Below, in pieces: positions 1 through 64,000 of a DNA stretch of 64,000 bases. A program made the position numbers and the translations under genes. The notes under the pieces were generated by a model. The model had not been told where the DNA came from. It made no database searches and saw only the letters and a program-made list of their open reading frames with translations. Source of the stretch: Candidatus Lambdaproteobacteria bacterium RIFOXYD2_FULL_56_26 (lineage in GTDB: Bacteria > SAR324 > XYD2-FULL-50-16). The stretch is taken from positions 19,366-83,365 of the forward strand of contig MFNF01000017.1 in the NCBI GenBank assembly GCA_001783715.1, given 5' to 3'. Positions within the stretch are counted from its first letter, which is position 1. The number at the start of each line of letters is the position of its first letter.

Positions 1-451
1 GTTCCACACAAACGTAGGTCTCTTGGGCCAATTCGGCGAGCAGTGGGAAGAGGCTTTTGTTGAGGCAGTCGGGCCTAGTGCCGATGATCAGCCCCAAGAC
101 CTCGGAGTCTTCCAAGGCAGCCCGGAGTTGTCGCTCCAGGTCCTGGGTCCGGGTGAAACTGTTGGTGTAGGGCTGGAAGTAGGCCAGAAACCCTTGGGTC
201 CTAAACCGCTCCTTCATGCCCGCCTTGTAGGCGGCAATCTGGGCGGCCACCGAAAGCTCGGGCCGGACGTAGATGCCCGCACTGCCCCATTCGTCGCAAA
301 AAACACAGACACCGATCTCCGAACTGCGGTTGGGGCAGCTTTGGGAGACCGACAGAGCCAGCTTGTGAACCTTTTGCCCAAACCTCTGTTGGTAGGCCTG
401 GGAGATGGAATGGTACCTCCTGCCGCCCCAGGATTCAGGAAAAGGGGGCAT
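1..451 (-). CDS. TIGR01212-family radical SAM protein (YhcC-like), N-terminal part; gene runs off the window at position 1
   Basis: Manual translation of the minus strand from ATG (complement of 449-451): MPPFPESWGGRRYHSISQAYQQRFGQKVHKLALSVSQSCPNRSSEIGVCVFCDEWGSAGIY...LAYFQPYTNSFTRTQDLERQL...LGLIIGTRPDCL. This has the same order and spacing of motifs as E. coli YhcC (GEKVHKLTLDAGFTCPNRDG...CTFC...YLAYFQAYTSTF...GTRPDC). Not in the ORF track because there is no stop in the window. Overlaps the helicase 3' end by 17 nt. Confidence 0.75.
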   Translation of the reverse strand, partial: MPPFPESWGGRRYHSISQAYQQRFGQKVHKLALSVSQSCPNRSSEIGVCVFCDEWGSAGIYVRPELSVAAQIAAYKAGMKERFRTQGFLAYFQPYTNSFTRTQDLERQLRAALEDSEVLGLIIGTRPDCLNKSLFPLLAELAQETYVCVE

Positions 452-1835
452 AGGCTCGGTGGTCCCGGCGTTTTTTGCTGGCATAAACCTCGGTGGTGCC
501 AATGGTAATCAATTCGTAAAGCAGTGCTTCCTTGCCTTCTTGTTTGCGCAGGATCCGGCCCAGTCGTTGGACATGCTCCCTAACCGTAGCGGTGCCCGAA
601 AGGATGACCGCCACTTGGGCTTCGGGTACGTCCACCCCTTCGTTGAGGACCCGGGAGTTGACCAACACCGGCCAACGTCCGTCCCGAAACCGGGCCAGAA
701 TCTCTTTGCGTTCCTTGGCCTTGGTCTCGTGGGTGATCAACGGCAAAAGGAACAACCCCGAAACCAAGTAGGCGGTTTTGTTGTCGTTGGTGAAGATCAG
801 GATACGTGATCCCTGGTGCTTGATCAAGAGCTGGGCCAAGAGATCGAACTTTGCCTTGGCGCAGAGGCCCAAGTCCTTCTGGATGGCAAAGGCCTTGAGG
901 GCCTCCCTGCCCTCGGGGCTTTTGTAGGCGTGCATGACAAACCGGCTCCAGGAGGTGTTGCCCCGAAACAGTAGGTTGAATCCGTCCTTGAACTCCAGGT
1001 AGATGGACCGGTAATGTTCGTAGGCCTCCCGCTCCTCCTCGTCCAGCTCTACCGGTAGGGTGACCACCTTGTAGGGGCTCAGGTGGCTACCGCTGAGTTG
1101 GTCGATCTGTTGTTGGTACACCACCGGGCCGGTCAGTTCGGCGCTGAGGGCGATGCGCTCCGGCTCGGCCACCGGGGTGGCGGTCAGACCCAATCGGTAA
1201 GGGGCAATGTAAGACCGGGCCATTTCGGCCAAGCCGGGGCTGGGCAAGTGGTGGCACTCGTCAAAGACCAACAGGCAAAACCGATTGCCCAGGTTGGGGG
1301 CCAAGTTCCGGGCCGAGTCGTAGGTCGAAACGGTCAGGTCCTTGATCTCGTGACTGCCGCCGCCCAAAAGCCCCACCTCGACCCCAAAGGCCTGTTCCAG
1401 GTTCTTTTGCCATTGGAGGATCAAATCAATGGTCGGAGCCAGGACCAACGTACTTCTACCTAAGGATTGGATCACCATTTGGGCCAAAAAACTTTTGCCC
1501 GATCCGGTGGGCAAAACACAGACCCCTCTTTTGGAGCGCTCCCACCGGGCCAAGGCCTCGGTTTGGTAGTCGTGGGGCCGGTGGGGGCTTTGCATTTTCA
1601 GTTCGAGCTTGTTATACTGGGCCGCCAAGTCCTGGTAGGGCAATTGGGCCTTAAAAAACCAGCGGATCAGGTTCCGGTACTCCTGGGCCAAGGCCCGGTA
1701 GGCCCCGATCCGGTCATCCCAGACCAAAAAGGGCAGCTCCTTGGCCACCTTGTCGCTCTTGGGCAGGCCAAGGGTCAGGGTGCCACGTTCAAACCGAATC
1801 TGTGGGCCTTTGGGCGAACTTTCCAGGAATTCCAT
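435..1835 (-). CDS. XPB/Rad25-family SF2 DNA helicase (DEAH-type, DECH variant)
   Basis: 466 aa. Walker A VLPTGSGKS, LVLAPTIDLILQWQ, DExH box FDECHH, LGLTATPVAEPERI...GPVVYQ, helicase C-domain VLVNSRVLNEGVDVPEA...QRLGRILR. Collinear with ERCC3/XPB (LGLTATLVREDDKI...GPKLYE). Confidence 0.8.
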   Translation of the reverse strand: MEFLESSPKGPQIRFERGTLTLGLPKSDKVAKELPFLVWDDRIGAYRALAQEYRNLIRWFFKAQLPYQDLAAQYNKLELKMQSPHRPHDYQTEALARWERSKRGVCVLPTGSGKSFLAQMVIQSLGRSTLVLAPTIDLILQWQKNLEQAFGVEVGLLGGGSHEIKDLTVSTYDSARNLAPNLGNRFCLLVFDECHHLPSPGLAEMARSYIAPYRLGLTATPVAEPERIALSAELTGPVVYQQQIDQLSGSHLSPYKVVTLPVELDEEEREAYEHYRSIYLEFKDGFNLLFRGNTSWSRFVMHAYKSPEGREALKAFAIQKDLGLCAKAKFDLLAQLLIKHQGSRILIFTNDNKTAYLVSGLFLLPLITHETKAKERKEILARFRDGRWPVLVNSRVLNEGVDVPEAQVAVILSGTATVREHVQRLGRILRKQEGKEALLYELITIGTTEVYASKKRRDHRAYAPFS

Positions 1836-2049
1836 GAACAGACAAAAAGGGGAGGTGCCCCACGATCGGTTGCTTTTGAGTAAGGCGGTGGCCGAAAAAC
1901 TTTACCTGAAAATCTCCTTTCCCGACGGAGAATACTTGATCGATCAGCTCCGTTGGCATACGGTGGAGCATCTTGGGTTGCAAACCGGAAAAGTGGTGAA
2001 CCAACGGGCGATCAAGTACTGGGAAATCTTGCCGGAATACCGCCCTTAA
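1834..2049 (+). CDS. small hypothetical protein (72 aa), divergent from the helicase
   Basis: ORF starting MNRQKGEVPHDRLL...; part of ORF-track entry 1741..2049. No recognisable motif; coding status uncertain. Confidence 0.2.
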   Translation: MNRQKGEVPHDRLLLSKAVAEKLYLKISFPDGEYLIDQLRWHTVEHLGLQTGKVVNQRAIKYWEILPEYRP

Positions 2050-2337
2050 AAAGTCCGCTTTTCCAAGAAATTTTACCTGTCACCGGTCGGACCAAAGTTG
2101 AACTTTACTTGAACTTTAAAGTGCAACTTCCAGAGAATCCACGGGAGCGCACCGGCGGGTCCTAGTGGCAGTATGGGGAAAGACCAAGGGGCATTTGAGG
2201 GCAGTTTGCCAAGTTGGGGAACCCATTGGGCCCGTTTCCCCGTCTGAAAAAACTCCCGGCAGACCGCCCCAAAAATCGCCCCAAAGCTTTTCTCGTCTTG
2301 TCAGACTACCGCTAACCTTTGCTTTTTACAAGCCCGG

Positions 2338-4233
2338 ATGATCGAGCCAAACCGCAACCTAGCACCCGAACGGGTGGGCCACTTGCCCCCCGAAAGCCGC
2401 ATCGCCGTTCGCCCGACCAGGAGGCCTCTGGTCGTCCCCGAAACGACCCAAGAGAAGCTCAAGTTCTGGGTTTGGCCGATGGGGATCCTGATCTCGATCA
2501 CCACCTTTTTGTACCTGGGCTTCGGGCTGCTGAACTTCAACTTCCACGGGGAAGACTCTTTTTTGGTGCTGGCCTTTTCTTCCTCTGGAGAGGCGGTTGC
2601 CGATGCCCTGAACCCTTTTACCGGTTTCTTGTCGGCCATCTTGGGGATCATGATCACGGTCATTGCGATCGTACTCCAGTTGGCCGCCCAAAGGTACGGC
2701 ACCCGGCTGATCGATTTGTTCTTGGAAGACCAAGTCAACCGGGCCTACTTCGCCTTTATGGTCTGCACCCTGATCTACTCGGTTTACATCACCTATTCGA
2801 TCAAGGACACCTTCTTTGCCCAGTTGGCGATTTTCCTGCTGGTGGTGGCGACCCAGGTCGAGATTGCCCTGTTGGCCCCCTATTTTTTGTACCTGTTTAA
2901 ATTCTTGACCCCCACCAACTTACTGCACAGCATCCAGGTCTCTTCCAAGACAGCGGTGCTTTCGGTGATCAAAACCAAGCCCGGAGAATCCTTGGGCCCG
3001 GCCCAGGCCGAAGTGGCCGGGGCAATCGAACAGGTCACCGACTCGGCTCTTTCGGCGGTTAACCAGATGGACCGCAACCTGGGGCTGATGGCGCTCAACC
3101 AGATGCGGGAGATGGTGCTGGATTACCAGCAACTCAAACAGCAGTTGCCCCCTGAATGGTTCATCGTCCCCCAGGAATATTTCGTGGGGATTTCGCAGGT
3201 CTTTTACCAGGAAATCTGCGAAAAACGGCTGTGGGTCGAAACCAAAGCCTGCATGGACCTGGAGTTGATCTACAAAAACTCCATCCGGGTGATGCCCGAT
3301 GCAGTTTCTACCATTGCCAGGAACATCCGCCTGTTGGCCGAAGAAGCAATCCGGGACCGGGACGACGAGGTGCTGGACCTGATGGTCCAGTTTTTTAACA
3401 CCTACATCCGCATTGCCATCAACGACAAAAACGTGCGGGTGATCTTCAACCTCTTTTACCAATACCGCCTGCTGGCCGAAGCGGTGATGGACTACGACCC
3501 GGAAGTGGCCTCCAAAATCCTCTTTTATTTTAAGTACTACGGGGAAACCTGTCTGCAACAGGGGTTGTGGTTTGTGATGCTCACCGCCGCCTTTGACTTG
3601 GGTGGTATGGTGGCGGTGGCCTATGACAAAAAGGTCAAAAACTTTGAAAAGATGTTGCTGGTTTTTTTGAGCCTCGAAGACAACGTGGATCCCAAAAAGG
3701 ACTTTCTCGCCTTTGACGCAATCCGCAAAGCCCAGCTGATCCTTTCCACCTACATGTATTCCAAGGGTGAATCTGCCTTGATCGGGCTGGTGATCGAAGA
3801 CCTCAAAAGCGAAACCTTGGAAAAACTGCACCACTACCGCAACGCCTTGTTGGGGGTCAAATCCAAGAAGTTTTGGGAGGTGACCGACCGGGGTTATACC
3901 TTTGAATACATGGAGCCGGATCAAAAGGAATGGTTGGGCCGGTTTTTTGAGGAGTACATCCTGCCCCAGCAACACCTGTTCAAACAGGCCCCGGCGGAAG
4001 TTGCGCCGGTTTTGACCGAACGGCAGAGGTTGGAGCGGGAGGCACAAGAACAGTTGGCCAACGAATCCCTAAAGGAAGCGGCGGTCCAAAAGGCCCAGGC
4101 GGAGACGTTGGACCAAGAGGCGGCCAAGGCGGCCAAAAGGACGACCCGCAAAAAAGACGGTACCGAAAAACCCGCCAAAGCCCCGCGCAAGCCGAGGGTG
4201 CCAAAAACCCCTCCTTCCGATCAGGCGGTTTAA
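2338..4233 (+). CDS. DUF2254-like polytopic membrane protein with a Lys/Ala/Glu-rich C-terminal tail
   Basis: 4-5 N-terminal TM helices. LQLAAQRYGTRLIDLF resembles the DUF2254 signature (QL..Q.sPR..r.F). C-terminus is low complexity (KAAKRTTRKKDGTEKPAKAPRKPRVPK). Start codon uncertain. Confidence 0.55.
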   Translation: MIEPNRNLAPERVGHLPPESRIAVRPTRRPLVVPETTQEKLKFWVWPMGILISITTFLYLGFGLLNFNFHGEDSFLVLAFSSSGEAVADALNPFTGFLSAILGIMITVIAIVLQLAAQRYGTRLIDLFLEDQVNRAYFAFMVCTLIYSVYITYSIKDTFFAQLAIFLLVVATQVEIALLAPYFLYLFKFLTPTNLLHSIQVSSKTAVLSVIKTKPGESLGPAQAEVAGAIEQVTDSALSAVNQMDRNLGLMALNQMREMVLDYQQLKQQLPPEWFIVPQEYFVGISQVFYQEICEKRLWVETKACMDLELIYKNSIRVMPDAVSTIARNIRLLAEEAIRDRDDEVLDLMVQFFNTYIRIAINDKNVRVIFNLFYQYRLLAEAVMDYDPEVASKILFYFKYYGETCLQQGLWFVMLTAAFDLGGMVAVAYDKKVKNFEKMLLVFLSLEDNVDPKKDFLAFDAIRKAQLILSTYMYSKGESALIGLVIEDLKSETLEKLHHYRNALLGVKSKKFWEVTDRGYTFEYMEPDQKEWLGRFFEEYILPQQHLFKQAPAEVAPVLTERQRLEREAQEQLANESLKEAAVQKAQAETLDQEAAKAAKRTTRKKDGTEKPAKAPRKPRVPKTPPSDQAV

Positions 4234-5018
4234 TGAACAAGGTCCGGTTCTTAGGGGGGCTATTGTTGGTCCTGCTGCTTTGGGTGCCTTTGGCCCAGGC
4301 GGAGCCCAATCCCTATGAGACCAAGATCCTCAGAAAGCAGGTGATGACCCAGCTGATGTCGCTGATGGAAATGTGGAAGGAAGAACTCTATTTCGACATG
4401 TACGACCTGGGCCAACGGGCGGCAAAAAAACGGCTCTCCAAGGCGGAGTTTGCCCAGCGGATGGTGGACCTGTCCTGGAAACCGGCGTTGACCGAAAACG
4501 ATGTAAAATCGGTCCGCATCCTTTACCGCAACTATGTTCTGCTCGATGTGCGGGTCAACTTTGAATACAAACTCAACCCGACTCGGAAGCTGCTCAAGGA
4601 TATGACTTTGACCGCCATCCTGGAGGAAAAGGGCTGGAGGTTTGACCTGACCCAACTGATCCGGGTTCCCTTCGCCGGGAAGTTTGTGGACCTGGAAGCT
4701 GAGAAAAAGTACTCCGAGCTGGTCGCCAAGCAGCAGATGGAAGAGGCCTTGGCCAAGGAAGAGGCGGTGAAAGCCGCTTGGATCCAAAAGAAAAAGGACA
4801 TCGAAGACGGCAAGGTCCAGGCGACCCCGGAAGAAGAAAAACGAATCCAAGACGAAGAAGCCGCCAAAGAGGCAGGGCAAAATCCGCCCGACCAAACCAG
4901 CGATGCCGCAGCCCAGGGACAAGCTCCGGCCGGTGCCCCAGGCCAAGCTCCGGCTGCCCCCGCCAAAGAGGCGAAACCTGCGGCCAAAAAGCCGAACAAC
5001 CAACCAGAAAGCGAATGA
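4233..5018 (+). CDS. secreted hypothetical protein with signal peptide and Ala/Pro/Gln-rich C-terminus
   Basis: N-terminus MNKVRFLGGLLLVLLLWVPLAQA is a classic signal peptide. TAATG overlap with the upstream gene. C-terminal AAQGQAPAGAPGQAPAAPAKEAKPAAKKP low complexity. Confidence 0.55.
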   Translation: MNKVRFLGGLLLVLLLWVPLAQAEPNPYETKILRKQVMTQLMSLMEMWKEELYFDMYDLGQRAAKKRLSKAEFAQRMVDLSWKPALTENDVKSVRILYRNYVLLDVRVNFEYKLNPTRKLLKDMTLTAILEEKGWRFDLTQLIRVPFAGKFVDLEAEKKYSELVAKQQMEEALAKEEAVKAAWIQKKKDIEDGKVQATPEEEKRIQDEEAAKEAGQNPPDQTSDAAAQGQAPAGAPGQAPAAPAKEAKPAAKKPNNQPESE

Positions 5019-6685
5019 ACCAGCCGCTCCAAAAGCACCAGTTCCTCTTGGGGAGACTGCTCAATCTCCAGGTTTTGAGTCACTCCGAGGGTTTTAAGGG
5101 CTTTGACCTGCCCCAAGCCTTGCAGGCTTTACAACATTGGCGGGAAGAGGATTTGGCCGGTCTTTCCCAGATGCTCAAGGATCTGGAGGGAGAAGAGCGG
5201 TTCAACCGCTGGAAACTGATCTTCCAGGAAACCGCCGGGCCCTTGGCCTCTAGGACTCCTGCCCTACCCCTGACCTTGCAGCGGGTTTACCAACAAGAGC
5301 TGGCCGGTCTTGACCCTTGGCTGTACCTCGCTTGGATGCAAAGTCTGGTGGCCGCCAGGTTGTTGGAACAGAAATTTGGGGACCAAGACCCACAGGTGAA
5401 AGGCCTTTTGGACGGGACGATACTGGGGGCAGTGGATTGGTTTTTCCCCGCCCTGGGGGACCTGGAAGCAACCCTGCTCGCCCAAGGCCCAGGACCCTAC
5501 CGGTTGACCGGCCGGACTCCGGCGCTGGTGGGCCGGTACCTTGAGTTGAATCATCTAAAAACCCTGTTTTTGGTTTTAGCCAAGCTGGGCAGCCCGGAAG
5601 GGGAAAAACTGGGCCTCTTTTTGTCCGCCGTTGGAGCGAGCCCCTTGGTGCCTGTTCGGGGGCCGGTGGGGGTTGGAGCGGTGGACTTTGCCCAACCAAC
5701 GGAAGAAGCCCAGTTGTTGGAATTCATCGACCCAACCTGTTCCGTTTTGGCCCTGGCTGCGGACCAAGTCCTGCTGTTGCAATCCTCCCTCTGCACCCAG
5801 GCCTGCCAAGCGGCCCTGGAAGCGGGGCAGCAAAAAAGGGTCCAAGACCTAGAGGACCCCAAAAAAGACATGGCCTTGCTGTACCACCCCCTGGCGGCGG
5901 ACCAGCTGGTGGAGATCAAGGGGTTGGCCGAAGGGCTCAACGGGGCGGTGTTGCAGATCGCCTTTTACCAGGACTGTCTGAGCCAAGCCAAGCCGGGGCA
6001 GGAAGAGTACTTTTCGGATCTGCTGGAGCTTTACCGCACGGTCCTCAAGGTGTATGCAGGCAAACATGTGCCCCAGGCCCTGCTTTCTGCCGTAAAGTTG
6101 ACCGGAAACGACCGGTTGGAGCTGCTGGACGGACTGCAAATCTCCGGTCTGGTCGGTCTTTTGGGCGGTTCGGACCTGGACTGGTGCGCCAGATTCGTCA
6201 CCGAAGTGTTACCCCGCAATGAGGGCCGTGCCTTTGCGAGCCTGTTCAAGGAATTTGAGCAGGTCAGCCGGTTGGCGGCCAAAACCGGGGGACTCAAGGA
6301 AACCATCGGAATCTTCACCGACTTTGCCGGGGGGTTGTTCCTGCTGGTCAACGACCTATGGAACCCGGAGGCAGGCAAAAGCGCCGCCGCACTGGTCAAC
6401 GCCCGGACCCTGGTGGACCTGTTTGGAGACATGATTCTGGCTTATCTCTTGATCCGCCAAGCCTATGAATCCGAACTTTGGTTGGCCGAGCAGGGGGCCA
6501 ACTTCTTCCACTTGGGCCAAGATGCGGTCCAAAACCCGGACCTCCGGCCCTACCACAACCGGATCGTCCTGGCAGAGCGCTTTGCGATCCAACACCTGGC
6601 CCGGCAAGAGGGGCAGATCCGGGTGATGCAGCGCAATCTGGCTCCGGCGCTCAATGGGCTGCTGGAAAGCGAGGGGAAGGAGTAG
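5015..6685 (+). CDS. hypothetical protein (556 aa)
   Basis: In-frame ATG at 5015 (MNQPLQKHQ...) with ATGA overlap to the upstream stop. The ORF-track start at 4778 lies inside the previous gene and is rejected. No confident domain. Confidence 0.5.
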   Translation: MNQPLQKHQFLLGRLLNLQVLSHSEGFKGFDLPQALQALQHWREEDLAGLSQMLKDLEGEERFNRWKLIFQETAGPLASRTPALPLTLQRVYQQELAGLDPWLYLAWMQSLVAARLLEQKFGDQDPQVKGLLDGTILGAVDWFFPALGDLEATLLAQGPGPYRLTGRTPALVGRYLELNHLKTLFLVLAKLGSPEGEKLGLFLSAVGASPLVPVRGPVGVGAVDFAQPTEEAQLLEFIDPTCSVLALAADQVLLLQSSLCTQACQAALEAGQQKRVQDLEDPKKDMALLYHPLAADQLVEIKGLAEGLNGAVLQIAFYQDCLSQAKPGQEEYFSDLLELYRTVLKVYAGKHVPQALLSAVKLTGNDRLELLDGLQISGLVGLLGGSDLDWCARFVTEVLPRNEGRAFASLFKEFEQVSRLAAKTGGLKETIGIFTDFAGGLFLLVNDLWNPEAGKSAAALVNARTLVDLFGDMILAYLLIRQAYESELWLAEQGANFFHLGQDAVQNPDLRPYHNRIVLAERFAIQHLARQEGQIRVMQRNLAPALNGLLESEGKE

Positions 6686-6772
6686 GCCGGTCAAGCTGAA
6701 GGGGCTGACTGGGGGCCAAGAGCAGGACTCTTTGGCCGGTTCCTTTACCCCCGTCGCCAGTGACGTTTGGGG

Positions 6773-8608
6773 TCAGCTCAGGTTTGGGTTGGTCGCCCCT
6801 TTTTCCAACATCCACTTCCAGTTCAGCTGCAACCTTGTCAAGGCACGGGTCTGCTTGAGGGAGACGTAGATCTTGTACAGATACGCCACCGCTTGGGGCT
6901 CGGGCTTGATCAGGAGCAGGGCCTCAAAGGCGGAAATGGCTCTTTGGTAGTCCTTCTTGGCCAAGGCGGCCTTGCCTTGGGCCATCAGCTCGTCCGGGCG
7001 GCTTTGGTTTTGTAGTTCCTTGATGTCCCCCACCAGTGCGGCATGTTCCTTTTCCAGGGCCTGGACCTTTTCGGTATTGTTCAAGGCCCGGTGCAGCTTG
7101 ATGGCCTTTTGCAGCAATTCCGGCCGGTGGGCGAGCTTGGCACAGTATTCAAAGGCCTGGGCGGCTTCCTTGATCCGGTTGGACCGGTACATCAGGTCGG
7201 CAAACTGGTCGAACAACTCCACCCCCGCCGCAAGGATCTTTTTTTCAATCCCGTTCAGGCCCCGGCTCTGCTCGAAGGCCAGGGAAACCTTTTCAAAGGC
7301 CGGGGTGATTTGGCCGCAGGAAAGATGGGCCTTGGCCAGACTCAAGGCCAGCTCGGGGGTCGGGTAGTTTTCCAGGGCCACTTCCAGGTACTTGACCGCC
7401 TGTTCGGGCTTTTCTTGGGTGATTAACTTGGCGGCCTGCTCTTCCAGAGCACTAGGGCCAAAGACCCAGCCGGTTTCCTCCAGCAGGGCGGCGGTCTTGA
7501 GCAGGTACTTGGCCGCTTCGGTCCTCTGGCCGTGGGTTTTGTACAGCTGGCCCAGGTTGACGTTGACGTAACGGTTCCGAGGGTGGTTCTTGGCCAGCGA
7601 TTCTAAGAGCGAAAAGGCATGGGCTTGGTTGCCGAGTTGGAAAAAACAAAGGGCCCGCAGCAGGTCCAAGTACAAAAACCGGCTCTTTTTGGCCTTGAGT
7701 TGGTCCAGCTCGGTCAGAGCGGCTCCGGCTCGTTTGTGTTGGTACAAAAAGAGGCCCAGGTTAAAAAGGTGGGCTTCCAGCAGCCCAAAACCAGGTTGGC
7801 CCGCCTCTAGGTTCAAAAAAGGTGCCGCCTTTTGGCGCAAAGCCAGTTCCAGCAAATCTTCACTGATCTCGATTTCCTGTTGCTCCAACATCGTTACTTG
7901 GTCGCACAGGGCAATGGCCTCTTCGATCTCGACAATTGAAAAACTGGCGGCTTTTTTGCGGATCAATAACACCATTTCTTGGCATTGCTCTTCCTTTTGG
8001 CTGGCCGACATCTGTTGGCGCAGTTGGTTGAGCAGGTCGGGGCCACCCAAAAAGTCGGGAAGGTGGTGCTCGTCATTGCGGGCCAAACGGTCCAGGGCGG
8101 TTTTGGCCTCCTGGTCGAAGAGGTCCACCCCGGCTTCCAAGGCCGCCAGATTGTACTGGGGGTAAACATACTTGGGGTTTTTGGCCAACGCCAGCCGGTA
8201 AAACTCTTTGGCCAAGTCCAGTTGCCCGGCCCGGCGGTGGATGTGGCCGAGCTTGTTGGTCAGGTCAAAGTCCTCGGGGAAGACATCCAAAAGCGCCTTA
8301 CCCAGGGCCAGGGCCTCTTCGGTCCGTCCGGCGGAAAGGGAATGGGAGAGGTGGGTGCGCAGCCGTTCGGCGGTTTTTACCGGCGCAAGCTTGAGGGCGG
8401 TCACAAACAGCGCCTCGGCCACCGAGTAGGCCTGCCGCTCGAAGGCAATCAGACCTTCGGTGACCTGGGCTTCCGCTGACAGGTTGGGGCTGCCGTTTTG
8501 GGCAGTTTTGGGGGGAGTTGAACCTAAAAAACCTAGCTTTGCCACTGTGATACCCAAGACCTCAGGAACGAATGGTGTTGCCCCAGAGAAGTAGGGAGTT
8601 TTCCCCAT
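6773..8608 (-). CDS. tetratricopeptide (TPR) repeat protein
   Basis: 611 aa with many 34-residue TPR-like units (e.g. AEALFVTALKLAP, ALALGKALLDVFPED, EFYRLALAKNPKY). Confidence 0.75.
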   Translation of the reverse strand: MGKTPYFSGATPFVPEVLGITVAKLGFLGSTPPKTAQNGSPNLSAEAQVTEGLIAFERQAYSVAEALFVTALKLAPVKTAERLRTHLSHSLSAGRTEEALALGKALLDVFPEDFDLTNKLGHIHRRAGQLDLAKEFYRLALAKNPKYVYPQYNLAALEAGVDLFDQEAKTALDRLARNDEHHLPDFLGGPDLLNQLRQQMSASQKEEQCQEMVLLIRKKAASFSIVEIEEAIALCDQVTMLEQQEIEISEDLLELALRQKAAPFLNLEAGQPGFGLLEAHLFNLGLFLYQHKRAGAALTELDQLKAKKSRFLYLDLLRALCFFQLGNQAHAFSLLESLAKNHPRNRYVNVNLGQLYKTHGQRTEAAKYLLKTAALLEETGWVFGPSALEEQAAKLITQEKPEQAVKYLEVALENYPTPELALSLAKAHLSCGQITPAFEKVSLAFEQSRGLNGIEKKILAAGVELFDQFADLMYRSNRIKEAAQAFEYCAKLAHRPELLQKAIKLHRALNNTEKVQALEKEHAALVGDIKELQNQSRPDELMAQGKAALAKKDYQRAISAFEALLLIKPEPQAVAYLYKIYVSLKQTRALTRLQLNWKWMLEKGATNPNLS

Positions 8609-8687
8609 CTCTGGCGACAGACTACCAAAATTCCTTGAAATGCCTAGGGAAAAAATGGAAAAATCGATAGGTGCAAATACCTAGACC

Positions 8688-8706
8688 GAGCCCCAGCCGG
8701 GGCTCG
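8688..8706 (-). terminator. possible hairpin downstream of glyA (weak)
   Basis: cgagcccc-agcc-ggggctcg, an 8-bp stem about 25 nt past the glyA stop on the minus strand. The U-tract (complement of aaaaatggaaaaa) is displaced about 20 nt, so this is not a canonical intrinsic terminator. Confidence 0.25.
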
Positions 8707-8731
8707 ATCAGGTGATGTCCGATGGATAGGA

Positions 8732-10261
8732 CTAGCGCAGACCAAAGGGGCTGAGCAGAAACGCCAGGTCCAGCTCCGGGTACAGAGGGAATTGACCCAA
8801 AAGGGCCTGGACCCGAGCTTGGGCAGTTTGGGCCACTAGCGGATCGATTTGGTAGTTCGCCTTACTTTCCTGTCCGGCGTTGGCCCCCGATGCAACCTTG
8901 GCCGGCTTGGTGTTGGACAAAACCAGATGCAGGATCGAGGCGATTTCAACCATCTCCTTTTTTCCCATCCCCAAGGTGGAAATTGCGGCGGTACCCAGGC
9001 GCAGACCGCTGGTGTACCAGGGGCCGTTGCCGTCAAAGGGGAGACTGTTGCGGTTGAGGGTGACGTTGCACTCTCGCAGCACCGACTCTGCCTGCCTGCC
9101 GGTCAAGCCAAAGCCCTTTTGTACGTCCACCAAAAAGAGGTGGTTGTCCGTGCCCCCGGTTGCCACCGGCATCTTGAGGTCCACGCAGGCTTGGGCAAAG
9201 GTCTGGGAGTTTTCCACAATCTTTTGGGCATAGGTGGAAAATTCCGGTTTGAGCGCCTCGGTAAAGGCTACGGCTTTGGCGGCCATCATGTGCGGCAGGG
9301 GACCGCCTAAAATGGCCGGGCAACCCTTGTCCACCGACTCGGCGAATTCCTGGGTGCAAAGCACCATCCCGCCCCTGGGGCCGCGCAGGGTCTTGTGGGT
9401 GGTAGTGGTGACCACGTGGGCATGGGCAACCGGGTTGTAGTCCCCGGTGAAGACCTTGCCTGCCACCAGTCCGGCAAAGTGGGCCATGTCCACCATAAAG
9501 ACCGCACCCACTTCGTCGGCAATGGCCCGCATGGCCTTGAAGTTGATTCTCCGGGGGTAGGCGGAATAGCCGGTCAAGAGGATCAAAGGCTTGACCTCCA
9601 AGACCAGCTTGCGAATCGCCTCCAGGTCCAAAATCCCCGACTCCCGGTCCACCGAATAAGAATAAACGTCAAACATCTGGGCGGAGAAGTTGTGCCGGTA
9701 GCCGTGGGTCAAATGGCCGCCTGAGTAGTAGTCCAGGGCCACCAATTTTTGCTGGTGCATCAACGCCCTCACCCCTTCCCAAACCTCACGGCTCAAGGCG
9801 GAGGGATTTTTTTCCTTGAGCGCCTCCAGGGCCGGGGCCTGGACTCGGGTCAGCAAAATGGCGATAAAGGCCACCATGTTTGCGTCCGCACCGGAGTGGG
9901 GCTGGACGTAGGCATGTTCAGCCCCAAAAAGCTGCTTGGCCAGATTGACCGCTTCGGTCTCAATGGCATCCACATTGTCGCAACCGGCGTAAAACCGGTG
10001 TTGCGGGTAACCTTCGGCATATTTGTCGGTCAAAAGGTTGCCCATCGCCAATTGGGTCGCCAAGGAGGAGTAGTTTTCCGAAGCGATCAACTTGAGGTTC
10101 CTTCTTTGGTCCCGAAGCTCACCTACAATTCCCTGGACCACCGCCGGGTTGACCTTGGAGATCTGGTCCAGGGCCGCATAATAGGCGGCCACCGCCGGGT
10201 TGGCTTCGCTGCCGGAGGTGAGTTTTGCAAGGTAGGACTGGAGGTAGCTGGTTGGTTCCAT
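8732..10261 (-). CDS. glyA: serine hydroxymethyltransferase
   Basis: PLP-lysine motif VVTTTTHKTLRGPRGG, ELIASENY-like LKLIASENYSS, GGTDNHLFLVD, C-terminal FPLYPE. 509 aa: about 25-aa N-terminal extension (or a later start) and a ~30-aa insertion (RVQAPALEALKEKNPSALSREVWEGVRALMHQQK) relative to E. coli GlyA. Confidence 0.93.
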   Translation of the reverse strand: MEPTSYLQSYLAKLTSGSEANPAVAAYYAALDQISKVNPAVVQGIVGELRDQRRNLKLIASENYSSLATQLAMGNLLTDKYAEGYPQHRFYAGCDNVDAIETEAVNLAKQLFGAEHAYVQPHSGADANMVAFIAILLTRVQAPALEALKEKNPSALSREVWEGVRALMHQQKLVALDYYSGGHLTHGYRHNFSAQMFDVYSYSVDRESGILDLEAIRKLVLEVKPLILLTGYSAYPRRINFKAMRAIADEVGAVFMVDMAHFAGLVAGKVFTGDYNPVAHAHVVTTTTHKTLRGPRGGMVLCTQEFAESVDKGCPAILGGPLPHMMAAKAVAFTEALKPEFSTYAQKIVENSQTFAQACVDLKMPVATGGTDNHLFLVDVQKGFGLTGRQAESVLRECNVTLNRNSLPFDGNGPWYTSGLRLGTAAISTLGMGKKEMVEIASILHLVLSNTKPAKVASGANAGQESKANYQIDPLVAQTAQARVQALLGQFPLYPELDLAFLLSPFGLR

Positions 10262-10988
10262 GTGCTTTGGGCCAAAAAAGAAGTTTGCTTGAGAGGTGTC
10301 TCCCTTTTTAGCCGCTCAGGCACTCTTGGGCAACCCCCATTTGGGGGCCCTTGTAGGGGAGCAGAGGCGGCGGGCCAATCCCCAAGCAAAGGGGTGCTTT
10401 TGCACTCCCACTTCCAGGCAAGGTCCGGCTTATGCAACAAACACCATATGTCATAAAGTCTCCATCCACAAAGAGGGCGGCGGAACTTTCCCCCAACGGA
10501 ACGGTTCTCCCCCTGGCAACCTGGGGAGGGTTCATGTTCGCCATTTTGTTGACTTGTGTCGCTGTGGGCTCGGGGGTCGGGCTGGGGGCGGGGATCGGTT
10601 GGGAGTTGTTGCGCCGGATGGACCATAAACAGTGAGTGCTTCGGTCGGGTGGTTTTGCTTGTCAGGCCCGGTTTTACCTCCGTCGTTTTTTTGGGGCTGA
10701 GGACGCACAAGGTTGTGGACCTTGGAACCGGGGATGGTTGCCGCTCCGGTTTTTTTCAGGGGGGCCGCCACCCCTTAAAATAGCTCTGCTTTCAAAAGGA
10801 GAGTCTTTAGCCTTCGCCCTCGGTCCGGCCAATCCCTCCAGCCTCCAGGGTCGGTAGTCTTCTCTAAGGCCAAATCCCCAGTCAGTTTAGGTTGAAACAT
10901 GGGTTGCCCCATTAAAAAAAATTGCGTAGATTGAGGAGCCTTGTCCGCCCGCTTGGTGCAACGGAAAAAGGTTCATTCCAGGAGGAAA

Positions 10989-12773
10989 ATGGAAGAATTG
11001 ATGAAACTCTTGACCCCCGCACAGCAGTATTGGTTCGCCAATCTGCTGATCCACGCCATTTGGGCGGACGGGAAGATCGTCTTGAGCGAATTCGAGAGCT
11101 TCCAACGGCTGATAGGTTTGTTCAAATCTTTGGAAAACCGCACCCAACTGATGCGGCACCTGGAAAACAACCAAGGCGAACCGATCGTCCTCCCCCCCGA
11201 CCTGGACCGCAAACTGCTCCCCCAGGTTTACCTGGAGGTCCTCAACTTCTCCATCTCCGACTGGGACTTGGCCGAAGAGGAGCGTAACTTCCTGGAGACC
11301 TTATCCAACCAATTCGGTTTTGCCAAAAGCTTCCAATACACCTTGATGCAGTGGGCCGAAGAGGGGCTTCGGTGGCAAGAAGACCAACGGCTTTTGGTCC
11401 CCCGTGAGGTCACTCTAAAAAACCCCCGGGTGCCGCTCCACCAGATGACTGACCAGCAAAAGGTCTGGTACGCCGAGGTGCTGGTCAGCGTGGTGATGAT
11501 CGACGGCATTGTGGACCCGATGGAGATCAAGCTCCTGCGGACTGCCCTCAGTTTTGTGGCGGAAGAAAAGGAAAAAAAGCGGCTGCTCGCCTTCATCAAA
11601 AACCGTATGCGCCCTTCCCTGCTTTCCCCGCCTCCGGGCCTGGAAATGGAAGTGATCTACCTGATCTTTTTTGAGGTGCTCCGGGTCATGTCGCTCAACG
11701 ATGAGCTGGCCAACAAGGAGATGATTTTTATTGGGGACTACATCAAGGCCTGCAATCTCCCCGCCTCCCTGGAAGACCGCACCTTGGTCTGGTGTAAACG
11801 AGGTACCACTTGGCGGCAGAAACGAAAAAGTCTGGCCAAGCTGGGTGCCTTCGTGGACCTGGGCTCCGGCTCTTCGTTGGAAAAAAGTGAAGACCGCTGG
11901 TTGCCTCACGGCGAAAACAACAGCCTCCAGTATCGGGAACAGACCTGCTATCTTTGTGACAACAATCTGCCGATCAAGGTGTACCGGTTGCGGCCCAAAA
12001 GCCAAAAACCTGCGACCAACCTCTTTGGCCTGCCGGTTTATGTCGGAGCCATGACCGCCCAGGACCACCCCTTGGATTTCAACAAGGTGAAGATCAGCGT
12101 CTGCCCCAACTGCCTGTTTGCCTCTCCGGCCAAAGAAAGCTTCCGGGCCAAGGAGGTGGACAAGGTCCCGCCGGTTTTTGAGGACCGGGACTTTTTGGTC
12201 CAATGGATGGAAGGGACGGAAAAACGTAAAGCCAGCTACGGGATGTTGCTCCAAGAGCTGGAGAGCGTAAATCCTTCGGTGCCTCATGTAGAAAAGCTGT
12301 ACCGCCTAGCGATCCACTGCCTCAACCAGCTCCAAAAGGCAAGGCCCGACGACCGGCAGCGGTGGGGGATCATCTTTTTGGGCCTGGGGTTGGCAGAGAT
12401 TTTGGTGAATGCGGGCCATGTGGGGGAAGCGGAAAAGGAACTGCTGGAAGCCGAGCGGTTGTCCAAGGAATTGATGTTGTCCACCCGGGACAACGAACTT
12501 TCCCTTCGCTCGGCCAAACTGCTGTTCCAATTGGCTCTGTACCAGAACAACGCCAAATCTGCCAGCAACTACCTCAACTTCTTTGTCCGCCTCAAAGACG
12601 AAAAGATGGCCAGCATGAAACCGGCGGAAAAAAGCCAGTTTTTAGGTTACTTCAACGAGGTCAAACGGGACTTTGAAGACCGAGAGGAACTGCAAAAATC
12701 AAAACTCGACGGATTCAAACGTAAGGTTGAAGTTCCGACGGCAGCACAACCGGAAAAAGAAGAGGAAGCCTGA
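10989..12773 (+). CDS. multi-domain protein: three TerB-like domains fused to a DUF2225-like zinc-ribbon/TPR C-terminal domain
   Basis: Start reassigned to ATG 10989 (MEELMKLL) preceded by aggagg RBS. TerB-like helix pairs: ANLLIHAIWADGKIVLSEFESF, VWYAEVLVSVVMIDGIVDPMEIKLL, IYLIFFEVLRVMSLNDELANKEMIF. DUF2225-like CYLCDNNLPIKVYRLRP...KISVCPNCLFAS followed by TPR-like helices. Confidence 0.55.
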   Translation: MEELMKLLTPAQQYWFANLLIHAIWADGKIVLSEFESFQRLIGLFKSLENRTQLMRHLENNQGEPIVLPPDLDRKLLPQVYLEVLNFSISDWDLAEEERNFLETLSNQFGFAKSFQYTLMQWAEEGLRWQEDQRLLVPREVTLKNPRVPLHQMTDQQKVWYAEVLVSVVMIDGIVDPMEIKLLRTALSFVAEEKEKKRLLAFIKNRMRPSLLSPPPGLEMEVIYLIFFEVLRVMSLNDELANKEMIFIGDYIKACNLPASLEDRTLVWCKRGTTWRQKRKSLAKLGAFVDLGSGSSLEKSEDRWLPHGENNSLQYREQTCYLCDNNLPIKVYRLRPKSQKPATNLFGLPVYVGAMTAQDHPLDFNKVKISVCPNCLFASPAKESFRAKEVDKVPPVFEDRDFLVQWMEGTEKRKASYGMLLQELESVNPSVPHVEKLYRLAIHCLNQLQKARPDDRQRWGIIFLGLGLAEILVNAGHVGEAEKELLEAERLSKELMLSTRDNELSLRSAKLLFQLALYQNNAKSASNYLNFFVRLKDEKMASMKPAEKSQFLGYFNEVKRDFEDREELQKSKLDGFKRKVEVPTAAQPEKEEEA

Positions 12774-13183
12774 TGTCCACCGACCGACAGATCCACATCC
12801 TGATCGTTGACGACTCTGCCCCCATGCGGCATTTGGTGCGCCAGTCCCTGGAGGAACTGTACTTCCAAAATTTCCACGAAGCCGGGGATGGGGAAGAGGC
12901 CTTAAAGATCCTGCACAGTGAGCCGGTGGACTTGGTGCTGCTTGATTGGCAGATGCCCAAGATGACCGGTATTACTTTGCTCAGAGAGATCCGGGGAGAT
13001 GCAAAGTTACGGCAGATTCCAGTGGTGATGATTACCTCGGAAGCCCAAAAGCACAACATTTTGGAAGCAGCCAAGGAAGGGGTGACCGGTTTTGTGGTCA
13101 AGCCCTTTGACTCTTATGTTTTGGGAGAAAAGATCGAAAAGATCCTCTCCCAACCCCCCAGGTTGGCCCCCAAGCCCAATTAG
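12773..13183 (+). CDS. single-domain CheY-like response regulator receiver
   Basis: ILIVDDSAPMRHLV...LVLLDWQMPKMTGI...VVMITSE...GFVVKPF with conserved DD, D(phospho), T, K positions. TGATG overlap gives translational coupling to the upstream gene. Confidence 0.88.
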   Translation: MSTDRQIHILIVDDSAPMRHLVRQSLEELYFQNFHEAGDGEEALKILHSEPVDLVLLDWQMPKMTGITLLREIRGDAKLRQIPVVMITSEAQKHNILEAAKEGVTGFVVKPFDSYVLGEKIEKILSQPPRLAPKPN

Positions 13184-13246
13184 GCTGAAGGATACCGGTT
13201 TGGGCTCTCAACCGACAAACATCTTGTTGCGCCAAGGCTAGGGAAG

Positions 13247-13672
13247 ATGTCTATATTGGGACGGAAAAAAAAAGCCAAACAAAAGTCCCCCTCGGAGCTG
13301 ACTTCGCCCGACTGGGCACGGTGGCTGGAGGTGGCCCCCTTTCCGCAGGAAGACGAGCCTTGTTTGACCGGCAACTTTCTGATGGAAAATGGCCGACTGA
13401 TCTACGGCAACGTCCGTTTGGCCGAGCTTTTGGGCTACAGCGCCGGGGAGTTGATCGGCAAGAAATTGGAGGAACTGGTCCATCCCTTGGACCTGGAATT
13501 GGTTTCGGACCGCAACAATGCTCGGCTTCATGGCCTGCCGGTGCCCAGTTGTTACGAGATTCGGGTGCTTTGTGGGGGAGGGCAAACCAAAAGGGTCCTC
13601 ATCAACGTAACCCTCACCACCGGCCCCCAGGGGCAAACCCTGACGGTTGGCTCGGTTCTACCGGTGGACTAG
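13247..13672 (+). CDS. PAS domain protein
   Basis: 141 aa. NGRLIYGNVRLAELLGYSAGELIGKKLEELVHPLDLE is a PAS-fold sequence pattern. Confidence 0.6.
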   Translation: MSILGRKKKAKQKSPSELTSPDWARWLEVAPFPQEDEPCLTGNFLMENGRLIYGNVRLAELLGYSAGELIGKKLEELVHPLDLELVSDRNNARLHGLPVPSCYEIRVLCGGGQTKRVLINVTLTTGPQGQTLTVGSVLPVD

Positions 13673-14337
13673 GGGACCAGTCGGCGGATGATCCGTTCGG
13701 CTGCTTCTTCGTCGATCAGGGTAAACCGTTTCCACCCTTCGTCCAGGGCATAAACATCCGCCTTGGCGATGTCGAACCACCAGCCGTGAACCCCCAGGGT
13801 GCCTTCTTCCAGTCTTTTTTTGACCGCCGGGTAAGACTTAACGTGCTCCATTTGCAGCAGCACGTTGAGTTGGGAAAGCTGGTTGTGCTTGGCCAGGGTG
13901 GGGTCTAGGGCGATCCCTGCGGCCAATTGTTGCACCGCTTCATCCCCATGCCGGAGCCAGCTTTTGAGGTTCGGGTACTTCACCTTGTTCCGGTTGTCGA
14001 TCAAGGCCTTCATGGCGGCACATTCGGAATGGCCGCAAACCACAATGTTCTGGACCGACAGGCTTTCAACCGAATACTCGATGGCCGCCGCTTCGGACTC
14101 ATCGCTGCTCGAAACTCCGTCTTGACCGCAAGGGGGGACCAGATTGCCGACGTTGCGCAACACAAAGAGGTCTCCAGGGTCGGTGGACGCAAAGGTGTTG
14201 GGCACCACCCGGCTGTCCGAACAGGCGATAAAAAGTGTGTCCGGCGACTGGCCGGTGGCCAACCGGCCAAAAGCTTCCCGGTAGCCTTCTTGGACGTTGC
14301 GGCGAAACTCTACGATCCCTTGGATCAGCTTTTTCAC
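13669..14337 (-). CDS. beta-class carbonic anhydrase
   Basis: Zinc ligand motifs CSDSR and HSECAAM (HxxC); 222 aa, typical of beta-CA. Confidence 0.88.
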   Translation of the reverse strand: MKKLIQGIVEFRRNVQEGYREAFGRLATGQSPDTLFIACSDSRVVPNTFASTDPGDLFVLRNVGNLVPPCGQDGVSSSDESEAAAIEYSVESLSVQNIVVCGHSECAAMKALIDNRNKVKYPNLKSWLRHGDEAVQQLAAGIALDPTLAKHNQLSQLNVLLQMEHVKSYPAVKKRLEEGTLGVHGWWFDIAKADVYALDEGWKRFTLIDEEAAERIIRRLVP

Positions 14338-14895
14338 AAAACCAAACGGAACAGGATTGCGGTGGAATTACTGCCACCAGGGACTGGTGCCTTGGGTGTA
14401 GCCTCGTTTTGAAACCTGGGTAAGGCTATAGGTCCGGTGGATCGGTTGTCAAGGTGGGGTCCTGGTCGAGTCGGGCGGGCCTTTTGGGGGCTTTTGGGTT
14501 CACTTGGGGGGGAAATGCTCTTCTCCTAAAAAGTGAGGGTCAAAATCAAAGGACAGTCCAGCGGACAACAACCCACCGACCGAGGCCAGCTGGACACCGT
14601 CTTGCGGCTCTACCAAGAGGCCTTCTCTTACCTTTGATAGGAGCAGACAATACTTCTGTTCTGCAAATTACCAATACCAAGAATGGCAGCGGGCCGTTAA
14701 CGAACAGGCGATTTCCAAAGCGGAAATAATATCTGCTCTGATGAAAACATTGGTGGTGCAGAAGGGGGAATGCAGCCTCAAAAACCTGCGCCCAAGAGTG
14801 CGGAACTTTTTCCTGGGGCTTTCAGCAGTTGACAGGTTGAAACACATTGCCCAAAGTTCGGGACGGTTTTTGTTTTTCTTTGGAGAGGGGGGAGG

Positions 14896-15315
14896 ATGCA
14901 GCCTAGGATACTGTTGGTGGACGACGACAAAAACAATTTGTTTTTGCTGGCCAAGATGTTGGCCCCTTATGGCCGAGTGGAGCAGACCACCAACGGTTAT
15001 GTGGCGCTGGCGATGTACAAGGCCTCGCTGGAGTCGGACAACCGGTTTTACCTGCTCTTTTTGGACATTGAGATGCCCGAGATCAATGGCCGAGAGGTTT
15101 TGCGGCAACTGCGGGAATACGAAGAATTGTACCTGCGGATGGACGACTTCCAAGCCACGGTGGTGATGGCTACGGCCAACAGTAACAAGGACGTGATCGA
15201 GCAGAGCTTCAAGGAGGGCTGCGAATATTACATGCTCAAGCCCTACCGGGCCGAGCAGATCAAAAAGGTGATGGACAACCTGGGGGTCAAGGCCAGGGAG
15301 CCCATTTCCCGGTAG
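14896..15315 (+). CDS. orphan response regulator receiver domain protein
   Basis: ILLVDDDKNN...LLFLDIEMPEINGREVLRQLR...VVMATAN...YYMLKPY. Confidence 0.8.
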   Translation: MQPRILLVDDDKNNLFLLAKMLAPYGRVEQTTNGYVALAMYKASLESDNRFYLLFLDIEMPEINGREVLRQLREYEELYLRMDDFQATVVMATANSNKDVIEQSFKEGCEYYMLKPYRAEQIKKVMDNLGVKAREPISR

Positions 15316-15406
15316 CCGGTCCAGCCCTCGGGAGCGGAAGGATGGGGTTGTTTTAGAGGGCCGTTGGGCCTGTTACCTGGGCCGGTTTCGGGCTCCGTCT
15401 CCAGGG

Positions 15407-16483
15407 CTAGCCCAGGTCGGCTTTGAGCAGTTCGGCTTGTTGGTCGGCGGCCAGGGCGTTGACGATCTCTTGGATCGAGCCGGTGTTCATGACCTCTTCG
15501 AGACGGTAGAGGGTCAGGCCGATCCGGTGGTCGGTGATCCGGCCTTGGGGGTAGTTGTAGGTACGGATCCGCTCGGACCGATCACCGGAGCCTACCATGT
15601 TTTTGCGTAAAACCGCCAACTCGCTGGCCTGGGCCTGGGCTTGTTGGTCGTAAATCTTGGCTTGGAGGTACTTCATCGCCTTCGCCCGGTTCTTGATCTG
15701 GCTGCGCTCTTCCTGGCAGGCGACCACGATGCCGGTCGGGACGTGGGTGATCCGAATGGCGGACTCGGTTTTGTTGACATGCTGGCCCCCGGCCCCGGAG
15801 GAACGGTAGGTGTCGATCTTGAGGTCGGCGGGGTTGATGTTGACCTCAACCTCATCGGCTTCGGGCAGGATCGCCACGGTGCAGGCGCTGGTGTGGATCC
15901 GCCCTTGGGCTTCCGTGGCGGGTACCCGCTGGACCCGGTGGGTGCCCGCCTCAAACTTCATGTTGGCAAAAACGAAGGCCCCTTCGATCGAAGCGGTGAT
16001 CTCCTTGAACCCGCCGTGCACCGCCGGGCTGGATTCCAGGACCTCCAAGGTCCAGCGTTTTTGTTCGGCATACCGCTGGTACATCCGAAAGAGGTCGCCG
16101 GCAAAGATGCCCGCTTCGTCCCCGCCGGTTCCGGCCCGGATCTCCAGGATCACGTTTTTGCCATCATCCGGGTCTTTGGGCAGCAGGGCCAGTTGGCTTT
16201 CTTGCTCCAGTTGGGCCACCCGTTTTTTGAGTTCCCCCAATTCGGCCCTGGCCATTTCCTTCATCTGCGGGTCTTCGGCCGGGTCTTCAATGATCGCTTG
16301 GTTGCCTTCCAGCTCTTCGGTCGCCTTTTTCAGCTCCACAAAAAGATCATAGATCGGCTTGAGCTTGGCTTGTTCTTGGGAGACTTCCCGGAGGCGCTTG
16401 GAATTGGAGAGGGTATCTGGATGCCCGAGCAAGGCCGTCACTTCTTCAAAGCGGTCGGCAATACGGGCGAGCTTGTCAAACAT
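15407..16483 (-). CDS. prfA: peptide chain release factor 1
   Basis: GGQ motif (SGAGGQHVNKTESAIRITH) and RF1-type PAT tripeptide (RVQRVPATEAQGRIHTS); 358 aa. Confidence 0.93.
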   Translation of the reverse strand: MFDKLARIADRFEEVTALLGHPDTLSNSKRLREVSQEQAKLKPIYDLFVELKKATEELEGNQAIIEDPAEDPQMKEMARAELGELKKRVAQLEQESQLALLPKDPDDGKNVILEIRAGTGGDEAGIFAGDLFRMYQRYAEQKRWTLEVLESSPAVHGGFKEITASIEGAFVFANMKFEAGTHRVQRVPATEAQGRIHTSACTVAILPEADEVEVNINPADLKIDTYRSSGAGGQHVNKTESAIRITHVPTGIVVACQEERSQIKNRAKAMKYLQAKIYDQQAQAQASELAVLRKNMVGSGDRSERIRTYNYPQGRITDHRIGLTLYRLEEVMNTGSIQEIVNALAADQQAELLKADLG

Positions 16484-16534
16484 GGATTTGGGGGGAGGAA
16501 AAAGACCGGGGCTCCTTGCAGAGCCCCGAGTGGA

Positions 16535-16756
16535 TTACTTCTTTTTCCCAACCGAGATATTCTCGTATTTCTTCTTGAACCGGTCAATCCGCCCTTCGGT
16601 GTCAACCAGCTTTTCTTTGCCGGTATAAAGGGGGTGACAGTTGGAGCAAATGTCCACCTTGTGAACCCCACCGAGGGTGGAGCGGATGGTGGACTCAAAG
16701 CCGCAGGCGCAAGAGAATTTGGTGTCGGTGTACTTGGGATGAATGTCGGCTTTCAT
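16535..16756 (-). CDS. rpmE: 50S ribosomal protein L31
   Basis: MKADIHPKY...CACG...CSNCHPLYTG is the zinc-binding L31 signature; 73 aa. Confidence 0.93.
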   Translation of the reverse strand: MKADIHPKYTDTKFSCACGFESTIRSTLGGVHKVDICSNCHPLYTGKEKLVDTEGRIDRFKKKYENISVGKKK

Positions 16757-16847
16757 TGGGCTCCTTGGGGTTTCGATTTCACCTAGGGACAGCCTAGGAG
16801 GTTGACGAAACGTTCGTTTAAGTCGGGTCCGAAGAGGGTACGGTCGG

Positions 16848-18215
16848 TCAACCGTTGACCATCTTCAAAAGTTCTTCATTAGAGGGATACTTTTCCATCT
16901 TGTCAAGCAAATATTCCAGGCTTTCCTGGGCCTTGGTCGCCGCCAAAAGCCTGCGGAGCTTCCAAACATCGGCAAGGTTGGTGATGAGCAGTTCCTCTTT
17001 CCTGGTGGCGGACTTGTCGATCTCGATGGCCGGGAAAACCCGTTTTTCCACCAACTTGCGGTCCAGCACCAATTCCATGTTGCCGGTGCCTTTAAATTCT
17101 TCAAAGATCACCTCGTCCATCCGGCTACCGGTGTCCACCAAGGCGGTGGCCAAGATGGTCAAGGACCCGCCGCCTTCGATGTTCCGGGCGGCCCCAAAAA
17201 ACCGTTTGGGTTTGTGCAGGGCGTTGGCATCCACCCCACCGGACAAAATCTTGCCCGAAGGAGGGATGACGGTATTGTAGGCCCTGGCGAGCCGAGTGAT
17301 CGAGTCGAGCAGGATCACCACGTCGTGTTTGTGCTCGACCAAGCGTTTGGCCTTTTGGATCACCATTTCGGCTACCTGGACGTGCCGGGTTGCCGGTTCA
17401 TCGAAGGTGGAGCTGATCACCTCGCCGTTGACCGACCGGCGCATGTCGGTCACTTCTTCGGGCCGCTCGTCGATCAACAGGACGATCAAAAAGATGTCCG
17501 GGTAGTTGGTGGTAATGGCGTTGGCTACGTTTTGCAAGACCATGGTTTTGCCCGCCTTGGGCGGAGCGACGATCAAGCCCCGCTGGCCTTTGCCAATCGG
17601 GCAGAACATGTCAATGACCCGGCTGGTTTTGTCCTTGCCGCCATGTTCAAGCCGGATGATTTCGTCGGGGTACAGGGGGGTGAGGTTGTCAAAAAGGGTT
17701 TTGTCCTTGGAATGCTCGGGTTCTTCAAAGTTCAACTTCTCGACTTTGAGCAGCGCATAATACCGCTCGTTGTCCTTGGGCGGCCGCACTTGGCCCTCAA
17801 TCGTGTCGCCGGTACGGAGGTTAAAACGGCGGATCTGGCTGGGGCTGACGTAGATGTCGTCGGGGCCGGGGATGTAGTTGAAGTCGGGACTGCGCAGGAA
17901 CCCAAAGCCGTCGGGCAAGGTTTCCAAAACCCCTTGGGAGTAGATGGCCCCGCCTTTGGCGGTTTGTGCATTGAGCAGAGCGAAGATCAGGTCTTGGCGC
18001 AACATGGAGGTTGCGTTTTCGATGTCGTACTCTTTGGCGATCTTTTCCAGGGCCTTGATGTCCATCCGTTTGAGTTCGGAGAGAATCAAGGGCTCAATCC
18101 CGTTGACGGTCAGTTTGGCCTTGGTGTCCGGGGAAATGGTTTTGGCTTCCGCCATGATCGACCGGACCGACTTGTTGGGGAGAGCTTTGGATACGGGGGT
18201 TTTTGCAACTGACAC
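16848..18215 (-). CDS. rho: transcription termination factor Rho
   Basis: [28 protein letters not shown], Walker A PPKAGKT, Q-loop and R-loop regions. About 38-aa N-terminal extension versus E. coli Rho, or a start at the internal MAEAKT. Confidence 0.95.
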
Positions 18216-18382
18216 AGGGAGCTATCGGCTAGGGGTTTGGAATCAAGATTCCGCAAAAGGATTGGGGGAGGGAGCAAAAAAGCAAGGGATCAAAAACCGG
18301 GTAGTTAAAAGAAGCGTATGAATGAACAGGGAAGGTACTCTCGACTGAATGTAATTAGGCTATCGAAAAGAAAAACCACAAG

Positions 18383-19192
18383 TCAAGACGAATTTTTCGG
18401 GTTCTTTTCTTCTGCTCCAAAATCGCCCAAGGGATTTTTCTCCAACGCCTCCAAAGCCGCACGCATCAAAGCATCATCGGGAGCATAGGGGGCGGCGACT
18501 TTTTCATATTGCCCCGGCTCGGGGGTGGTGTCCTCATCGTTTTGCCCAAAGCCCGAGGCAGGTTCGGCCATCAAACTCTGCTTGAGCTGGCTGGGGCTTA
18601 GTGCCTTGAGGCCCATAAAGGTTTCCTTGAACATCTCGGCCATGGCCAAAACCCCCAAGACCCCTTGGAACAAAAAAACCAAAAAATGGTTTTTAAGCCG
18701 GTAGTTCATTGAGGCCTTGATCAAAAAGGCGGTCAAAACCAAAACGCCCAAGAACCGCACCCCGATCCACCCCAGCGCTTGGTTGCCCATCAGCCCATAA
18801 AGGCCCGAAGCCTGTTCGAGCCTCGGGTGCCCGGTGGGGAAGAGCAAGCCGACCAGCAAGGCAAAACCCAAAAAGTGAATCACCGCTGCCACAAAGGCCA
18901 AAGCAAAACGCCGTTGGGTGCTTTGGGAAAACAACAAAAACACTACCAACATCAAGGAAGACCAACCAAAAAACCGCAGCCAAAATCCGGCAAACATCGC
19001 TCCGGGTAGGCCAAACCAGTTTTCGATCCCCTGGGCGGGCCAGACCAGATTCATCGGGTCCGGGTCGAAGGGACCTTGGGAAACCAAGGTGAAGAGAATC
19101 AACAGCCCCAGGACGATCTTGACCAACTCGGGCCGGAACCGTTCGGGCCGTTCTTCGGAGAAAATCGGTTCTAAGGAGGGCCAATTAAGCAT
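18383..19192 (-). CDS. polytopic membrane protein (FtsK N-terminal 4TM-like)
   Basis: 4 predicted TM helices. DPDPMNLVWPAQGIENWFGLPGAMFAGFWLRFFGW resembles the FtsK_4TM N-terminal region, but there is no ATPase domain. Confidence 0.4.
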   Translation of the reverse strand: MLNWPSLEPIFSEERPERFRPELVKIVLGLLILFTLVSQGPFDPDPMNLVWPAQGIENWFGLPGAMFAGFWLRFFGWSSLMLVVFLLFSQSTQRRFALAFVAAVIHFLGFALLVGLLFPTGHPRLEQASGLYGLMGNQALGWIGVRFLGVLVLTAFLIKASMNYRLKNHFLVFLFQGVLGVLAMAEMFKETFMGLKALSPSQLKQSLMAEPASGFGQNDEDTTPEPGQYEKVAAPYAPDDALMRAALEALEKNPLGDFGAEEKNPKNSS

Positions 19193-20000
19193 TCAAGTCC
19201 TTGAGATAATGGTCGTAAAACTGACCTACCGCTTGGATTCCATGGGCATCAGAACCATAAACCAAGGGGATGGACAATTCCTGGGCCAAAGCCAAAAAAG
19301 CACCGGGCAGGTAGGCTTGGCCACAGGTTTTGCGGCCATAGCCCGAACAATTGTAATCCAACTGGTAGCCCGACCGGGCGATTTCCTGGGCCAAGGGGCG
19401 GTAAAAGTCCCGCTCCAAACGGCAAGGTTCAAACACCTGGGCAAACTTGTTGACCAGCCCCAGGTGTCCCAACCTTGTGGGGCGGTACTTGCGGAAAGGC
19501 AACTGGACCGATTCCTGCACCCAATGCCAATAGGCCAAGGTCACTGCTTCCAATCCACCATAATGGGGCAGCAGCCTTGCCGCCACGTCTTCGGGGGAAA
19601 AGTCCACCATCAAAGGCTCATCGGGGCCGGGCAAAAAGTGCAACGAAAGCAGGCTGTCCTCCAGTTGGTCCCCCCAGCGGTCATAGAAGTCAAGCACAAC
19701 CTCTTCAAAACCTGGAATGTAGTCCACCTCCAAGCCGACCAGGAGCTCGATCTGTCCCTGGTATTTTTGTTTGAGCCCCCGGACATGGTCGAAGTAGGGC
19801 TCCAGCTCCTGGGGCTTGAGGGCCAGTTCGTCAAAAAGTTTTTGGTCCGCCAATAGCCCCGGCGGCAAGGGGGCATGTTCGGTCAGGCTCAACCGCTCAA
19901 AGCCCAAGGCTACCGCTTGGCGGACCATCGCTTCGGTTGCCTCGCCTCTGCCATGTGGGCAAAACTGGCTGTGACAATGTCCGTCCCATTTTTTTCGCAT
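19185..20000 (-). CDS. PHP-family histidinol-phosphatase-like hydrolase (HisJ/HisK type)
   Basis: N-terminal DGHCHSQFCPHG metal-binding motif; LTEHAP; C-terminal SDAHG. Confidence 0.75.
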   Translation of the reverse strand: MRKKWDGHCHSQFCPHGRGEATEAMVRQAVALGFERLSLTEHAPLPPGLLADQKLFDELALKPQELEPYFDHVRGLKQKYQGQIELLVGLEVDYIPGFEEVVLDFYDRWGDQLEDSLLSLHFLPGPDEPLMVDFSPEDVAARLLPHYGGLEAVTLAYWHWVQESVQLPFRKYRPTRLGHLGLVNKFAQVFEPCRLERDFYRPLAQEIARSGYQLDYNCSGYGRKTCGQAYLPGAFLALAQELSIPLVYGSDAHGIQAVGQFYDHYLKDLNA

Positions 20001-20007
20001 CTTGGCT

Positions 20008-21192
20008 CTAGTCCAATTGTTTCTTTAAAAAGGGAGCGGTCAGGTCGGTGGTCACCAAGGCAAGTTTGCCCCCCAGGGCTTCCACCAGCCCCTGGTACTT
20101 GACCCTTTGGCCCTTGAGGACAAAAAGGTAGCCCAGAGGCAGTTGGTCTTTGACCGCAAGCAACCAAGCCTGCTTTTGGGGGCTCAAATACCGGAGCCAT
20201 TGGACCCGAACCTTGGTCTTGCCGTCACTGACCTCCAGGTCGGGCAGGAGATAACGGTTGCCGGGGAGCCGAATCACTTCGGTCAAAGACTTGGCGGTGC
20301 AGTGGGGATTGTATTGCTGATTGAACCGTTTTTCAACTGCCAGTATTTTCTCTTGTCCCCAATCCTGCCGCAAGTGGGTTTGGCTTCGGTATCCCGAGTC
20401 GGGGGTTACCTCAAACCCAAAGACCCCGGTTTTGCCTTGGGGCCGAATCCAGGCCTCCATCGACCATTGCCCCTTGAGGCCCAAGAGGCTGGGGAACAGG
20501 TTGGCCAGCTCCAAACCGTAGCTCCTGGGGTTTTCGAGCACCGATCCGGGGCCAGAGATGACCAGCCGGTTTCCCTTGGACCCCAGCGGTTCGACCTCAA
20601 AGAGCAGCCCAAAAAAACGGATCCGCTGCAACAATCCGGCAAAACAATCGGGGTCCAAAACCTCCAGGGTCAAGGAATCGGCCTTGAGCAGCAGCCCCTG
20701 GGCCTGGGCCAGATTGTACCGGTCCAAGAGTTCGCCGGCACTTTGGGGGGGCAGAGACAACAGAACTTGGTGGGAAGGGAGGTCGGCAAAAAGGATGGGC
20801 AAAGGGTCCGCTCCGGGGGGGATGGCGGGATGCCCCTTGAGGATCTGCTCCCGGTGCCCGGTCACCTCGGGCAAGGCGGTCGCCTGACCGTTCCAGTACC
20901 GGGCGGAAAGATCAAACACCTGTTCCCGCAAACTGGCCGGTTCTTCCACTTCCTTCTGCCGGAAGGTCCCCTGCTCCAGCAGCACCTTGACCAGCCCCAG
21001 GGTCACTTTGGGGTTGCCCGAAGAAACCTCCGAAAGGGCCGCCTCAAGGGTCTCCAAGCTTTCGCCGATCATTACCTGGGCCAATTCCAACAATGTTTGG
21101 GCCAGCTCCAGTGGGGCAGGTTCGGGCTTTAAAAACTTGGGGTAGGCCTTGGATTTGCGGAAGGTGGTGATTTGCAGCGGGCCGCTAAGCAT
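20008..21192 (-). CDS. hypothetical protein, possible DUF790 (Bax1-like nuclease partner of XPB)
   Basis: N-terminal pattern ...LQITTFRKSKAYPKFLKPEPAPLELAQTLLELAQVMIGESLETLEAALSE resembles the start of DUF790/Bax1 proteins. About 394 aa, the right size. Assignment from memory only. Confidence 0.4.
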   Translation of the reverse strand: MLSGPLQITTFRKSKAYPKFLKPEPAPLELAQTLLELAQVMIGESLETLEAALSEVSSGNPKVTLGLVKVLLEQGTFRQKEVEEPASLREQVFDLSARYWNGQATALPEVTGHREQILKGHPAIPPGADPLPILFADLPSHQVLLSLPPQSAGELLDRYNLAQAQGLLLKADSLTLEVLDPDCFAGLLQRIRFFGLLFEVEPLGSKGNRLVISGPGSVLENPRSYGLELANLFPSLLGLKGQWSMEAWIRPQGKTGVFGFEVTPDSGYRSQTHLRQDWGQEKILAVEKRFNQQYNPHCTAKSLTEVIRLPGNRYLLPDLEVSDGKTKVRVQWLRYLSPQKQAWLLAVKDQLPLGYLFVLKGQRVKYQGLVEALGGKLALVTTDLTAPFLKKQLD

Positions 21193-21285
21193 GGAGCCTC
21201 GCCGTTAAACGAAGGCCAGAGCGGCAAAGGCGCAAGGAAGGTAAGATGCCTGGAAGGGCAAGTCCGGCCATGGGGAGCCCAAGGC

Positions 21286-21486
21286 TCAAGGTTCCAAAGA
21301 CTTTTTGGCCTTTTTTTCCGCCCGCTGTTGGGAATAACCTACCACCACCAAAAAAACGAAGGCAGCCATCAACCCAAAGGCAACAAAAAAAACGGTCAGG
21401 TAAAAGGTACCAAACAACAAAAACTGGATGACTTCCATGGGGGCCAGGGAGAAACGCCCACAAGAGGGCATTAAAAAAGGGTCCAA
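21286..21486 (-). CDS. small 2-TM membrane protein with charged C-terminus (holin-like topology)
   Basis: 66 aa; hydrophobic segments FLLFGTFYLTVFFVAFGLMAAFVFLVVVGY; C-terminal RAEKKAKKSLEP. The start codon lies inside the fibre-2 terminator stem, so coding status is uncertain. Confidence 0.3.
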   Translation of the reverse strand: MDPFLMPSCGRFSLAPMEVIQFLLFGTFYLTVFFVAFGLMAAFVFLVVVGYSQQRAEKKAKKSLEP

Positions 21487-21514
21487 GGTAGAGTCTGAAC
21501 CCTACCTTGGACCC
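21473..21514 (-). terminator. rho-independent terminator after tail-fibre gene 2
   Basis: 13-bp perfect stem gggtccaaggtag / ctaccttggaccc with a 10-nt loop. On the minus strand it is followed by a U6 tract (complement of aaaaaa 21473-21478). Confidence 0.7.
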
Positions 21515-21600
21515 TCGCTTTCTGCCAAGAGGAATGTCTTTGTAAGGGACGGACGGTTTGGGTTACAAAGCCTACCGCCCAACCTCGGTTTTACCTAACT

Positions 21601-23031
21601 TTAAAACTCGGCATCCAAAGCAATCCAGGCGTAGTTACTGCCGGATTTCAGGAAACAAGGTTCGTTGATGTTGTAATCGTTGCCGGCACTGAATTCCATT
21701 ACTACTGAAACCAAATTTCCAACATTTGCATAGGCTGAAAGCAAGGACACGTTGTAGGAAACATAGTTGTTGTCCGAAGGCCTCCGAGAGTATCCCTGCC
21801 AAGTACCGCCATATGTCAAGTGGGGTAAGAAGAGTCTCATCGGCACCGGGGTAGAGAAGACCCCTTGGAAGGATAACCCGGAAGCAGACATGGCCCTGCA
21901 CAAAGCGACCTTGGTTTCTGGAAAGGTGGAGAAGCGGAAGTAAAAGGCTTGGGCCAATCGTAACTCCTCTTTGGCACACCGGAGATCAATCAAGGTTGCT
22001 ACCGGTCCTTCTTCAAGCTGCATCTGGCCCAGTTTGACCAGACCCCCGGCACCCAAGGAGCCGTCCGGCAAGACCAAAGCGAATTCCAATCCGTTCTCTA
22101 GGCCCGTGAAGGCAGAAAGATCAATCGTGGCCTTGACTTTGGTCCAAGTTGCAGGGGGGCAAGGTTGCAGAGCCTTGGTGGTATTGGCATTAAAGGCAAC
22201 AAAGGTGTCTTCCACGGTCGGGGTACAGTAGCGGATCGAAGGGGTGAAACTGCTGGCTCCGCCGTTGTAAATCCAGGCGGAATAGGTGGCCAACCCGCGG
22301 ATCATCGGGGTCATGGAGGCCTCGATTCGTTGCAGTACCTCAACCGTAGTCAGCCCGGTGGCACCGGTGAGCTGCATCAGGTACCGGCTTTTGCCGTTGG
22401 GCGGGTAGCCTGCCACCCGGTCAACCGTGACCGATGCCCCAAATGCAGTAATCATAAACCGGTCAGCCGCATATGCAGTAGTTGCGGTAAAAGTGGTCCC
22501 CCGTTGCCAAATGTCCAGGTTACCGTTGATCAGGACGTTTTTGAACCCCTGGGTCCGCTCCAACCTGGGGTTGCTCCGAGGGGCCAGGAAGTGGGCAAAG
22601 GGAGTGGTTCCGGGGGCGAGGATAGGGTCGTTGCCGGGGAGAGTAGCTTGGTAGTAGCCGGTGTAAAGTACCGGAAAAAGGTTGGAAGCATGGGCCAAGG
22701 CATTGTAGCCTTGGAGGGTGATTTTTTCGATCAGCCCGGTGTTGAGGTTGGCAAACCAAAGTTCGTGGGTGCTGCTGATGGTGACGGCCGTGTCGGCAAA
22801 GCTTTGGGTGGTCAAGGCTCCGGTGACAGGTTCATAAAACTCGACCACTAGATTTTTGAGCTGTCCTGAAATCGAATCATACTCACCTTCCAAGAGCCTA
22901 GTCTGGCTGTTGAGGCTGCTCAGGACCTGGGAAAGGATGTGGTAGCTGCGATAAAAGGGGCCGTCCCAGGTTTCGCTCCCTGGCTCGCTGTAACAAAGAC
23001 CTAAAGAGTCCATTTTTTCGGTAAACGCCAT
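21601..23031 (-). CDS. phage tail fibre-like protein, paralog 2
   Basis: 476 aa. The N-terminus (SEPGSETWDGPFYRSYHILSQVLSSLN) is near-identical to the next gene. A conserved mid-block (APRSNPRLERTQGFKNVLINGNLDIWQRG) is followed by a diverged C-terminal part. Position immediately after gpJ/gpI-like genes. Confidence 0.55.
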   Translation of the reverse strand: MAFTEKMDSLGLCYSEPGSETWDGPFYRSYHILSQVLSSLNSQTRLLEGEYDSISGQLKNLVVEFYEPVTGALTTQSFADTAVTISSTHELWFANLNTGLIEKITLQGYNALAHASNLFPVLYTGYYQATLPGNDPILAPGTTPFAHFLAPRSNPRLERTQGFKNVLINGNLDIWQRGTTFTATTAYAADRFMITAFGASVTVDRVAGYPPNGKSRYLMQLTGATGLTTVEVLQRIEASMTPMIRGLATYSAWIYNGGASSFTPSIRYCTPTVEDTFVAFNANTTKALQPCPPATWTKVKATIDLSAFTGLENGLEFALVLPDGSLGAGGLVKLGQMQLEEGPVATLIDLRCAKEELRLAQAFYFRFSTFPETKVALCRAMSASGLSFQGVFSTPVPMRLFLPHLTYGGTWQGYSRRPSDNNYVSYNVSLLSAYANVGNLVSVVMEFSAGNDYNINEPCFLKSGSNYAWIALDAEF

Positions 23032-23152
23032 CTGTGCCTCGTGGGGAATAAAGGAAAGGGAAAAGGAGTCATGGATCGGTTATTCCCCTTTTGATTCAAA
23101 AACGGCAGAGGGAAGGGATTCCGATCCCAGAGAAGGGGCAGACAACCGGGAG

Positions 23153-23182
23153 GAGAAAACAGGGCCTTTGGCAAAGGCCCTG
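23153..23182 (-). terminator. rho-independent terminator after tail-fibre gene 1
   Basis: Palindrome cagggcctttg-g-caaaggccctg just past the stop codon, followed on the minus strand by UUUUCUC. Confidence 0.55.
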
Positions 23183-23190
23183 GAGAGAGG

Positions 23191-24645
23191 TTAAAAGTCG
23201 CCTAAGATCCAAATATTCTCTTCAATCATGTAATAATAAGAAGCAGAGGGGACAGCACTAGTGGCATCGAAAAAGAGCATGGCACTGTAAAGCGTAATAT
23301 GTGACAAACTGGGATTGCTGAGTTGTATTGAACCGACAGAAAACCAAGTGATGGTTTCAGTTCCCGACTGCATTACGCTGAGAGCCGTGTTCGCCTTGGG
23401 CACTTGAAATCTTACATCTGCATAACAGACAGTGCCATCGAAGCCGTTAATGTGAGTCATGGCTGCGACTTTTTCCATGTACCGCTGGCAGAGCACCAGT
23501 TCTTCCTGCTCATTGCGAAATTCAAAGCCGGTGGGGATGGAGCCGACCTCCAGCTGCACCTGAGAAAGGGCAAAGTTGTTTAAGGTCCCCGCTTGGTTGA
23601 CTTGGTTTGCCGTACCGTACACCTGAGCGCCCGACCAACTGTCTTTGGCCCCCTGCCAATTGGAGCCGATCACCAAGGCCCAGTTGACTCGCAACCCAAC
23701 CACGCCGGGGCTGGTCAACCAGGAGGAAACTTGGTCGTCAAAGCGCAAGGTGATGGATTTTTTCTCCCAGCTGTTGGCGGCTTGGATGCTGTATTCGGCC
23801 AAGTAACTTCGGGTGCCGTCATGGTTGAGGAAAGAAACGCTGTAAGTCCCAGGGACTCCTGACCGGACCCAAAAGCTTAAGGTCAGTTCCTGGCCCAACA
23901 AAACCCTGGACAAGTGTCCTTCGATCCGTTGGCTGATAAAACAAAGAGAGTCCGGGGTGGAAGCCAGGGACGCATTGTTTTGGACGGTGGCCACATCGGT
24001 TTGAAAGCAATTTTTGGAATGGACCCCACTTTGGGAAGGCGTAGGAGGATTGTTTTCTAGGGCCACATTATAGACCGCCGTGCAAGTGGGATTGTTGTAA
24101 AAATACCAACGGTCCGCAGTGTACTGTGCCCCGCCGACCCCAAGAAAACTGGACCCTCGCTGCCAAATGTCAAAGTTTCCGTTCATAATCAGGTTCTTAA
24201 AATGCCGCTGTTTTTCCATCCTGGGGTTGGTCCTGGGGGCCAGGAGCTCGGCGAAGGGGGTCCGGGTTGCACCGGCGGATTGGTAAAAACCTGTGTAAAG
24301 TAAGGGAAATTTGTTGAGCTGATGGGAAACCGATTGGTAGTTGTCCAAGGTCTGTTTGGCGATTTGCCCGGTCAGGCTGTCGGCGTACCAAAGTTCCGGC
24401 AGGTCGGAGATGGTGACCCCCAGGTCCGGGAAAGCCATGCGGGTGAGGCTGTTGGCGGTAGGATTAAAAAACTCCACTTCGATGCCTTTGAGCAAACCAG
24501 TGGTGTCCGTAAGGGATTGATACTCCCCTTTGGTCAACCTAGATTGACCGTTGAGGTTGCTCAAAACGTGAGAAAGAATGTGATAAGACCGGTAAAAAGG
24601 TCCGTCCCAGGTCTCGCTGCCCGGTTCGCCAAACTGCAGTCCCAA
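23191..24645 (-). CDS. phage tail fibre-like protein, paralog 1
   Basis: 484 aa. Shares the N-terminal anchor block (EPGSETWDGPFYRSYHILSHVLSNLN) and the mid-block (APRTNPRMEKQRHFKNLIMNGNFDIWQRG) with 21601..23031. The distal part is diverged. Confidence 0.55.
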   Translation of the reverse strand: MGLQFGEPGSETWDGPFYRSYHILSHVLSNLNGQSRLTKGEYQSLTDTTGLLKGIEVEFFNPTANSLTRMAFPDLGVTISDLPELWYADSLTGQIAKQTLDNYQSVSHQLNKFPLLYTGFYQSAGATRTPFAELLAPRTNPRMEKQRHFKNLIMNGNFDIWQRGSSFLGVGGAQYTADRWYFYNNPTCTAVYNVALENNPPTPSQSGVHSKNCFQTDVATVQNNASLASTPDSLCFISQRIEGHLSRVLLGQELTLSFWVRSGVPGTYSVSFLNHDGTRSYLAEYSIQAANSWEKKSITLRFDDQVSSWLTSPGVVGLRVNWALVIGSNWQGAKDSWSGAQVYGTANQVNQAGTLNNFALSQVQLEVGSIPTGFEFRNEQEELVLCQRYMEKVAAMTHINGFDGTVCYADVRFQVPKANTALSVMQSGTETITWFSVGSIQLSNPSLSHITLYSAMLFFDATSAVPSASYYYMIEENIWILGDF

Positions 24646-24791
24646 AGGGTTGTTTTTTCGGTAAAGGCCATTTTGTTTCTCCTAGAGAGGGGTGATTTAA
24701 CTTCACCGATCTCACCGCACTTTTTGGTGTTTCATTAGCCGGAAAGCATTCCAAAATCACCAATTCAACCACTTTTTTAGCCCCGCTAGGC

Positions 24792-24830
24792 AAAAAAAAG
24801 CCCCGTCTCCTGGCCGTAAGGAGACGGGGC
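24792..24830 (-). terminator. strong rho-independent terminator between the gpI-like gene and the tail-fibre genes
   Basis: Perfect 11-bp GC-rich stem gccccgtctcc / ggagacggggc with a 9-nt loop, followed on the minus strand by U8 (complement of aaaaaaaa 24792-24799). Confidence 0.8.
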
Positions 24831-24849
24831 CGATTTAAAAAAAGGACTT

Positions 24850-25446
24850 TTAATGTCCCAAAAAAAACCAGCCTAGAGGCGAGACCCCCAACCCAACGGT
24901 TTTGGGTTCAGGTGGGTGGGCCAAGGCGTAGGCGGTTTCGGCCAGGGTTCGGCCCAGCTTTACCCGGCCCAGGCCGCCGGGCAGCCTGGGGTAAAGGATG
25001 TCGCTGCTGAATTTGCACCTCGCCGGGGAGATGTGCAGGATGTACTGGGTGATCAGGTTCATGTCGTTGGCCCCTGGGTCCAGACGGATCCGCAAACATT
25101 GGGGACCATAGAGTTCCCGGTACGGAAAGGTCGGGGACCTCAGGTCGATCCACTCGAAGTAGGAAAGCCCAAACAGGGTCTGGACCGCTTGCAGGGACCG
25201 GAGGGTCCCAAAATCTTGGGCTAAAATCTCATACCCTTGGATGTATTCCCGCTTGGACTGGTTCAATTCGGCGGGCCGGTTGGGCAGTTCCTCCCACCAC
25301 TGGTCAACCGCCGTGCCGGGCATGCTGTTGAAGTGAACCCAATCGGCAATTTGGTTCACCTTTTCCGTCATCAGCCCCCAACAAACTTCTTTGAGTTTGT
25401 ACAAGTGCAAAACCGGGGGGCTTTGCAACCACCATTTTGTAATCAT
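24850..25446 (-). CDS. phage tail protein I-like (P2 gpI / Mu gp48 family) baseplate protein
   Basis: 198 aa. WWEELPNRPAELNQSKREYIQGYEILAQDFGTLRSLQAV resembles the conserved W..W..kR..I...h..kGT core of Tail_P2_I. Located directly after baseplate J as in P2/Mu. Confidence 0.4.
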   Translation of the reverse strand: MITKWWLQSPPVLHLYKLKEVCWGLMTEKVNQIADWVHFNSMPGTAVDQWWEELPNRPAELNQSKREYIQGYEILAQDFGTLRSLQAVQTLFGLSYFEWIDLRSPTFPYRELYGPQCLRIRLDPGANDMNLITQYILHISPARCKFSSDILYPRLPGGLGRVKLGRTLAETAYALAHPPEPKTVGLGVSPLGWFFLGH

Positions 25447-25458
25447 CTCTGGCTCTTG

Positions 25459-26544
25459 TTAAGGAAGGATTGTAACCGTAGGGGAAAAATACTTGCCGAG
25501 CGGCAAAACGGCCGTTTCCGGGGTCAGGTGAATCGGGCTGCCCACCAATTCGGGCACATTGCGGTAAAGGTGATAGACCAACAGGGATTCATCGAAGTTT
25601 TGCCCTCTGGGCATACCGGCGAAATAAGTGTTCACTTGGTCCAATACTTTGGTTTCCAGGGCCAGGGGATGGGGGACAAAAAGTTGGATCGTCAAATTGA
25701 GGGTCTCGGAGCTGGCCAATTCCACTACCGCCAAGTCGGTGGCCATCAAAACCGATTCCAAGGCCACCAATGCATCGGCAGCGAGGTTAGAGTTGAGTCC
25801 GGCACCATAAAGGGTAAAATGGAGGGTAGCGGTAACCGGGTCCACCGAATCCAAAAGGGCAAATTCCACCTCCGGCACCGACAAAAGGGCCGCTTGGTAC
25901 TTGGCTTCAATCCCATAATCCAGGCTTTGGCTCCATTTTTTGTTTAAGATTCGGGTTCGTAGCTCCAGGTCGGTTTCCACGTCCGTTCCGGCGATTGCAG
26001 CAGCGAAGTTGGTAACGGTCAAAACGTTCAGGCCACCACTCACTTGGGTGATCTGGTTGTTGAGCAGGTTGTACTTTTGCCCGATTTCCAGCGCCTCTAC
26101 TAGGATGTCGCAGTTGGTGGTCGGAGCATCAAAACTGTAATTTTGTACAGGGACATAGGTCCGAGGGTTGGCCTCAAACACCGAAAAAAGAAGGTCGGTG
26201 GTGATCTCCAAAGGACTGGCGTTGGTCTTGGTGACCCGGACCCAAAGGCGGGCCTTGGCCCCCAGGCTACGGGTCAGGTCATAATCGGTGGCAAACCGCT
26301 CCAACCAAGTCCCGGTAGCGGAGCTGACGAACAGTTGGGGCAATAGGGCCTCTACGGCCTGCAAAAAAAGCCGGTAAGGTTCCTTAAAAAGAATCATCAA
26401 CAGGTTAAAAAAAACCGAGTTTTTGGTTATGGCGGCGTTCTCAAAGAGCGTCCCCACCGAGGCCTCCTTGATTTTGGTCTCCATGGCCGTGTCGTCGGCT
26501 AGGTTGATCTCTGCCATCATCTTTGAAAGCGTAGCTGCATCCAT
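25459..26544 (-). CDS. baseplate J-like protein (gpJ / gp47 / gp6 family)
   Basis: 361 aa. Size, position (after gp25/spike, before gpI and fibres) and overall pattern are consistent with Baseplate_J. Family membership not verified by search. Confidence 0.5.
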   Translation of the reverse strand: MDAATLSKMMAEINLADDTAMETKIKEASVGTLFENAAITKNSVFFNLLMILFKEPYRLFLQAVEALLPQLFVSSATGTWLERFATDYDLTRSLGAKARLWVRVTKTNASPLEITTDLLFSVFEANPRTYVPVQNYSFDAPTTNCDILVEALEIGQKYNLLNNQITQVSGGLNVLTVTNFAAAIAGTDVETDLELRTRILNKKWSQSLDYGIEAKYQAALLSVPEVEFALLDSVDPVTATLHFTLYGAGLNSNLAADALVALESVLMATDLAVVELASSETLNLTIQLFVPHPLALETKVLDQVNTYFAGMPRGQNFDESLLVYHLYRNVPELVGSPIHLTPETAVLPLGKYFSPTVTILP

Positions 26545-26634
26545 CTGGGTCCGTTAAAGGAAAGTTCCAAGTTTTATCTACCCTTTGTGGCCAAGGGCGG
26601 ACGGGGGAGAGGATAGGTCGGTCGGAAGTAAAAG

Positions 26635-26874
26635 TCAGCTGACCAGGGTAGAAGTGAAGGTCCCGGTGACCGGCCCCGAAGGACTGGTTCCGGTGATGGT
26701 CCCTGTGACCACTGCCTTTTTGACCTCCAGAACGATCAGGTTGATCAAGTCCTTGAGGTCCTGAGGGGCCACCGCCTGCTCGCCGTAGCGGCTTTGCAGC
26801 AGACTTTGGAATTGGGTGGCAATGCCGTTTGAATCCATGGCCATGGCGGTCCTATTTTTGGGTGGTTTTGCCAA
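26635..26874 (-). CDS. small hypothetical protein in the baseplate module (79 aa)
   Basis: Gly/Thr-rich C-terminus VVTGTITGTSPSGPVTGTFTSTLVS. Overlaps the spike gene 3' end; the true start may be an internal Met at about 26844. Could be a PAAR-like tip or plug, but no PAAR motif was recognised. Confidence 0.3.
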   Translation of the reverse strand: MAKPPKNRTAMAMDSNGIATQFQSLLQSRYGEQAVAPQDLKDLINLIVLEVKKAVVTGTITGTSPSGPVTGTFTSTLVS

Positions 26875-27445
26875 GTTTAACGTTAGATTTGATCAAGTCG
26901 TAGTTGTTTTTCAGGTTGGCTAGGTTTTGTTGCACCGTGGCAAGATTGGCCAGGGGGCTGCCCAGGTTCCCGGCTTGGCCCAACAGTTCAATGGCATCCA
27001 TAATCCCGGTCAAGAGATCACAAAGCTTGTTGGCCAAGACGGCAAAATCCTCTCCCGAACCGATTTCAATTTGGTCGGCTCCCTCTAAACGCAGAACCCC
27101 GGATTTTTGCTGCACCTCTTGCCCTTCGGGCATCAAGGCCAACAGCACCGCCTGGTTCATTCGCCAGTAGGGAAAAGCCAAAAGGCAAAGGTCGCCGGGC
27201 CTTGGGGGGTCAAAAATATGCCGGGAGACCCGATGCAGCGGAATCTGGGTCAAAGTGTTCAGGCCGGGCAAAGCCGTAAAGTCCCCGGCCAAAAGCTGAA
27301 CGTCGCAGCAGGCGTAAGGGGTCGCCTTGGAATGTTTCCCGGCGGCTTCATAGACCTTTTGCACTTTGGCGTAATACAGGTGCTGGTAGCCCCCCAAGCC
27401 CGGAAAGGCACGGAGTACCAGCTTTTTAAGATCCTTGAGCAGCAT
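26852..27445 (-). CDS. baseplate spike protein, gpV / Mu gp45-like (Phage_base_V OB-fold)
   Basis: YAKVQKVYEAAGK...VQLL...FDPPRPGDLCLLAFPYWRMNQAVLLALMP matches the gpV pattern (W.PP.vGeqVlvlf.gGd...gvvlg..y). C-terminal coiled-coil-like segment. Confidence 0.45.
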   Translation of the reverse strand: MLLKDLKKLVLRAFPGLGGYQHLYYAKVQKVYEAAGKHSKATPYACCDVQLLAGDFTALPGLNTLTQIPLHRVSRHIFDPPRPGDLCLLAFPYWRMNQAVLLALMPEGQEVQQKSGVLRLEGADQIEIGSGEDFAVLANKLCDLLTGIMDAIELLGQAGNLGSPLANLATVQQNLANLKNNYDLIKSNVKLGKTTQK

Positions 27446-27779
27446 ACAGCAGGTCCTCGAAGTACAGGGTCAAACTCTTGCCGGAGTCGTAGGAAAGCTC
27501 CAGCCGGAGATCCAATTTGGAGCCTTGGAGTTGGTGCTTGATGCTGCCGACCCGAATCTCCGGGTGAGACATTTCCAAACTGAACATCAGCTGGGTGGCG
27601 ATCAACTCGGCCTCTTCCGGTTCGGCACCAAAAAAAAGTCGGGCCAAGGGACTGTCCATCAAGGCAAGCTGGATCGATTGGGTCAAAGCGCCTTCTCCAG
27701 TCACCAGCAAAGGTTCGGCAAATTCATCGAGTTGAAAACCCAGAGAGACCGGGTCCCATTTAAGGTCGAGCAGGGTCAT
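27426..27779 (-). CDS. gp25 / gpW-like baseplate wedge protein (GPW_gp25 family)
   Basis: 117 aa. ALTQSIQLALMDSPLARLFFGAEP ... ELIATQLMFSLEMSHPEIRV parallels P2 gpW ISQSIGDILRTPVGSRVMRRDYG ... ELQIKVACYMAVLKWEPRV. Confidence 0.55.
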   Translation of the reverse strand: MTLLDLKWDPVSLGFQLDEFAEPLLVTGEGALTQSIQLALMDSPLARLFFGAEPEEAELIATQLMFSLEMSHPEIRVGSIKHQLQGSKLDLRLELSYDSGKSLTLYFEDLLYAAQGS

Positions 27780-27809
27780 GTCGTTGTTTGGTGTGAGGTT
27801 GGGGGGAAT

Positions 27810-28508
27810 CTACAAACCGGAGTAGCTGGCAAAGCGTAGGCACATGGTGCCGGTCGAGGACCGGTAGCTAACCTTGTCGAGTACCTCGGTCTTTCCTGCC
27901 CAAACAACGGGGAGGTAAGGGATCAGCCCACACAAGGGGGCCAACTCCGGTCCTTCCTCCAAGTTTGCCACTAGGTCCGAGACCGGCAAGGGGACCGGCT
28001 CAACCGGGAAATGCCCTTGTTCGAGCAGAACCAACCTTTTGGCAGCCGGGTCGAGGTACCAACGGCTGGCACCCAAAGAGTAGATCTCTTGGAGTTGGTC
28101 CAGGCCGTTGCGCAGGCTCCCCAAGACTACTAGGCTTTCCACTTGGGAGGAGGGCACGGAGAGTTGGGAGGTAAAGCCAAGCCTTGCTTCGGCGGCAAGC
28201 GTCTTGAAGGCCTGGAGGTAGTTTTTTTGACTGATCTGCCGCCGGACCTGGGTCTCCAAAAGGCCGTGCAAGAGGCCGACCGCAAAACATTCAAAATGAA
28301 GCCCATCGGGCGATTTGACGGCAGTAACCTGTACCTCGCCGCAGGAAAAAACCTGGGTTCCCTCACCGAGGGCCAGTAAAAAGGGCTTGGAAGGATCGAT
28401 CGGTTCTTCCACCGCAAAATTCACCACACAGGGCCGCTGCCGCTCCAGGACAAGTTCAAACTCAACGGTTTGGAACGCCTGGGTTTGGTTGGAGAGCGTG
28501 ATCAACAT
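27810..28508 (-). CDS. hypothetical tail/baseplate protein (232 aa), possibly hub (gpD/gp44-like) component
   Basis: Position between the tape-measure-position gene and gp25. No motif recognised. Confidence 0.35.
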   Translation of the reverse strand: MLITLSNQTQAFQTVEFELVLERQRPCVVNFAVEEPIDPSKPFLLALGEGTQVFSCGEVQVTAVKSPDGLHFECFAVGLLHGLLETQVRRQISQKNYLQAFKTLAAEARLGFTSQLSVPSSQVESLVVLGSLRNGLDQLQEIYSLGASRWYLDPAAKRLVLLEQGHFPVEPVPLPVSDLVANLEEGPELAPLCGLIPYLPVVWAGKTEVLDKVSYRSSTGTMCLRFASYSGL

Positions 28509-28537
28509 AACAGGAACCTTTGGGGCTAAATAACGGT

Positions 28538-29245
28538 TTAGGCCTGATTTCTGGCGGCCACAAGGGAAAGGGCGGCGTTTTCGGGATTTACCTCGACCAC
28601 CCTAGGCATTCCGCTTTTGATCAACTTCTTTTGGGTTTCGTTCAGGTAAGGGACCATTTCCAAGGTCACGGTGGCCCGGTCTGCGCCAAGCTCCAGCCGC
28701 CGGTTTTTTAAGGTCACATACTGGACCCCCAATGCCCTGGTGTAGGGGTGGAGAATCTCGTAGTAATGGCCATCAAAAAAGAACCGATGGAAACTGGCCA
28801 ACCGGCTTTCCAAGGAAAAAATCTCCCCTTCGTTTGATTCGGATTCCCCCAGGGAGCCATAAAGCCAAGCCTCGACCTGAAGCAGGGTATGGCTCAGGTG
28901 TTGCGGACCGGTCTTTTGGCTGCTTTCTAGGATCGAAAGAATCCGGCCAAAAACAAAACTTTCCAGTTCGATCGCCAAACGACTGCTGGCGGAAACGGTG
29001 GCACCGATTCTTTCGGTGGCCTTTTGGCCAAAGGCGGCGATGCTGGCGAGCAGGTCTGCCTTTGGGTCCCGGGCGGCTTTGGGCTGGCTTGGAGCAAGGG
29101 TTTGGGTCAAACCTTGGGTGACCAAGGGATTCTCCACCAGCTTGCGAAGCACCAGGGGACTCTCGGAGGTGCGGTTGGTGTTTTGTTTCATGTGGTTCCT
29201 AAAAAGTTTGGTGGCTTCGACCTGATGATCGAGGCTGGGTCCCAC
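28538..29245 (-). CDS. hypothetical tail/baseplate protein (235 aa)
   Basis: Co-oriented and tightly spaced within the tail module. No motif recognised. Confidence 0.35.
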   Translation of the reverse strand: MGPSLDHQVEATKLFRNHMKQNTNRTSESPLVLRKLVENPLVTQGLTQTLAPSQPKAARDPKADLLASIAAFGQKATERIGATVSASSRLAIELESFVFGRILSILESSQKTGPQHLSHTLLQVEAWLYGSLGESESNEGEIFSLESRLASFHRFFFDGHYYEILHPYTRALGVQYVTLKNRRLELGADRATVTLEMVPYLNETQKKLIKSGMPRVVEVNPENAALSLVAARNQA

Positions 29246-29259
29246 CCAAAGTGGTGGGG

Positions 29260-30282
29260 CTAACCGGCCTGGGCTGCGGTTTGGGGCGTAATGCCCCCTT
29301 CCAATTTATAGTTGAAGGTTTGTTGGTTATAAACCTTGTGCTGGTGCTGGTGAATCTCTTGGACCAACTTGGGTTCCTGGGTCCTTCGTAGGTGCCCCGC
29401 CGTAGGTTTTCCCGGAACAAAGGTCCAGGGTTTTTGGCCTGCTGCGGTTCCCGTTCTTTGGGAGCTTTGGCCGGGTCTTACATTCCCGGTTTGGTTTGCT
29501 CCCTTGGCCGGGGAATAAATCTGCGAAAACTCCGGCGAGCCGGTCAGAGTAAACACCCCAAAGCCTGGGGGGAAAACAGACAACCCAACCGTGGCGGGTT
29601 GGCCATTCATGGGCAAAAAACTCTTGGCGAGCGAAGGACCGGGTGGCAGGTTCAACGGGAAAAGTCCCCCAATCCTTGGGCACCGGTCTGCTTGCATTGG
29701 CAGCTCTCTCGGGGCCGGGGTTGCCAAAGGGGCGAATGTTTCTTGCGGCCAAGGCTCCACCAAGCGGGGGTGAACTGGGTCCGGTACCGGAGACAGGGCC
29801 TCCGGTCGGGCCGAGAGCAGCTCCGGTTTTGGGAACCCCAATGGCAGATGCTTGGAGCAATCCAAGACCGGTTTTTTCCCAGGAAGGGCCTGGTCCCCTA
29901 CCCCCAAAACCTGCTCTTGGGGCATTGCCTTTTGGGGCTCTCTTTGGGGGACCGAAGCGGGGCTCGCCCAGGGGGTCTGGATTGAGGCCTTGGGGGTGTG
30001 GTTAAAAATCCTGGGGAGCAACACCGCCGCTTGTGGCTGGGATACAAGTTTTGGGGCGGCAGGAAACCCCTTTTGTCCTTTGGGGGCCACAAACAGTGGG
30101 GGTTCCCACAACTCGACCCAGGGGCTTTCTCCGAGCCTCCCAACCTCCGGCAAAGGCCAAACCTCCGACCAAACCGGGTCCGGAAAAATCGGCAACCACA
30201 AAGCCATTTGGGCCATAAAAGCTTCCATCACCTGGGCCAAGGTGGACTCTAAAATCGGGCCAGAATCAAGCGTTCCTTCCAT
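29260..30282 (-). CDS. Pro-rich low-complexity protein (340 aa) in the tape-measure position
   Basis: Longest frame in a region where both strands carry overlapping ORFs, which is typical of low-complexity high-GC DNA. About 20% Pro, predicted disordered. Located where Mu/P2-type clusters encode the tape measure. Confidence 0.35.
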   Translation of the reverse strand: MEGTLDSGPILESTLAQVMEAFMAQMALWLPIFPDPVWSEVWPLPEVGRLGESPWVELWEPPLFVAPKGQKGFPAAPKLVSQPQAAVLLPRIFNHTPKASIQTPWASPASVPQREPQKAMPQEQVLGVGDQALPGKKPVLDCSKHLPLGFPKPELLSARPEALSPVPDPVHPRLVEPWPQETFAPLATPAPRELPMQADRCPRIGGLFPLNLPPGPSLAKSFLPMNGQPATVGLSVFPPGFGVFTLTGSPEFSQIYSPAKGANQTGNVRPGQSSQRTGTAAGQKPWTFVPGKPTAGHLRRTQEPKLVQEIHQHQHKVYNQQTFNYKLEGGITPQTAAQAG

Positions 30283-30445
30283 AGGGCCTAGAGGTTAAAG
30301 AGGAGTTCACGAAGTGCGGATTTGTCCCTTTCTTCAAAGTGTAAGGCCAATGCGGCGGCCAGAAGAAAGGCTTCCTCGTCCAGTTGATTGGGATCGGCGG
30401 CAAGCCGGTGACGTAAAATCAGACCATTCAAGACCTCGACTTCAT

Positions 30446-30778
30446 TCAAACGCCGGTCTTGAGCTCGCCGATAATAGCCTGATTCCCCGCTAAAAAAGGA
30501 GCGAGCCGCAAAATGAGGTTGAGTTCCAAGGTGAAGTTCGTCGGGTCGTTTAAAAGTCGGACCAAGTCATTTTTCTGTTCCGGAACAACACAAAGCAAAA
30601 GCCATTTGCGGGCGGTTTCGATCCGTTTGAGTTCTCCGGCATAATAATCGGCGGCAAACTCAGCCACTTGAAGCCGGGTGAAGCCAAAGCGGAACTCAAA
30701 GTTTTCTTCCAAAAAGCGCACCGGAAGAACGGCGTTTCGGCAATGCATCATCACATTGCTTTCGGAAGTTGGGTTCAT
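30446..30778 (-). CDS. small protein (110 aa), possible tail assembly chaperone (gpE / gp41-like position)
   Basis: Between the tube gene and the tape-measure-position gene. No motif recognised. Confidence 0.3.
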   Translation of the reverse strand: MNPTSESNVMMHCRNAVLPVRFLEENFEFRFGFTRLQVAEFAADYYAGELKRIETARKWLLLCVVPEQKNDLVRLLNDPTNFTLELNLILRLAPFLAGNQAIIGELKTGV

Positions 30779-30936
30779 GGTGTCTCAAGTTGCAGCTGTA
30801 AAAAAGGGTTTGCCCAAGGGGAGGCAGGCCCTCCCCCAGGGGGCCGAGGGGAAGTCCCTCGGCCAGGGCCCGGACCAAGGTACCTTGGTCCGGGTAGGAA
30901 CCGAAGCCCATTGAGGGGACGTTCGGCCCAAAAGCC

Positions 30937-31374
30937 CTAGATGCCGCCTTTGATGGGCGGGCGTACCACCGAAACCCCGTTGACCAAAACATCGCCAGGC
31001 AAGATGGGCAATTCAAACTCAACGGCACCGCCGTTGAGTTTGTTGAGGTCGGGCAACTTGAACATCACCCGAACATTTTTCAAGGTGACCACAAAAGGCT
31101 CTTCGCCTGCGGGGCTGATGTCGAAGTTGATGAACGGAATCGGGGCGATGTCCTGCCAAGAACCGGCGGTTTTTGCCATGTTGGCGAAATGTTTCACCGT
31201 TTCTGCTTTGAGCAGGATGCTTCCCTTGGGGTCCACCCAACTTTTGGAGACCACCCCTTTTTCGATTTTGATGTAATCGGGGATCTCCAGTTTGATGGCG
31301 GTTGCGGTAATCATCTCGCCGTCGGAACTGATGATCCTCAAATCATAAGCGTCATATGCCGTTGCTCCAGCCAT
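30937..31374 (-). CDS. phage tail tube protein-like
   Basis: 145 aa, immediately downstream of the sheath gene with a 15-nt gap. Size and position typical of contractile-tail tube proteins. Confidence 0.45.
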   Translation of the reverse strand: MAGATAYDAYDLRIISSDGEMITATAIKLEIPDYIKIEKGVVSKSWVDPKGSILLKAETVKHFANMAKTAGSWQDIAPIPFINFDISPAGEEPFVVTLKNVRVMFKLPDLNKLNGGAVEFELPILPGDVLVNGVSVVRPPIKGGI

Positions 31375-31389
31375 TCTTGTCTCCTAAGG

Positions 31390-32685
31390 TTAGATTTGGT
31401 TGATCAGTTCGATCGTCGAGTCCACCACCTTGATGCGGTTGACATCGGTAAGGGTGAAGAGGATGGAAATTCCCCCGGTGATCCAAGCGGTCGAAAGACT
31501 GTAGTCAAACAGCTCGCGGCTTTTGCCCGGAACCGGCTTTTTCATTTCTTCCAAACCCCGAGCGGCGATCTGAGCGGCCGCCATGGCCCCGCTGGCATCT
31601 TTGTTGAACTGGTTGGAGTTGATCAGGGGGAAGGCATAAAACAAGATGCCCCGCTTGGCCTTGTTGACCACCCGCCGTTGGGCCAAGGTAGTGACGGTAT
31701 CGGTGACCGAGTGCATGACCAAGTCGTCGTTGACGTAAACCGCCGAGGGATCTTCCACAAACCGTTTGAGGAACAGGCCCCGCCCTTCGTCTAGAACCAC
31801 GTATTGGGAATGGCCATAGCGGCTGTCGGTGGAAACCCCGACCATTGAACCATCGAGCACCTTGCCCAAAGAGGATTGGACTGGAATCCGAGCCAACCGA
31901 CCTCCAATGGCACCCATCCACTTGTCTTGGGTGGTCGGAGCCAAAATAGCCACCGAGCTGGAAGCAAAGGTCAAAAACTCGGCCTTAAAATTGGCGGCAT
32001 AAGAAGTGGGGGTTTCCTCCACTTTGTCACCGGCACCCCAAGTGTGGGCCACAGAGGACAAAGTGATGCCGATGGTCCCGGCGTTGGCATCCACCGAAGC
32101 GATGGGGTGCAGCCCAGCGAAGGGATTGGAACCTTGGATTTCAACGGTTTGTCCGACTTTGAGGTCGTGGCCCACACCGATGGTTAAGGTCAACTCGGTC
32201 GGAACGGTGGTAAAGTCGGCCGTCCCGGTTTGAGCCACATGGTAGGCTTTGCGGTACTGGATCACTGCCTCGAAGTACTGCTTTTGCGCTTCTTGGGCAG
32301 CGATGGCGCTACCCAGAGCATCGGCAAAAGCCAGATCCGCTGGGGACAGGAAGAACAGGGTGGAAACCTGATGGTTGGCTGCCAAATCGGCGATTTGGGC
32401 GGCCAAATTTGCGGCAATCAACTGGCCGGGAGCAACCAAGTAAACAACAGCCCAAAAGTTGGAGTTGCCGTTTGCCTGGGCGGTTTGAAGCTCAGAGATC
32501 AATGAGGCGCTACCGGCGAAGGTAGCCGAAAGGTCGGAGGTAAGGTCGATCACATACATTCCGGTCATGCTGGGGTGCTCGGCAAAATAGGCCTGTTTGA
32601 ACTCTTGGCCTTGGGGTGCCGATGCTCCGCCGGAGGTGATCTCTTGCAGGGTGATTCCGGTAACGGTCATTGGGTTTTTCTCCAA
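31390..32685 (-). CDS. phage tail sheath protein-like
   Basis: 431 aa; largest structural protein at the head of the module, followed by the tube gene. C-terminal ...ILFTLTDVNRIKVVDSTIELINQI. Assignment by context and size. Confidence 0.5.
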   Translation of the reverse strand: MEKNPMTVTGITLQEITSGGASAPQGQEFKQAYFAEHPSMTGMYVIDLTSDLSATFAGSASLISELQTAQANGNSNFWAVVYLVAPGQLIAANLAAQIADLAANHQVSTLFFLSPADLAFADALGSAIAAQEAQKQYFEAVIQYRKAYHVAQTGTADFTTVPTELTLTIGVGHDLKVGQTVEIQGSNPFAGLHPIASVDANAGTIGITLSSVAHTWGAGDKVEETPTSYAANFKAEFLTFASSSVAILAPTTQDKWMGAIGGRLARIPVQSSLGKVLDGSMVGVSTDSRYGHSQYVVLDEGRGLFLKRFVEDPSAVYVNDDLVMHSVTDTVTTLAQRRVVNKAKRGILFYAFPLINSNQFNKDASGAMAAAQIAARGLEEMKKPVPGKSRELFDYSLSTAWITGGISILFTLTDVNRIKVVDSTIELINQI

Positions 32686-32784
32686 TTGAGGGTTGTTGTT
32701 GGTTCACAAAGTGGAACCGGACGAAAGGGGGAAGAGAGGCCCCCCGGCCTATCAAAGCTTCCTTTTTAACCGGAAAAGGAGCGC

Positions 32785-33219
32785 TTAAATTCCAATCAGA
32801 TCCTCCCGCTCCAAAGCTTTGTATTCGACTCCCTTGTAGAAAATTCGGCTGTCTGCAGGGATCGAAGCCAGTTCTTCGGGAAGAATCAAACTCCAGCTCA
32901 GCCGCTCGACCAGCCGGAGCAAAAAGACGACCTTCAGGTGCAGCGAATCGACCTCGGTGGCGCTTTGGGAAAAACTTTCTCCAAGATGCCCATAAAGGGC
33001 GAACCATTCCTTGACCAACAAACTTAGGCTCAAGTGGTCTCGGGTTTTGTGGACCGGGTTGATTTCCAACTTGACCTGGTAAAGTTGGTCGATTTGTTTG
33101 GGGGTGGCACCGACCTCATAACCTTGGGTCTCTACGGACAAAATTAAAGGGACAAAGCTGGGGGCGGTGACCCCCGAATTGGCCACCAAGAAGTCAATCA
33201 AACTTTGGGCACGTTGCAT
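32785..33219 (-). CDS. hypothetical protein, first gene of the tail-like module (possibly DUF4255-like or tail completion)
   Basis: 144 aa. IDQLYQVKLEINPVHKTRDH loosely resembles the DUF4255 LfLYdirEN..lR block. Weak. Confidence 0.3.
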   Translation of the reverse strand: MQRAQSLIDFLVANSGVTAPSFVPLILSVETQGYEVGATPKQIDQLYQVKLEINPVHKTRDHLSLSLLVKEWFALYGHLGESFSQSATEVDSLHLKVVFLLRLVERLSWSLILPEELASIPADSRIFYKGVEYKALEREDLIGI

Positions 33220-33499
33220 CTTCGCCTCAACGGGAAGTTGTTTTTTTGAACTGGTGAGGTAGGTTTATCCCGGCTGTTTTGGATTTCTAAGGTGGAACGC
33301 CTTCCGTATTTTTTATTGTGCCCTTTGTTTTTTGGCCCAAAACCGTTAAAATCACCGGAGGTACCGGCTTGGCACCCAGGTGCGGCACCGGGGAAAAAAA
33401 CAAAAAAAGTTCCTGTTGGAGTCAAAGGACCGGTGGTCGCACCGGCAAGAGGGAGGTGTGGAAGAGAAGCAGGAGGCTTGGGCGACTCAAAGGGAGGAG

Positions 33500-34102
33500 A
33501 TGGTAAGGCTCCAGCTCCAACGCAGGGGGATTGTGGACCTGGAGGTGTTGAGGGCCATGGCCAAGGTCCCCCGGCATTTGTTTGTTCCCAAAGAGGAACG
33601 GGCGTTGGCCTACCAAGACCAGCCGCTGGAGATAGGCTGGGGGCAGACGATCAGCCAGCCGTACATGGTGGCCTTGATGAGCGAGAGTTTACAGGTGGAG
33701 ACAGGGGCAAAGGTGCTGGAGATTGGAGCCGGGTCGGGCTACCAAAGTGCGGTTCTGCTGGAGCTGGGTTGTCGGCTTTATACGGTTGAGCGGATTGCCG
33801 CCCTGGTGGAACTGGCCCGTTCCAACCTTAAAGCGGCAGGGTACAACGACTTCGGATTGTTCCACCAAGACGGCTACGAGGGCTACCTGAGGGCAGCGCC
33901 CTTCGGGGGAATCCTGGTCGCAGCTGCTGCCCCGGCCCTACCGGTCGAGCTGGTAATGCTCCTCAAGCCAGGGGCCAGAATGGTGATTCCGGTCGGGGTT
34001 TGGGACCAGGAATTGCTGGAGATCAGGCGGACCGAGCAGGGCTACCGGATCAAACGGCTTGGTGCCGTTCGGTTTGTACCCCTGCTTCACGGCCTAGCCT
34101 AA
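33500..34102 (+). CDS. pcm: protein-L-isoaspartate O-methyltransferase
   Basis: Start reassigned to ATG 33500 (MVRLQLQRRGIVD...) behind an agggagga RBS; 200 aa. AdoMet motif VLEIGAGSGYQSAVL; ...RAMAKVPRHLFVP; isoAsp-binding region. Confidence 0.88.
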   Translation: MVRLQLQRRGIVDLEVLRAMAKVPRHLFVPKEERALAYQDQPLEIGWGQTISQPYMVALMSESLQVETGAKVLEIGAGSGYQSAVLLELGCRLYTVERIAALVELARSNLKAAGYNDFGLFHQDGYEGYLRAAPFGGILVAAAAPALPVELVMLLKPGARMVIPVGVWDQELLEIRRTEQGYRIKRLGAVRFVPLLHGLA

Positions 34103-34926
34103 TCTTCCAAGTTCTTGATGACCAATACCGAACAGTTGGCGTGGTGCATCACATATTTGGTGTTGCTGCCCACCAAAAGTTGCTCGACCAACCCGTGTTT
34201 GTTGGGAGCCAGGGCGATCAACCGGGCGTTGAGTTTTTCCTGCCGGTAAAGGATCTGCTCGTAAGGCTTACCCATCAACACTTCCTGCTTGTAGGCGCTG
34301 GTCAGCCCAAAGGCGGCAAGGAAGCTTTCAAGCTTCTTGGCTTCAGCCTCTTTTTGCCGTTCCGACTCCAAAGCGTCCCACTCCCAACCGGTTTCCATGT
34401 TGTAGTGGGCAAACTCGGGGAAGCTGAACACATGCAAAAAATGCAGGGTCAAACCCATTTTTTGGGCCAAGTCGTCACAAAACCGGATCACCTTCTGGTT
34501 GACCTTGGAATAGTCCACCGGGACCAGGATCAGGTCCTTCAGGTCTTGGGCAGACCGTTTGTAGACAAACAGGTTGGATTTGCAGAGGTTAACCACATAA
34601 TCGGTGTTGCTGCCCAACAGAATGCGGGACATCATCGAGTGGGAGTGGGCCGCCATCATGATCAGCCAAGGCTTGAGCACCTTTTCCTGTTCCACGATCT
34701 CTTGGGCCGGGTTGCCGAAAGAGGCAACGGCCCGGTATTCGGCGGTAATCTTTTCGGCCGCCAGGACCGATTCCAAGAGCGACTGGTCTTCGTGGTTGCG
34801 CTGGACGGGGTTGACCTGTAGGAAATTGAGCTGTGCTTCAAACATTTTTCCCCAGTGCTCCGCTAAATGGATCACCTCGCGACCGACCGGGCTAGAATCG
34901 AGAGGGATCAAGATCTGCCGTTTCAT
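34099..34926 (-). CDS. universal stress protein, tandem UspA domains
   Basis: Two Usp-like halves (ILIPLDSSPVGREV... and LILVPVDYS...), each ending in a G-rich ATP-binding-like segment (VLLGSNTDYV / LLVGSNTKYV). Confidence 0.8.
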   Translation of the reverse strand: MKRQILIPLDSSPVGREVIHLAEHWGKMFEAQLNFLQVNPVQRNHEDQSLLESVLAAEKITAEYRAVASFGNPAQEIVEQEKVLKPWLIMMAAHSHSMMSRILLGSNTDYVVNLCKSNLFVYKRSAQDLKDLILVPVDYSKVNQKVIRFCDDLAQKMGLTLHFLHVFSFPEFAHYNMETGWEWDALESERQKEAEAKKLESFLAAFGLTSAYKQEVLMGKPYEQILYRQEKLNARLIALAPNKHGLVEQLLVGSNTKYVMHHANCSVLVIKNLED

Positions 34927-35084
34927 GGTGCCTCCATGGACCTTTGGGATAAGAAGCCAAGTGGCAAAGGCCTCCTTTTAGGTAAAGGGTATCACAAAGG
35001 GTAGCAAAATCAAGAAATCTTGCAGCAATAATGGGGGTATCGCCGTGGAGGGGCGGTGGACAGAGGGCGGAGGGGATGCAGGGG

Positions 35085-35480
35085 CTAGAAGTAGGAAATG
35101 TCGTGGTCTTTGTGAATCTCGTCAAACATCAGGGCCAACCAGGTTTCCTCCAGTTTGCTCAAACCATTGTCTCCCGGCAGGGCCTGCACACCCAGGTGGG
35201 TGATGCCGTCTTCCCCTTTCCATTTGCCCCGGACGATCACCTGCAAAACAACGTTGTCGTCAAACTGCAATTCTTCACATTCAAAGATCACGGACAACTG
35301 CTGTTCTTTTTCGACGAAGTCTCCCTCGCCCATGCTGATTTTCAGGCCATTGGCGGAGATGTCTTCGATGGTGGCGGTGGTGGACGCACCGGTATCCGGC
35401 CGTTTGAGCAAAGCTGCAAACTGTCTTTGGATGCGGGAATTCCTCCGCTGCTCCATCATTCCGCCGGATTTCTTGTTCAA
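35085..35480 (-). CDS. PilZ domain c-di-GMP-binding protein
   Basis: RRNSRIQRQ (RxxxR) followed by DISANGLKI (DxSxxG), which are the PilZ signature motifs. Confidence 0.75.
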   Translation of the reverse strand: MNKKSGGMMEQRRNSRIQRQFAALLKRPDTGASTTATIEDISANGLKISMGEGDFVEKEQQLSVIFECEELQFDDNVVLQVIVRGKWKGEDGITHLGVQALPGDNGLSKLEETWLALMFDEIHKDHDISYF

Positions 35481-35642
35481 GGCTCCCCCACCTTGTTTTG
35501 GTACATTTTTTTACGGACTGGTCCGCCTGAAAAGCATACCTGAACCGCATCTAAAAGCAATTGGTGTTAGCCCGTAGGGAAAAGACCTAGGGCCAGCAAG
35601 GCTTGGCTTCAGTTAAACTTGCAAACACCGGACCAGCTTGGC

Positions 35643-37022
35643 CTATCCCACCGAGGCGTTGGTGGAGATGAAGGTGTGAAAGGGCAACCGCTTGATGTAG
35701 TGAAACATGTAAAGGGAGGAAACCACAAAGGTCAAAACACAGGCGAGGTAATAACCCACCCCATAATACTTGAAACCGTAGCTGAAGGAAATGAAGGTAA
35801 AGGCGGCGTTGGACAGTAAAAACAACCCCTGCAAGCCCATGTAAGCCCGCCTACAGTCAAAGTAAGAAAGAATAATGTTGATAAACAAGGTCATCACCTG
35901 GAAAAAACTACCCAAAACCCCAAACCGGTAGATGCTGATCTGCATATAGTTGACCCCGAAAGCGGTAAAGAACTTGGAGGCCATCAGGATAAAGATCAGG
36001 CTGATCGCCCCTTGGACCACCAAAAAGTTCCTTGAACTCCTCAAAATGGAAAGCAGAATGTTCTCGTGGTTTTCCTTGATCTCGCTCAGCGAGGCCTTGT
36101 GCTGAATGTCCCGGTAAAACTTAAGGTAAGCTTCAAAAAAATTGGTTTCCACCGACATGATAAACATCGCCATGGAGGGAACAATGCTCAGGTAAGCCAG
36201 GAACATGGCGCTGTCGTAGTTGGGGTACAAAAAGAGGTGGGTCGGGCTGTGGTCGCTTTCGGGGGCCTGCCACATGATCCACTTGTCCACCCAGGAAGCG
36301 CTGTTGTAGGTCACCCCCGAAAGGGCCACCTCCCAATACTTTTTGAAATACCCCATAAAGGCAAAAGGCTCCTTGAACCGGTAGGGGTATTCCGCCAAGA
36401 CCCGGGCCACCAAAAGGGCCACGGTCAAACAAAGCCCCAGACTGAAGGCGGACAAAATCCCGATCAGGTCAAAGAGGTCCACCAAAAACGCCGAAGTCAG
36501 CGCCGAAAAGCCCATCCCGGTCCCAAAGGCCAGCAGTACACTTTTGTAATCCTTGATGGCGGTCACAAACACCGACAAAAGCCAGATCTCCGAAATTAGG
36601 ATGAAATTGACGATCGCCGCCAAGGCTAGGCCAGTGCTGATTTGGGCATAAAAGAAGTAAAAGGCCGAGGCCAGCGGCAGTTGGGTGCCGATGATCAGGG
36701 CCGTTCCGCCGATCAGAAGCCCCGGAGTACCTTCCACATCCTTGCGGTAAATGGCATCGGCCAGATAACGGGTGACCACCATAAACACCGGAGCCGAGAA
36801 AACCAGGGAGAAGGAAAAGTTGTAGATGATCACCCGCCGAAATTCCGAGAGGGTCTCGACGGTGGTGAATTTCCCGGCTAGGTAGCTGATGCTGCCCAAG
36901 GAGATGATGGTGAACATCCAAGGGCCGGTGGAGATCAGGGCCGAATAGGCGTAGGCCTGGAACAGCCCCGAAAGGTCGTCTCGCTTGGAAAGTTTGCGTA
37001 GCACAAAGCCAATTCCGGCCAT
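35643..37022 (-). CDS. pelG: Pel polysaccharide biosynthesis membrane protein PelG
   Basis: N-terminus MAGIGFVLRKL...GLFQAYAYSALISTGPW matches the PelG start as recalled. 459 aa, about 12 TM helices. Confidence 0.7.
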   Translation of the reverse strand: MAGIGFVLRKLSKRDDLSGLFQAYAYSALISTGPWMFTIISLGSISYLAGKFTTVETLSEFRRVIIYNFSFSLVFSAPVFMVVTRYLADAIYRKDVEGTPGLLIGGTALIIGTQLPLASAFYFFYAQISTGLALAAIVNFILISEIWLLSVFVTAIKDYKSVLLAFGTGMGFSALTSAFLVDLFDLIGILSAFSLGLCLTVALLVARVLAEYPYRFKEPFAFMGYFKKYWEVALSGVTYNSASWVDKWIMWQAPESDHSPTHLFLYPNYDSAMFLAYLSIVPSMAMFIMSVETNFFEAYLKFYRDIQHKASLSEIKENHENILLSILRSSRNFLVVQGAISLIFILMASKFFTAFGVNYMQISIYRFGVLGSFFQVMTLFINIILSYFDCRRAYMGLQGLFLLSNAAFTFISFSYGFKYYGVGYYLACVLTFVVSSLYMFHYIKRLPFHTFISTNASVG

Positions 37023-38549
37023 TTAGATCTCGCTGGGAAGTCTGGCCCCCACTCGGGCCAAGGTGTCCACGTCCGGCATGGCCAACAGTTCATCGTACAT
37101 CTGCCGGTAGGCTTGGTTTTGCAACTCTTTGCGGTAGTACCGGTCCACCCTGGCCTTGATCGCCCTGCTGCACTGTTCGTACAGCTCTTTTTCCCCCAAG
37201 AGCTTGATCATCGCTTCTCCGATGGCCGAGGGCGAGGCGAGGGGGCAAACGATCCCGCCGGGACCCAACTGTGGGTCTTCGTCGGGCCTGCCGTAAAGCA
37301 GTTCGCTGCAAGAGCCCACATCGGTGGCGATGCTGGGCACCCCAACGGCTCCAGCTTCCAGGATCACCAAGGGCTGGGCTTCCGAAAGGCTGGTGAGGAC
37401 CAAAAGGTCAAATTTGCCCAAGTATTCCTTGATGTTCACCTTGCCCAAAAACAGCACTGTTTCCTCCAGCCCCCCATGGGCCACCAACTCCTTGCATTCC
37501 TCAAAGTACGCCTCGTCCTCTTCGGTCGGCCCCATGATCCAAACCAGTGCTTCGGGAACGGCGGCCTTGAGGAAGGAGCAGGCCCGGATCAGGGTCTTGA
37601 GGTCCTTGATCGGTACCACTCGGCCCAAAAAGCCGACTGTTGGCCTTCCGCCTTGTTTGCGGGGAATCCGGGAATAGGCCTCGTAGTCGATCCCGTTGGG
37701 GATGACCTTGAGCCTCTGGGGGTCAGCCCCATCCTCGATTTGTAGCTCTTTGTTGCCTTCGTAAAGGGTGATGCTGGACTCGGCGACTTGGTAGGCCAGT
37801 TTGGAATAACCGATGAAGCTTTCGATCCAAAAGTCCCGCAGGCTTTTTCGCACCGCCCGTTGGTCCACGTTGAGGTTCAGGGACTGGCGGTCGTCCAGCC
37901 ATTCGGCGGTGCCGATCTCGATCCGCCGTTCGTTGGTGTAGATCCCATGTTCGGTCAACAAACAAGGGCGGCCGCTTTCCAAGGAAGCTCGGGCCAAAAA
38001 GAGCCCGGCGTAGCCGGTACAAAGGGCATGATAACACCGGGACCGGGGCAGCGGGCAGACCAAGACGGAAAAAAGTCCGCCCAACAAGGACCGCCAGGAC
38101 CAAAAGTAGTCCAAAAAGCTGCTGGTGTTTAAGGTTTTTTCGTACATCTGGCACAGCAGGTCAAAGGCCTCGGGGGAGTCGGTCAAGACCTCTCTGCCGA
38201 TTTCCCCTACCTCTTTGAGCAAGGTAACCAGATATTCCAAGTCCTCCAGGCTGGGGTCGGTTTGCAGCTTCAACAGCGGCCCTATTAGGTCCTGCATCAG
38301 CTTCTGCTTGCGTTTTTCGCCCACCTTGGAAAGCCGTTTGGGCAGCTTTTGCAGCTCCACCCGGACGATTTCCTTGACGTTACCGGGGACTTCATAGGCC
38401 ATTTTGGTCTTGAAGCCCGGCGGAACCAGACAAAACAAGGTAAAGGTCAGGTGGGGCTGTTCCTTGATCAAGTCATGGGTCCAACTGGACACGCCGCCCG
38501 AAACGTAAGGGTAGGTCCCTTCCAGCACCAAACAAACATCGGTGGTCAT
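37023..38549 (-). CDS. pelF: Pel polysaccharide GT4 glycosyltransferase PelF
   Basis: DVCLVLEGTYPYVSGGVSSWTHDLI N-terminal block. GT4 C-terminal E..E region LTSLSEAQPLVILEAGAVGVP. Start set at the internal Met (MTTDV) with ATGA overlap to pelE. Confidence 0.7.
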   Translation of the reverse strand: MTTDVCLVLEGTYPYVSGGVSSWTHDLIKEQPHLTFTLFCLVPPGFKTKMAYEVPGNVKEIVRVELQKLPKRLSKVGEKRKQKLMQDLIGPLLKLQTDPSLEDLEYLVTLLKEVGEIGREVLTDSPEAFDLLCQMYEKTLNTSSFLDYFWSWRSLLGGLFSVLVCPLPRSRCYHALCTGYAGLFLARASLESGRPCLLTEHGIYTNERRIEIGTAEWLDDRQSLNLNVDQRAVRKSLRDFWIESFIGYSKLAYQVAESSITLYEGNKELQIEDGADPQRLKVIPNGIDYEAYSRIPRKQGGRPTVGFLGRVVPIKDLKTLIRACSFLKAAVPEALVWIMGPTEEDEAYFEECKELVAHGGLEETVLFLGKVNIKEYLGKFDLLVLTSLSEAQPLVILEAGAVGVPSIATDVGSCSELLYGRPDEDPQLGPGGIVCPLASPSAIGEAMIKLLGEKELYEQCSRAIKARVDRYYRKELQNQAYRQMYDELLAMPDVDTLARVGARLPSEI

Positions 38550-39958
38550 GTCTGCCTCAAGCTTAAAAGGGAAGGTTCGATCCCCGTCCGCCAAAGCTCC
38601 AGGATCTGGGAAATCGCCTCGGTATCCCTAGTGTCGGATGCAGCGGTTTTGGAAAGTTGGCCCAGGTAGTCGTGGACCTCCTGGTAGGCACCCAGTTGAA
38701 AGAGCGCCTGGACGTACCAGAGCCGGATGTTTTGCCAGTCCATCGAACCCTCGGTCAAGCAGCGGTAGATCAAATCTCGGGCCAAGGCGGGTTGGTCGGC
38801 TTGCAGGCACATCCGGCCCAAGGTGAACTGCACCTTGTAGTCTTGAGGGCGGAGTTCCACGTATTTTTTGTAGTAGTCCACCGCCAGTAAAAGCATGTCG
38901 TCATACCGGCTTTCCACCAGGATCCCCGAATAGGCGTAGTTGTCCGCCTGCCGGGCCAGTTCCAGGAGCAAGGGGGCATTTTGCGGGTCTTCCTTGTGGG
39001 CCTTGGTCAGTTCCACCAGTCGGGCCACAAAACCCTGTTCGATCCGGGCCGCTACCGTGGCCGCCTGGACCCGAATGGCGTTACTTTCGTCGGTCAAGGC
39101 CAGTTTGAGGGCTGGGGCAAATTCCTTGCGGAAATGTTTGGCGATTTTGGTCAAGGCCAGACGTTTTTGGGGCATGGTGCCGACCACAAAAACGTCCTGG
39201 AAGCTCATCATGCTTTGTTTTTGGGAAAAATCGTCTTGGCCGCTCAGGATCCGGTGGAACAGGTCTTGGACATCGTCGTCCTCCGGTTCGGGAAACAGGC
39301 TGCCAAACCATTCGGCAAAGCTGTGTTTGACCAGGATCAACCGAGAAAAACTCAAGAAAGCCACCAGATTGCAAAAAGCCCCAAAGGGACCCAGCCCAAT
39401 GACCATCAAGGTCAGGAACATCAAAAATTTAACATCGTACTGCACCTTGTGGAGCCACCAGACGATCAGGCACAGCAGGCTGATGACCAACCCGTGGATC
39501 CCCGCCAATCCGGCAAAGGGAATCGTTTGGTCCTCGAACCAGACCACCCCCAAGGTTTCCAGGCCCAAGGCAAACAAGATCAGCCCCAGGTGCCAAAGCC
39601 AGTCCTGGAGGTCCAAGGATTCGCTGATGTTCTTGGGCCTTGGGTCTTCTTCCTCTTTCCCTTTACGGTTGGAAGTCTGTGCCTTGGGGCTTGGGGCCGG
39701 TAGCGGGCCGGGCTTTTTCCCCTCCGCCGGGGGCAAGGTTTCCGGGCTGGGGACGGGAACCGGCTCGGTCAGGGGGGCAACCGGGGCCAAGGCCTCCACC
39801 GGCTTTACCGGCAAAGCAGGCAAACTTTTTTCGGCAACCGGTTCTTCCATCGGCTTTAAAGGTTCCACCTCAAGGGGAGGTACCGGTTTGGCCCCCTTGC
39901 CGGGCGGGCGAAAGTTGTGGGGTCCGGTCCGCACCGGGGCTTTGGTTTTTTTGGCCAC
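38546..39958 (-). CDS. pelE: PelE-like inner-membrane TPR protein with Pro-rich N-terminal extension
   Basis: TM helices (LILFALGLETLGVVWF..., GLVISLLCLIVWWL, FLMFLTLMVIGLGPFGAFCNLVAFL) followed by TPR-like helices. About 110-aa Pro/Lys-rich N-terminus not present in the PelE architecture as recalled. Confidence 0.5.
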   Translation of the reverse strand: MAKKTKAPVRTGPHNFRPPGKGAKPVPPLEVEPLKPMEEPVAEKSLPALPVKPVEALAPVAPLTEPVPVPSPETLPPAEGKKPGPLPAPSPKAQTSNRKGKEEEDPRPKNISESLDLQDWLWHLGLILFALGLETLGVVWFEDQTIPFAGLAGIHGLVISLLCLIVWWLHKVQYDVKFLMFLTLMVIGLGPFGAFCNLVAFLSFSRLILVKHSFAEWFGSLFPEPEDDDVQDLFHRILSGQDDFSQKQSMMSFQDVFVVGTMPQKRLALTKIAKHFRKEFAPALKLALTDESNAIRVQAATVAARIEQGFVARLVELTKAHKEDPQNAPLLLELARQADNYAYSGILVESRYDDMLLLAVDYYKKYVELRPQDYKVQFTLGRMCLQADQPALARDLIYRCLTEGSMDWQNIRLWYVQALFQLGAYQEVHDYLGQLSKTAASDTRDTEAISQILELWRTGIEPSLLSLRQT

Positions 39959-41323
39959 CTACAACCTCTCCAAGGAGAGTGGCAAAGAAAGGGAGGGATG
40001 CTCCTCCTCCTTGTCCCGGCAAAACTCCTTCAACCGGGCTTCCAGCTCCGCCAACTCCGTTTTGTCCGCCCCCAGGGGGATCAGGGCAAAGGCGCTGTGG
40101 TTGGCCTTGGCGGTAAAAAGCAGCAGGTCCTTGGGGAGGTGGTCTTTGGCAAACTGGACCAGATTTTTGGCCAATCTGATCCGCAAGGTCGGGGCCGACG
40201 GGCCGGATTCGACCAGCAGGATCGAGAAATGATAAACCTCGATCTGGTGTGCTTCAATCACCCGCTCTAGGTAGGACCGGTAGTATTTGTAAAAGTTGTG
40301 GGACAACATCCCCGACTTGGGGTTGTGCATCAGGTTGGTGTAGGCCTTTTGGTACTGCCTGGCTTGGGCGAAGGTGGCCCCGGCCCATTCGAGCATCATC
40401 CTAAAGGTCTCGACGTTGGTCTGGGTGAGCTGCATAAAATCCAGCCGCTCAATCTTGATCATCCCAAAGATACTGTTGTGGATGGGGTCGATCAAGGGAC
40501 CGGCCATGACCCCTTCCTGCTCCAAAATGGCGGCATCCTGGGAGTTGATCACACAGACCACCCGCTGCTGACTGGTCAGTGTCGTGAATAGGGGGGAGTT
40601 GGTGTCAAAGTGGGAGCTGTATTCGTCCTTGTTGAGCCAACCGCTTTGGCTGATCAGCTCGAAGCCGTTGGGGCTGAATAAATAGACCGAAAACTGTTCC
40701 GGTCCGGTGATGGTGCGGACCACTTCGCCGATCCCCCGGAGCAGGAGGACCGGGTTGAGGTTGTCCACCGAACGGACGGCATTGAAGGAGTCGATGGAAC
40801 TACGCAGTTGGCCGACCAACTTGGTTTCCATCGTCTCCTTGATTTCCTTGAGGTGCTTGTAGGCTTTGGCGATTGCCTGCTCCCTGTGGTGGGTCTGGGT
40901 CACTTCTACGAGCAACGTCCGGTTGGACTCCTTGAGCCTCGCCGTCATCTCCCCCACCACCACGGTCGCCACGGTCCACATCATTGGGTTGCCGATCACC
41001 CGCAAGAGGTATTCATACTGGTTTTCGTTGATCGATGGGTTTGGCAGGTTCCAGCCAAGCAGGGCGGCGCTGCAAAACAACATGGCCAAAAGCCCGTCGT
41101 TGGTATTGTACTGGATCGAGACCAAAAGGATGATGATCCAAAAGGGATGGGGTTCCACCTCCCGAAAGCGGTTCCCTGGACCGACCCAATAGTCGATCAC
41201 CCAACAAACTGCCAAAAAGGCCAACACTTCGACCACAGAGGAAATCCGTGGACGGGACTTCATCCGTTGCAAGAAGCGTAAAATCGGGTTTGCGGGCAGG
41301 TCTGCCATCCTTGCGGTCTCCAT
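39959..41323 (-). CDS. pelD: PelD-like c-di-GMP receptor (4TM-GAF-degenerate GGDEF architecture)
   Basis: 454 aa, same size as PelD. 4 N-terminal TM helices and a soluble C-terminal region. Position between pelB and pelE as in pel operons. Confidence 0.5.
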   Translation of the reverse strand: METARMADLPANPILRFLQRMKSRPRISSVVEVLAFLAVCWVIDYWVGPGNRFREVEPHPFWIIILLVSIQYNTNDGLLAMLFCSAALLGWNLPNPSINENQYEYLLRVIGNPMMWTVATVVVGEMTARLKESNRTLLVEVTQTHHREQAIAKAYKHLKEIKETMETKLVGQLRSSIDSFNAVRSVDNLNPVLLLRGIGEVVRTITGPEQFSVYLFSPNGFELISQSGWLNKDEYSSHFDTNSPLFTTLTSQQRVVCVINSQDAAILEQEGVMAGPLIDPIHNSIFGMIKIERLDFMQLTQTNVETFRMMLEWAGATFAQARQYQKAYTNLMHNPKSGMLSHNFYKYYRSYLERVIEAHQIEVYHFSILLVESGPSAPTLRIRLAKNLVQFAKDHLPKDLLLFTAKANHSAFALIPLGADKTELAELEARLKEFCRDKEEEHPSLSLPLSLERL

Positions 41324-41335
41324 AGGGCCAAAGGC

Positions 41336-42862
41336 CTAAAATTTCCAGCGGGCTTCAAGGCCCACTTCGTTGGTGGTACGCCGGTCGATGAACCGAGAGG
41401 CGAAAAAATGAATCTCCAACGCCTTGAGGGAACGGTGGAATAGGTCGATCCCCACCAAGGGGGAGTTTTGACCCAGCCGATTGATCCCATAGCCCAGGTA
41501 TCCTTGGGAGGTGAAGTGCTCGTCCCAATTGATGCTGGCCAGCCCTCGGATCATGTAGGAGTCCTGGTCAAAGCCGGTGGCCAAGCTGTCCAGCCTCACC
41601 TGGGTGGTGTCGGCCTTTTCCTTGGCAAAGTCCAGCTCCAGTTGGGTCAAACAGGCTTTTCCGGTTTTTTCCACCAACCACTTGGGGTTGCGCCAATTGT
41701 ACTGGAGGTAGCCGTCCAGGGCCTGGGTGTGGGCCTTGTTTTCGCCAATCAAAAGATAATCTCGGCTGGAGAGGGCCAGTTTTGCCTCCAGCTTGGGGCC
41801 TACCCGGAGGACCCGTTCCAGCCGGGTTTGGCTCAAGGTGGATGCTCCCAAAAGTCCTTCGGTGATCCCCCAATAAGGGCGGTCCTGGTCCCGGAGGATC
41901 CGGGTTTCCCCCCAAATGTCAAAAGCGGCAGCCTCTAGGGACCGGCCTTTGATTTTTTCTTGGGCCAAGCTTTTGGCCTTGAGGCTGACGTTAAAGGGCA
42001 GGTCAAGGCTGAAGGAAACTTCGGTCCGTTTGATCTGACCTTTTGCTTGGGCCGGGACTTGCGGGGCAATGGGCCGCAGCTCCCGCAAGTCGTATTGGTC
42101 CTGTTCGGCCAAGACTCCGAGCGAGAGATATTGGAAAAACCGCAAGTTGGCTCCCTGGTGGCTGATCCATTCGTAGGAAACCGGGTCGGTCCAGCGGCGC
42201 TTTTTCCCGGCCCAGACCTCGGTGCCCTTTTCCCGCAGGATTTGCCGCCGCAGGTCTTGCAGCCCTTCGTTTTCCGGGGACAAAACCAGGGCTTGGTTGG
42301 CCAGATCAAGCGCCTTGGCCCAGTTGCCCAAGGAAAGCTCCGCTTCGGCCATGGAAGTCAAAACCGAAGTGTTGCCCCGGTTGCTGAGCGCCAGCCCGTT
42401 GAGCGTGTCCATCGCTTGGTCGGCCTTGCCTTGGCGGATCCAAAGCCTCGATTGGACCAGTTTAAAAAGCAGGGTGTTTTCATCAACCGGAACCCTCTTG
42501 GCGTAGGGGTTGACCAACCGCAACCTCAGGGACCGGTCCTCCGAGTGGGTCTCGATCTTCATTTCGGTGGAGAGCTCAAAAAACAAGGAGTCGTAAGACA
42601 GGTTTACGCCCTTGATCCACCCGGCCATGACCGGCTCCGCCGCTTCCAATCCGGGCATCTCCACCTTCTGGTCAAAGGTCACCAACAGTTCCCCCAAATC
42701 CGGGTTGTAGGCGACCTTGGCCTGGGCCGGCTCGGTCCACTTTAGGGTGATCTCAAACACCTCCGGGGATTGGTGCCACAAAAACTCCACCTCCAGGGCC
42801 TTCAAGGGCAAGGGGAGGCAGACCAAAAACCAGACCAAAAGCGCCAAAGGTTTAGTGCGCAC
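41336..42862 (-). CDS. outer-membrane beta-barrel protein with its own signal peptide (PelB C-terminal porin-like, encoded separately)
   Basis: Signal peptide MRTKPLALLVWFLVCLPLPLKALE. C-terminal ...GLEARWKF has the terminal aromatic residue typical of OMP barrels. Start overlaps the stop of the TPR gene by 11 nt. Confidence 0.45.
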   Translation of the reverse strand: MRTKPLALLVWFLVCLPLPLKALEVEFLWHQSPEVFEITLKWTEPAQAKVAYNPDLGELLVTFDQKVEMPGLEAAEPVMAGWIKGVNLSYDSLFFELSTEMKIETHSEDRSLRLRLVNPYAKRVPVDENTLLFKLVQSRLWIRQGKADQAMDTLNGLALSNRGNTSVLTSMAEAELSLGNWAKALDLANQALVLSPENEGLQDLRRQILREKGTEVWAGKKRRWTDPVSYEWISHQGANLRFFQYLSLGVLAEQDQYDLRELRPIAPQVPAQAKGQIKRTEVSFSLDLPFNVSLKAKSLAQEKIKGRSLEAAAFDIWGETRILRDQDRPYWGITEGLLGASTLSQTRLERVLRVGPKLEAKLALSSRDYLLIGENKAHTQALDGYLQYNWRNPKWLVEKTGKACLTQLELDFAKEKADTTQVRLDSLATGFDQDSYMIRGLASINWDEHFTSQGYLGYGINRLGQNSPLVGIDLFHRSLKALEIHFFASRFIDRRTTNEVGLEARWKF

Positions 42863-45530
42863 CGATCAACTCCTCTGCTTCATCGATCTTTCCCACTTCC
42901 AAAAGCAGGTTGGCCAAGTTGGCCTTGAGCGAAATTTCCAAGGGATGGGAAGCGATCAGCTCCTTGTAAATGCCGATGGTTTTTTCCCGTTGTTTTTGGT
43001 CCCAGTAGATTTGGGCCATGATCAATTTGGATTCCATGTCGTTTTTGGCCGAAACCTTCAGGATAGCCAAGGCTTCCAGGGACAATTCCTTGCCCCTGGG
43101 GTCTTCCTTGCGGTTGAGCAGTTGGCCCAAGTAAAAATAGACCTTTGCGTCCACCAACCCCTGGGCGATCGCCTCGTTGAAGTATCCTTCCGCATCGGTA
43201 AACCGGCCTTGGTTGTAAGCGGTGATCCCCAGTTGGGCGATCGATTCCTTGTCGGTGGGCATCAAGACCAGCAGTTTCTTGAAGGCTTTTTCTGCCAGCG
43301 GTTGATTCCCGGCCATGTTGGCCAGCTTTTTGAGCCGTTCCAGGTCCGTTTCTTCGGCCACCGCCAACGACAGTTTCTCAAAGAACTTGGCCCGGTTGGG
43401 CTGGCCTTGCAGATATTCCAGGTAAAGGTCCATCAGCGGTTTGTTGTCCTGGTGTTGGCCTTTCTCCACCGCTTCGACCAACCGCTCCCCTTGGCCAACC
43501 TGGATCAACCGCCGGTACCAGCCCACCTGATCCTTGGGCTCCGCCTTGTTCAACCGGGCCACCAGCCAGTCGATCTTTTCGGGTGCCGGTCGAAGCCCCC
43601 AGAGAAACAACAGTTGTTCCACCGCACTGCTTTGGGGGCCTTCGTTCTGGGCTTGGGACAAAAAGATCTCTTCCGCTTCGGTTTTATAGCTTTTGTCCAA
43701 GAAAATGAAGGCAATCTCCTGGCGGCGTTGTTGGGTCACCCCAGGGTGCTTGGCTTCGTTGAGCCAGATTTGTCGCCATTCTTCCTTCCTGCCCAGAGCA
43801 TAAAGGGTTTCGGCATAAGGCTCAAGCCATTCGGCTTTGTTTTTGCCGTAGAGCCGCTGCAAAAGGACCAGAGCCGCTGGGTAGTCCTGGTTGAGCAAAA
43901 GACCGTTGGCCAAGTACCCGTTCGCTTCCTCGGAGGGTTGGGCCTTGGCAAACCACTGGGCCGCTTCCAGGGCCAAGGGGCGGCGGGAAAAACGAACCCC
44001 GGCAAAGTAGAGCTGCCGGTAAAGGTCCAGCGGCGGATTTTCCAGGCCTTTGACCGTGGCCCGGATGGAGTCGGTTTGGCCAAGGGCGGCTTGGTTGAGC
44101 ATCCAAGCATAGAGGATCGGGAGCTGGAAAACCAACTCCTTGCCCGCCACCCGGTGTTTTTCCTGGTCGATCAAGCGGCTGGCTTGTGCGGAGAGGCCAT
44201 AGGTGATGTACATTTCGATGACCTCGACCATGTCCAAGAACCTTACATCCGCCAGACTGGTCACCCGCTCCAATTGCCCCTTCGCTTGGGGGCCAAAGGC
44301 CAGCTCGTGGTAAACTCGGGCCAAGAAGATCTTGCGCCAGTCTTCCAAATTGCCGTTGCGGTCCACCGCTAGGCTTGCCGCTGCCGCATTGGGTCCTTGG
44401 CCGACCACCTCCAAAACTGCGCCTACCAGCCACTGCTCGGCCAAGTAGGTTTTGGACAATCTGGCCTTGAGGGCCAGGGCTTCGGGGTAGAGCCGGAGCT
44501 GCATCATTCGCTTGGCCAGCCGCAACAGGTGCCCTTCGGTCAAGACCGAAAGGTTCCCGTATTGGACGAATTCCTTGACCCTCGGCCCATCGTCCCGGTC
44601 GAGCAGAAGTTCCAGGTAGGTTTGGGTCAAACCGGCGGGCAGGGTCCCGGCCTTGAAGTTGCGGGACATCCGTTCATAGGCCTTGTCCTGCATCCCTTGG
44701 GCGATTTGGATGCTCACCAAGGCCAAGAGAATCCCTTCGGGCAGTTTTTCTTGGGTTTCATAGGGCTGCAACAGCCGGTAGGCCAAGGGCAAAGCCCCCC
44801 GGTTGCGAAACAACAGGCTGATCCGCTCCAGGTAATGGCCTTTTTTTCCCTGGATCACCTGGAGCGCAAAGTCCAGCGCTTGGTCGGCCCGGCCCAGGTC
44901 CAACATGATGCTCAAGGCGAATTCCACCTCCCCGGACTCCATCTCTTGGAACCGGTTGTCGATCAATTGCTCCACCACCTGGTAAACCTCGTCAAACCGC
45001 TTTTGGGAGGCAAAAAGGTAGGCCAGGTTGATGTAGTCTTCATGGTCCGGGTGGAATTCCGCAATGATCCTTTGCAGCGCCAACACCTGTAGGTCGTATT
45101 CTTCGTTGTAGTTGTAGATCTGCGCCAGCTCCCGCAACAGCTCCTTGCTGGGGACCAGCCTGCTGATCGCCTCCAGGTTTCTTTGGTAGTCCGCCGGTCG
45201 CTGGGCGTAACGGTAGTAGGTGCTCAGCCGGTAGCGGACCTCCAATTCGTTGGGCAGCTGGTAGAGGTTCTCTTCCAAAACCTTGATTGCCTTGTCCACC
45301 ATGCCGTACTGGAGGTAAAGGTCGCAAAGCGGGCCGATCATCGAGGGAGAGCGGCTGCCCGCCTCATACTGCGCCTCGTACCGGGCCAGGGCGTTTTTAA
45401 AGTTTTTGTCCTTGAAGTTGAGGAAGGCCACTTCATCGTCCGAAGGGACCATCAGGTATCCCCCGGCCAGCCCCAGGAAAGCCAGGGAAAAAACTGCATA
45501 ACGAATGTACAGGGTCCGCTGTAGGATCAT
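42852..45530 (-). CDS. large TPR-repeat protein with N-terminal membrane anchor (PelB N-terminal TPR scaffold-like)
   Basis: 892 aa, about 20 TPR-like units; N-terminal hydrophobic anchor YAVFSLAFLGLAGGYLMV. Immediately upstream of the beta-barrel gene. Confidence 0.5.
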   Translation of the reverse strand: MILQRTLYIRYAVFSLAFLGLAGGYLMVPSDDEVAFLNFKDKNFKNALARYEAQYEAGSRSPSMIGPLCDLYLQYGMVDKAIKVLEENLYQLPNELEVRYRLSTYYRYAQRPADYQRNLEAISRLVPSKELLRELAQIYNYNEEYDLQVLALQRIIAEFHPDHEDYINLAYLFASQKRFDEVYQVVEQLIDNRFQEMESGEVEFALSIMLDLGRADQALDFALQVIQGKKGHYLERISLLFRNRGALPLAYRLLQPYETQEKLPEGILLALVSIQIAQGMQDKAYERMSRNFKAGTLPAGLTQTYLELLLDRDDGPRVKEFVQYGNLSVLTEGHLLRLAKRMMQLRLYPEALALKARLSKTYLAEQWLVGAVLEVVGQGPNAAAASLAVDRNGNLEDWRKIFLARVYHELAFGPQAKGQLERVTSLADVRFLDMVEVIEMYITYGLSAQASRLIDQEKHRVAGKELVFQLPILYAWMLNQAALGQTDSIRATVKGLENPPLDLYRQLYFAGVRFSRRPLALEAAQWFAKAQPSEEANGYLANGLLLNQDYPAALVLLQRLYGKNKAEWLEPYAETLYALGRKEEWRQIWLNEAKHPGVTQQRRQEIAFIFLDKSYKTEAEEIFLSQAQNEGPQSSAVEQLLFLWGLRPAPEKIDWLVARLNKAEPKDQVGWYRRLIQVGQGERLVEAVEKGQHQDNKPLMDLYLEYLQGQPNRAKFFEKLSLAVAEETDLERLKKLANMAGNQPLAEKAFKKLLVLMPTDKESIAQLGITAYNQGRFTDAEGYFNEAIAQGLVDAKVYFYLGQLLNRKEDPRGKELSLEALAILKVSAKNDMESKLIMAQIYWDQKQREKTIGIYKELIASHPLEISLKANLANLLLEVGKIDEAEELIGAH

Positions 45531-47764
45531 AAGGTCGCTCGGAACCCGATTTCGATGGGCTCCAGGCTTTGGGGGATCTGAAGGGTCATCCAGCCGTCTT
45601 GGTATTGGAACTCCAAACTTTTTTTGTCTTTACGTTCGGCCACCCAGTTCCGGCGGGGGTCCAGCCGCCACCTTTGTTTCCCTGGGCCAAAGCCGCGGGT
45701 GAAAAATCGTTGGGTTAGGCTGCCCCGTTCCAGGCCCGAAACCTCCCAGGTACTCCAGTCCAAGGAGGCCTCTTCTCCGGTTTGGGGGGCAAACCGGTAG
45801 CGGAAGTTCCCCAACCCGACCACCGGTTCCGGCTCGGTTTGGTCGAGGTAAACATACAGGCAACCTTGGAAGTAGTTGTGACCGATCACCCCTTTGGAAC
45901 GGCGGTAGTCCACCGTTTTGCCTGAACCTTGGTCAAACCGAAGGGTTTGTAGTGCCCCACGGTGCAAAACTTTCCACTGCTCCTTTTGCATCGGTTCCAG
46001 CTCTACCGAGTAAAAACCCTGGGCGATTTGGGCGAACTGGGAAGCCCAGATCCGGGTCAACCGTTCTTTGCGGGCGAGCTCTATGTTCTCCATCAAGGCG
46101 AGGTAGCTGGCCTGCCGCTCCCCGGAATACATGTGGTAGTAGATGTTAAAGGGCTTGACCCGGATCGGCTGTTCGGTGTTAAAAACCGTGTTGGCCAAAA
46201 ACCGGAAGCCGTGGAACCCTCCGGTCCAAAGGTCGGTGTAGGTGTTTTCGTTGCTGTTGGAAGAATAGATCTGCCGCTCCTTACCGACAATCCGGCCCAC
46301 CGGGGCCACCCAGGCATAGGAGGGGTATTTGGAGTCCATCCTGGAGTCGCCGCCGTTGATGTTTTCGAGCCCGGCGGTCCGGGTTTTGACCAGCGCCGCC
46401 TCAAAGGGGCTGGTGTTGCCCGACCACATCAGGATCTTGGCCTTTTTGCCTGGTGGAGCCAACCCTTCCAAAAAGGCGACCGAACCGCCGATCTCCAGGT
46501 CGAGGTCAAAAGGCTGGTTTGCATAGGCACGGGGGACATCATAGTCATCAATGAGTCCACTGCCTTCCTTGTAGATGTTTTTTTCATCGCCCTTGTAAAA
46601 AAAGGCCAACATCCGGTTGACCACCTTACCCTTGCCCCAGCCGCCCCCTTTGTACCGAGAGAGATAGGGCCGCTCCTTTTCCGGGTCCCCGGACTCAAAA
46701 AAACTCCACTGGAAGGGGTGGGAATAGGTGTGGGAGCCGATTTCCACGTTGGGCAGGGCAAAGATTTCCTTGGCAACCTTAACCGACTGCGGCTTGCCCG
46801 CCCATTTGGGGTCCAGCTCGGCGGCAATGGCCGAGACGCTGACCGGCATGTCTTGGAACCGCTTGAGGACCCGCTCATAGATCACCTGAGAGGAAAAAAC
46901 CTGCTGGTCCTTGTAGTCCTCCAGGTACGTGACGTTGTTCCAGCCATCCCCATCGATGTGGCTGTAGAAAATCCGGCTTCCAGCCAGGGTGTTGGAGTCC
47001 GGTTTGGGTAGGTCGTCGGTGCCCAGGGCGAGGCGGAAGAATTCAAAGGGGTTGATGTACCACTGCCGGACCGCTTGGTCCAACTCCAGGTTGTAGAACA
47101 TCGCATAACCCTCGGCGATGTAGCCCCCTTTGGGACCGGTCATGATCAGGTGGGACCGGGAGTTGAGGTCCTCCCCCCTTTGGATGATCAGGTGGCTGGT
47201 GACCAAGGGGCTCAAGGGGGCAATCCGGTCAAAGGGGGGCTTGACCCGAAACTCCTTGCGTTCGTACTTGGTCAGGCTGGGGTCTTCATAAACAAACCGG
47301 TGGTTGTAGGTCAGCTCCACCCATTCGTCCAGTTCCTGGATCCCCATTTCCTCGAAAAAACGGGTGATAGCCATGGTTCGTTTGACCTCCGAACTGTTTT
47401 CGGAGCGAAACCCCGACTCGCCGATGATCACAAACCGTTTGCCTTGGCGCAGGAGCTTGCGCCCCCATTCCAGGTACTCCAAAGGGCGGTCCATCTTGTA
47501 ACCGGGCCCAAACCAAGTGAGCACCCCCCGGACCTCCGGCTGGTTGGACAGGTCGGGCAGTCCTTGTTTGAGGTCATGGGGCCGGATGATCAGCCCCAGG
47601 TGGTTGAGCGGCATTTCCACAAACTGGTGGACCCGGCTGAACCGAAAGTTTGATTTGGAACTGTCGTACAGCGCCACCACCACCCTGGGGACAGGAGCAG
47701 CGTAGACCCACTGTGCCCCCAACGTCAGCAGCAGCAACAACAAAAAAGCCCAGGTTTTTTGCAT
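45527..47764 (-). CDS. secreted CE4-type polysaccharide deacetylase (PelA deacetylase-domain-like)
   Basis: Signal peptide MQKTWAFLLLLLLTLGAQWVYA. CE4-like motifs YSHIDGDGW (D-D-like) and EIGSHTYSHP (HS/TxxH). 745 aa. Confidence 0.5.
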   Translation of the reverse strand: MQKTWAFLLLLLLTLGAQWVYAAPVPRVVVALYDSSKSNFRFSRVHQFVEMPLNHLGLIIRPHDLKQGLPDLSNQPEVRGVLTWFGPGYKMDRPLEYLEWGRKLLRQGKRFVIIGESGFRSENSSEVKRTMAITRFFEEMGIQELDEWVELTYNHRFVYEDPSLTKYERKEFRVKPPFDRIAPLSPLVTSHLIIQRGEDLNSRSHLIMTGPKGGYIAEGYAMFYNLELDQAVRQWYINPFEFFRLALGTDDLPKPDSNTLAGSRIFYSHIDGDGWNNVTYLEDYKDQQVFSSQVIYERVLKRFQDMPVSVSAIAAELDPKWAGKPQSVKVAKEIFALPNVEIGSHTYSHPFQWSFFESGDPEKERPYLSRYKGGGWGKGKVVNRMLAFFYKGDEKNIYKEGSGLIDDYDVPRAYANQPFDLDLEIGGSVAFLEGLAPPGKKAKILMWSGNTSPFEAALVKTRTAGLENINGGDSRMDSKYPSYAWVAPVGRIVGKERQIYSSNSNENTYTDLWTGGFHGFRFLANTVFNTEQPIRVKPFNIYYHMYSGERQASYLALMENIELARKERLTRIWASQFAQIAQGFYSVELEPMQKEQWKVLHRGALQTLRFDQGSGKTVDYRRSKGVIGHNYFQGCLYVYLDQTEPEPVVGLGNFRYRFAPQTGEEASLDWSTWEVSGLERGSLTQRFFTRGFGPGKQRWRLDPRRNWVAERKDKKSLEFQYQDGWMTLQIPQSLEPIEIGFRATL

Positions 47765-47768
47765 TTCC

Positions 47769-48629
47769 TCAACGAGGTTCAGGGATGACTTTGTCTAGGG
47801 CGATGGTTGAGACGTAAGGGTTAAAGCCGTTGTTGCGCTGTTCCTGGTAGATCCGTTTGATTCCTTCCCGGTCTTTGGGGTCCCAGTAGTCCAAGGTATA
47901 GACCTGGAGTTTAGGGTACCGTTTTTGTGCATCCTTGAGAATCCGTAGTTGTTCTTGGTAAAGGGCCTTAGGGACCAGCCGGTAGGTTTGGGTCGAAAAA
48001 TCGTAGTCCCCAAAGACGGATTCCCCCAAGACCATGTCCACATATCCTCCCCCTTGCTCATAAAGGTCGTAGCCTCGGTTGAGCATCACCGGCAGGTTGG
48101 GGTAGTGGGTGCGAATGGCCAAAAGCAGGTTGACCGCCGCTTGGGTCATGCCTTTGTAGGCAGCCGGATCGGTCCTCTCCAGGTGCCCCGGATTGTCCAT
48201 GGTGTCCAAAAACAGCCCGTCAAAGCCCTGGTGCAGAATCGCCGGGATCAGGTCTTCAATCACCCGACGGACCCACCGGGGGGCCCTGACATCCACAAAA
48301 TAGCTGCCTTTCCAGTTCCGGTTTTCCATCAACAAAATCCCCTCCGCCCGGACTTCATTGTAGTAGGGCCGGTCCTTCTCCACTTCCCCCAGGCTCAGGT
48401 AACCCAAAAGCAGCTTTTTTTGCGTTTTTAAGGTTTCCAAAGAGGGGTGGTAGTGGCTGTCGAGGACCAGCAGGGAATAGGGGGCCAGTTCCTCCAAGGT
48501 AGGTTGGTCCGAATAGGTGACCGCCCACTTGGGAGAAGCTCCATACCCTAGCCTCAGAAACCCGACCAATAGCAGGAAGAAAAGCGAAACCGGCCGCAAC
48601 AGGTTCATTTGCCTCCTAGAGGGGACCAT
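47769..48629 (-). CDS. secreted glycoside hydrolase family 114-like protein (PelA hydrolase-domain-like)
   Basis: Signal peptide. YSLLVLDSHYHPS...LLLGYLSLGEVEKDRPYY...SYFVDVRAPRWVRRVIEDLIPAILHQGFDGLFLDTMD matches the GH114/TM1410 pattern. 4-nt gap to the deacetylase gene. Confidence 0.55.
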   Translation of the reverse strand: MVPSRRQMNLLRPVSLFFLLLVGFLRLGYGASPKWAVTYSDQPTLEELAPYSLLVLDSHYHPSLETLKTQKKLLLGYLSLGEVEKDRPYYNEVRAEGILLMENRNWKGSYFVDVRAPRWVRRVIEDLIPAILHQGFDGLFLDTMDNPGHLERTDPAAYKGMTQAAVNLLLAIRTHYPNLPVMLNRGYDLYEQGGGYVDMVLGESVFGDYDFSTQTYRLVPKALYQEQLRILKDAQKRYPKLQVYTLDYWDPKDREGIKRIYQEQRNNGFNPYVSTIALDKVIPEPR

Positions 48630-49949
48630 TTATTTTGGGTCTTCATGGACCGTTTTGAGCCGGGACATGTCATAAACCAAAGCCGAGGCCACCTGATGGG
48701 AGCCTTGGACCTGACAACGTTCCCCTTGGATGACCCGCAGGTAGGACAAGGCCTTGTCGGCACGGGACATCACTTGGCCGGGGCGGAATAAGCTCTGGGA
48801 ATCCTTGACCAACCAAGCGTATTTGATGAACGGGTCCACCATAAAGGGGCGGTCCAAGAGGGATTCGCCCAAATATTCGGCAATGGTTTCCGTGTGGAAG
48901 GCAAACAGCTTTTCCGCCAAGTCACGGGTCCCCGGAGTGTCCCCTTGGGCCAAGGCAAGATAAAAGTCCATGCTCCCTTGGTTGGACATGACCAAGCGTT
49001 TTTGCAGCACAAAGTCCCGGTGGTCTTCGGGAACCATGTCCAGCATCTGTTTAACCAGATGGGCCAGGATCGGGATATTGGAAAAGAGCTGGGCCAGGGT
49101 AAAGTGCAGTTGCAACACCAGCCCGCACTTGATCGGCTCATCTCCGACCTGTTTGTCCTTTCCTCCCTGGAGGTAGGTGTGGGCAGCTTTGGCGATCAGG
49201 GGTTTGGCCAGGGGACTGACAAAGTAACCGGTCTTTTGGAAGATATTGTTCATCCGCTTGAGCCCCTTTTGCAGGTCTTTGATTCGGCCCAAGTGGCGGA
49301 TCATCAGGAGCTGTTTGGACAAGTCCTTGCGCAGTTTGAGCACCTCTTCGTCCCGGATGTTCTCGGTGGCGGCGTTGACCCGTACCAAACGGTCATTGAG
49401 GAACCCCAGGTAAGAGCTGTACATGGCGATCAGCCAGTTGGCCGAAAACAGGCTCAAGGCCCCGTTGTGCAAGGCCTTGCCCATTTCGGTCAGTGCGTCT
49501 CGAATCACCTGGACCTTGTTGAGGTCGGCCGCACCGGCCTGCATGGCATCGTTAAAAACCAGAATTGCGTTGAGGCTGTGGGCCTCGGCATAGAAGGGGT
49601 GGCTTTTGAGCAGGTCCTTGATCTCGGTACGGCACTTGGAGACCCCTTGCTTACTGGTGAAGTTGTTGACTTCCTTGCGCAAGGTCGAAAGGTCGGCGTT
49701 GGGCTTGCGGCGGAACAGTCCTTCCTTCTGTTTGGGGTAAAAGAGGTCGTTGCCAAAAAAGGCGGGGCCGTAGGGGAAGTAGGTCAGCAGGTCCGAGAGT
49801 TCCCGGGCGTTTTCTCTGGCTTCGATGCTGGATTTGGTGGCAACCCTCTGGGTCGCACGGGATTCGTTGCTCCCTCCAGGGCCGGGAATAGGAATCAGGA
49901 CCTTGGGTTCCCCGGTCTGATTCAAGCGGGAGTCCTTGGTTTGCGCCAT
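48630..49949 (-). CDS. hypothetical protein (439 aa) at the head of the pel gene string
   Basis: Abuts the GH114 gene (start codon adjacent). No motif recognised. Confidence 0.45.
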   Translation of the reverse strand: MAQTKDSRLNQTGEPKVLIPIPGPGGSNESRATQRVATKSSIEARENARELSDLLTYFPYGPAFFGNDLFYPKQKEGLFRRKPNADLSTLRKEVNNFTSKQGVSKCRTEIKDLLKSHPFYAEAHSLNAILVFNDAMQAGAADLNKVQVIRDALTEMGKALHNGALSLFSANWLIAMYSSYLGFLNDRLVRVNAATENIRDEEVLKLRKDLSKQLLMIRHLGRIKDLQKGLKRMNNIFQKTGYFVSPLAKPLIAKAAHTYLQGGKDKQVGDEPIKCGLVLQLHFTLAQLFSNIPILAHLVKQMLDMVPEDHRDFVLQKRLVMSNQGSMDFYLALAQGDTPGTRDLAEKLFAFHTETIAEYLGESLLDRPFMVDPFIKYAWLVKDSQSLFRPGQVMSRADKALSYLRVIQGERCQVQGSHQVASALVYDMSRLKTVHEDPK

Positions 49950-49989
49950 GCCTCAGAACTCTGAAAAGTGGGGGGAATGTACCCCTAGT

Positions 49990-51825
49990 TTAAAAATCCA
50001 GGTCCAGTTGAGGTCGGCTCTCGATCTCCCCCATCATGGCCAGTTGTTGTTCCTCTTCCTTTTCTTGCTTGTCCTCTTCTTCCTCGACCTCCAAGGCCGG
50101 TTCGGGCATGGACTTCCACTTGAACAGCAAGGCGTTGAGCGCCCGAGTGTGTTTGAGACCCTTGTAGATTCCTGCCAGCAGCATAAAGACATCCTTGTCT
50201 TTTTTCATGGACAAGGCATCTTCCAGCGCCTTGGCGGCTTTCAGGTAATCCTTGGCCCGATAAAACTGCTTTCCTTGTAAAATTAGGGCCTGTCTGCGGG
50301 CTTCAATCTCTGCCAGCTCCTTTTGGATCCGCATTTTGTTGATTTCATCTTGCAGCAGATCCACCTCACTGTTGCGGTTGAGCACCCCTAAGATGCGGAC
50401 CCGTTGCTTGAGGGTTTCCATTTGCCGCAAAATCTTTTCCGCCCTGAAGTTGTCGGCCAGAGCGTTTTGGAACTTTTTTTCCTCCATGGCGGTTTCCGCC
50501 AGTTTGAGGTACCCGTCGTGTACTTCCTGCAACAAGGTTCGGGTCAGTTCGCCGTTCGGGTCCAACTCCCGCATTTTTTGGTAACAAACCAGGGCTTGGT
50601 CGTGGTCGTCGAGGCTCCGGTAAACGTCGCCCATCTTGGCCCGAATCTCGGGACGCTCTTGGATCAGGCAGGCCTCTTCGTATAGCCCCAGGGCATCTTG
50701 TTTGCGGTCTTCCAAAAAGAGATCGTCCCCGTGGGCCAAAATTTCTTCGACCCGATAGAGCCCCTGTGAACGGGAAAGGAGCCGAGCGGCATTGCATAAA
50801 AAGAGGTGCCCTTCCAATGGTTTCCCAGCTTTGAGGAAGGTAATGCCCAGATTCTGGTTTAGCGCTCGGTTGTAAGGTTGGCTAGTCCTAAGTTGCTCTA
50901 AGGCCAAGAAATTTTCGTCGCTTGGGTCCAAATTAAACTTGGAAAGGGCGCAAAGGGTTGCAACTTCAGGCATGACGGATTTTTGGTTGGACAGGCGGCA
51001 AAAAATTTCGGAGGCCTTGGCAAAATCCCCGTTTTCAAAGGCAAAAAGGGCAAAATTGAAGTTGTCCGACTGAATTACGTTTTGGACCAAGTCGGGCGGA
51101 CTGTTGCGCCAGTTGGTTTTAACCCGTTCCGCCAGTGTCTCTTGGATGGTGGCTGGGTCCTGGGGCTTGCCGGCGGCGGCTAGGTTGCGTTTGACCGTTT
51201 CGATCAGGTCCGGGTCCCCTTGGTAGGTCGGGAGCCGTAGTTTGCGCACCGGGATCCACCGGGCCAGGAATTCCTCGACCTCTTGGTCGTAGGCCTCCAG
51301 TTTGGCTCCATTGGCTCCAAAATTCAGGTGGGCTTTGGTGTAATCCGGTTTGATTTGGTAACAAAGCCGGTAAAAGCGGTCAGCCTGCTCCCTCAACTTC
51401 AAATGTCTGGCACAATTGCCCAGGTGGTTGAGGATCACATAGTTTTTGGGCTCCAACTCCAACAAAATCCGGCCCAGGTTGAGCGCTTCTTCAAAGCTGT
51501 CCGCTTTGATCAACCGGGCAAACTGCTGGCCCAGCCCCGTTTTTGCCCCTTGAGGGTCCAGTCCCAACGCCTTTTGGAACTCAACGGAAGCGGACTTCAT
51601 CAACTTGCCTCGGAGCAGCAAAAAACCTTTTTGCAGCACCTCTTGGACTTGGGCGCTGGGGGCTTGGGGACCGGAGCTTTCACTCATGGAAAAAACCTGT
51701 TTGGAGGCGATCGGCAAAGGAGCCGCCCTTTTTATACCTGGGTTAAAAAGTAAAACTGGGTTAAAAGTAAAAAATCCTTGTGCAGTAAGCTCCTTCCGGT
51801 ATGCAGAGGGTAGGCCAGAGCCCAA
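49990..51825 (-). CDS. TPR repeat protein with acidic C-terminal tail
   Basis: 611 aa; TPR-like units; C-terminal EVEEEEDKQEKEEEQQ. Confidence 0.7.
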   Translation of the reverse strand: MGSGLPSAYRKELTAQGFFTFNPVLLFNPGIKRAAPLPIASKQVFSMSESSGPQAPSAQVQEVLQKGFLLLRGKLMKSASVEFQKALGLDPQGAKTGLGQQFARLIKADSFEEALNLGRILLELEPKNYVILNHLGNCARHLKLREQADRFYRLCYQIKPDYTKAHLNFGANGAKLEAYDQEVEEFLARWIPVRKLRLPTYQGDPDLIETVKRNLAAAGKPQDPATIQETLAERVKTNWRNSPPDLVQNVIQSDNFNFALFAFENGDFAKASEIFCRLSNQKSVMPEVATLCALSKFNLDPSDENFLALEQLRTSQPYNRALNQNLGITFLKAGKPLEGHLFLCNAARLLSRSQGLYRVEEILAHGDDLFLEDRKQDALGLYEEACLIQERPEIRAKMGDVYRSLDDHDQALVCYQKMRELDPNGELTRTLLQEVHDGYLKLAETAMEEKKFQNALADNFRAEKILRQMETLKQRVRILGVLNRNSEVDLLQDEINKMRIQKELAEIEARRQALILQGKQFYRAKDYLKAAKALEDALSMKKDKDVFMLLAGIYKGLKHTRALNALLFKWKSMPEPALEVEEEEDKQEKEEEQQLAMMGEIESRPQLDLDF

Positions 51826-51989
51826 AAAGCCAGAAAAATCTTCTAAAATTGTCTGAACCTTGATCCAGACTTGCGGCGCTGCCGATAAGATAAACAGAAA
51901 TTCCCCTTTTGGGCAATCCTTTGTTCACCCTAGAAAAAGCCTATTTTGACCCGAATTAGCCAGGGTGAATTCCTGAGTAAGAACAAGAA

Positions 51990-52018
51990 CCAAGGCAGTT
52001 AATCCTTACCTGCCTTGG
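51990..52018 (-). terminator. possible hairpin terminator downstream of the ogr-like gene
   Basis: ccaaggcag-(11 nt)-ctgccttgg, a 9-bp stem; U-rich on the minus strand after the stem (ttcttggttcttgttctt). Confidence 0.3.
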
Positions 52019-52031
52019 TTTGGGGGGAGGG

Positions 52032-52244
52032 TCAGTCGATCAGCCAGTCGGTGGCTTCACTGGGACTGTTGGTTTGAGGGGGTTTGAGTTCTCTCTGGTA
52101 GGAAAGAGCGGTTTGGAATTCCGCCCGGCACTTGGGGTTGTCGCACCGGTGGGTCAAAAGGGTGCAGTCATCGCCCGGATCGGTCCGAATGACTGTAGCA
52201 CGGCTGTGACAGTGTCGGCATCTTCCTTTGATAACGTTGGCCAT
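52032..52244 (-). CDS. Ogr/Delta-like zinc-finger protein (phage P2 late-gene activator family)
   Basis: CRHC-(19)-C-DNPK-C-RAEFQT parallels P2 Ogr CPLC-(22)-C-QNVN-C-SATFIT, including the F.T after the last Cys; 70 aa. Confidence 0.6.
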   Translation of the reverse strand: MANVIKGRCRHCHSRATVIRTDPGDDCTLLTHRCDNPKCRAEFQTALSYQRELKPPQTNSPSEATDWLID

Positions 52245-52268
52245 AGGGTTCCTTGGGGTTAAGGTTCA

Positions 52269-52435
52269 CAAAGATGAAGTTCGGCGCACAGGTGGCAAAA
52301 GGTTTGGCCGCACAAGGCACAAAACGGGCTGGGGTCGACTTCGATCGGACTGCCGCACTGGGCGCACAAGCCTAGGGTGGAGTCCGGTTGGCCTTCAAAG
52401 GGGGCCAGATCTTCCAAATCAAGCGAAGGGTCCAT
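52269..52435 (-). CDS. Cys-rich mini-protein (55 aa), putative zinc ribbon
   Basis: Manual translation MDPSLDLEDLAPFEGQPDSTLGLCAQCGSPIEVDPSPFCALCGQTFCHLCAELHLCEP. Below the ORF-track size cutoff. Cys pairs CxxC...CxxC...CxxC. Confidence 0.35.
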
Positions 52436-52679
52436 GCAGTTTGTTGTTGGTGTTGGTAAAACCCCCTAGGGGGAAGTGAATTCCTGCTCAGCTTGCCCAG
52501 GGTTGGTGGCCCGTTCCCAGAAGGAAAGTCTTCCAATCCGAAGGATTTGGGTGACCCAAAAGAACAGGATAAAGAGGGGAGAACCTTGACGAGACTGGGG
52601 GTTTGGGCTACCTTCTAGGCTGAAGGAGAGAGCCGCAAAAGGGCATCTTTCCCATTAAACCCAATGCTCGGAGAATGGG

Positions 52680-52991
52680 ATGAAAAGGTTTGTGATCGCT
52701 TTGGCTTTGGTGGCCTTCAGTACCGGTTCGGCACTGGCCTTGGATGGCAAGGCATTGTATGGGGAGAAAAAATGTGCTATGTGCCACGGGCCTGAAGGCA
52801 AGTCTGCGGCCAAAACTTTTCCGAGCCTAGCCGGAAAAGACGCTGCCTTTTTGGCCGCTGAAACCAAAAAGATCAAGTCCGGAGAACGTGCCGGAGCCAT
52901 GACCGGGGCCATGAAGATCAACCCTGGGGTTAAAAACTCAACCGATGAAGAGATTACCGCCATTGCCGAATACTTGGCGGCGGTAAAATAA
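52680..52991 (+). CDS. monohaem class I c-type cytochrome with signal peptide
   Basis: Signal peptide MKRFVIALALVAFSTGSALA; haem-binding CAMCHG (CxxCH); 103 aa; distal Met candidates. Confidence 0.85.
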   Translation: MKRFVIALALVAFSTGSALALDGKALYGEKKCAMCHGPEGKSAAKTFPSLAGKDAAFLAAETKKIKSGERAGAMTGAMKINPGVKNSTDEEITAIAEYLAAVK

Positions 52992-53111
52992 ACCGCCTGC
53001 AGGCTTGGTCTTTCTTGAGGACCCGTTTTTGGCAACCGCCGGCAACAGGTCCTTTCCTCTCTACTGTGCATTGTTGGGTTTGCTGTTCCTCCAGCCTCTT
53101 TTGAACGGACC

Positions 53112-55370
53112 TTGAGTTCTTCCTTGGACGACAAAAAACAAACTCTCAATCCAAATTCTTTGGGCCACCGGTTGGACCTTTGGCGCGGGGCGGCTTTACC
53201 CTTGCTGCTGACGCTGACCAAGCGGGTGACCAAGCTTTCCGTAGCCAGCCTGGGGCCGGTTTTAGACCCCGAGCCGACCCCGCTGGTGGTTTGGACCCAA
53301 AACCGAACCCCCTGGTTCAACCAAAGGGCGCAGATGGACCTTGGCCAGTCGGCGGTTGAGTTGCCCTCGGACTTTTGGAGCCGGTTGGAGGAACTGGGTT
53401 ATTGGGAAGGTGCCCTCCGGCTGGGCGACCAAACCGAACAGGCCATTGCCTTGCCCATTGACGGACAAAAGGCCTTGATGGCTCTGGGCTCCGGTCGGCC
53501 AGGGCTGAAGGTACTCAGTGAAGCACAAATCGCCTTGGACCCGGCCTTGGAAGGGATCTTTTTTAAGGCGATCTTGGAAACCGACCCCAACCTCATCTCC
53601 GTCAAAGACAAGGAAGGCCGGTTTCTCTTGGCCAACCGCTCCATGGCTCGGCTTTATGGGGTCCAGCGGGAACAGCTTTTGGGCCGTACCGATGGGGACT
53701 TCAACCCGGTGGCCGAGGACGTGGCCCGGATCAAAGAGGCCGACCAAAGGGTGATCGCCCTCAAGGAACCCTTGTTCATCCATGAAGAACACATCCAAAA
53801 TTGTTACGGCGAAGACCTGACCCTTCAGTCCATCAAGGTCCCGCTGTTTGATGGGGCAGGGGACTGTCACTCGGTCCTGGGGATCAGTGTGGACTTGACC
53901 AGCCAAAAGCGGTTTGAACAGGCCTTGGTTGAATCCAAAGAGACCGCCGAAAGGGCCAACCGGGCCAAGTCGGAGTTTTTGGCCAACATGAGCCACGAGA
54001 TTCGCACCCCGATGAATTCAATCTTGGGCTTTTCCGAGATTTTGACCTCTCTGGTCACCAACTCCAAACAAAAAGAATATTTAAGCGCCATTTTGTCCAG
54101 TGGCCGCACCTTGATGGCGTTGATCAACGACATCCTGGACCTCTCCAAGGTGGAGGCCGGAAAGCTCCGGTTGGAATACGTTCCGGTGGAGCTTTTCACC
54201 TTGTGCCAGGAACTGGGGCAGGTGTTTTCCCAGGTGATGCGGGAAAAGGGGCTGGCCTTCGAGCTGAAGCTGGGGCCTACCTTGCCCGCCAGGGTTTTCT
54301 TGGACGAGGTGCGGATGCGCCAGATGTTGCTCAACCTGATCGGCAATGCCGTAAAATTTACGGAGCAAGGGCGGATCACCTTGGCCCTGAATGCGGTTGG
54401 GAACGATCCAACGGTTCAACTGACCGTCAGCGTGGAGGACACGGGGATCGGTATCCCCGAAGACCAATTGGACAGCATCTTTGGAGCTTTCGATCAGCTT
54501 CGGGGGCAAAGCGCGGCCAAGTATGGCGGAACCGGGTTGGGGCTGGCAATCACCAAAAAATTGGTGGAAATGATGGGCGGGGAAATCCAGGTCCAAAGCT
54601 CCCTGGGAAAGGGCAGCAGATTTGACCTGATCCTTCCGGCGGTAGAGGTGCTGCAACCGGCTGATGAACAGGGCAAACCGGGAAAAATCGATTTTGAGGG
54701 GCTGGTCTTTGGGGCCGCCAAACTTTTGGTGGTGGACGACTTGACCGAAAACCGGCAGTTGATCTGCGGATTTTTGCCCTACCCCAAGCTCTCCTTGGCG
54801 GAAGCCAAAGACGGCTGGGAGGCTTTGGAACTCGCCGCTTCTTGGCAACCGGACCTGATCCTGCTGGACTACAAGATGCCCGGGCTGGGGGGGAAAGAAG
54901 TCCTAGAAAAGCTTCGTGCCCGGCCCGAAACCGCCGGTATTCCGGTGGTGGTGGTGACGGCGGCGGTGATGAAAGACCAGGAATTGGACCTGAAAAACGA
55001 ATTTTCCGGTTATCTCTCCAAACCCATTCGGCGGGAAGATTTATTGACCTGCCTGTGCCGCTTTTTGGCTCACGACTTCCAACGGGTGAACGCTCCGGCC
55101 TGTCGCCTGCCCTTGAGCCGACAAGCACTGGCGGCCCTGGAGGGCTTTGGCCCCTACCAGGAGAAGTACTCGGTGGCGGTGGAAGAGCTGGTTTTGAACC
55201 AGACCATCAACGACATGGAGGACTTCGGGCAAAAGGTCCTCACCGAAGCCAAGGAGATGGGGTTTTGTGCCCTGGAGAATTGGGCGGAAGAACTGGTGGA
55301 GATGTGCATGGTCTTTGACATGGCCGGGGTCAGCAAACTGTTCAAGGAACTGCAAAAGGCAATGGAGTGA
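53112..55370 (+). CDS. hybrid sensor histidine kinase (PAS-HisKA-HATPase-REC, C-terminal Hpt-like region)
   Basis: H-box ANMSHEIRTPMNSILGFSEIL; N/G boxes LIGNAVKFT, DTGIGI, GGTGLGLAITKKLVEMMGGEI; receiver LLVVDDLTENRQ...LLDYKMPGLGG. Start uncertain. Confidence 0.85.
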   Translation: MSSSLDDKKQTLNPNSLGHRLDLWRGAALPLLLTLTKRVTKLSVASLGPVLDPEPTPLVVWTQNRTPWFNQRAQMDLGQSAVELPSDFWSRLEELGYWEGALRLGDQTEQAIALPIDGQKALMALGSGRPGLKVLSEAQIALDPALEGIFFKAILETDPNLISVKDKEGRFLLANRSMARLYGVQREQLLGRTDGDFNPVAEDVARIKEADQRVIALKEPLFIHEEHIQNCYGEDLTLQSIKVPLFDGAGDCHSVLGISVDLTSQKRFEQALVESKETAERANRAKSEFLANMSHEIRTPMNSILGFSEILTSLVTNSKQKEYLSAILSSGRTLMALINDILDLSKVEAGKLRLEYVPVELFTLCQELGQVFSQVMREKGLAFELKLGPTLPARVFLDEVRMRQMLLNLIGNAVKFTEQGRITLALNAVGNDPTVQLTVSVEDTGIGIPEDQLDSIFGAFDQLRGQSAAKYGGTGLGLAITKKLVEMMGGEIQVQSSLGKGSRFDLILPAVEVLQPADEQGKPGKIDFEGLVFGAAKLLVVDDLTENRQLICGFLPYPKLSLAEAKDGWEALELAASWQPDLILLDYKMPGLGGKEVLEKLRARPETAGIPVVVVTAAVMKDQELDLKNEFSGYLSKPIRREDLLTCLCRFLAHDFQRVNAPACRLPLSRQALAALEGFGPYQEKYSVAVEELVLNQTINDMEDFGQKVLTEAKEMGFCALENWAEELVEMCMVFDMAGVSKLFKELQKAME

Positions 55371-55430
55371 CTTTTTTTCAAGCGTTCGAGTTTTTGGGGC
55401 TTTTTGGGTGTACTTAGGGGGACTTTCAGC

Positions 55431-56744
55431 ATGAACAATCCACATACCAATTACCTGAAAAACACGGCTCCCCAAAGCCGTGAGGACTTTATCAATCTTC
55501 TGGGCCAGACCTCCTTGTTTGCCGGGTTGCCCAAGGAATTGCGCAGTCGGATCTTCGATTATGCCAAATTCATGGACTTGGGCAACGGTGAACGCCCGGT
55601 GGTGGAAGGCATGTTTGACCAAGAGATTTATCTTTTGATCAAAGGGCGGCTGGATGTTTTCATCAAGCTGGAAAACAAAAAGGAAAAGCAGATCGACAGC
55701 CTGGGCGAGTCGTTCACCCTGTTCGGGGAGCGGTGCCTGTTGGGACAGCCTCGGGGGGCTTCCATCCAGTCCAACGGCGAGTCGCTGCTCTTGGGGCTCG
55801 ACCTCTCCTCCCTGCCCGACTTGAACGAACACTTGGAAGACCCTTCGGTCCGCCTGGAGGACTCGGCCTACCAAGACAACCTGGACATGTATCTGGTGGT
55901 GGCCTCGGTTCTGTACGGACGGCTGGAGCGGTTGGTGCACGACCAATACAAGTTGGCCAACCGGATCCGGGGCATGAAAAAAGGCATCCGGGTCAAAAAG
56001 CACAATGTGTTGATGACCCAGTTGTACAATGAATTGGTGGAAAACCGGTTGGCTGTGGAGTTGCGTTCCCCGGAAATTTGGCGGAGGTTGTTGCGAAACC
56101 TGAAAAGCGAGGTGTTAGACCGGCTTTTGGAAGAAGAGGTTTTGAACACCGCCCGGATTTATGAAGAGCTGGTTCGGCTCCAAGCGTTGGGGTTGTTGCA
56201 ACAAAGGGACTGGGTCTATGACCTGCTCAAACGCCTGACCGAGCAGGCCAAGTTCCTGAAGCGGTACTATGAGCCTTTGCAGGTGGATTCCAATGGGCTG
56301 CCCGAAGTGATGGAGTTGGCCCAATGTCTGGAGGATTTGCACCTGAACGTCGAAAAAGCCGGAATCTTGACCCGGTCCATCCATTTCTCCGAGTTCTTGG
56401 AAGCCCTGGACGACCAGGGGCGCTGGAATCCCTCGGGATTGGTGAAGCACTTGGGCGAGGTGGGGCTGCTCACCAGTTGGTTTGGCCGGGCCCATTTGGC
56501 GCTGGTCTTGTGCAGCGCCTTGATCTCTTTGATGGGCAAGGCCAATCAGGTGATCGCCAGCTACGTCAGCTTCCTGGGCAACCTGCACACCCAGCCCCGG
56601 CAGTTCCCCAAACAAACCGGGGAGGATCTGGCCTCCTTGTTCGAGACCTTTTACCAATCCCTGCAAAAGTCCCCCGGACCGGAGGCCGCTCTGGAGGCGG
56701 TCGAACCTTCGGTGGACAGTTTGTTGGCCCAGTTTGGGATGTAA
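55431..56744 (+). CDS. cyclic-nucleotide-binding (cNMP/Crp-like) domain protein with unknown C-terminal domain
   Basis: LFAGLPKELRSRIFDYAKFMDLGNGERPVVEGMFDQEIYLLIKGRLDVF...FGERCLL is the cNMP-binding beta-roll pattern. Start set at MNNPH (55431). Confidence 0.65.
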   Translation: MNNPHTNYLKNTAPQSREDFINLLGQTSLFAGLPKELRSRIFDYAKFMDLGNGERPVVEGMFDQEIYLLIKGRLDVFIKLENKKEKQIDSLGESFTLFGERCLLGQPRGASIQSNGESLLLGLDLSSLPDLNEHLEDPSVRLEDSAYQDNLDMYLVVASVLYGRLERLVHDQYKLANRIRGMKKGIRVKKHNVLMTQLYNELVENRLAVELRSPEIWRRLLRNLKSEVLDRLLEEEVLNTARIYEELVRLQALGLLQQRDWVYDLLKRLTEQAKFLKRYYEPLQVDSNGLPEVMELAQCLEDLHLNVEKAGILTRSIHFSEFLEALDDQGRWNPSGLVKHLGEVGLLTSWFGRAHLALVLCSALISLMGKANQVIASYVSFLGNLHTQPRQFPKQTGEDLASLFETFYQSLQKSPGPEAALEAVEPSVDSLLAQFGM

Positions 56745-56771
56745 GGTTTCCTCTGGGAAACCGACCGGGAC

Positions 56772-57116
56772 CTAAAAGTGGTTCAGCTCCAGCCGCAACC
56801 CTTTGATGGAAGCTTCGGCGATGGGCCGGACCAAGTCGAGCAGGACCGGGATCATCTCCGGTTTCCCCTTGGAGCGTTGGAGCTGCATCGCCTTGCACAG
56901 GTCCCCCAAGGCTTGAGCCCCCAGGTTCAGGGCAATCCCTTTGAGCTTGTGGGCCTCATCCTCAAAGGCCTCAAAGGATTCGGACCGGTATAGGTCTTCC
57001 AGGTTTGCCAACAGATTGGGGTAATCCGCTTCAAACTTGTTGATCAGTCCGGCGAAAAAGTCCTTGCCCAAGACCCGCCGGGTTTCAAGCAAAGGGGAAT
57101 CGATCAATTCAATCAT
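56772..57116 (-). CDS. Hpt (histidine phosphotransfer) domain protein
   Basis: AHKLKGIALNLGAQALGDLC is the Hpt HxxKG motif; 114 aa. Confidence 0.8.
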   Translation of the reverse strand: MIELIDSPLLETRRVLGKDFFAGLINKFEADYPNLLANLEDLYRSESFEAFEDEAHKLKGIALNLGAQALGDLCKAMQLQRSKGKPEMIPVLLDLVRPIAEASIKGLRLELNHF

Positions 57117-57195
57117 GGTTTATAGGCTAGGTTGTGCCTGCACCTAGTCTCCAAAGGCGACCGCCCTTGGGTTTGAGGTGAGGTGGGTTGTGGGG

Positions 57196-58638
57196 TTAGG
57201 CCAGCTGGATGGAAGAAAAAACCTCTAGGGTCCGGTCGCCAAAAACCTCGGTTGCCTGCATGTCCCCGACAATTTCAACGTACAATTCTGTTTCCAGTAA
57301 GATCAGTTGGTTGTGGGTTAACTCCTCCCCCGCTTTGTTGACCACCGGGACCACCATGGGGCGGCTGGCATCGTTGGGGGACTGGGAGACCACAAAGGCC
57401 AGTTCCCCGCTGCTCAACCGCACCAAAGAGCCGACCGGGTACTTGCCCATCAGGCCCAAAAAGACCGACCAGCTTTTTTCCTCAAACTCGCTGCCGACCA
57501 AGGCTTCCATGAACCGCATCGCCGCCGGGGGGGACCAAGTCTTGGCGTAGTTGCGCCGACCGGTGAGCCCTTGGAAAACATCCAGCAGGGAAAGCAATCT
57601 GGACTCGGTGGAGGCGTTTTTAAAAAGCAGTTTTTCCGGGTAGCTGCTGGCCAAGGAGGAGTCGAATTTTACATGGTGGTACAAGGCCATGTTGACGATG
57701 ACCGGCGGCATGCCGATCTTTTCGAGCATTTTTGCCCCCTCTTGGGGATGCTGACGGATCAGGTTCCACTCGGGGCTGCCCTTGTCGAATTTGTCTTTGC
57801 TCTCGTAGATATCCTTGGGCACCTTGGCCATACCAAAGTCGTGCACAAAGGCCCCCAAAAAGACCTCCCTCCGGGTGCTCAGGCCGCTGGGGTGGACCCC
57901 GATCCGGGCGATGTAGTCGAAGTACATGGAATGGAACATCGCCCCCAGCTCAATGCTGTGTTGGTAGGCGTTGTCGTTTTGCTCCAACAGGGAAATCAGC
58001 TTCAAGACCTCCAGGCCATGGTCGGCCAGGATAACATCTACCTGCCGGTTGACCGTATCCAGGTTGACCTTTTCGTTGCGGATCGCCTCGAAGGTATGTT
58101 CCAACTCTTGGGTCGCCTGGTGGTTTAGGGTTCGTCCCAGGTCGATTTTTTCTAGGATCCGGTTGATGGTCTTGACCTTTTCCCTGTAAACCATCTCCTT
58201 GGCGGAATCGCTTTTGGCTTCGGTCTCGGCGATAACCAAGGTCAGGCCGTTGGATTCCAGTTCTTCGCCGAAGTTGCCGGAATGGACCACAAAGTCCTTG
58301 CCGGTCAGTTCCAAGTGCTCAAGCCGAAGCAGGTGGTCCGATACCTTGACTTGGTTGACCGGCAAGCTGACCTCTTCCCCGGTTCTTCTGACCTTGGCCA
58401 CAGCCTTGTCGAAGTTGAGCTTGATCCAATCGGCCTGTTGCGGCCCCATGGGGGTGTAGCTGTCGGTAAAACCGACGATTGCAATCACCTTCATGCCGGA
58501 GGCAAGATTTTGGGAAGCCAGAAGTTTTTGGATCTGTTTGGACATCTTAAGTGGTTGGCCAAGAGTGTTGCCCCACTCTACCAACTTTGTGCAAAAAACC
58601 CTAGTGGGAAAACCCGTACCCCGGACTTGGCGCGACAA
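57196..58638 (-). CDS. HD-GYP-type phosphohydrolase with degenerate GYP motif (SYP)
   Basis: HD pair in FVHDFGMAKVP; IRQHPQEGAKML; YHHVKFDSSLASSYPEKL where canonical proteins have HHE.xDGxGYP; LLSLLDVFQGLTGRRNY. Start may be the internal Met at 58545 (MSKQIQ). Confidence 0.65.
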   Translation of the reverse strand: MSRQVRGTGFPTRVFCTKLVEWGNTLGQPLKMSKQIQKLLASQNLASGMKVIAIVGFTDSYTPMGPQQADWIKLNFDKAVAKVRRTGEEVSLPVNQVKVSDHLLRLEHLELTGKDFVVHSGNFGEELESNGLTLVIAETEAKSDSAKEMVYREKVKTINRILEKIDLGRTLNHQATQELEHTFEAIRNEKVNLDTVNRQVDVILADHGLEVLKLISLLEQNDNAYQHSIELGAMFHSMYFDYIARIGVHPSGLSTRREVFLGAFVHDFGMAKVPKDIYESKDKFDKGSPEWNLIRQHPQEGAKMLEKIGMPPVIVNMALYHHVKFDSSLASSYPEKLLFKNASTESRLLSLLDVFQGLTGRRNYAKTWSPPAAMRFMEALVGSEFEEKSWSVFLGLMGKYPVGSLVRLSSGELAFVVSQSPNDASRPMVVPVVNKAGEELTHNQLILLETELYVEIVGDMQATEVFGDRTLEVFSSIQLA

Positions 58639-58670
58639 AAAGATGCGGTCTTGGGAGCCTTAGTACCAGC

Positions 58671-59788
<1,118 letters not shown>

Positions 59789-59792
<4 letters not shown>

Positions 59793-60715
59793 CCGTCGAT
59801 CTCCTTTTGGGGGGCAAATGCGATGCGGTTTCGACCGTTGTTTTTGGCTTCATAGAGCAATTTGTCGGCGGTGTCGATCAACTCCAGTTCGTTGCCGCCG
59901 TTAAACTCGGTCGCCCCGCCGCTGATGGTGATGGCAAGGCCGGGCTGGGTCCAGGTGAGGGCCGCGATGTTTTTGCGGATCTTTTCGGCCACCACTTTGG
60001 TGTCGGCCAAGGTGGCTTTGGGCAGCACCACCAGAAATTCTTCCCCGCCGTACCGTCCGGCCAGGTCCGATTCCCGGATCGAGTCCTTGATGGTTCGGGC
60101 CACTTTGACCAAAACTTCATCCCCCACCGGGTGGCCATAAACGTCGTTGACCTTTTTGAAGTGGTCCAGGTCAAACATGATCACCGAAACCGGGTCCCCG
60201 TAACGCCGGGCATCGGCCAACTCTTTGGAGAGGATCTCAAAGATGAATTTGTGGTTGTACAGCTGGGTCAGGCCATCGGAAATCACCATTTGCTCCAGGA
60301 CCTGATTTTTTTCCTCCAACTCCACCAAGGCCCGGCGCAGCTTGAGGTGGGTCCGCACTCGGGCGAGCAGCACTACCGCACTGAAGGGTTTGGAGACAAA
60401 GTCCACCGCCCCCGACTCGAACCCCAAAACCACGTCTTTGGTTTCGGTTTTGGCGGTCAAAAAGATCACCGGGATTGGTTCGGTCCGAACATTGGCCTTG
60501 AGCCTTTTGCAGGTTTCGTAGCCGTCGATCCCTGGCATCATTACGTCCAGCAGAATCAAATCGGGCAAAACCTTGTTGGCCAACTCCAGGGCCGATTCTC
60601 CGTCGTAGGCAACGTTGATCAGGTAGTTTTCCTTGCGCAGCAGAGTCCCCAGCAGGTGGATGTTTTTTTGGGTGTCATCCACGATCAAAATGCGAAAGGC
60701 CTTGTTTTCGTTCAT
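59789..60715 (-). CDS. response regulator with GGDEF diguanylate cyclase output (PleD/WspR-like)
   Basis: Receiver ILIVDDTQKNIHLL...LILLDVMMPGIDGYE; GGDEF domain DGLTQLYNHKF...FDLDHFKKVNDVYGHPVGDEVL...RYGGEEFLVVLP (active-site GGEEF) with an RxxD-like I-site context. Confidence 0.9.
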
Positions 60716-63420
60716 GGTGCCAGGGAGCGAAGGGCTTGTTGAAACTCTTGGGTCAATCTTTCGTAATCCTGCAGGCTTTCCTTGAGTCGTTCGGCCTCAA
60801 ATCCCAGGGCCAGCTGGTAGAGTAGTGTACCCCATTGCTCCAAGGGCGGGTACCCCTCTTTTTTAGCCGCTTGGGAAAGTTCAAGCCCCAGCGCTTCGGC
60901 ATCGTTGAGGGTGAGGGTTTCCCGAACCGCCTTGACTTGAGGGCCAAACTCCCGTTTGAGCAACGTCAAGAGCCTATTCCACTTGACCGGGTCCCCCTTG
61001 AGCGGGCCTGTGACCTCCGGCTGGGGAGCGGGCTCATTGTTTGGGATATCGTGTTTTAAGTAAAGGGCCAATTTTGAAAGTAAACTGATTTTAGACAGTG
61101 GCTTGGAGAGTATATTGTCGCACAGCCCCAGGATTCTCTCCTCCTCGTTTTTCATCACCGCAGCGGTGACGGCGATCACCGGGATCTTTTGCAGGAACGG
61201 GTTTCCCTTGAGTTTGGCGGTCGCTTGGTAGCCGTCTAGGACCGGCATCTTCATGTCCATCAGGATCAACGCCGGTTGGTAGGTGGTCGCCAGGTCCAGG
61301 GCTTCTTCGCCATTGGAGCCTTCCAAGATTTCAAAAGGGTACTTGGAAAGGTATTGTTTGATCAAAGTGCGGTTGACCGCCAAGTCGTCAACTACCAACA
61401 AGGTGGCGGGGGCAAAGCTCAGGTGGCCTAGGTCTCCGGGCTGTTCTTCGACAGGTTTTTGGCTGACTCGGCTGAAGCCGACTCCCGTCAGCTTGACCAC
61501 AAAGGTGGTTCCCTGGCCCAGACGGCTTTTGACCAAAATTTGCCCGCCCATCATCTCCACCAAACGTTTGGTAATGGCCAGCCCCAGCCCGGTACCACCG
61601 TACTTGGAACTTTGCCCTTCCACCTGTTCAAAGGCTCCGAAGATACGCTCCAGGTTCTCCTGGGCAATCCCGATCCCGGTGTCTTCGACCATCAGCACCA
61701 AGTCCAAGGTGGATTCACCTTGGTGCAGGGCTTTGACGGCCAGACGGACATGACCTTGTTGGGTGAATTTGACCGCATTGCCCACCAGATTCAACAAAAT
61801 CTGCCGCAACCGGACCTCATCGGCCAAGATGGCCGGGGGCAACTGGGGGTCCAATTTGACCCAAAAGGCCAGCCCCCGTTCCTCCGCCTTTTGGGAAAAG
61901 AGCTCCCGCATTTCGTAGATCAAAGGCCTTGGGTCAAAGTGGGTCAGCTCCAGGCGGATCTTGCCCGCCTCGACCTTGGAGAGGTCCAGGATGTCGTTGA
62001 TCAAGGTCAACAAGGCATGGCCGCTGGTTTGGATGTGCCGGACAAATTGGGCCTGTTGGGGGTCTTCCACCAAGTCGGCGAGGATCTCGGAAAAACCCAA
62101 AATGGCATTCATCGGGGTACGGATTTCGTGGCTCATGTTGGCCAGAAACTCGGACTTTGCCTGATTGGCCCGGCTGGCCTCCTTGGTGGCGTTGATCAAG
62201 GCTTCTTCCGCCTGCTTTCGTTGGGTGATGTCCTCTTTGATGCCCAGGTAGTGGGTGATCTGGTGGTGTTGGTCAAAGACGGGGGTGATGTGGGTCAACT
62301 CATGGTAGAGCGTGCCGTCCTTCCTGCGGTTGATCAATTCGCCCGACCAGGGGTGGCCGGATTTGATGCTGGTCCAGAGTTCCTTGTAGGTGTTTTTGGA
62401 GGTCTGGCCACTTTTGAGGATTTTGGGATTCTTCCCTTCCAATTCGTCGGGACGGTACCCGGTCAGGGAACAAAACTTCCGGTTTACGTACTCGATCCGC
62501 CCCTTGGTGTCGGTGATCAGGATGCTGGTCGGGCTTTGTTCTACCGCCTGGGAGAGTTTTCGCAGCTTTTCTTCAGCCAGCTTGCGGCTGGAGATATCCC
62601 GGATCGACAGCAGCCGGGCGGCCTTGCCTTCAACCAGGATGCGCTCAGAGCCGATCTCCACCAGAATCGGGTCGCCTTCTTGCGGTTGTGCCTGCCATTC
62701 CAAAAGCGCTCCGCGGCTTTGGGACTCCAGTTTTTGGGCCAGTTCTTTTTTGGGCCACTTGGGGCCATACAGCAGGTCAGAAGCCAAAAGGCCCCCCATT
62801 TGGTCCTGGCTGAGCCCAAACATCTTGACCGCCCCTAGGTTGCATTCGGTGATCCGAAAGTTGGAGTCCAAGATCAAAATGGCATCGCTGATCCCGTCAA
62901 ACAGGGCCTGCAAGGTCCTTCTGGAGCTGAGCAGGTTCTCTTGCGCCTTCTTGCGTTCTTCGATCTCTTGGGTCAGGTGCCGGTTCAGCTGGTGGAGTTC
63001 CAACAGGCTTTGGGTCAGGGCCAATTCTTGGCGGTTGAGCTCCAAAAACACCTTTACCTTGCCCAGCAGAACCGTGGGTTCGTAGGGTTTGGTCAAAAAA
63101 TCCACCGCACCTAAGCTGTAGGCCTCCGCCATTTTGGGGGCTACATCCAAAACGCCGGACAAAAAGAGCAGGGGCAAGGGGTGGTTGAGTTTAAGTCCCT
63201 TGATTTGGGCCGCCAACTGCAGCCCGTCCACATCGGGCATCATGATGTCCAGTATGCCCAAGGCAAAGTCGTGCTCTTGGGCCAATTGCAGCGCTTCCCC
63301 GGCGGTGCCGACCGCAAGGATCTCCACGCTGAGGCGGTGCAAAAGCCGGGTCAAGGCCGCCCGATTCTCCGGTTGGTCGTCAACCACCAGGATCTTGGGC
63401 AATTGGGGTGCAGTGTCCAT
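60712..63420 (-). CDS. multi-sensor hybrid histidine kinase (REC-PAS-PAS-HisKA-HATPase-REC, C-terminal Hpt-like)
   Basis: N-terminal receiver ILVVDDQPENRA...ILDIMMPDVDG; two PAS segments; H-box ANMSHEIRTPMNAILGFSEIL; G-box GGTGLGLAITKRLVEMMGGQI; second receiver LLVVDDLAVNRT...ILMDMKMPVLDG. Boxes near-identical to the kinase at 53112..55370. Confidence 0.88.
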   Translation of the reverse strand: MDTAPQLPKILVVDDQPENRAALTRLLHRLSVEILAVGTAGEALQLAQEHDFALGILDIMMPDVDGLQLAAQIKGLKLNHPLPLLFLSGVLDVAPKMAEAYSLGAVDFLTKPYEPTVLLGKVKVFLELNRQELALTQSLLELHQLNRHLTQEIEERKKAQENLLSSRRTLQALFDGISDAILILDSNFRITECNLGAVKMFGLSQDQMGGLLASDLLYGPKWPKKELAQKLESQSRGALLEWQAQPQEGDPILVEIGSERILVEGKAARLLSIRDISSRKLAEEKLRKLSQAVEQSPTSILITDTKGRIEYVNRKFCSLTGYRPDELEGKNPKILKSGQTSKNTYKELWTSIKSGHPWSGELINRRKDGTLYHELTHITPVFDQHHQITHYLGIKEDITQRKQAEEALINATKEASRANQAKSEFLANMSHEIRTPMNAILGFSEILADLVEDPQQAQFVRHIQTSGHALLTLINDILDLSKVEAGKIRLELTHFDPRPLIYEMRELFSQKAEERGLAFWVKLDPQLPPAILADEVRLRQILLNLVGNAVKFTQQGHVRLAVKALHQGESTLDLVLMVEDTGIGIAQENLERIFGAFEQVEGQSSKYGGTGLGLAITKRLVEMMGGQILVKSRLGQGTTFVVKLTGVGFSRVSQKPVEEQPGDLGHLSFAPATLLVVDDLAVNRTLIKQYLSKYPFEILEGSNGEEALDLATTYQPALILMDMKMPVLDGYQATAKLKGNPFLQKIPVIAVTAAVMKNEEERILGLCDNILSKPLSKISLLSKLALYLKHDIPNNEPAPQPEVTGPLKGDPVKWNRLLTLLKREFGPQVKAVRETLTLNDAEALGLELSQAAKKEGYPPLEQWGTLLYQLALGFEAERLKESLQDYERLTQEFQQALRSLAP

Positions 63421-63564
63421 AGGTTTGGAATCAAAGTGCTGATCCCATTCTGCCCTGAAAGAGCGGGAGATACAAGTTCAACTGAAGTTAAGAGAAAAGA
63501 TAGGTGACAATTTTCGTTCTTTCGCTATAATCCAAGCTAGACTTGCAATGACCTTTGGAGAAAC

Positions 63565-63987
63565 ATGGCGTTTATCGAGTGGAATGATCGTTTGGCGACC
63601 CACATCAAGGTGGTGGATGAAGAGCACAAGTTTTTGATCGAAAACCTGAATGTTCTCTACGAGGTTTCCACCGACCGCACCAGCGCCACGGAAGAGCGGG
63701 ACAAATTGGCCCGAGCGGTGTTGGAAAACCTGGGTTATTACATCCACACCCATTTTGTGGTGGAAGAAGAGCTGATGCGGGTCTTCCAGTATCCGGGGAC
63801 GGATGCCCACAAAGCGGAACACAAAGGTTTCACCGACAAGATCACCTACCTTGCGGGAGTGATTTCCGAAGGGGGCATGGACATCTCCATCGCCCTGTTG
63901 ACCTTTCTAAAGGACTGGCTTTCCACCCATATTATGGAAACCGATGCCAGGATGGGAAAGTTTTTGACCGAACGGGGACAAAATTGA
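63565..63987 (+). CDS. bacteriohemerythrin (hemerythrin-like metal-binding protein)
   Basis: IEWNDRLATHIKVVDEEHKFLIE...HFVVEEELM...HKAEHKGF...DWLSTHIMETD has the H/E/D ligand spacing of hemerythrin HHE domains; 140 aa. Confidence 0.85.
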   Translation: MAFIEWNDRLATHIKVVDEEHKFLIENLNVLYEVSTDRTSATEERDKLARAVLENLGYYIHTHFVVEEELMRVFQYPGTDAHKAEHKGFTDKITYLAGVISEGGMDISIALLTFLKDWLSTHIMETDARMGKFLTERGQN

Positions 63988-64000
63988 ATTCTTTTGCTTT

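Follow-up and report, generated by a model that had tools for sequence, protein, structure and literature searches.

The tape measure protein is a textbook molecular ruler, commonly taken to be a long helix in which each residue adds a fixed rise. In λ (G/GT) and P2 (E/E+E'), the tail assembly chaperone has two forms, which hold the tape measure and bring in the tube subunits. These chaperones, like Mu gp41 with its -2 frameshift product, are encoded between the genes for tube and tape measure in two frames that overlap, an arrangement also found at the locus described here. In P2 (gpT), Mu (gp42), FP_Mushu and Thermus phage Riverbug, the tape measure gene precedes genes for gpU-like, hub, wedge, J and I-like proteins. 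Tape measures of Mu/P2-like myophages are 690 to 815 aa long, and the four reference proteins contain 2.0 to 4.1% proline, with proline-free runs of 151 to 201 aa. The TMP has been described as “a long alpha-helical element” (PMC13585406).

In this study, we analyzed a window of 64,000 nt from an uncultured Candidatus Lambdaproteobacteria genome, which carries a headless, Mu/P2-like contractile tail cluster (Table 1). The cluster extends from 33219 to about 21601 and consists of tail genes only, without head, replication or integration genes. Host genes surround it, namely PCMT, Usp, PilZ and Pel on one side and, past the fibre genes, DUF790, PHP, FtsK_4TM, Rho and RF-1 on the other; host genes also flank the clusters of two related loci, L002 and L003. 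A tail-only cluster devoid of head, replication and integration functions is a trait of R-type tailocins (headless phage-tail bacteriocins), and the window cluster shows it. Afp/PVC-type contractile injection systems, on the other hand, have a AAA+ ATPase (Afp15-like) in the cluster and a tape measure gene placed after the fibre genes, whereas no ATPase was found among the ORFs of the window cluster, and its tape measure slot is in phage order. We also considered that another protein of the cluster might be the real tape measure, as in the Afp-type order, but the two candidates, large downstream proteins of 484 and 476 aa, are tail fibres (phrog_4492, 9e-47 and 8e-30). No holin or endolysin was detected among the ORFs scanned.

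The genes of the window follow the order tube, chaperone with its -1 extension, a 340-aa protein hereafter named P340, g235, g232 and, further on, Baseplate_J. This order matches that of P2, Mu, FP_Mushu and Riverbug, the sizes of the neighbouring genes are very similar, and only the tape measure differs. P340 thus sits in the same slot as the four reference tape measures, with sheath, tube and chaperone on one side and baseplate genes on the other, as the original prediction had it. The sheath is 91% identical to its orthologue in locus L001, and the tube, 72 to 99% identical across five loci, has the size and position of the FP_Mushu and Riverbug tube genes. The internal ATG start of g235 is backed by the alignment of orthologues; by position and size, it corresponds to the tail assembly gene that resembles P2 gpU in FP_Mushu (191 aa) and to a Riverbug gene of 182 aa. 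For g232, the counterparts are the “Mu P44-like” protein of FP_Mushu (251 aa) and a Riverbug gene of 223 aa, and from position and size it is presumed to be the hub protein. Neither g235 nor g232 matched a family in Pfam or PHROGs, and the PDB, queried with single sequences and with profiles, returned nothing for either. The cluster includes a further baseplate gene, coding for a phrog_4011 protein. The neighbouring tail genes have dN/dS values of 0.03 to 0.22, from which the cluster is judged to be functional.

Table 1. Features of the tail cluster around the tape measure slot (window coordinates).
Feature	Position	Strand	Evidence or remark
Tail sheath, 431 aa, DUF2586 family	31390..32685	-	Pfam PF10758 E = 4.6e-21; phrog_907 “tail sheath” 1.2e-20
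Tail tube, 145 aa	30937..31374	-	phrog_1182 “tail protein” 6e-4; directly after sheath gene
Putative tail assembly chaperone, short form read in the zero frame, 110 aa (analogue of E/G)	30446..30778	-	Between tube and tape-measure-position genes
Slippery heptamer T_TTT_TTA, zero-frame CCT TTT TTA, Pro-Phe-Leu 94-96	30491..30497	-	X_XXY_YYZ, correct register
Candidate frameshift-stimulating stem-loop	30417..30484	-	5' arm 30484..30473, 3' arm 30428..30417
Putative E'-type extension, -1 frame, 67 aa + TAG at 30290..30288	30288..30491	-	Open from before heptamer
P340 residues 1-62, acidic N-terminal module, predicted helix 9-32	30097..30282	-	Conserved
P340 residues 63-284, Pro-rich basic central spacer	29431..30096	-	Fast-evolving
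P340 residues 285-340 + stop, C-terminal module, predicted helix 303-328, motif KVYNQQTFNYKLEGGITP	29260..29430	-	Conserved
g235, first post-tape-measure gene, probably 217 aa from ATG 29191	28538..29191	-	Position and size like P2 gpU-like gene
g232, second post-tape-measure gene, candidate Mu gp44-like hub	27810..28508	-	Position and size only
Baseplate J-like wedge protein, 361 aa	25459..26544	-	Pfam Baseplate_J 1.4e-14; phrog_6 4.5e-30

The ORF coding for P340 (29260..30282, minus strand, ATG start) is present as first described, and the NCBI annotation has the same protein (OGG99578.1). The original prediction had nevertheless envisaged that the true gene might be a different or a frameshifted one, and had noted overlapping ORFs on both strands. 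Many ORFs of 60 to 197 aa indeed overlap the P340 region on either strand, and triplet GC periodicity is weak (GC1/2/3 = 0.62/0.50/0.63), both of which would fit an annotation artefact, with the product encoded in a different frame or on the other strand, or with a sequencing frameshift interrupting the gene. However, every alternative frame contains stops, 3 to 7 each in the window and up to 42 in the orthologous genes of relatives, and the annotated frame is the only one to be open in all six orthologous genes. The proposed check on codon usage favoured no other frame or strand: the annotated frame is the best of the six, with a score near zero (-0.06) compared to 0.2-0.4 for the neighbours. 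Across the diverged centre of the protein, similarity to L001 in the annotated frame reached z = 9.4; the other sense frames gave z ≤ 1.7, so that among sense frames the similarity is confined to the annotated one, and the in-register antisense frame gave z = 4.5. Start and stop are conserved with the orthologue P0002 (334 aa, same ends), and the identical sequence was recovered in several independently assembled MAGs. A gene in another frame or strand, or a frameshifted one, is ruled out by codon usage, openness in six genes, residual similarity and conserved start and stop. As far as sequence analysis reaches, the artefact is refuted, and we consider it extremely improbable; judged in the same way, the ORF encodes a genuine 340-aa protein.

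Upstream of P340, the intervening segment after the 110-aa gene had been noted as an unexplained gap of 164 nt that could hide an E/E'-type programmed frameshift product. There is such a gap, of 163 nt (30283..30445). The 110-aa gene itself is conserved in five loci (40 to 89% identity) with a dN/dS of 0.09. It has no significant Pfam or PHROG match, two of the five orthologues showing a marginal hit to Phage_TAC_10 (best TAC E = 0.12), and its profile has no similarity to P2 gpE (hhalign probability 0.2%); sequence likeness to P2 gpE and to the Pfam TAC families is thus not detectable. A search for slippery heptamers near 30440 had been proposed, and T_TTT_TTA was found at 30497..30491. At the same Pro-Phe-Leu codons, T_TTT_TTA or T_TTT_TTG is present in the window, L001, L002, L003 and L007. 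A stem whose 12-bp outer helix (RNAalifold) starts 6 nt 3' of the heptamer encloses a 44-nt loop holding the zero-frame stop codon. Its pairing is maintained in 60 of 60 cells across five loci, with two columns switching between GC and AU, whereas slid controls gave 17-45%; in the window sequence, the stem-loop has a folding energy of -29.2 kcal/mol (z = -2.3).

The -1 frame is closed by a TAG that precedes the ATG of P340 by 5 nt (0-17 nt before the start of the tape measure gene across loci), so that the predicted fusion product covers 30288..30778 and is 163 aa long, with the predicted junction peptide LAPFLSGESGYYR. Of the 12 substitutions that separate the window from L001, 10 are silent when read in the -1 frame, compared to 2 of 12 and 0 of 11 in the other frames; the respective pN/pS values are 0.017/0.270, 0.087/0.061 and 0.110/0. 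The -1 peptide retains 38-44% identity in L002, L003 and L007. The conserved heptamer and stem, and the purifying selection acting on the -1 frame, support the view that the 163-nt gap is coding and contains an E/E'- (G/GT-) type, -1 frameshifted extension of the chaperone, as had been suspected. With the G/GT- and E/E+E'-type chaperones, the window shares the X_XXY_YYZ heptamer and a predicted long form whose end coincides with the tape measure gene start, the layout being the same as in P2. Unlike those chaperones, its frameshift site has a conserved 12-bp stem with the 44-nt loop around the zero-frame stop. Since an E/E'-type chaperone lies directly upstream, P340 is marked as the tape measure gene.

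The composition of P340 is unusual for such a gene. Proline makes up 15.6% of the protein (53/340), less than the 20% or so first estimated, but well above the 5.1% of the ten other tail proteins of the cluster. Between residues 30 and 300 the prolines are evenly distributed, no run without one exceeding 28 aa, against the 151 to 201 aa of the reference tape measures. The protein had also been called low-complexity, which is true to a mild degree: mean entropy over 40 aa is 3.55 bits, compared to ~3.65 for the neighbours, and no tandem or internal repeats were found in P340. Neither did we find a second copy of the P340 gene segment in the window, and given both results hypervariability driven by repeats or by a diversity-generating retroelement was rejected. 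In the AlphaFold2 (AF2) model, built on a shallow alignment, residues 33-302 have a pLDDT below 50 and no secondary structure, and helices are predicted only at residues 9-32 and 303-328. The presumably folded neighbour g232, run as a single sequence for control, also scored low (pLDDT 32), so that low pLDDT values obtained with few aligned sequences are no specific sign of disorder. The charge-hydropathy index is weakly positive (0.13) and does not call disorder either, so the disorder originally predicted was overstated, the evidence leaning weakly in its direction. Foldseek searches of the PDB with the P340 model gave only meaningless matches (E > 4). What held is that P340 is not a canonical alpha-helical tape measure: with this proline content and two terminal helices only, it cannot form the usual long helix or long coiled coil.

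Comparison with the related loci divides the protein into three modules. The N-terminal module (pI 4.05) is nearly identical in L001, its helix being modelled with a pLDDT of ~64, and it weakly resembles the L003 proteins at their N-termini (ME.T..., LP, WP.LP). The C-terminal module (56 aa) has a dN/dS of 0.059, and the motif [VI][YFH][NH]QQx7GG[LI][TS] is found at the extreme C-terminus in the window, L001, L002, L003a, L003b and L005, with a degenerate version in L007. Between them, the central spacer contains 39 prolines in 222 aa, has a pI of 9.95, and is modelled without secondary structure at a pLDDT of 30-39. Its DNA is ~45% identical to that of L001, with many gaps, whereas the flanks are 85-95% identical; pN is 0.48 and pS is saturated, and the centre diverges at about the neutral rate. 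Total length is nevertheless 340, 334, 361 and 348 aa in four lineages in which the centre cannot be aligned, and proline content is 15.6% in both the window and L001. Conserved ends and a fast-evolving body are typical of tape measures, and P340 is alike in this respect. From the length conservation and the divergence observed, we propose that selection on the centre acts on length and composition, and not on sequence.

Such a pattern could also be left by decay. P340 would then be a tape measure remnant in a domesticated or dying prophage, with a neutrally drifting centre, short ends that alone are still constrained, perhaps to plug the hub, no measuring function left, and a tail length that is loose or set otherwise. 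Relaxed constraint would look like the low identity of the centre next to its well-conserved neighbours and like the pN and pS values above; the near-zero codon score, a length under half that of the tape measures of syntenic phages and a cluster without head genes all go in the same direction. But the frame has stayed open over ~220 diverged codons in every lineage, an outcome seen in ~0.1% of shuffles of the centre for one lineage, length has stayed within 334-361 aa, proline content is the same in the window and L001, and strong purifying selection acts on all the neighbouring tail genes as well as on the frameshift apparatus. We therefore hold decay to be unlikely.

Tape measures are ejected from the tube upon contraction, and the hypervariable, basic centre of P340 could accordingly be a lumen cargo or ejected effector, and not a ruler: the Pro-rich segment would be a payload, or active on membranes or in the periplasm, and its divergence between close relatives the product of an arms race. 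In L003, the two diverged paralogues occur in one cluster, which would suit this explanation. Against it, Pfam and PHROGs reveal no toxin, enzyme or transmembrane domain in P340, and a kept length is not expected of a payload. The dN/dS ratio of the centre carries no information on an arms race, owing to saturation at synonymous sites and to the poor alignment. We find a cargo quite unlikely, and an ejected role would in any case be compatible with that of a ruler.

Database searches indicate how narrow the family is. P340 matched no family in Pfam or PHROGs at E ≤ 0.1, tape measure families included, and an exhaustive HMMER search against 1.84 billion representatives returned two relatives only, as did a word-indexed search. 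Its link to the L002, L003 and L007 proteins consists of the C-terminal motif, over ~25 aa, with weak pairwise E values of 0.01-0.06 in a tiny database. The 460-aa protein of L003 has a marginal match to phrog_1272, “tape measure” (E = 0.048); it and the 456-aa protein are at the same position, both carry the C-terminal motif, and they have proline-free runs of 69 and 86 aa, which makes them a link from P340 towards more conventional tape measures. With the other tail genes, tblastn of the sheath against cultured phages found no match, the tube, sheath and J profiles found none in IMG/VR, the tube profile retrieved only a second L003 copy from JGI metagenomes, the sheath matched one locus in GTDB genomes, and a protein search with the sheath profile brought back the same five clusters. 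As widening the searches returned few or no new loci, the clade is sampled in about five lineages only. A literature search of incomplete coverage turned up no description of tape measures that are rich in proline or not helical, nor any mention of DUF2586.

Taken together, P340 is probably the tape measure orthologue of this headless Mu/P2-like contractile tail cluster, with a spacer that is not helical. The original prediction of a highly unusual length determinant or scaffold is upheld as to the slot; a ruler role is suggested by position, conserved termini and conserved length. Assembly might proceed as follows. On the chaperone gene, most ribosomes would stop at 30446, while a fraction would slip by -1 on T_TTT_TTA, aided by the stem, and make the 163-aa form. 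By analogy with λ and P2, both forms would hold P340 and recruit tube subunits. The C-terminal helix of P340, with its GG motif, would dock in the baseplate hub, and the acidic N-terminal helix would mark the distal end of the tube, at the site of capping. The centre, ~220-270 residues with a proline about every six, would lie in the lumen as an extended chain, either irregular or of a polyproline-II-like form, because such a proline spacing bars a long coiled coil.

More tentatively, P340 may represent a second physical kind of ruler, a polyproline-II-like chain that would give ~0.3 nm of tail per residue, compared to ~0.15 nm for a helical one, and would have converged with FliK and YscP; this stronger claim we regard as doubtful. 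If true, its 340 residues (~100 nm) would correspond to about the tail of helical tape measures of 760-815 residues (~115-120 nm). A non-helical orthologue that keeps its length while its sequence drifts freely would put the helical assumption to the test, by distinguishing residue count alone from count multiplied by a rise that depends on conformation, and could be of use where engineered tailocins or injection systems call for a compact ruler. For annotation, the “intergenic” 163 nt of these MAGs should be corrected to coding sequence of a putative long-form tail assembly chaperone, and the label “putative tape measure protein” given to OGG99578.1 and its relatives.

How P340 stands with respect to known rulers can be summarized in a few comparisons. 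It lacks the long, largely alpha-helical body given as a trait of TMPs (PMC13585406), as helices are predicted at its two ends only, and none of the curated TMP families of Pfam and PHROGs matches it. The tape measure of T4 was proposed to enter the baseplate unfolded and to extend with the growth of the tube, and gp29 in the lumen appears as poorly ordered density ~20 Å wide (PMC3004832); an extended chain is likewise what we propose here for P340. The type III rulers FliK and YscP offer a functional analogy only, in that they have flexible, proline-containing, non-globular ruler segments; their sequence and machinery are unrelated to those of P340. In FliK, the linker contains ten prolines and is intrinsically disordered, and deletions there lead to a shorter hook (PMC6972891). 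FliK and YscP have a C-terminal T3S4 domain and use type III export, whereas P340 has no T3S4/FliK domain and its cluster no type III components. Finally, FliK and YscP are secreted intermittently, whereas P340 would be part of the tube.

The 340-aa ORF found in the tape-measure slot, hereafter P340 (a hypothetical protein in databases, OGG99578.1, UniRef100_A0A1F6GYY0), belongs to a compact contractile-tail cluster, encoded on the minus strand from ~33219 to 21601. Host genes lie on both flanks (PCMT, Usp, PilZ and Pel; at the opposite end DUF790, PHP, FtsK_4TM, Rho and RF-1), which makes this a headless tail cluster. Neither the window cluster nor its counterparts in the related loci L001, L002 and L003 include a head, integrase or obvious lysis gene. 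The same host genes surround the cluster in L001; other contexts are found in L002 (MAG TamC13-09), between a chemoreceptor-like protein gene and a sensor kinase gene, and in L003 (Lambdaproteobacteria RIFOXYD12-type), next to a fliG-like gene. The clade as sampled comprises five lineages, all of uncultured bacteria, and no relative of the cluster was detected in cultured-phage or IMG/VR collections. Values of dN/dS were 0.059 for the C-terminal module of P340 and 0.03-0.22 for neighbouring cluster genes, showing that the cluster is under selection.

Genes of the contractile-tail cluster, with their best family matches
Feature	Coordinates	Strand	Match or remark
144-aa gene	32785..33219	-	no family match
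sheath	31390..32685	-	DUF2586 4.6e-21; phrog_907
tube	30937..31374	-	145 aa
110-aa gene	30446..30778	-	no significant match
P340	29260..30282	-	no family match
g235, g232, g117	27426..29245	-	no family matches at E <= 0.01
g197	26852..27445	-	phrog_4011 baseplate protein, 1.5e-9
g79	26635..26874	-	no family match
Baseplate_J protein	25459..26544	-	Pfam 1.4e-14; phrog_6 4.5e-30
198-aa gene	24850..25446	-	no family match
tail fibre 1	23191..24645	-	phrog_4492, 9e-47
tail fibre 2	21601..23031	-	phrog_4492, 8e-30

Several of these genes call for comment. The tandem tail-fibre paralogues have a common N-terminal segment (EPGSETWDGPFYRSYHILS...) and divergent C-terminal halves, which could correspond to two receptor specificities. 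The sheath carries an ~80-aa insertion (roughly residues 146-225) in the window and L001 (431 and 426 aa), missing in the other four lineages (350-358 aa). Finally, g235 probably starts at ATG 29191 (217 aa) rather than at the GTG 29245 of the mechanical ORF list, because its orthologues begin at the equivalent of this internal Met.

The gap between the 110-aa gene and P340, suspected in the original prediction of hiding an E/E'-type frameshift product, is, to judge from sequence comparison, coding. Relative to the 110-aa gene, the -1 frame stays open from a point within it up to a TAG (30290..30288), 5 nt before the ATG of P340. A search for slippery heptamers revealed T_TTT_TTA at 30497..30491, in the overlap and properly in register (codons CCT TTT TTA); the equivalent Pro-Phe-Leu codons carry T_TTT_TTA or T_TTT_TTG in L001, L002, L003 and L007, and in each of these loci the -1 frame ends 0-17 nt before the next gene. 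Downstream of the zero-frame stop and read in the -1 frame, 10 of the 12 substitutions between the window and L001 are synonymous (pN 0.017, pS 0.270), as compared to 2/12 and 0/11 in the other two frames. In distant loci the -1 peptide is 38-44% identical, the conservation level of the zero-frame chaperone. A 12-bp stem (30484..30473 with 30428..30417) begins 6 nt past the heptamer and is fully paired in 5/5 loci, against 17-45% pairing in slid controls, and two of its columns switch GC<->AU; this covariation is suggestive, involving about four independent lineages and arms that are both also coding. From these conserved signals we infer a frameshift of a well-known kind, with a predicted long product of 163 aa. 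The architecture is that of lambda G/GT and P2 E/E+E' (P2 annotation), without sequence similarity to either.

Within 30097-31374, synonymous divergence from L001 is ~0.27 in three stretches (tube gene, E' extension and the first 62 codons of P340), against 0.57-0.72 in the zero-frame part of the chaperone and the other cluster genes. The low values could reflect a recent exchange of this segment; additional constraints, for example from RNA structure or translational coupling, could also account for them.

Overlapping ORFs are indeed present on both strands at P340, and a different or frameshifted gene had been considered. All six frames are unusually stop-poor in the window and in L001 (10001-11005), with 3-8 stops per ~340 codons, which explains why so many ORFs were seen; alternative frames of the orthologous genes in L002 and L007 contain 7-20. 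Trained on 29 long window genes, a codon model ranked the annotated frame first of six (-0.06, versus -0.21 to -0.67), below the 0.2-0.4 of neighbouring genes. Stops occur in every non-annotated frame, and no such frame stays open consistently when the orthologous genes of relatives are compared. The syntenic L001 (an ENA contig) encodes a 334-aa orthologue, nearly identical to P340 over its N-terminus (~62 aa) and C-terminus (~55 aa). Overall identity is only 47%, versus 71-99% for neighbouring proteins, and the DNA of the centre (about 30122..29417) retains some 45% identity, interrupted by many gaps. The frame is still open across this diverged centre, only 0.1% of centre shuffles being stop-free, and the annotated frame shows the strongest residual protein similarity there (z = 9.4, versus at most 1.7 in other sense frames and 4.5 in the in-register antisense frame). 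We consider this comparative evidence decisive for the annotated frame: open frame, conserved ends and frame-specific similarity lead us to reject a different or frameshifted gene, and an annotation artefact is refuted. P340 might also be a relaxed remnant of which only the ends are functional, but open frame, length and composition are all retained, which argues against it.

A frameshifted chaperone pair directly upstream is the hallmark of tape-measure genes, and the cluster contains no other tape-measure candidate. Gene order and sizes match those of two Mu-like phages, FP_Mushu and Thermus phage Riverbug, gene for gene, except for the tape measure (795 and 762 aa, respectively). Proteins at the same position have 334 aa and 15.6% Pro in L001, 361 aa and 10.5% in L002, and 348 aa and 12.9% in L007. 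Length is thus kept at 334-361 aa in four lineages despite sequence divergence. L003 has two paralogues (460 and 456 aa, 6-7% Pro, 12-13% Gly), 34% identical and differing in length by only 4 residues; their Pro-free C-terminal halves resemble ordinary tape measures, and phrog_1272 is matched marginally by the 460-aa paralogue. An extreme C-terminal motif, [VI][YFH][NH]QQx7GG[LI][TS], is common to all these proteins, in degenerate form in L007, and weak N-terminal features to several. This link is statistically weak, yet its register and position are consistent.

The tape-measure module is duplicated in L003 (12278-17824), as in L009 (7214-12089): in L003, the 460-aa gene is followed by a ~205-aa reverse-strand gene with a signal-peptide-like start and a g235-like gene, and the second set encodes 456, ~201 and 192 aa.

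Proline makes up 15.6% of P340, less than the ~20% first estimated, versus 5.1% in the other tail proteins of the cluster. Its supposed low complexity amounts to a slight reduction, a search for repeats finding none; the charge-hydropathy index is weakly positive. Proline accounts for 2.0-4.1% of four reference tape measures, those of P2 (gpT), Mu (gp42), FP_Mushu and Riverbug, and their Pro-free runs reach 151-201 aa; in P340 such runs never exceed 28 aa. A long helix is treated in the literature as the defining feature of tape measures (PMC13585406); with this proline content and such short runs, P340 cannot form one. AF2 predicted helices only at 9-32 and 303-328, which is weak evidence given an alignment of just three sequences and a low score for a control protein as well.

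The best-supported reading makes P340 a tape measure in which docking falls to the conserved ends, while the Pro-rich centre serves as a spacer under constraint for length and composition. On this model the hub would receive the C-terminus, the N-terminus would be placed at the distal/capping end or engage the chaperone, and the spacer would occupy the tube lumen in a non-helical, extended state; we infer docking, conformation and ruler function alike. P340 might instead be an ejected cargo or effector, but domain evidence for this is absent, and such a role does not exclude that of a ruler. No report of a Pro-rich or non-helical tape measure was found in the literature searched, whose coverage is incomplete. 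The T4 literature offers a precedent for a tape measure in an unfolded or extended state (PMC3004832), and FliK is an established case of flexible, Pro-containing ruler segments (PMC6972891). As arithmetic rather than evidence, 340 residues at ~0.31 nm each give ~105 nm, close to the 114-122 nm given by 762-815 residues at 0.15 nm each. The composition of P340 would surprise a specialist, and the protein allows the rise-per-residue assumption to be tested directly.

Follow-up and report, generated by a model that had tools for sequence, protein, structure and literature searches.

Gene content of the locus

The window, a 64 kb stretch of DNA analyzed here as a whole, contains a pel-type gene cluster on the minus strand, on which all the genes discussed below are located. 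The eight ORFs of the first-pass annotation were all found at the same coordinates, in the order PelA-hydrolase-like protein, PelA-deacetylase-like protein, TPR scaffold, porin, PelD-like protein, PelE-like protein, PelF, and PelG. They are tightly spaced, overlapping briefly or leaving gaps of 4 nt, and Shine-Dalgarno boxes are present. Judging by its sequence, the locus appears, with good confidence, to be an intact operon of the pel type for a synthase-dependent exopolysaccharide, with a 'split' architecture often found in environmental diderm bacteria; the gene cluster itself is real and probably functional.

The identification of the locus as Pel-type was borne out. PelF (37023..38594), a GT4 glycosyltransferase, matches the equivalog model NF038011 (E=3e-132; 442 bits against a cut-off of 100) as well as DUF3492 and Glycos_transf_1; its true start is probably M16 at 38549, giving a protein of 508 aa. 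PelG (35643..37022), a polytopic inner-membrane protein with eight hydrophobic segments, matches PF16933 over its full length (E=1.5e-121). A PNAG (Pga) or cellulose (Bcs) system, the alternative named in the first-pass annotation, was rejected: the sole glycosyltransferase is the GT4 enzyme PelF, there is no GT2 processive synthase, and GT2, PgaC and BcsA models match none of the ten operon proteins. PgaA appeared as a below-threshold TPR match (16 bits).

Of the four inner-membrane and cytoplasmic components that had been called recognizable, PelG, PelF and PelE are indeed so, but PelD can be recognized solely from its location, a membrane segment and a GAF domain. The PelE-like protein (38546..39958) combines two or three transmembrane helices (hydrophobic segments within residues 121-196) with a TPR-like C-terminus matching TPR_19, and is homologous to the gene in the same position of other pel loci; there is no curated PelE family model for scoring. 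Its N-terminal extension of about 110 aa, as previously described, is Pro-rich and of low complexity, with 28 Pro among the first 110 residues, and varies in length, given that the orthologs in two related loci, L001 and L002, consist of 387 and 549 aa, respectively. The predicted inner-membrane PelD-like protein (39959..41323) comprises a hydrophobic N-terminal region, a GAF domain (GAF_3, E=5.9e-6) and a divergent C-terminal domain. The Pfam PelD_GGDEF model gave no match to this protein at E<=10, sequence and profile searches against the solved PelD structures yielded no match, and the alignment contains no clear RxxD motif of a c-di-GMP I-site. The location of the gene between the porin gene and pelE, which is kept in about 50 loci, the single hydrophobic segment (residues 27-45) and the GAF domain weakly suggest that this protein is PelD.

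The locus extends beyond the eight genes initially delineated: two conserved upstream genes for helical-repeat proteins and a downstream PilZ gene also belong to it. The first gene of the conserved block encodes a cytoplasmic TPR protein (49990..51825) with TPR Pfam matches and no hydrophobic segment; translation likely starts at M47, at about 51687, yielding about 565 aa rather than the 611 aa of the ORF. Its orthologs (556-582 aa) occupy the same position in L001 and L002 and are missing from more distant pel loci. The next gene (48630..49949) codes for an all-alpha helical-repeat protein of 439 aa without a signal peptide, a lineage-specific accessory with only six homologs and a generic helical-repeat fold, for which homolog and fold searches provided no functional lead. 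Just downstream of pelG, a 131-aa PilZ-domain protein (35085..35480; PF07238, E=4.9e-7) is encoded, in the same position as in L001 and L002; a PilZ gene also adjoins pelG in the SAR324 locus L004. The PilZ protein is a possible c-di-GMP input, and together with the two cytoplasmic helical-repeat proteins, conserved only in the nearest relatives, it is probably accessory and regulatory. No tRNA or Rfam matches were detected in the window, and a scan for promoters and terminators performed no better than on shuffled sequence.

PelA and PelB counterparts encoded by separate genes

The product of the first core gene (47769..48629) is a predicted stand-alone PelA-type glycoside hydrolase. Its assignment to GH114 holds insofar as it matches Glyco_hydro_114 (PF03537, E=1.3e-24), but it is closest to the GH166 domain of PelA: among solved structures, the PelA hydrolase domain 5tcb matches best (E=4.8e-23), and Glu203 aligns with the site mutated in 5tsy (E218A), the position of the catalytic Glu. 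The sequence thus points to a PelA GH166 hydrolase with its catalytic Glu on a separate protein. The 286-aa ORF reported previously is present, but the protein is probably 279 aa long, starting at 48608, because an AGGAGG box precedes M8.

The adjacent gene (45527..47764) encodes a 745-aa protein that matches PelA 9cgy (E=8e-54) and consists of a mixed alpha/beta domain, a CE21 deacetylase domain and a beta-rich domain. Residues H269, D271, D273, H345, H349, E506 and H544 align with the published catalytic set of PaPelA, and these seven catalytic or metal-binding residues are invariant in an alignment of 22 sequences. The protein had been described as a CE4-like deacetylase, which is not the case: in the suggested Polysacc_deac_1 search, as with DUF2194 and every other Pfam family, there was no match even at E<=10, and the predicted enzyme, again a separate protein, is instead a CE21 deacetylase of the PelA type. 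Among its 1689 homologs, the best 120 are nearly all 700-810 aa long.

As the first-pass annotation stated, the hydrolase and deacetylase genes are 4 nt apart (TGA-GGAA-ATG), and each product has its own signal peptide, judged by eye and hydropathy; by the same heuristic, the deacetylase N-terminus resembles a cleavable signal peptide with VYA-AP at its end. In a fused relative, P0096, the two halves of PelA are joined by an 11-residue linker exactly at the location of this signal peptide; the hydrolase is 54% identical to residues 10-279 of this relative, and residues 22-730 of the 745-aa protein align with its residues 291-989. The split would thus lie at a functionally sensible boundary that coincides with the linker.

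The two counterparts of PelB are encoded by the following pair of genes. The PelB-type TPR scaffold (42852..45530; 892 aa) has TPR Pfam matches and a hydrophobic segment at residues 12-30; this N-terminal helix is followed by P-x-[DE][DE]E, lacks an AxA site, and is conserved in relatives. By hydropathy and inspection by eye, it probably stays uncleaved and anchors the protein in the inner membrane. The related loci L001, L002, L005 and L006 have orthologs of about 890-900 aa in the same position. The porin gene (41336..42862) overlaps the end of the TPR gene by 11 nt; it starts with a GTG codon that has GAGGAG upstream of it. Its 508-aa product consists of a signal peptide, an acidic beta-sandwich domain, a short TPR module and a roughly 16-strand barrel. 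The separate beta-barrel gene with a terminal-Phe signature proposed earlier encodes a stand-alone porin that ends in WKF and whose predicted fold most resembles the outer-membrane part of PelB (the model is of moderate confidence, pLDDT 66, and poor in the final strands). Between them, the two genes encode the long periplasmic TPR region and the C-terminal outer-membrane barrel that characterize PelB. In the alginate system, the periplasmic TPR scaffold AlgK and the outer-membrane porin AlgE are likewise separate polypeptides, and a coupling of AlgX, AlgK and AlgE is mentioned in the literature. AlgK is an outer-membrane lipoprotein, whereas the TPR protein described here lacks a lipobox.

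Distribution of the split layout and the absence of PelC

The comparison set included 83 loci related to this pel locus. The hydrolase and deacetylase are encoded by separate genes in 69 of the 83 and fused in two (69/71 informative loci), and the separate hydrolase gene adjoins the deacetylase gene in 66 of the 83. The porin is stand-alone in 47 loci and fused to the TPR region in 11 (47/58 informative). The order of the entire 11-12-gene block is kept in L001, L002 and L003, and relatives share the gene boundaries, the 11-nt overlap among them, in both cases at 49-62% protein identity. The core order hydrolase-deacetylase-TPR-porin-PelD-E-F-G is seen again in Magnetococcales, Azospirillum, Gammaproteobacteria and Acidobacteriota MAG loci. 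In Chlamydiae loci, the PelA split is kept and TPR and porin are fused; in a SAR324 locus, which has the same components, pelG lies on the opposite strand and pelD-F were not detected. Because dozens of other environmental and cultured bacteria share the layout, it is not an oddity but a common variant that has been little described. The 'non-canonical' architecture claimed at the outset is such relative to Pseudomonas only, being widespread and partly present in the literature: for Magnetococcus marinus, two neighboring PelA genes (849 and 2388 nt) are listed in a published supplementary table.

These boundaries, conserved at 49-62% identity, also substantiate the original view that PelA and PelB are each represented by two separately exported proteins. 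That the splits reflect frameshift errors in sequencing or assembly, or that the genes are decaying pseudogenes derived from an undivided pelA and pelB, is suggested by nothing except the adjacency of the gene pairs, with their 4-nt gap and 11-nt overlap. A hydrolase-deacetylase fusion would require the loss of a stop codon plus a change of frame, the downstream proteins begin with their own hydrophobic signal sequences, and the catalytic residues are intact. With identical boundaries in independent assemblies and the split state in the majority among the related loci, we consider this explanation exceedingly improbable and effectively refuted; the genes are real, as first proposed. The term 'gene fission' implies a direction of change that does not follow: fusion is equally possible because the split is the majority state and the two fused PelA forms are each other's sisters among split sequences.

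A PelC HMM, built from the PelC homologs of related loci and validated against the PDB PelC 9h80_C (E=1.6e-13), found no match in the six-frame translation of the 64 kb window (best E=3.3), in agreement with the first-pass annotation, in which no PelC-like gene was seen in or beside the operon. The porin-to-pelD interval is 12 nt here. The HMM gave clean positives in 24 related loci, all of which carry pelC within the operon, nearly always in the porin-to-pelD interval; PelC is absent in about 28 of 49 informative loci. One cultured Azospirillum strain lacks PelC, alongside PelC-bearing Azospirillum species. The porin beta-sandwich was considered as a replacement for PelC and rejected, as every PelC-bearing locus has the sandwich too and several PelC-less loci do not.

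The PelC ring is reported to be essential in P. aeruginosa and unique to Pel. We infer PelC-free export here from gene content only. The reported requirement for PelC in P. aeruginosa and the view limited to 64 kb of the genome speak for a pelC gene located elsewhere, with export canonical apart from the gene splits. We regard this as quite unlikely, considering that all PelC-positive relatives keep the gene within the operon, that the interval between the porin gene and pelD is shorter than 150 nt in the window and in about 28 other loci, and that about 28 such PelC-less loci yielded no HMM match within 10 kb to either side. The polymer, too, could be Pel-related but chemically different, making 'Pel' a family label only. 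Four components, namely PelD, PelE, the TPR protein and the porin, differ strongly from their Pseudomonas counterparts, the locus has extra lineage-specific genes, and the authors of the operon survey voice the same caveat on divergent pel operons. Nevertheless, this seems unlikely in view of the PelF score (442 bits against the cut-off of 100), the PelA active-site residues retained in both the hydrolase and the deacetylase, and the Pel-like GalNAc polymer produced by Bacillus cereus, with similarly divergent parts.

Comparison with known Pel systems and a proposed export model

Like pelABCDEFG of P. aeruginosa, the locus has clear PelF and PelG homologs and the gene order A-B-D-E-F-G; the hydrolase and deacetylase correspond to the two enzymatic parts of PelA, with catalytic residues kept, and there is a TPR scaffold together with a 16-strand-type porin that has PelB as its closest predicted fold. 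In contrast to the bifunctional single-chain PelA and the single-chain PelB of P. aeruginosa, there are here two secreted PelA-type proteins, and a probable inner-membrane-anchored TPR protein accompanied by a porin with an extra N-terminal beta-sandwich. Furthermore, the locus lacks PelC, its PelD has no detectable GGDEF or I-site signature, its PelE carries the Pro-rich extension, and three additional conserved genes are present.

Hydrolase and deacetylase are also separate in B. cereus, where pelDEA(DA)FG is complemented by a separate pelA(H) (PMC7112168, PMC7890745), and some homologs of the 745-aa protein are labelled DUF2194, which a review assigns to Gram-positive PelA. Unlike in B. cereus, the outer-membrane export parts, TPR scaffold and porin, exist here, and the deacetylase has a signal-peptide-like N-terminus (heuristic) as opposed to the transmembrane tether of Gram-positive PelA(DA). 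M. marinus MC-1, Azospirillum and many MAGs show the same gene order and the same splits. However, the loci of M. marinus, most Azospirillum and Chromatiales, unlike the one studied here, include one or two pelC genes in the porin-to-pelD interval. They also lack the two upstream helical-repeat genes, and PilZ recurs only next to pelG in the SAR324 locus L004. Split pelB has been reported in Aquificae and Geobacter; in those published cases the break point lies within the TPR region (387+951 aa and 300+945 aa), whereas here the cut falls between scaffold and porin.

[quoted passage not shown] The 745-aa deacetylase would bind to the TPR scaffold, just as PelA docks onto PelB via the same two domains, and remove part of the acetyl groups of the chain. 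Anchored in the inner membrane through its uncleaved N-terminal helix, the TPR protein would pass the chain to the separate porin, which would contribute its own short TPR module and acidic beta-sandwich domain; the export would proceed without a PelC ring. The free hydrolase may trim or release the polymer, like the stand-alone PelA_H of B. cereus. A broader reading is that Pel export in a large group of diderms is truly PelC-independent, with a separate TPR scaffold anchored in the inner membrane and a stand-alone porin with its acidic beta-sandwich domain sufficing to span the periplasm, and that in this lineage the cytoplasmic TPR, 439-aa and PilZ proteins make up a control module not described before, which replaces the c-di-GMP sensing of a degenerate PelD; we put this forward as a doubtful, speculative extension.

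Current models of Pel secretion are built on P. aeruginosa, with a bifunctional PelA and a single-chain PelB. Among the loci nearest to the one described here, split PelA is the rule in diderms, and roughly half of the complete loci lack PelC. The review mentioned above treats mono-functional PelA as a Gram-positive hallmark, which these diderm loci contradict. For the window itself, the gain is mainly a correct annotation of an unclassified lineage; for the family, natural PelC-plus and PelC-minus pairs exist that allow the role of PelC to be probed.

Gene content and enzyme assignments

The pel operon comprises 11 tightly packed genes on the minus strand of the window, from 51825 to 35085. 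All eight pel genes claimed in the first-pass annotation were found where it had placed them, between 35643 and 48629. PelG (PF16933, E=1.5e-121) and PelF (NF038011, E=3e-132) are unambiguous; the latter probably starts at M16. PelE consists of transmembrane helices followed by a TPR-like C-terminus, and carries the previously described Pro-rich N-terminal extension (28 Pro per 110 residues), which varies in length, given that the orthologs are 387 and 549 aa long. The first-pass annotation considered pelD to be as recognisable as these genes, whereas it is the least secure assignment in the operon. The PelD-like protein occupies the expected position, has a hydrophobic N-terminus and matches GAF_3 (E=6e-6), but yielded no match to PelD_GGDEF, or to the solved PelD in sequence and profile comparisons, and contains no clear I-site motif. 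The PelD homolog of one related locus (L005:2974-4080) is just 368 aa long, lacks the entire C-terminal domain of the window protein, and resembles certain streptococcal subtypes of PelD that the literature describes as lacking a c-di-GMP domain.

The two putative PelA halves were previously labeled GH114-like and CE4-like. The 286-aa protein does match Glyco_hydro_114, but among solved structures it is closest to the hydrolase domain of PelA (5tcb, E=4.8e-23), and its Glu203 lies at the position mutated in the inactive E218A variant (5tsy). This protein probably starts at M8, which is preceded by an AGGAGG box, and would then be 279 aa long. The 745-aa protein matches no Pfam family whatever, including Polysacc_deac_1; however, the published PaPelA catalytic set (H526, D528, D530, H600, H604, E723 and H761) corresponds to H269, D271, D273, H345, H349, E506 and H544, all seven of which are invariant in an alignment of 22 sequences. 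Thus, the identification of a hydrolase and a deacetylase stands, whereas the correct family labels are GH166-like and CE21. The deacetylase has 1689 homologs at E<=1e-5; among the best 120, almost all are 700-810 aa long, and two are ~1008-aa fusions with a GH114 domain. Some genomes encode two stand-alone deacetylases, in tandem or in separate loci (L008/L013, on one Rickettsiales MAG chromosome; L046; and L050, where two hydrolase genes are present as well).

Separate genes for the PelA and PelB halves

The PelB counterpart consists of an 892-aa TPR scaffold and a 508-aa porin. The scaffold starts with a hydrophobic helix followed by a conserved P-x-acidic motif, with no AxA-type cleavage site after the helix; the same pattern without AxA is seen in its relatives. 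Judging from these sequence features, the helix would be an uncleaved inner-membrane anchor. Only five close homologs of the porin were detected, with lengths of 508-539 aa. A porin-family profile detected 842 clusters, and among the best 150, ~120 are stand-alone proteins and ~28 form the C-terminus of TPR proteins of 920-1560 aa.

Frameshifts could in principle mimic such splits. At the PelA junction, the hydrolase TGA is followed by GGAA and then by the deacetylase ATG, so that joining the two frames requires loss of the stop codon plus a frame shift. The porin starts with GTG 11 nt within the 3' end of the scaffold gene, with GAGGAG seven bases upstream. On the contigs encoding the porin homologs, the twelve-gene order is unchanged (cytoplasmic TPR protein, unknown 430-aa protein, hydrolase, deacetylase, TPR scaffold, porin, PelD, PelE, PelF, PelG, PilZ and Usp), and both the gene boundaries and the 11-nt overlap are retained at 49-62% identity. 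The split genes are therefore genuine, as originally proposed. The fused PelA of a relative (P0096) aligns with hydrolase residues 16-285 and, after an 11-residue linker, with deacetylase residues 22-730. Because the alignment switches halves at this linker, PelA is split exactly at the domain boundary; the place of the linker is taken by the deacetylase signal peptide, and the position of the split makes functional sense.

To estimate the frequency of this layout, genomes were scanned at one per species, which yielded 484 deacetylase relatives; the 80 best loci were then retrieved. Together with six loci found before, and after removal of duplicates, 83 loci were scored using HMMs made from the window proteins and their near relatives. 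The hydrolase gene is separate and adjoins the deacetylase gene in 66 of the 83 loci, is located elsewhere in the locus in 3, is fused to the deacetylase in 2, and was not detected within the fetched stretch in 12. The porin is stand-alone in 47 loci and fused to the TPR protein in 11, with none detected within the fetched stretch in the remaining 25. Among the carriers are cultured Azospirillum species, as well as MAGs assigned to Minwuia thermotolerans, Magnetococcus, Waddlia and other Chlamydiae, Acidobacteriota, Nitrospinota, SAR324 and Rickettsiales. Each of the two fused PelA forms has the other as its nearest relative, and both are placed among split Acidobacteriota forms; therefore, the split is the majority state among the relatives. 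The separate genes, originally interpreted as gene fissions, are real, but fission as the direction of change is not demonstrated.

In four pel-type loci from Chlamydiae MAGs (L030, L031, L050 and L059; Parachlamydiaceae, Waddlia sp. and others), the hydrolase and deacetylase are split in all four, TPR and porin are fused in L030, L031 and L059, PelD-G are present in L031 and L059, and PelC was found in none.

Presence and absence of PelC

Across related loci, the spacing of the porin gene and pelD has a bimodal distribution. Long intervals contain one or two lipoprotein genes, one product of which matches the solved PelC (9h80_C, E=1.6e-13). An HMM made from these lipoproteins produced strong matches in 24 loci and nothing more at E<=0.1 in any frame. 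The window gave no match (best E=3.3), and its porin-to-pelD interval is 12 nt, in agreement with the earlier statement that PelC is missing in and beside the operon. Among the 49 loci showing both the porin gene and pelD, PelC is absent in ~28, including that of Azospirillum sp. TSO22-1 (L081), and present in 21. The beta-sandwich domain of the porin was considered as a stand-in for PelC and rejected: it is present in all PelC-bearing loci too.

Among the compared Azospirillum genomes, L081 and L038 lack pelC, and the majority (L049, L052, L054, L055 and L085) carry it; the split operons with and without pelC are otherwise identical. In Gammaproteobacteria and Chromatiales MAGs, two tandem PelC paralogs (~190 aa and ~220-290 aa as longest ORFs) are encoded between the porin gene and pelD (L014:8746-10013, L018:11072-12513, L021:16019-17304, L035:16027-17249 and L064:16207-17495), which would allow for a PelC ring that is hetero-oligomeric.

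Genomic neighborhood and comparison with known Pel systems

Immediately upstream of the hydrolase gene are two cytoplasmic genes, encoding a TPR protein of ~565 aa and an all-helical protein of 439 aa, which are conserved in the nearest relatives only. The latter has a generic helical-repeat fold, and six homologs of it were detected in 5.8 billion sequences. Downstream of pelG, a PilZ gene is present in the window and in two of the nearest relatives (L001 and L002); a PilZ gene is also adjacent to pelG in a SAR324 locus. As a guess, the upstream helical genes and the PilZ protein would be regulatory. Divergently from the pel block, on the plus strand (52680-56744), are genes for a cytochrome c, a PAS hybrid histidine kinase with a receiver domain, and a cNMP-binding protein. 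In relatives, the cytochrome c gene is retained, and the gene after it encodes the hybrid kinase (L001) or the cNMP-binding protein (L002, L003), so that these genes could be local regulators. A few kb from the operon, a run of minus-strand genes (21601-32685) bears hallmarks of a contractile phage tail, with genes for a DUF2586 protein (31390-32685) and for a Baseplate_J protein (25459-26544); most other genes of this run have no Pfam match. The run may be a prophage, a tailocin or an injection-system-like cluster.

The individual features of the locus are each already known or implicit in published data. In the Bacillus cereus Pel system, as in the window, the PelA hydrolase and deacetylase genes are separate, an established arrangement that the literature presents as a Gram-positive hallmark (PMC7112168, PMC7890745). 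In their operon survey, Bundalovic-Torma et al. reported 'pelB fission', but those cuts fall within the TPR region, whereas the cut in the window lies between scaffold and porin. The same survey counted 73 PelC losses in 381 operons, and its supplementary table lists, for Magnetococcus marinus MC-1, two adjacent PelA genes with PelC, PelF and PelG, leaving PelB, PelD and PelE unrecognised. In structural work on P. aeruginosa, the ring formed by PelC was described as essential and as unique to Pel. A diderm layout combining split PelA, separate chains for scaffold and porin, and lack of PelC was not found explicitly described in the literature.

Taken together, the observation of the locus is confirmed, and its Pel-type reading, with the corrections made here, is supported. 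The architecture does depart from pelABCDEFG, as the label 'non-canonical' implied, but it is not singular: the locus is an unexceptional example of a Pel variant that is widespread but under-described. The main gain is the right annotation of the window's genes. Natural PelC-less diderm loci provide a test bed for the role of PelC, and the Azospirillum genomes with and without pelC are a natural pair for probing PelC function in cultured strains.
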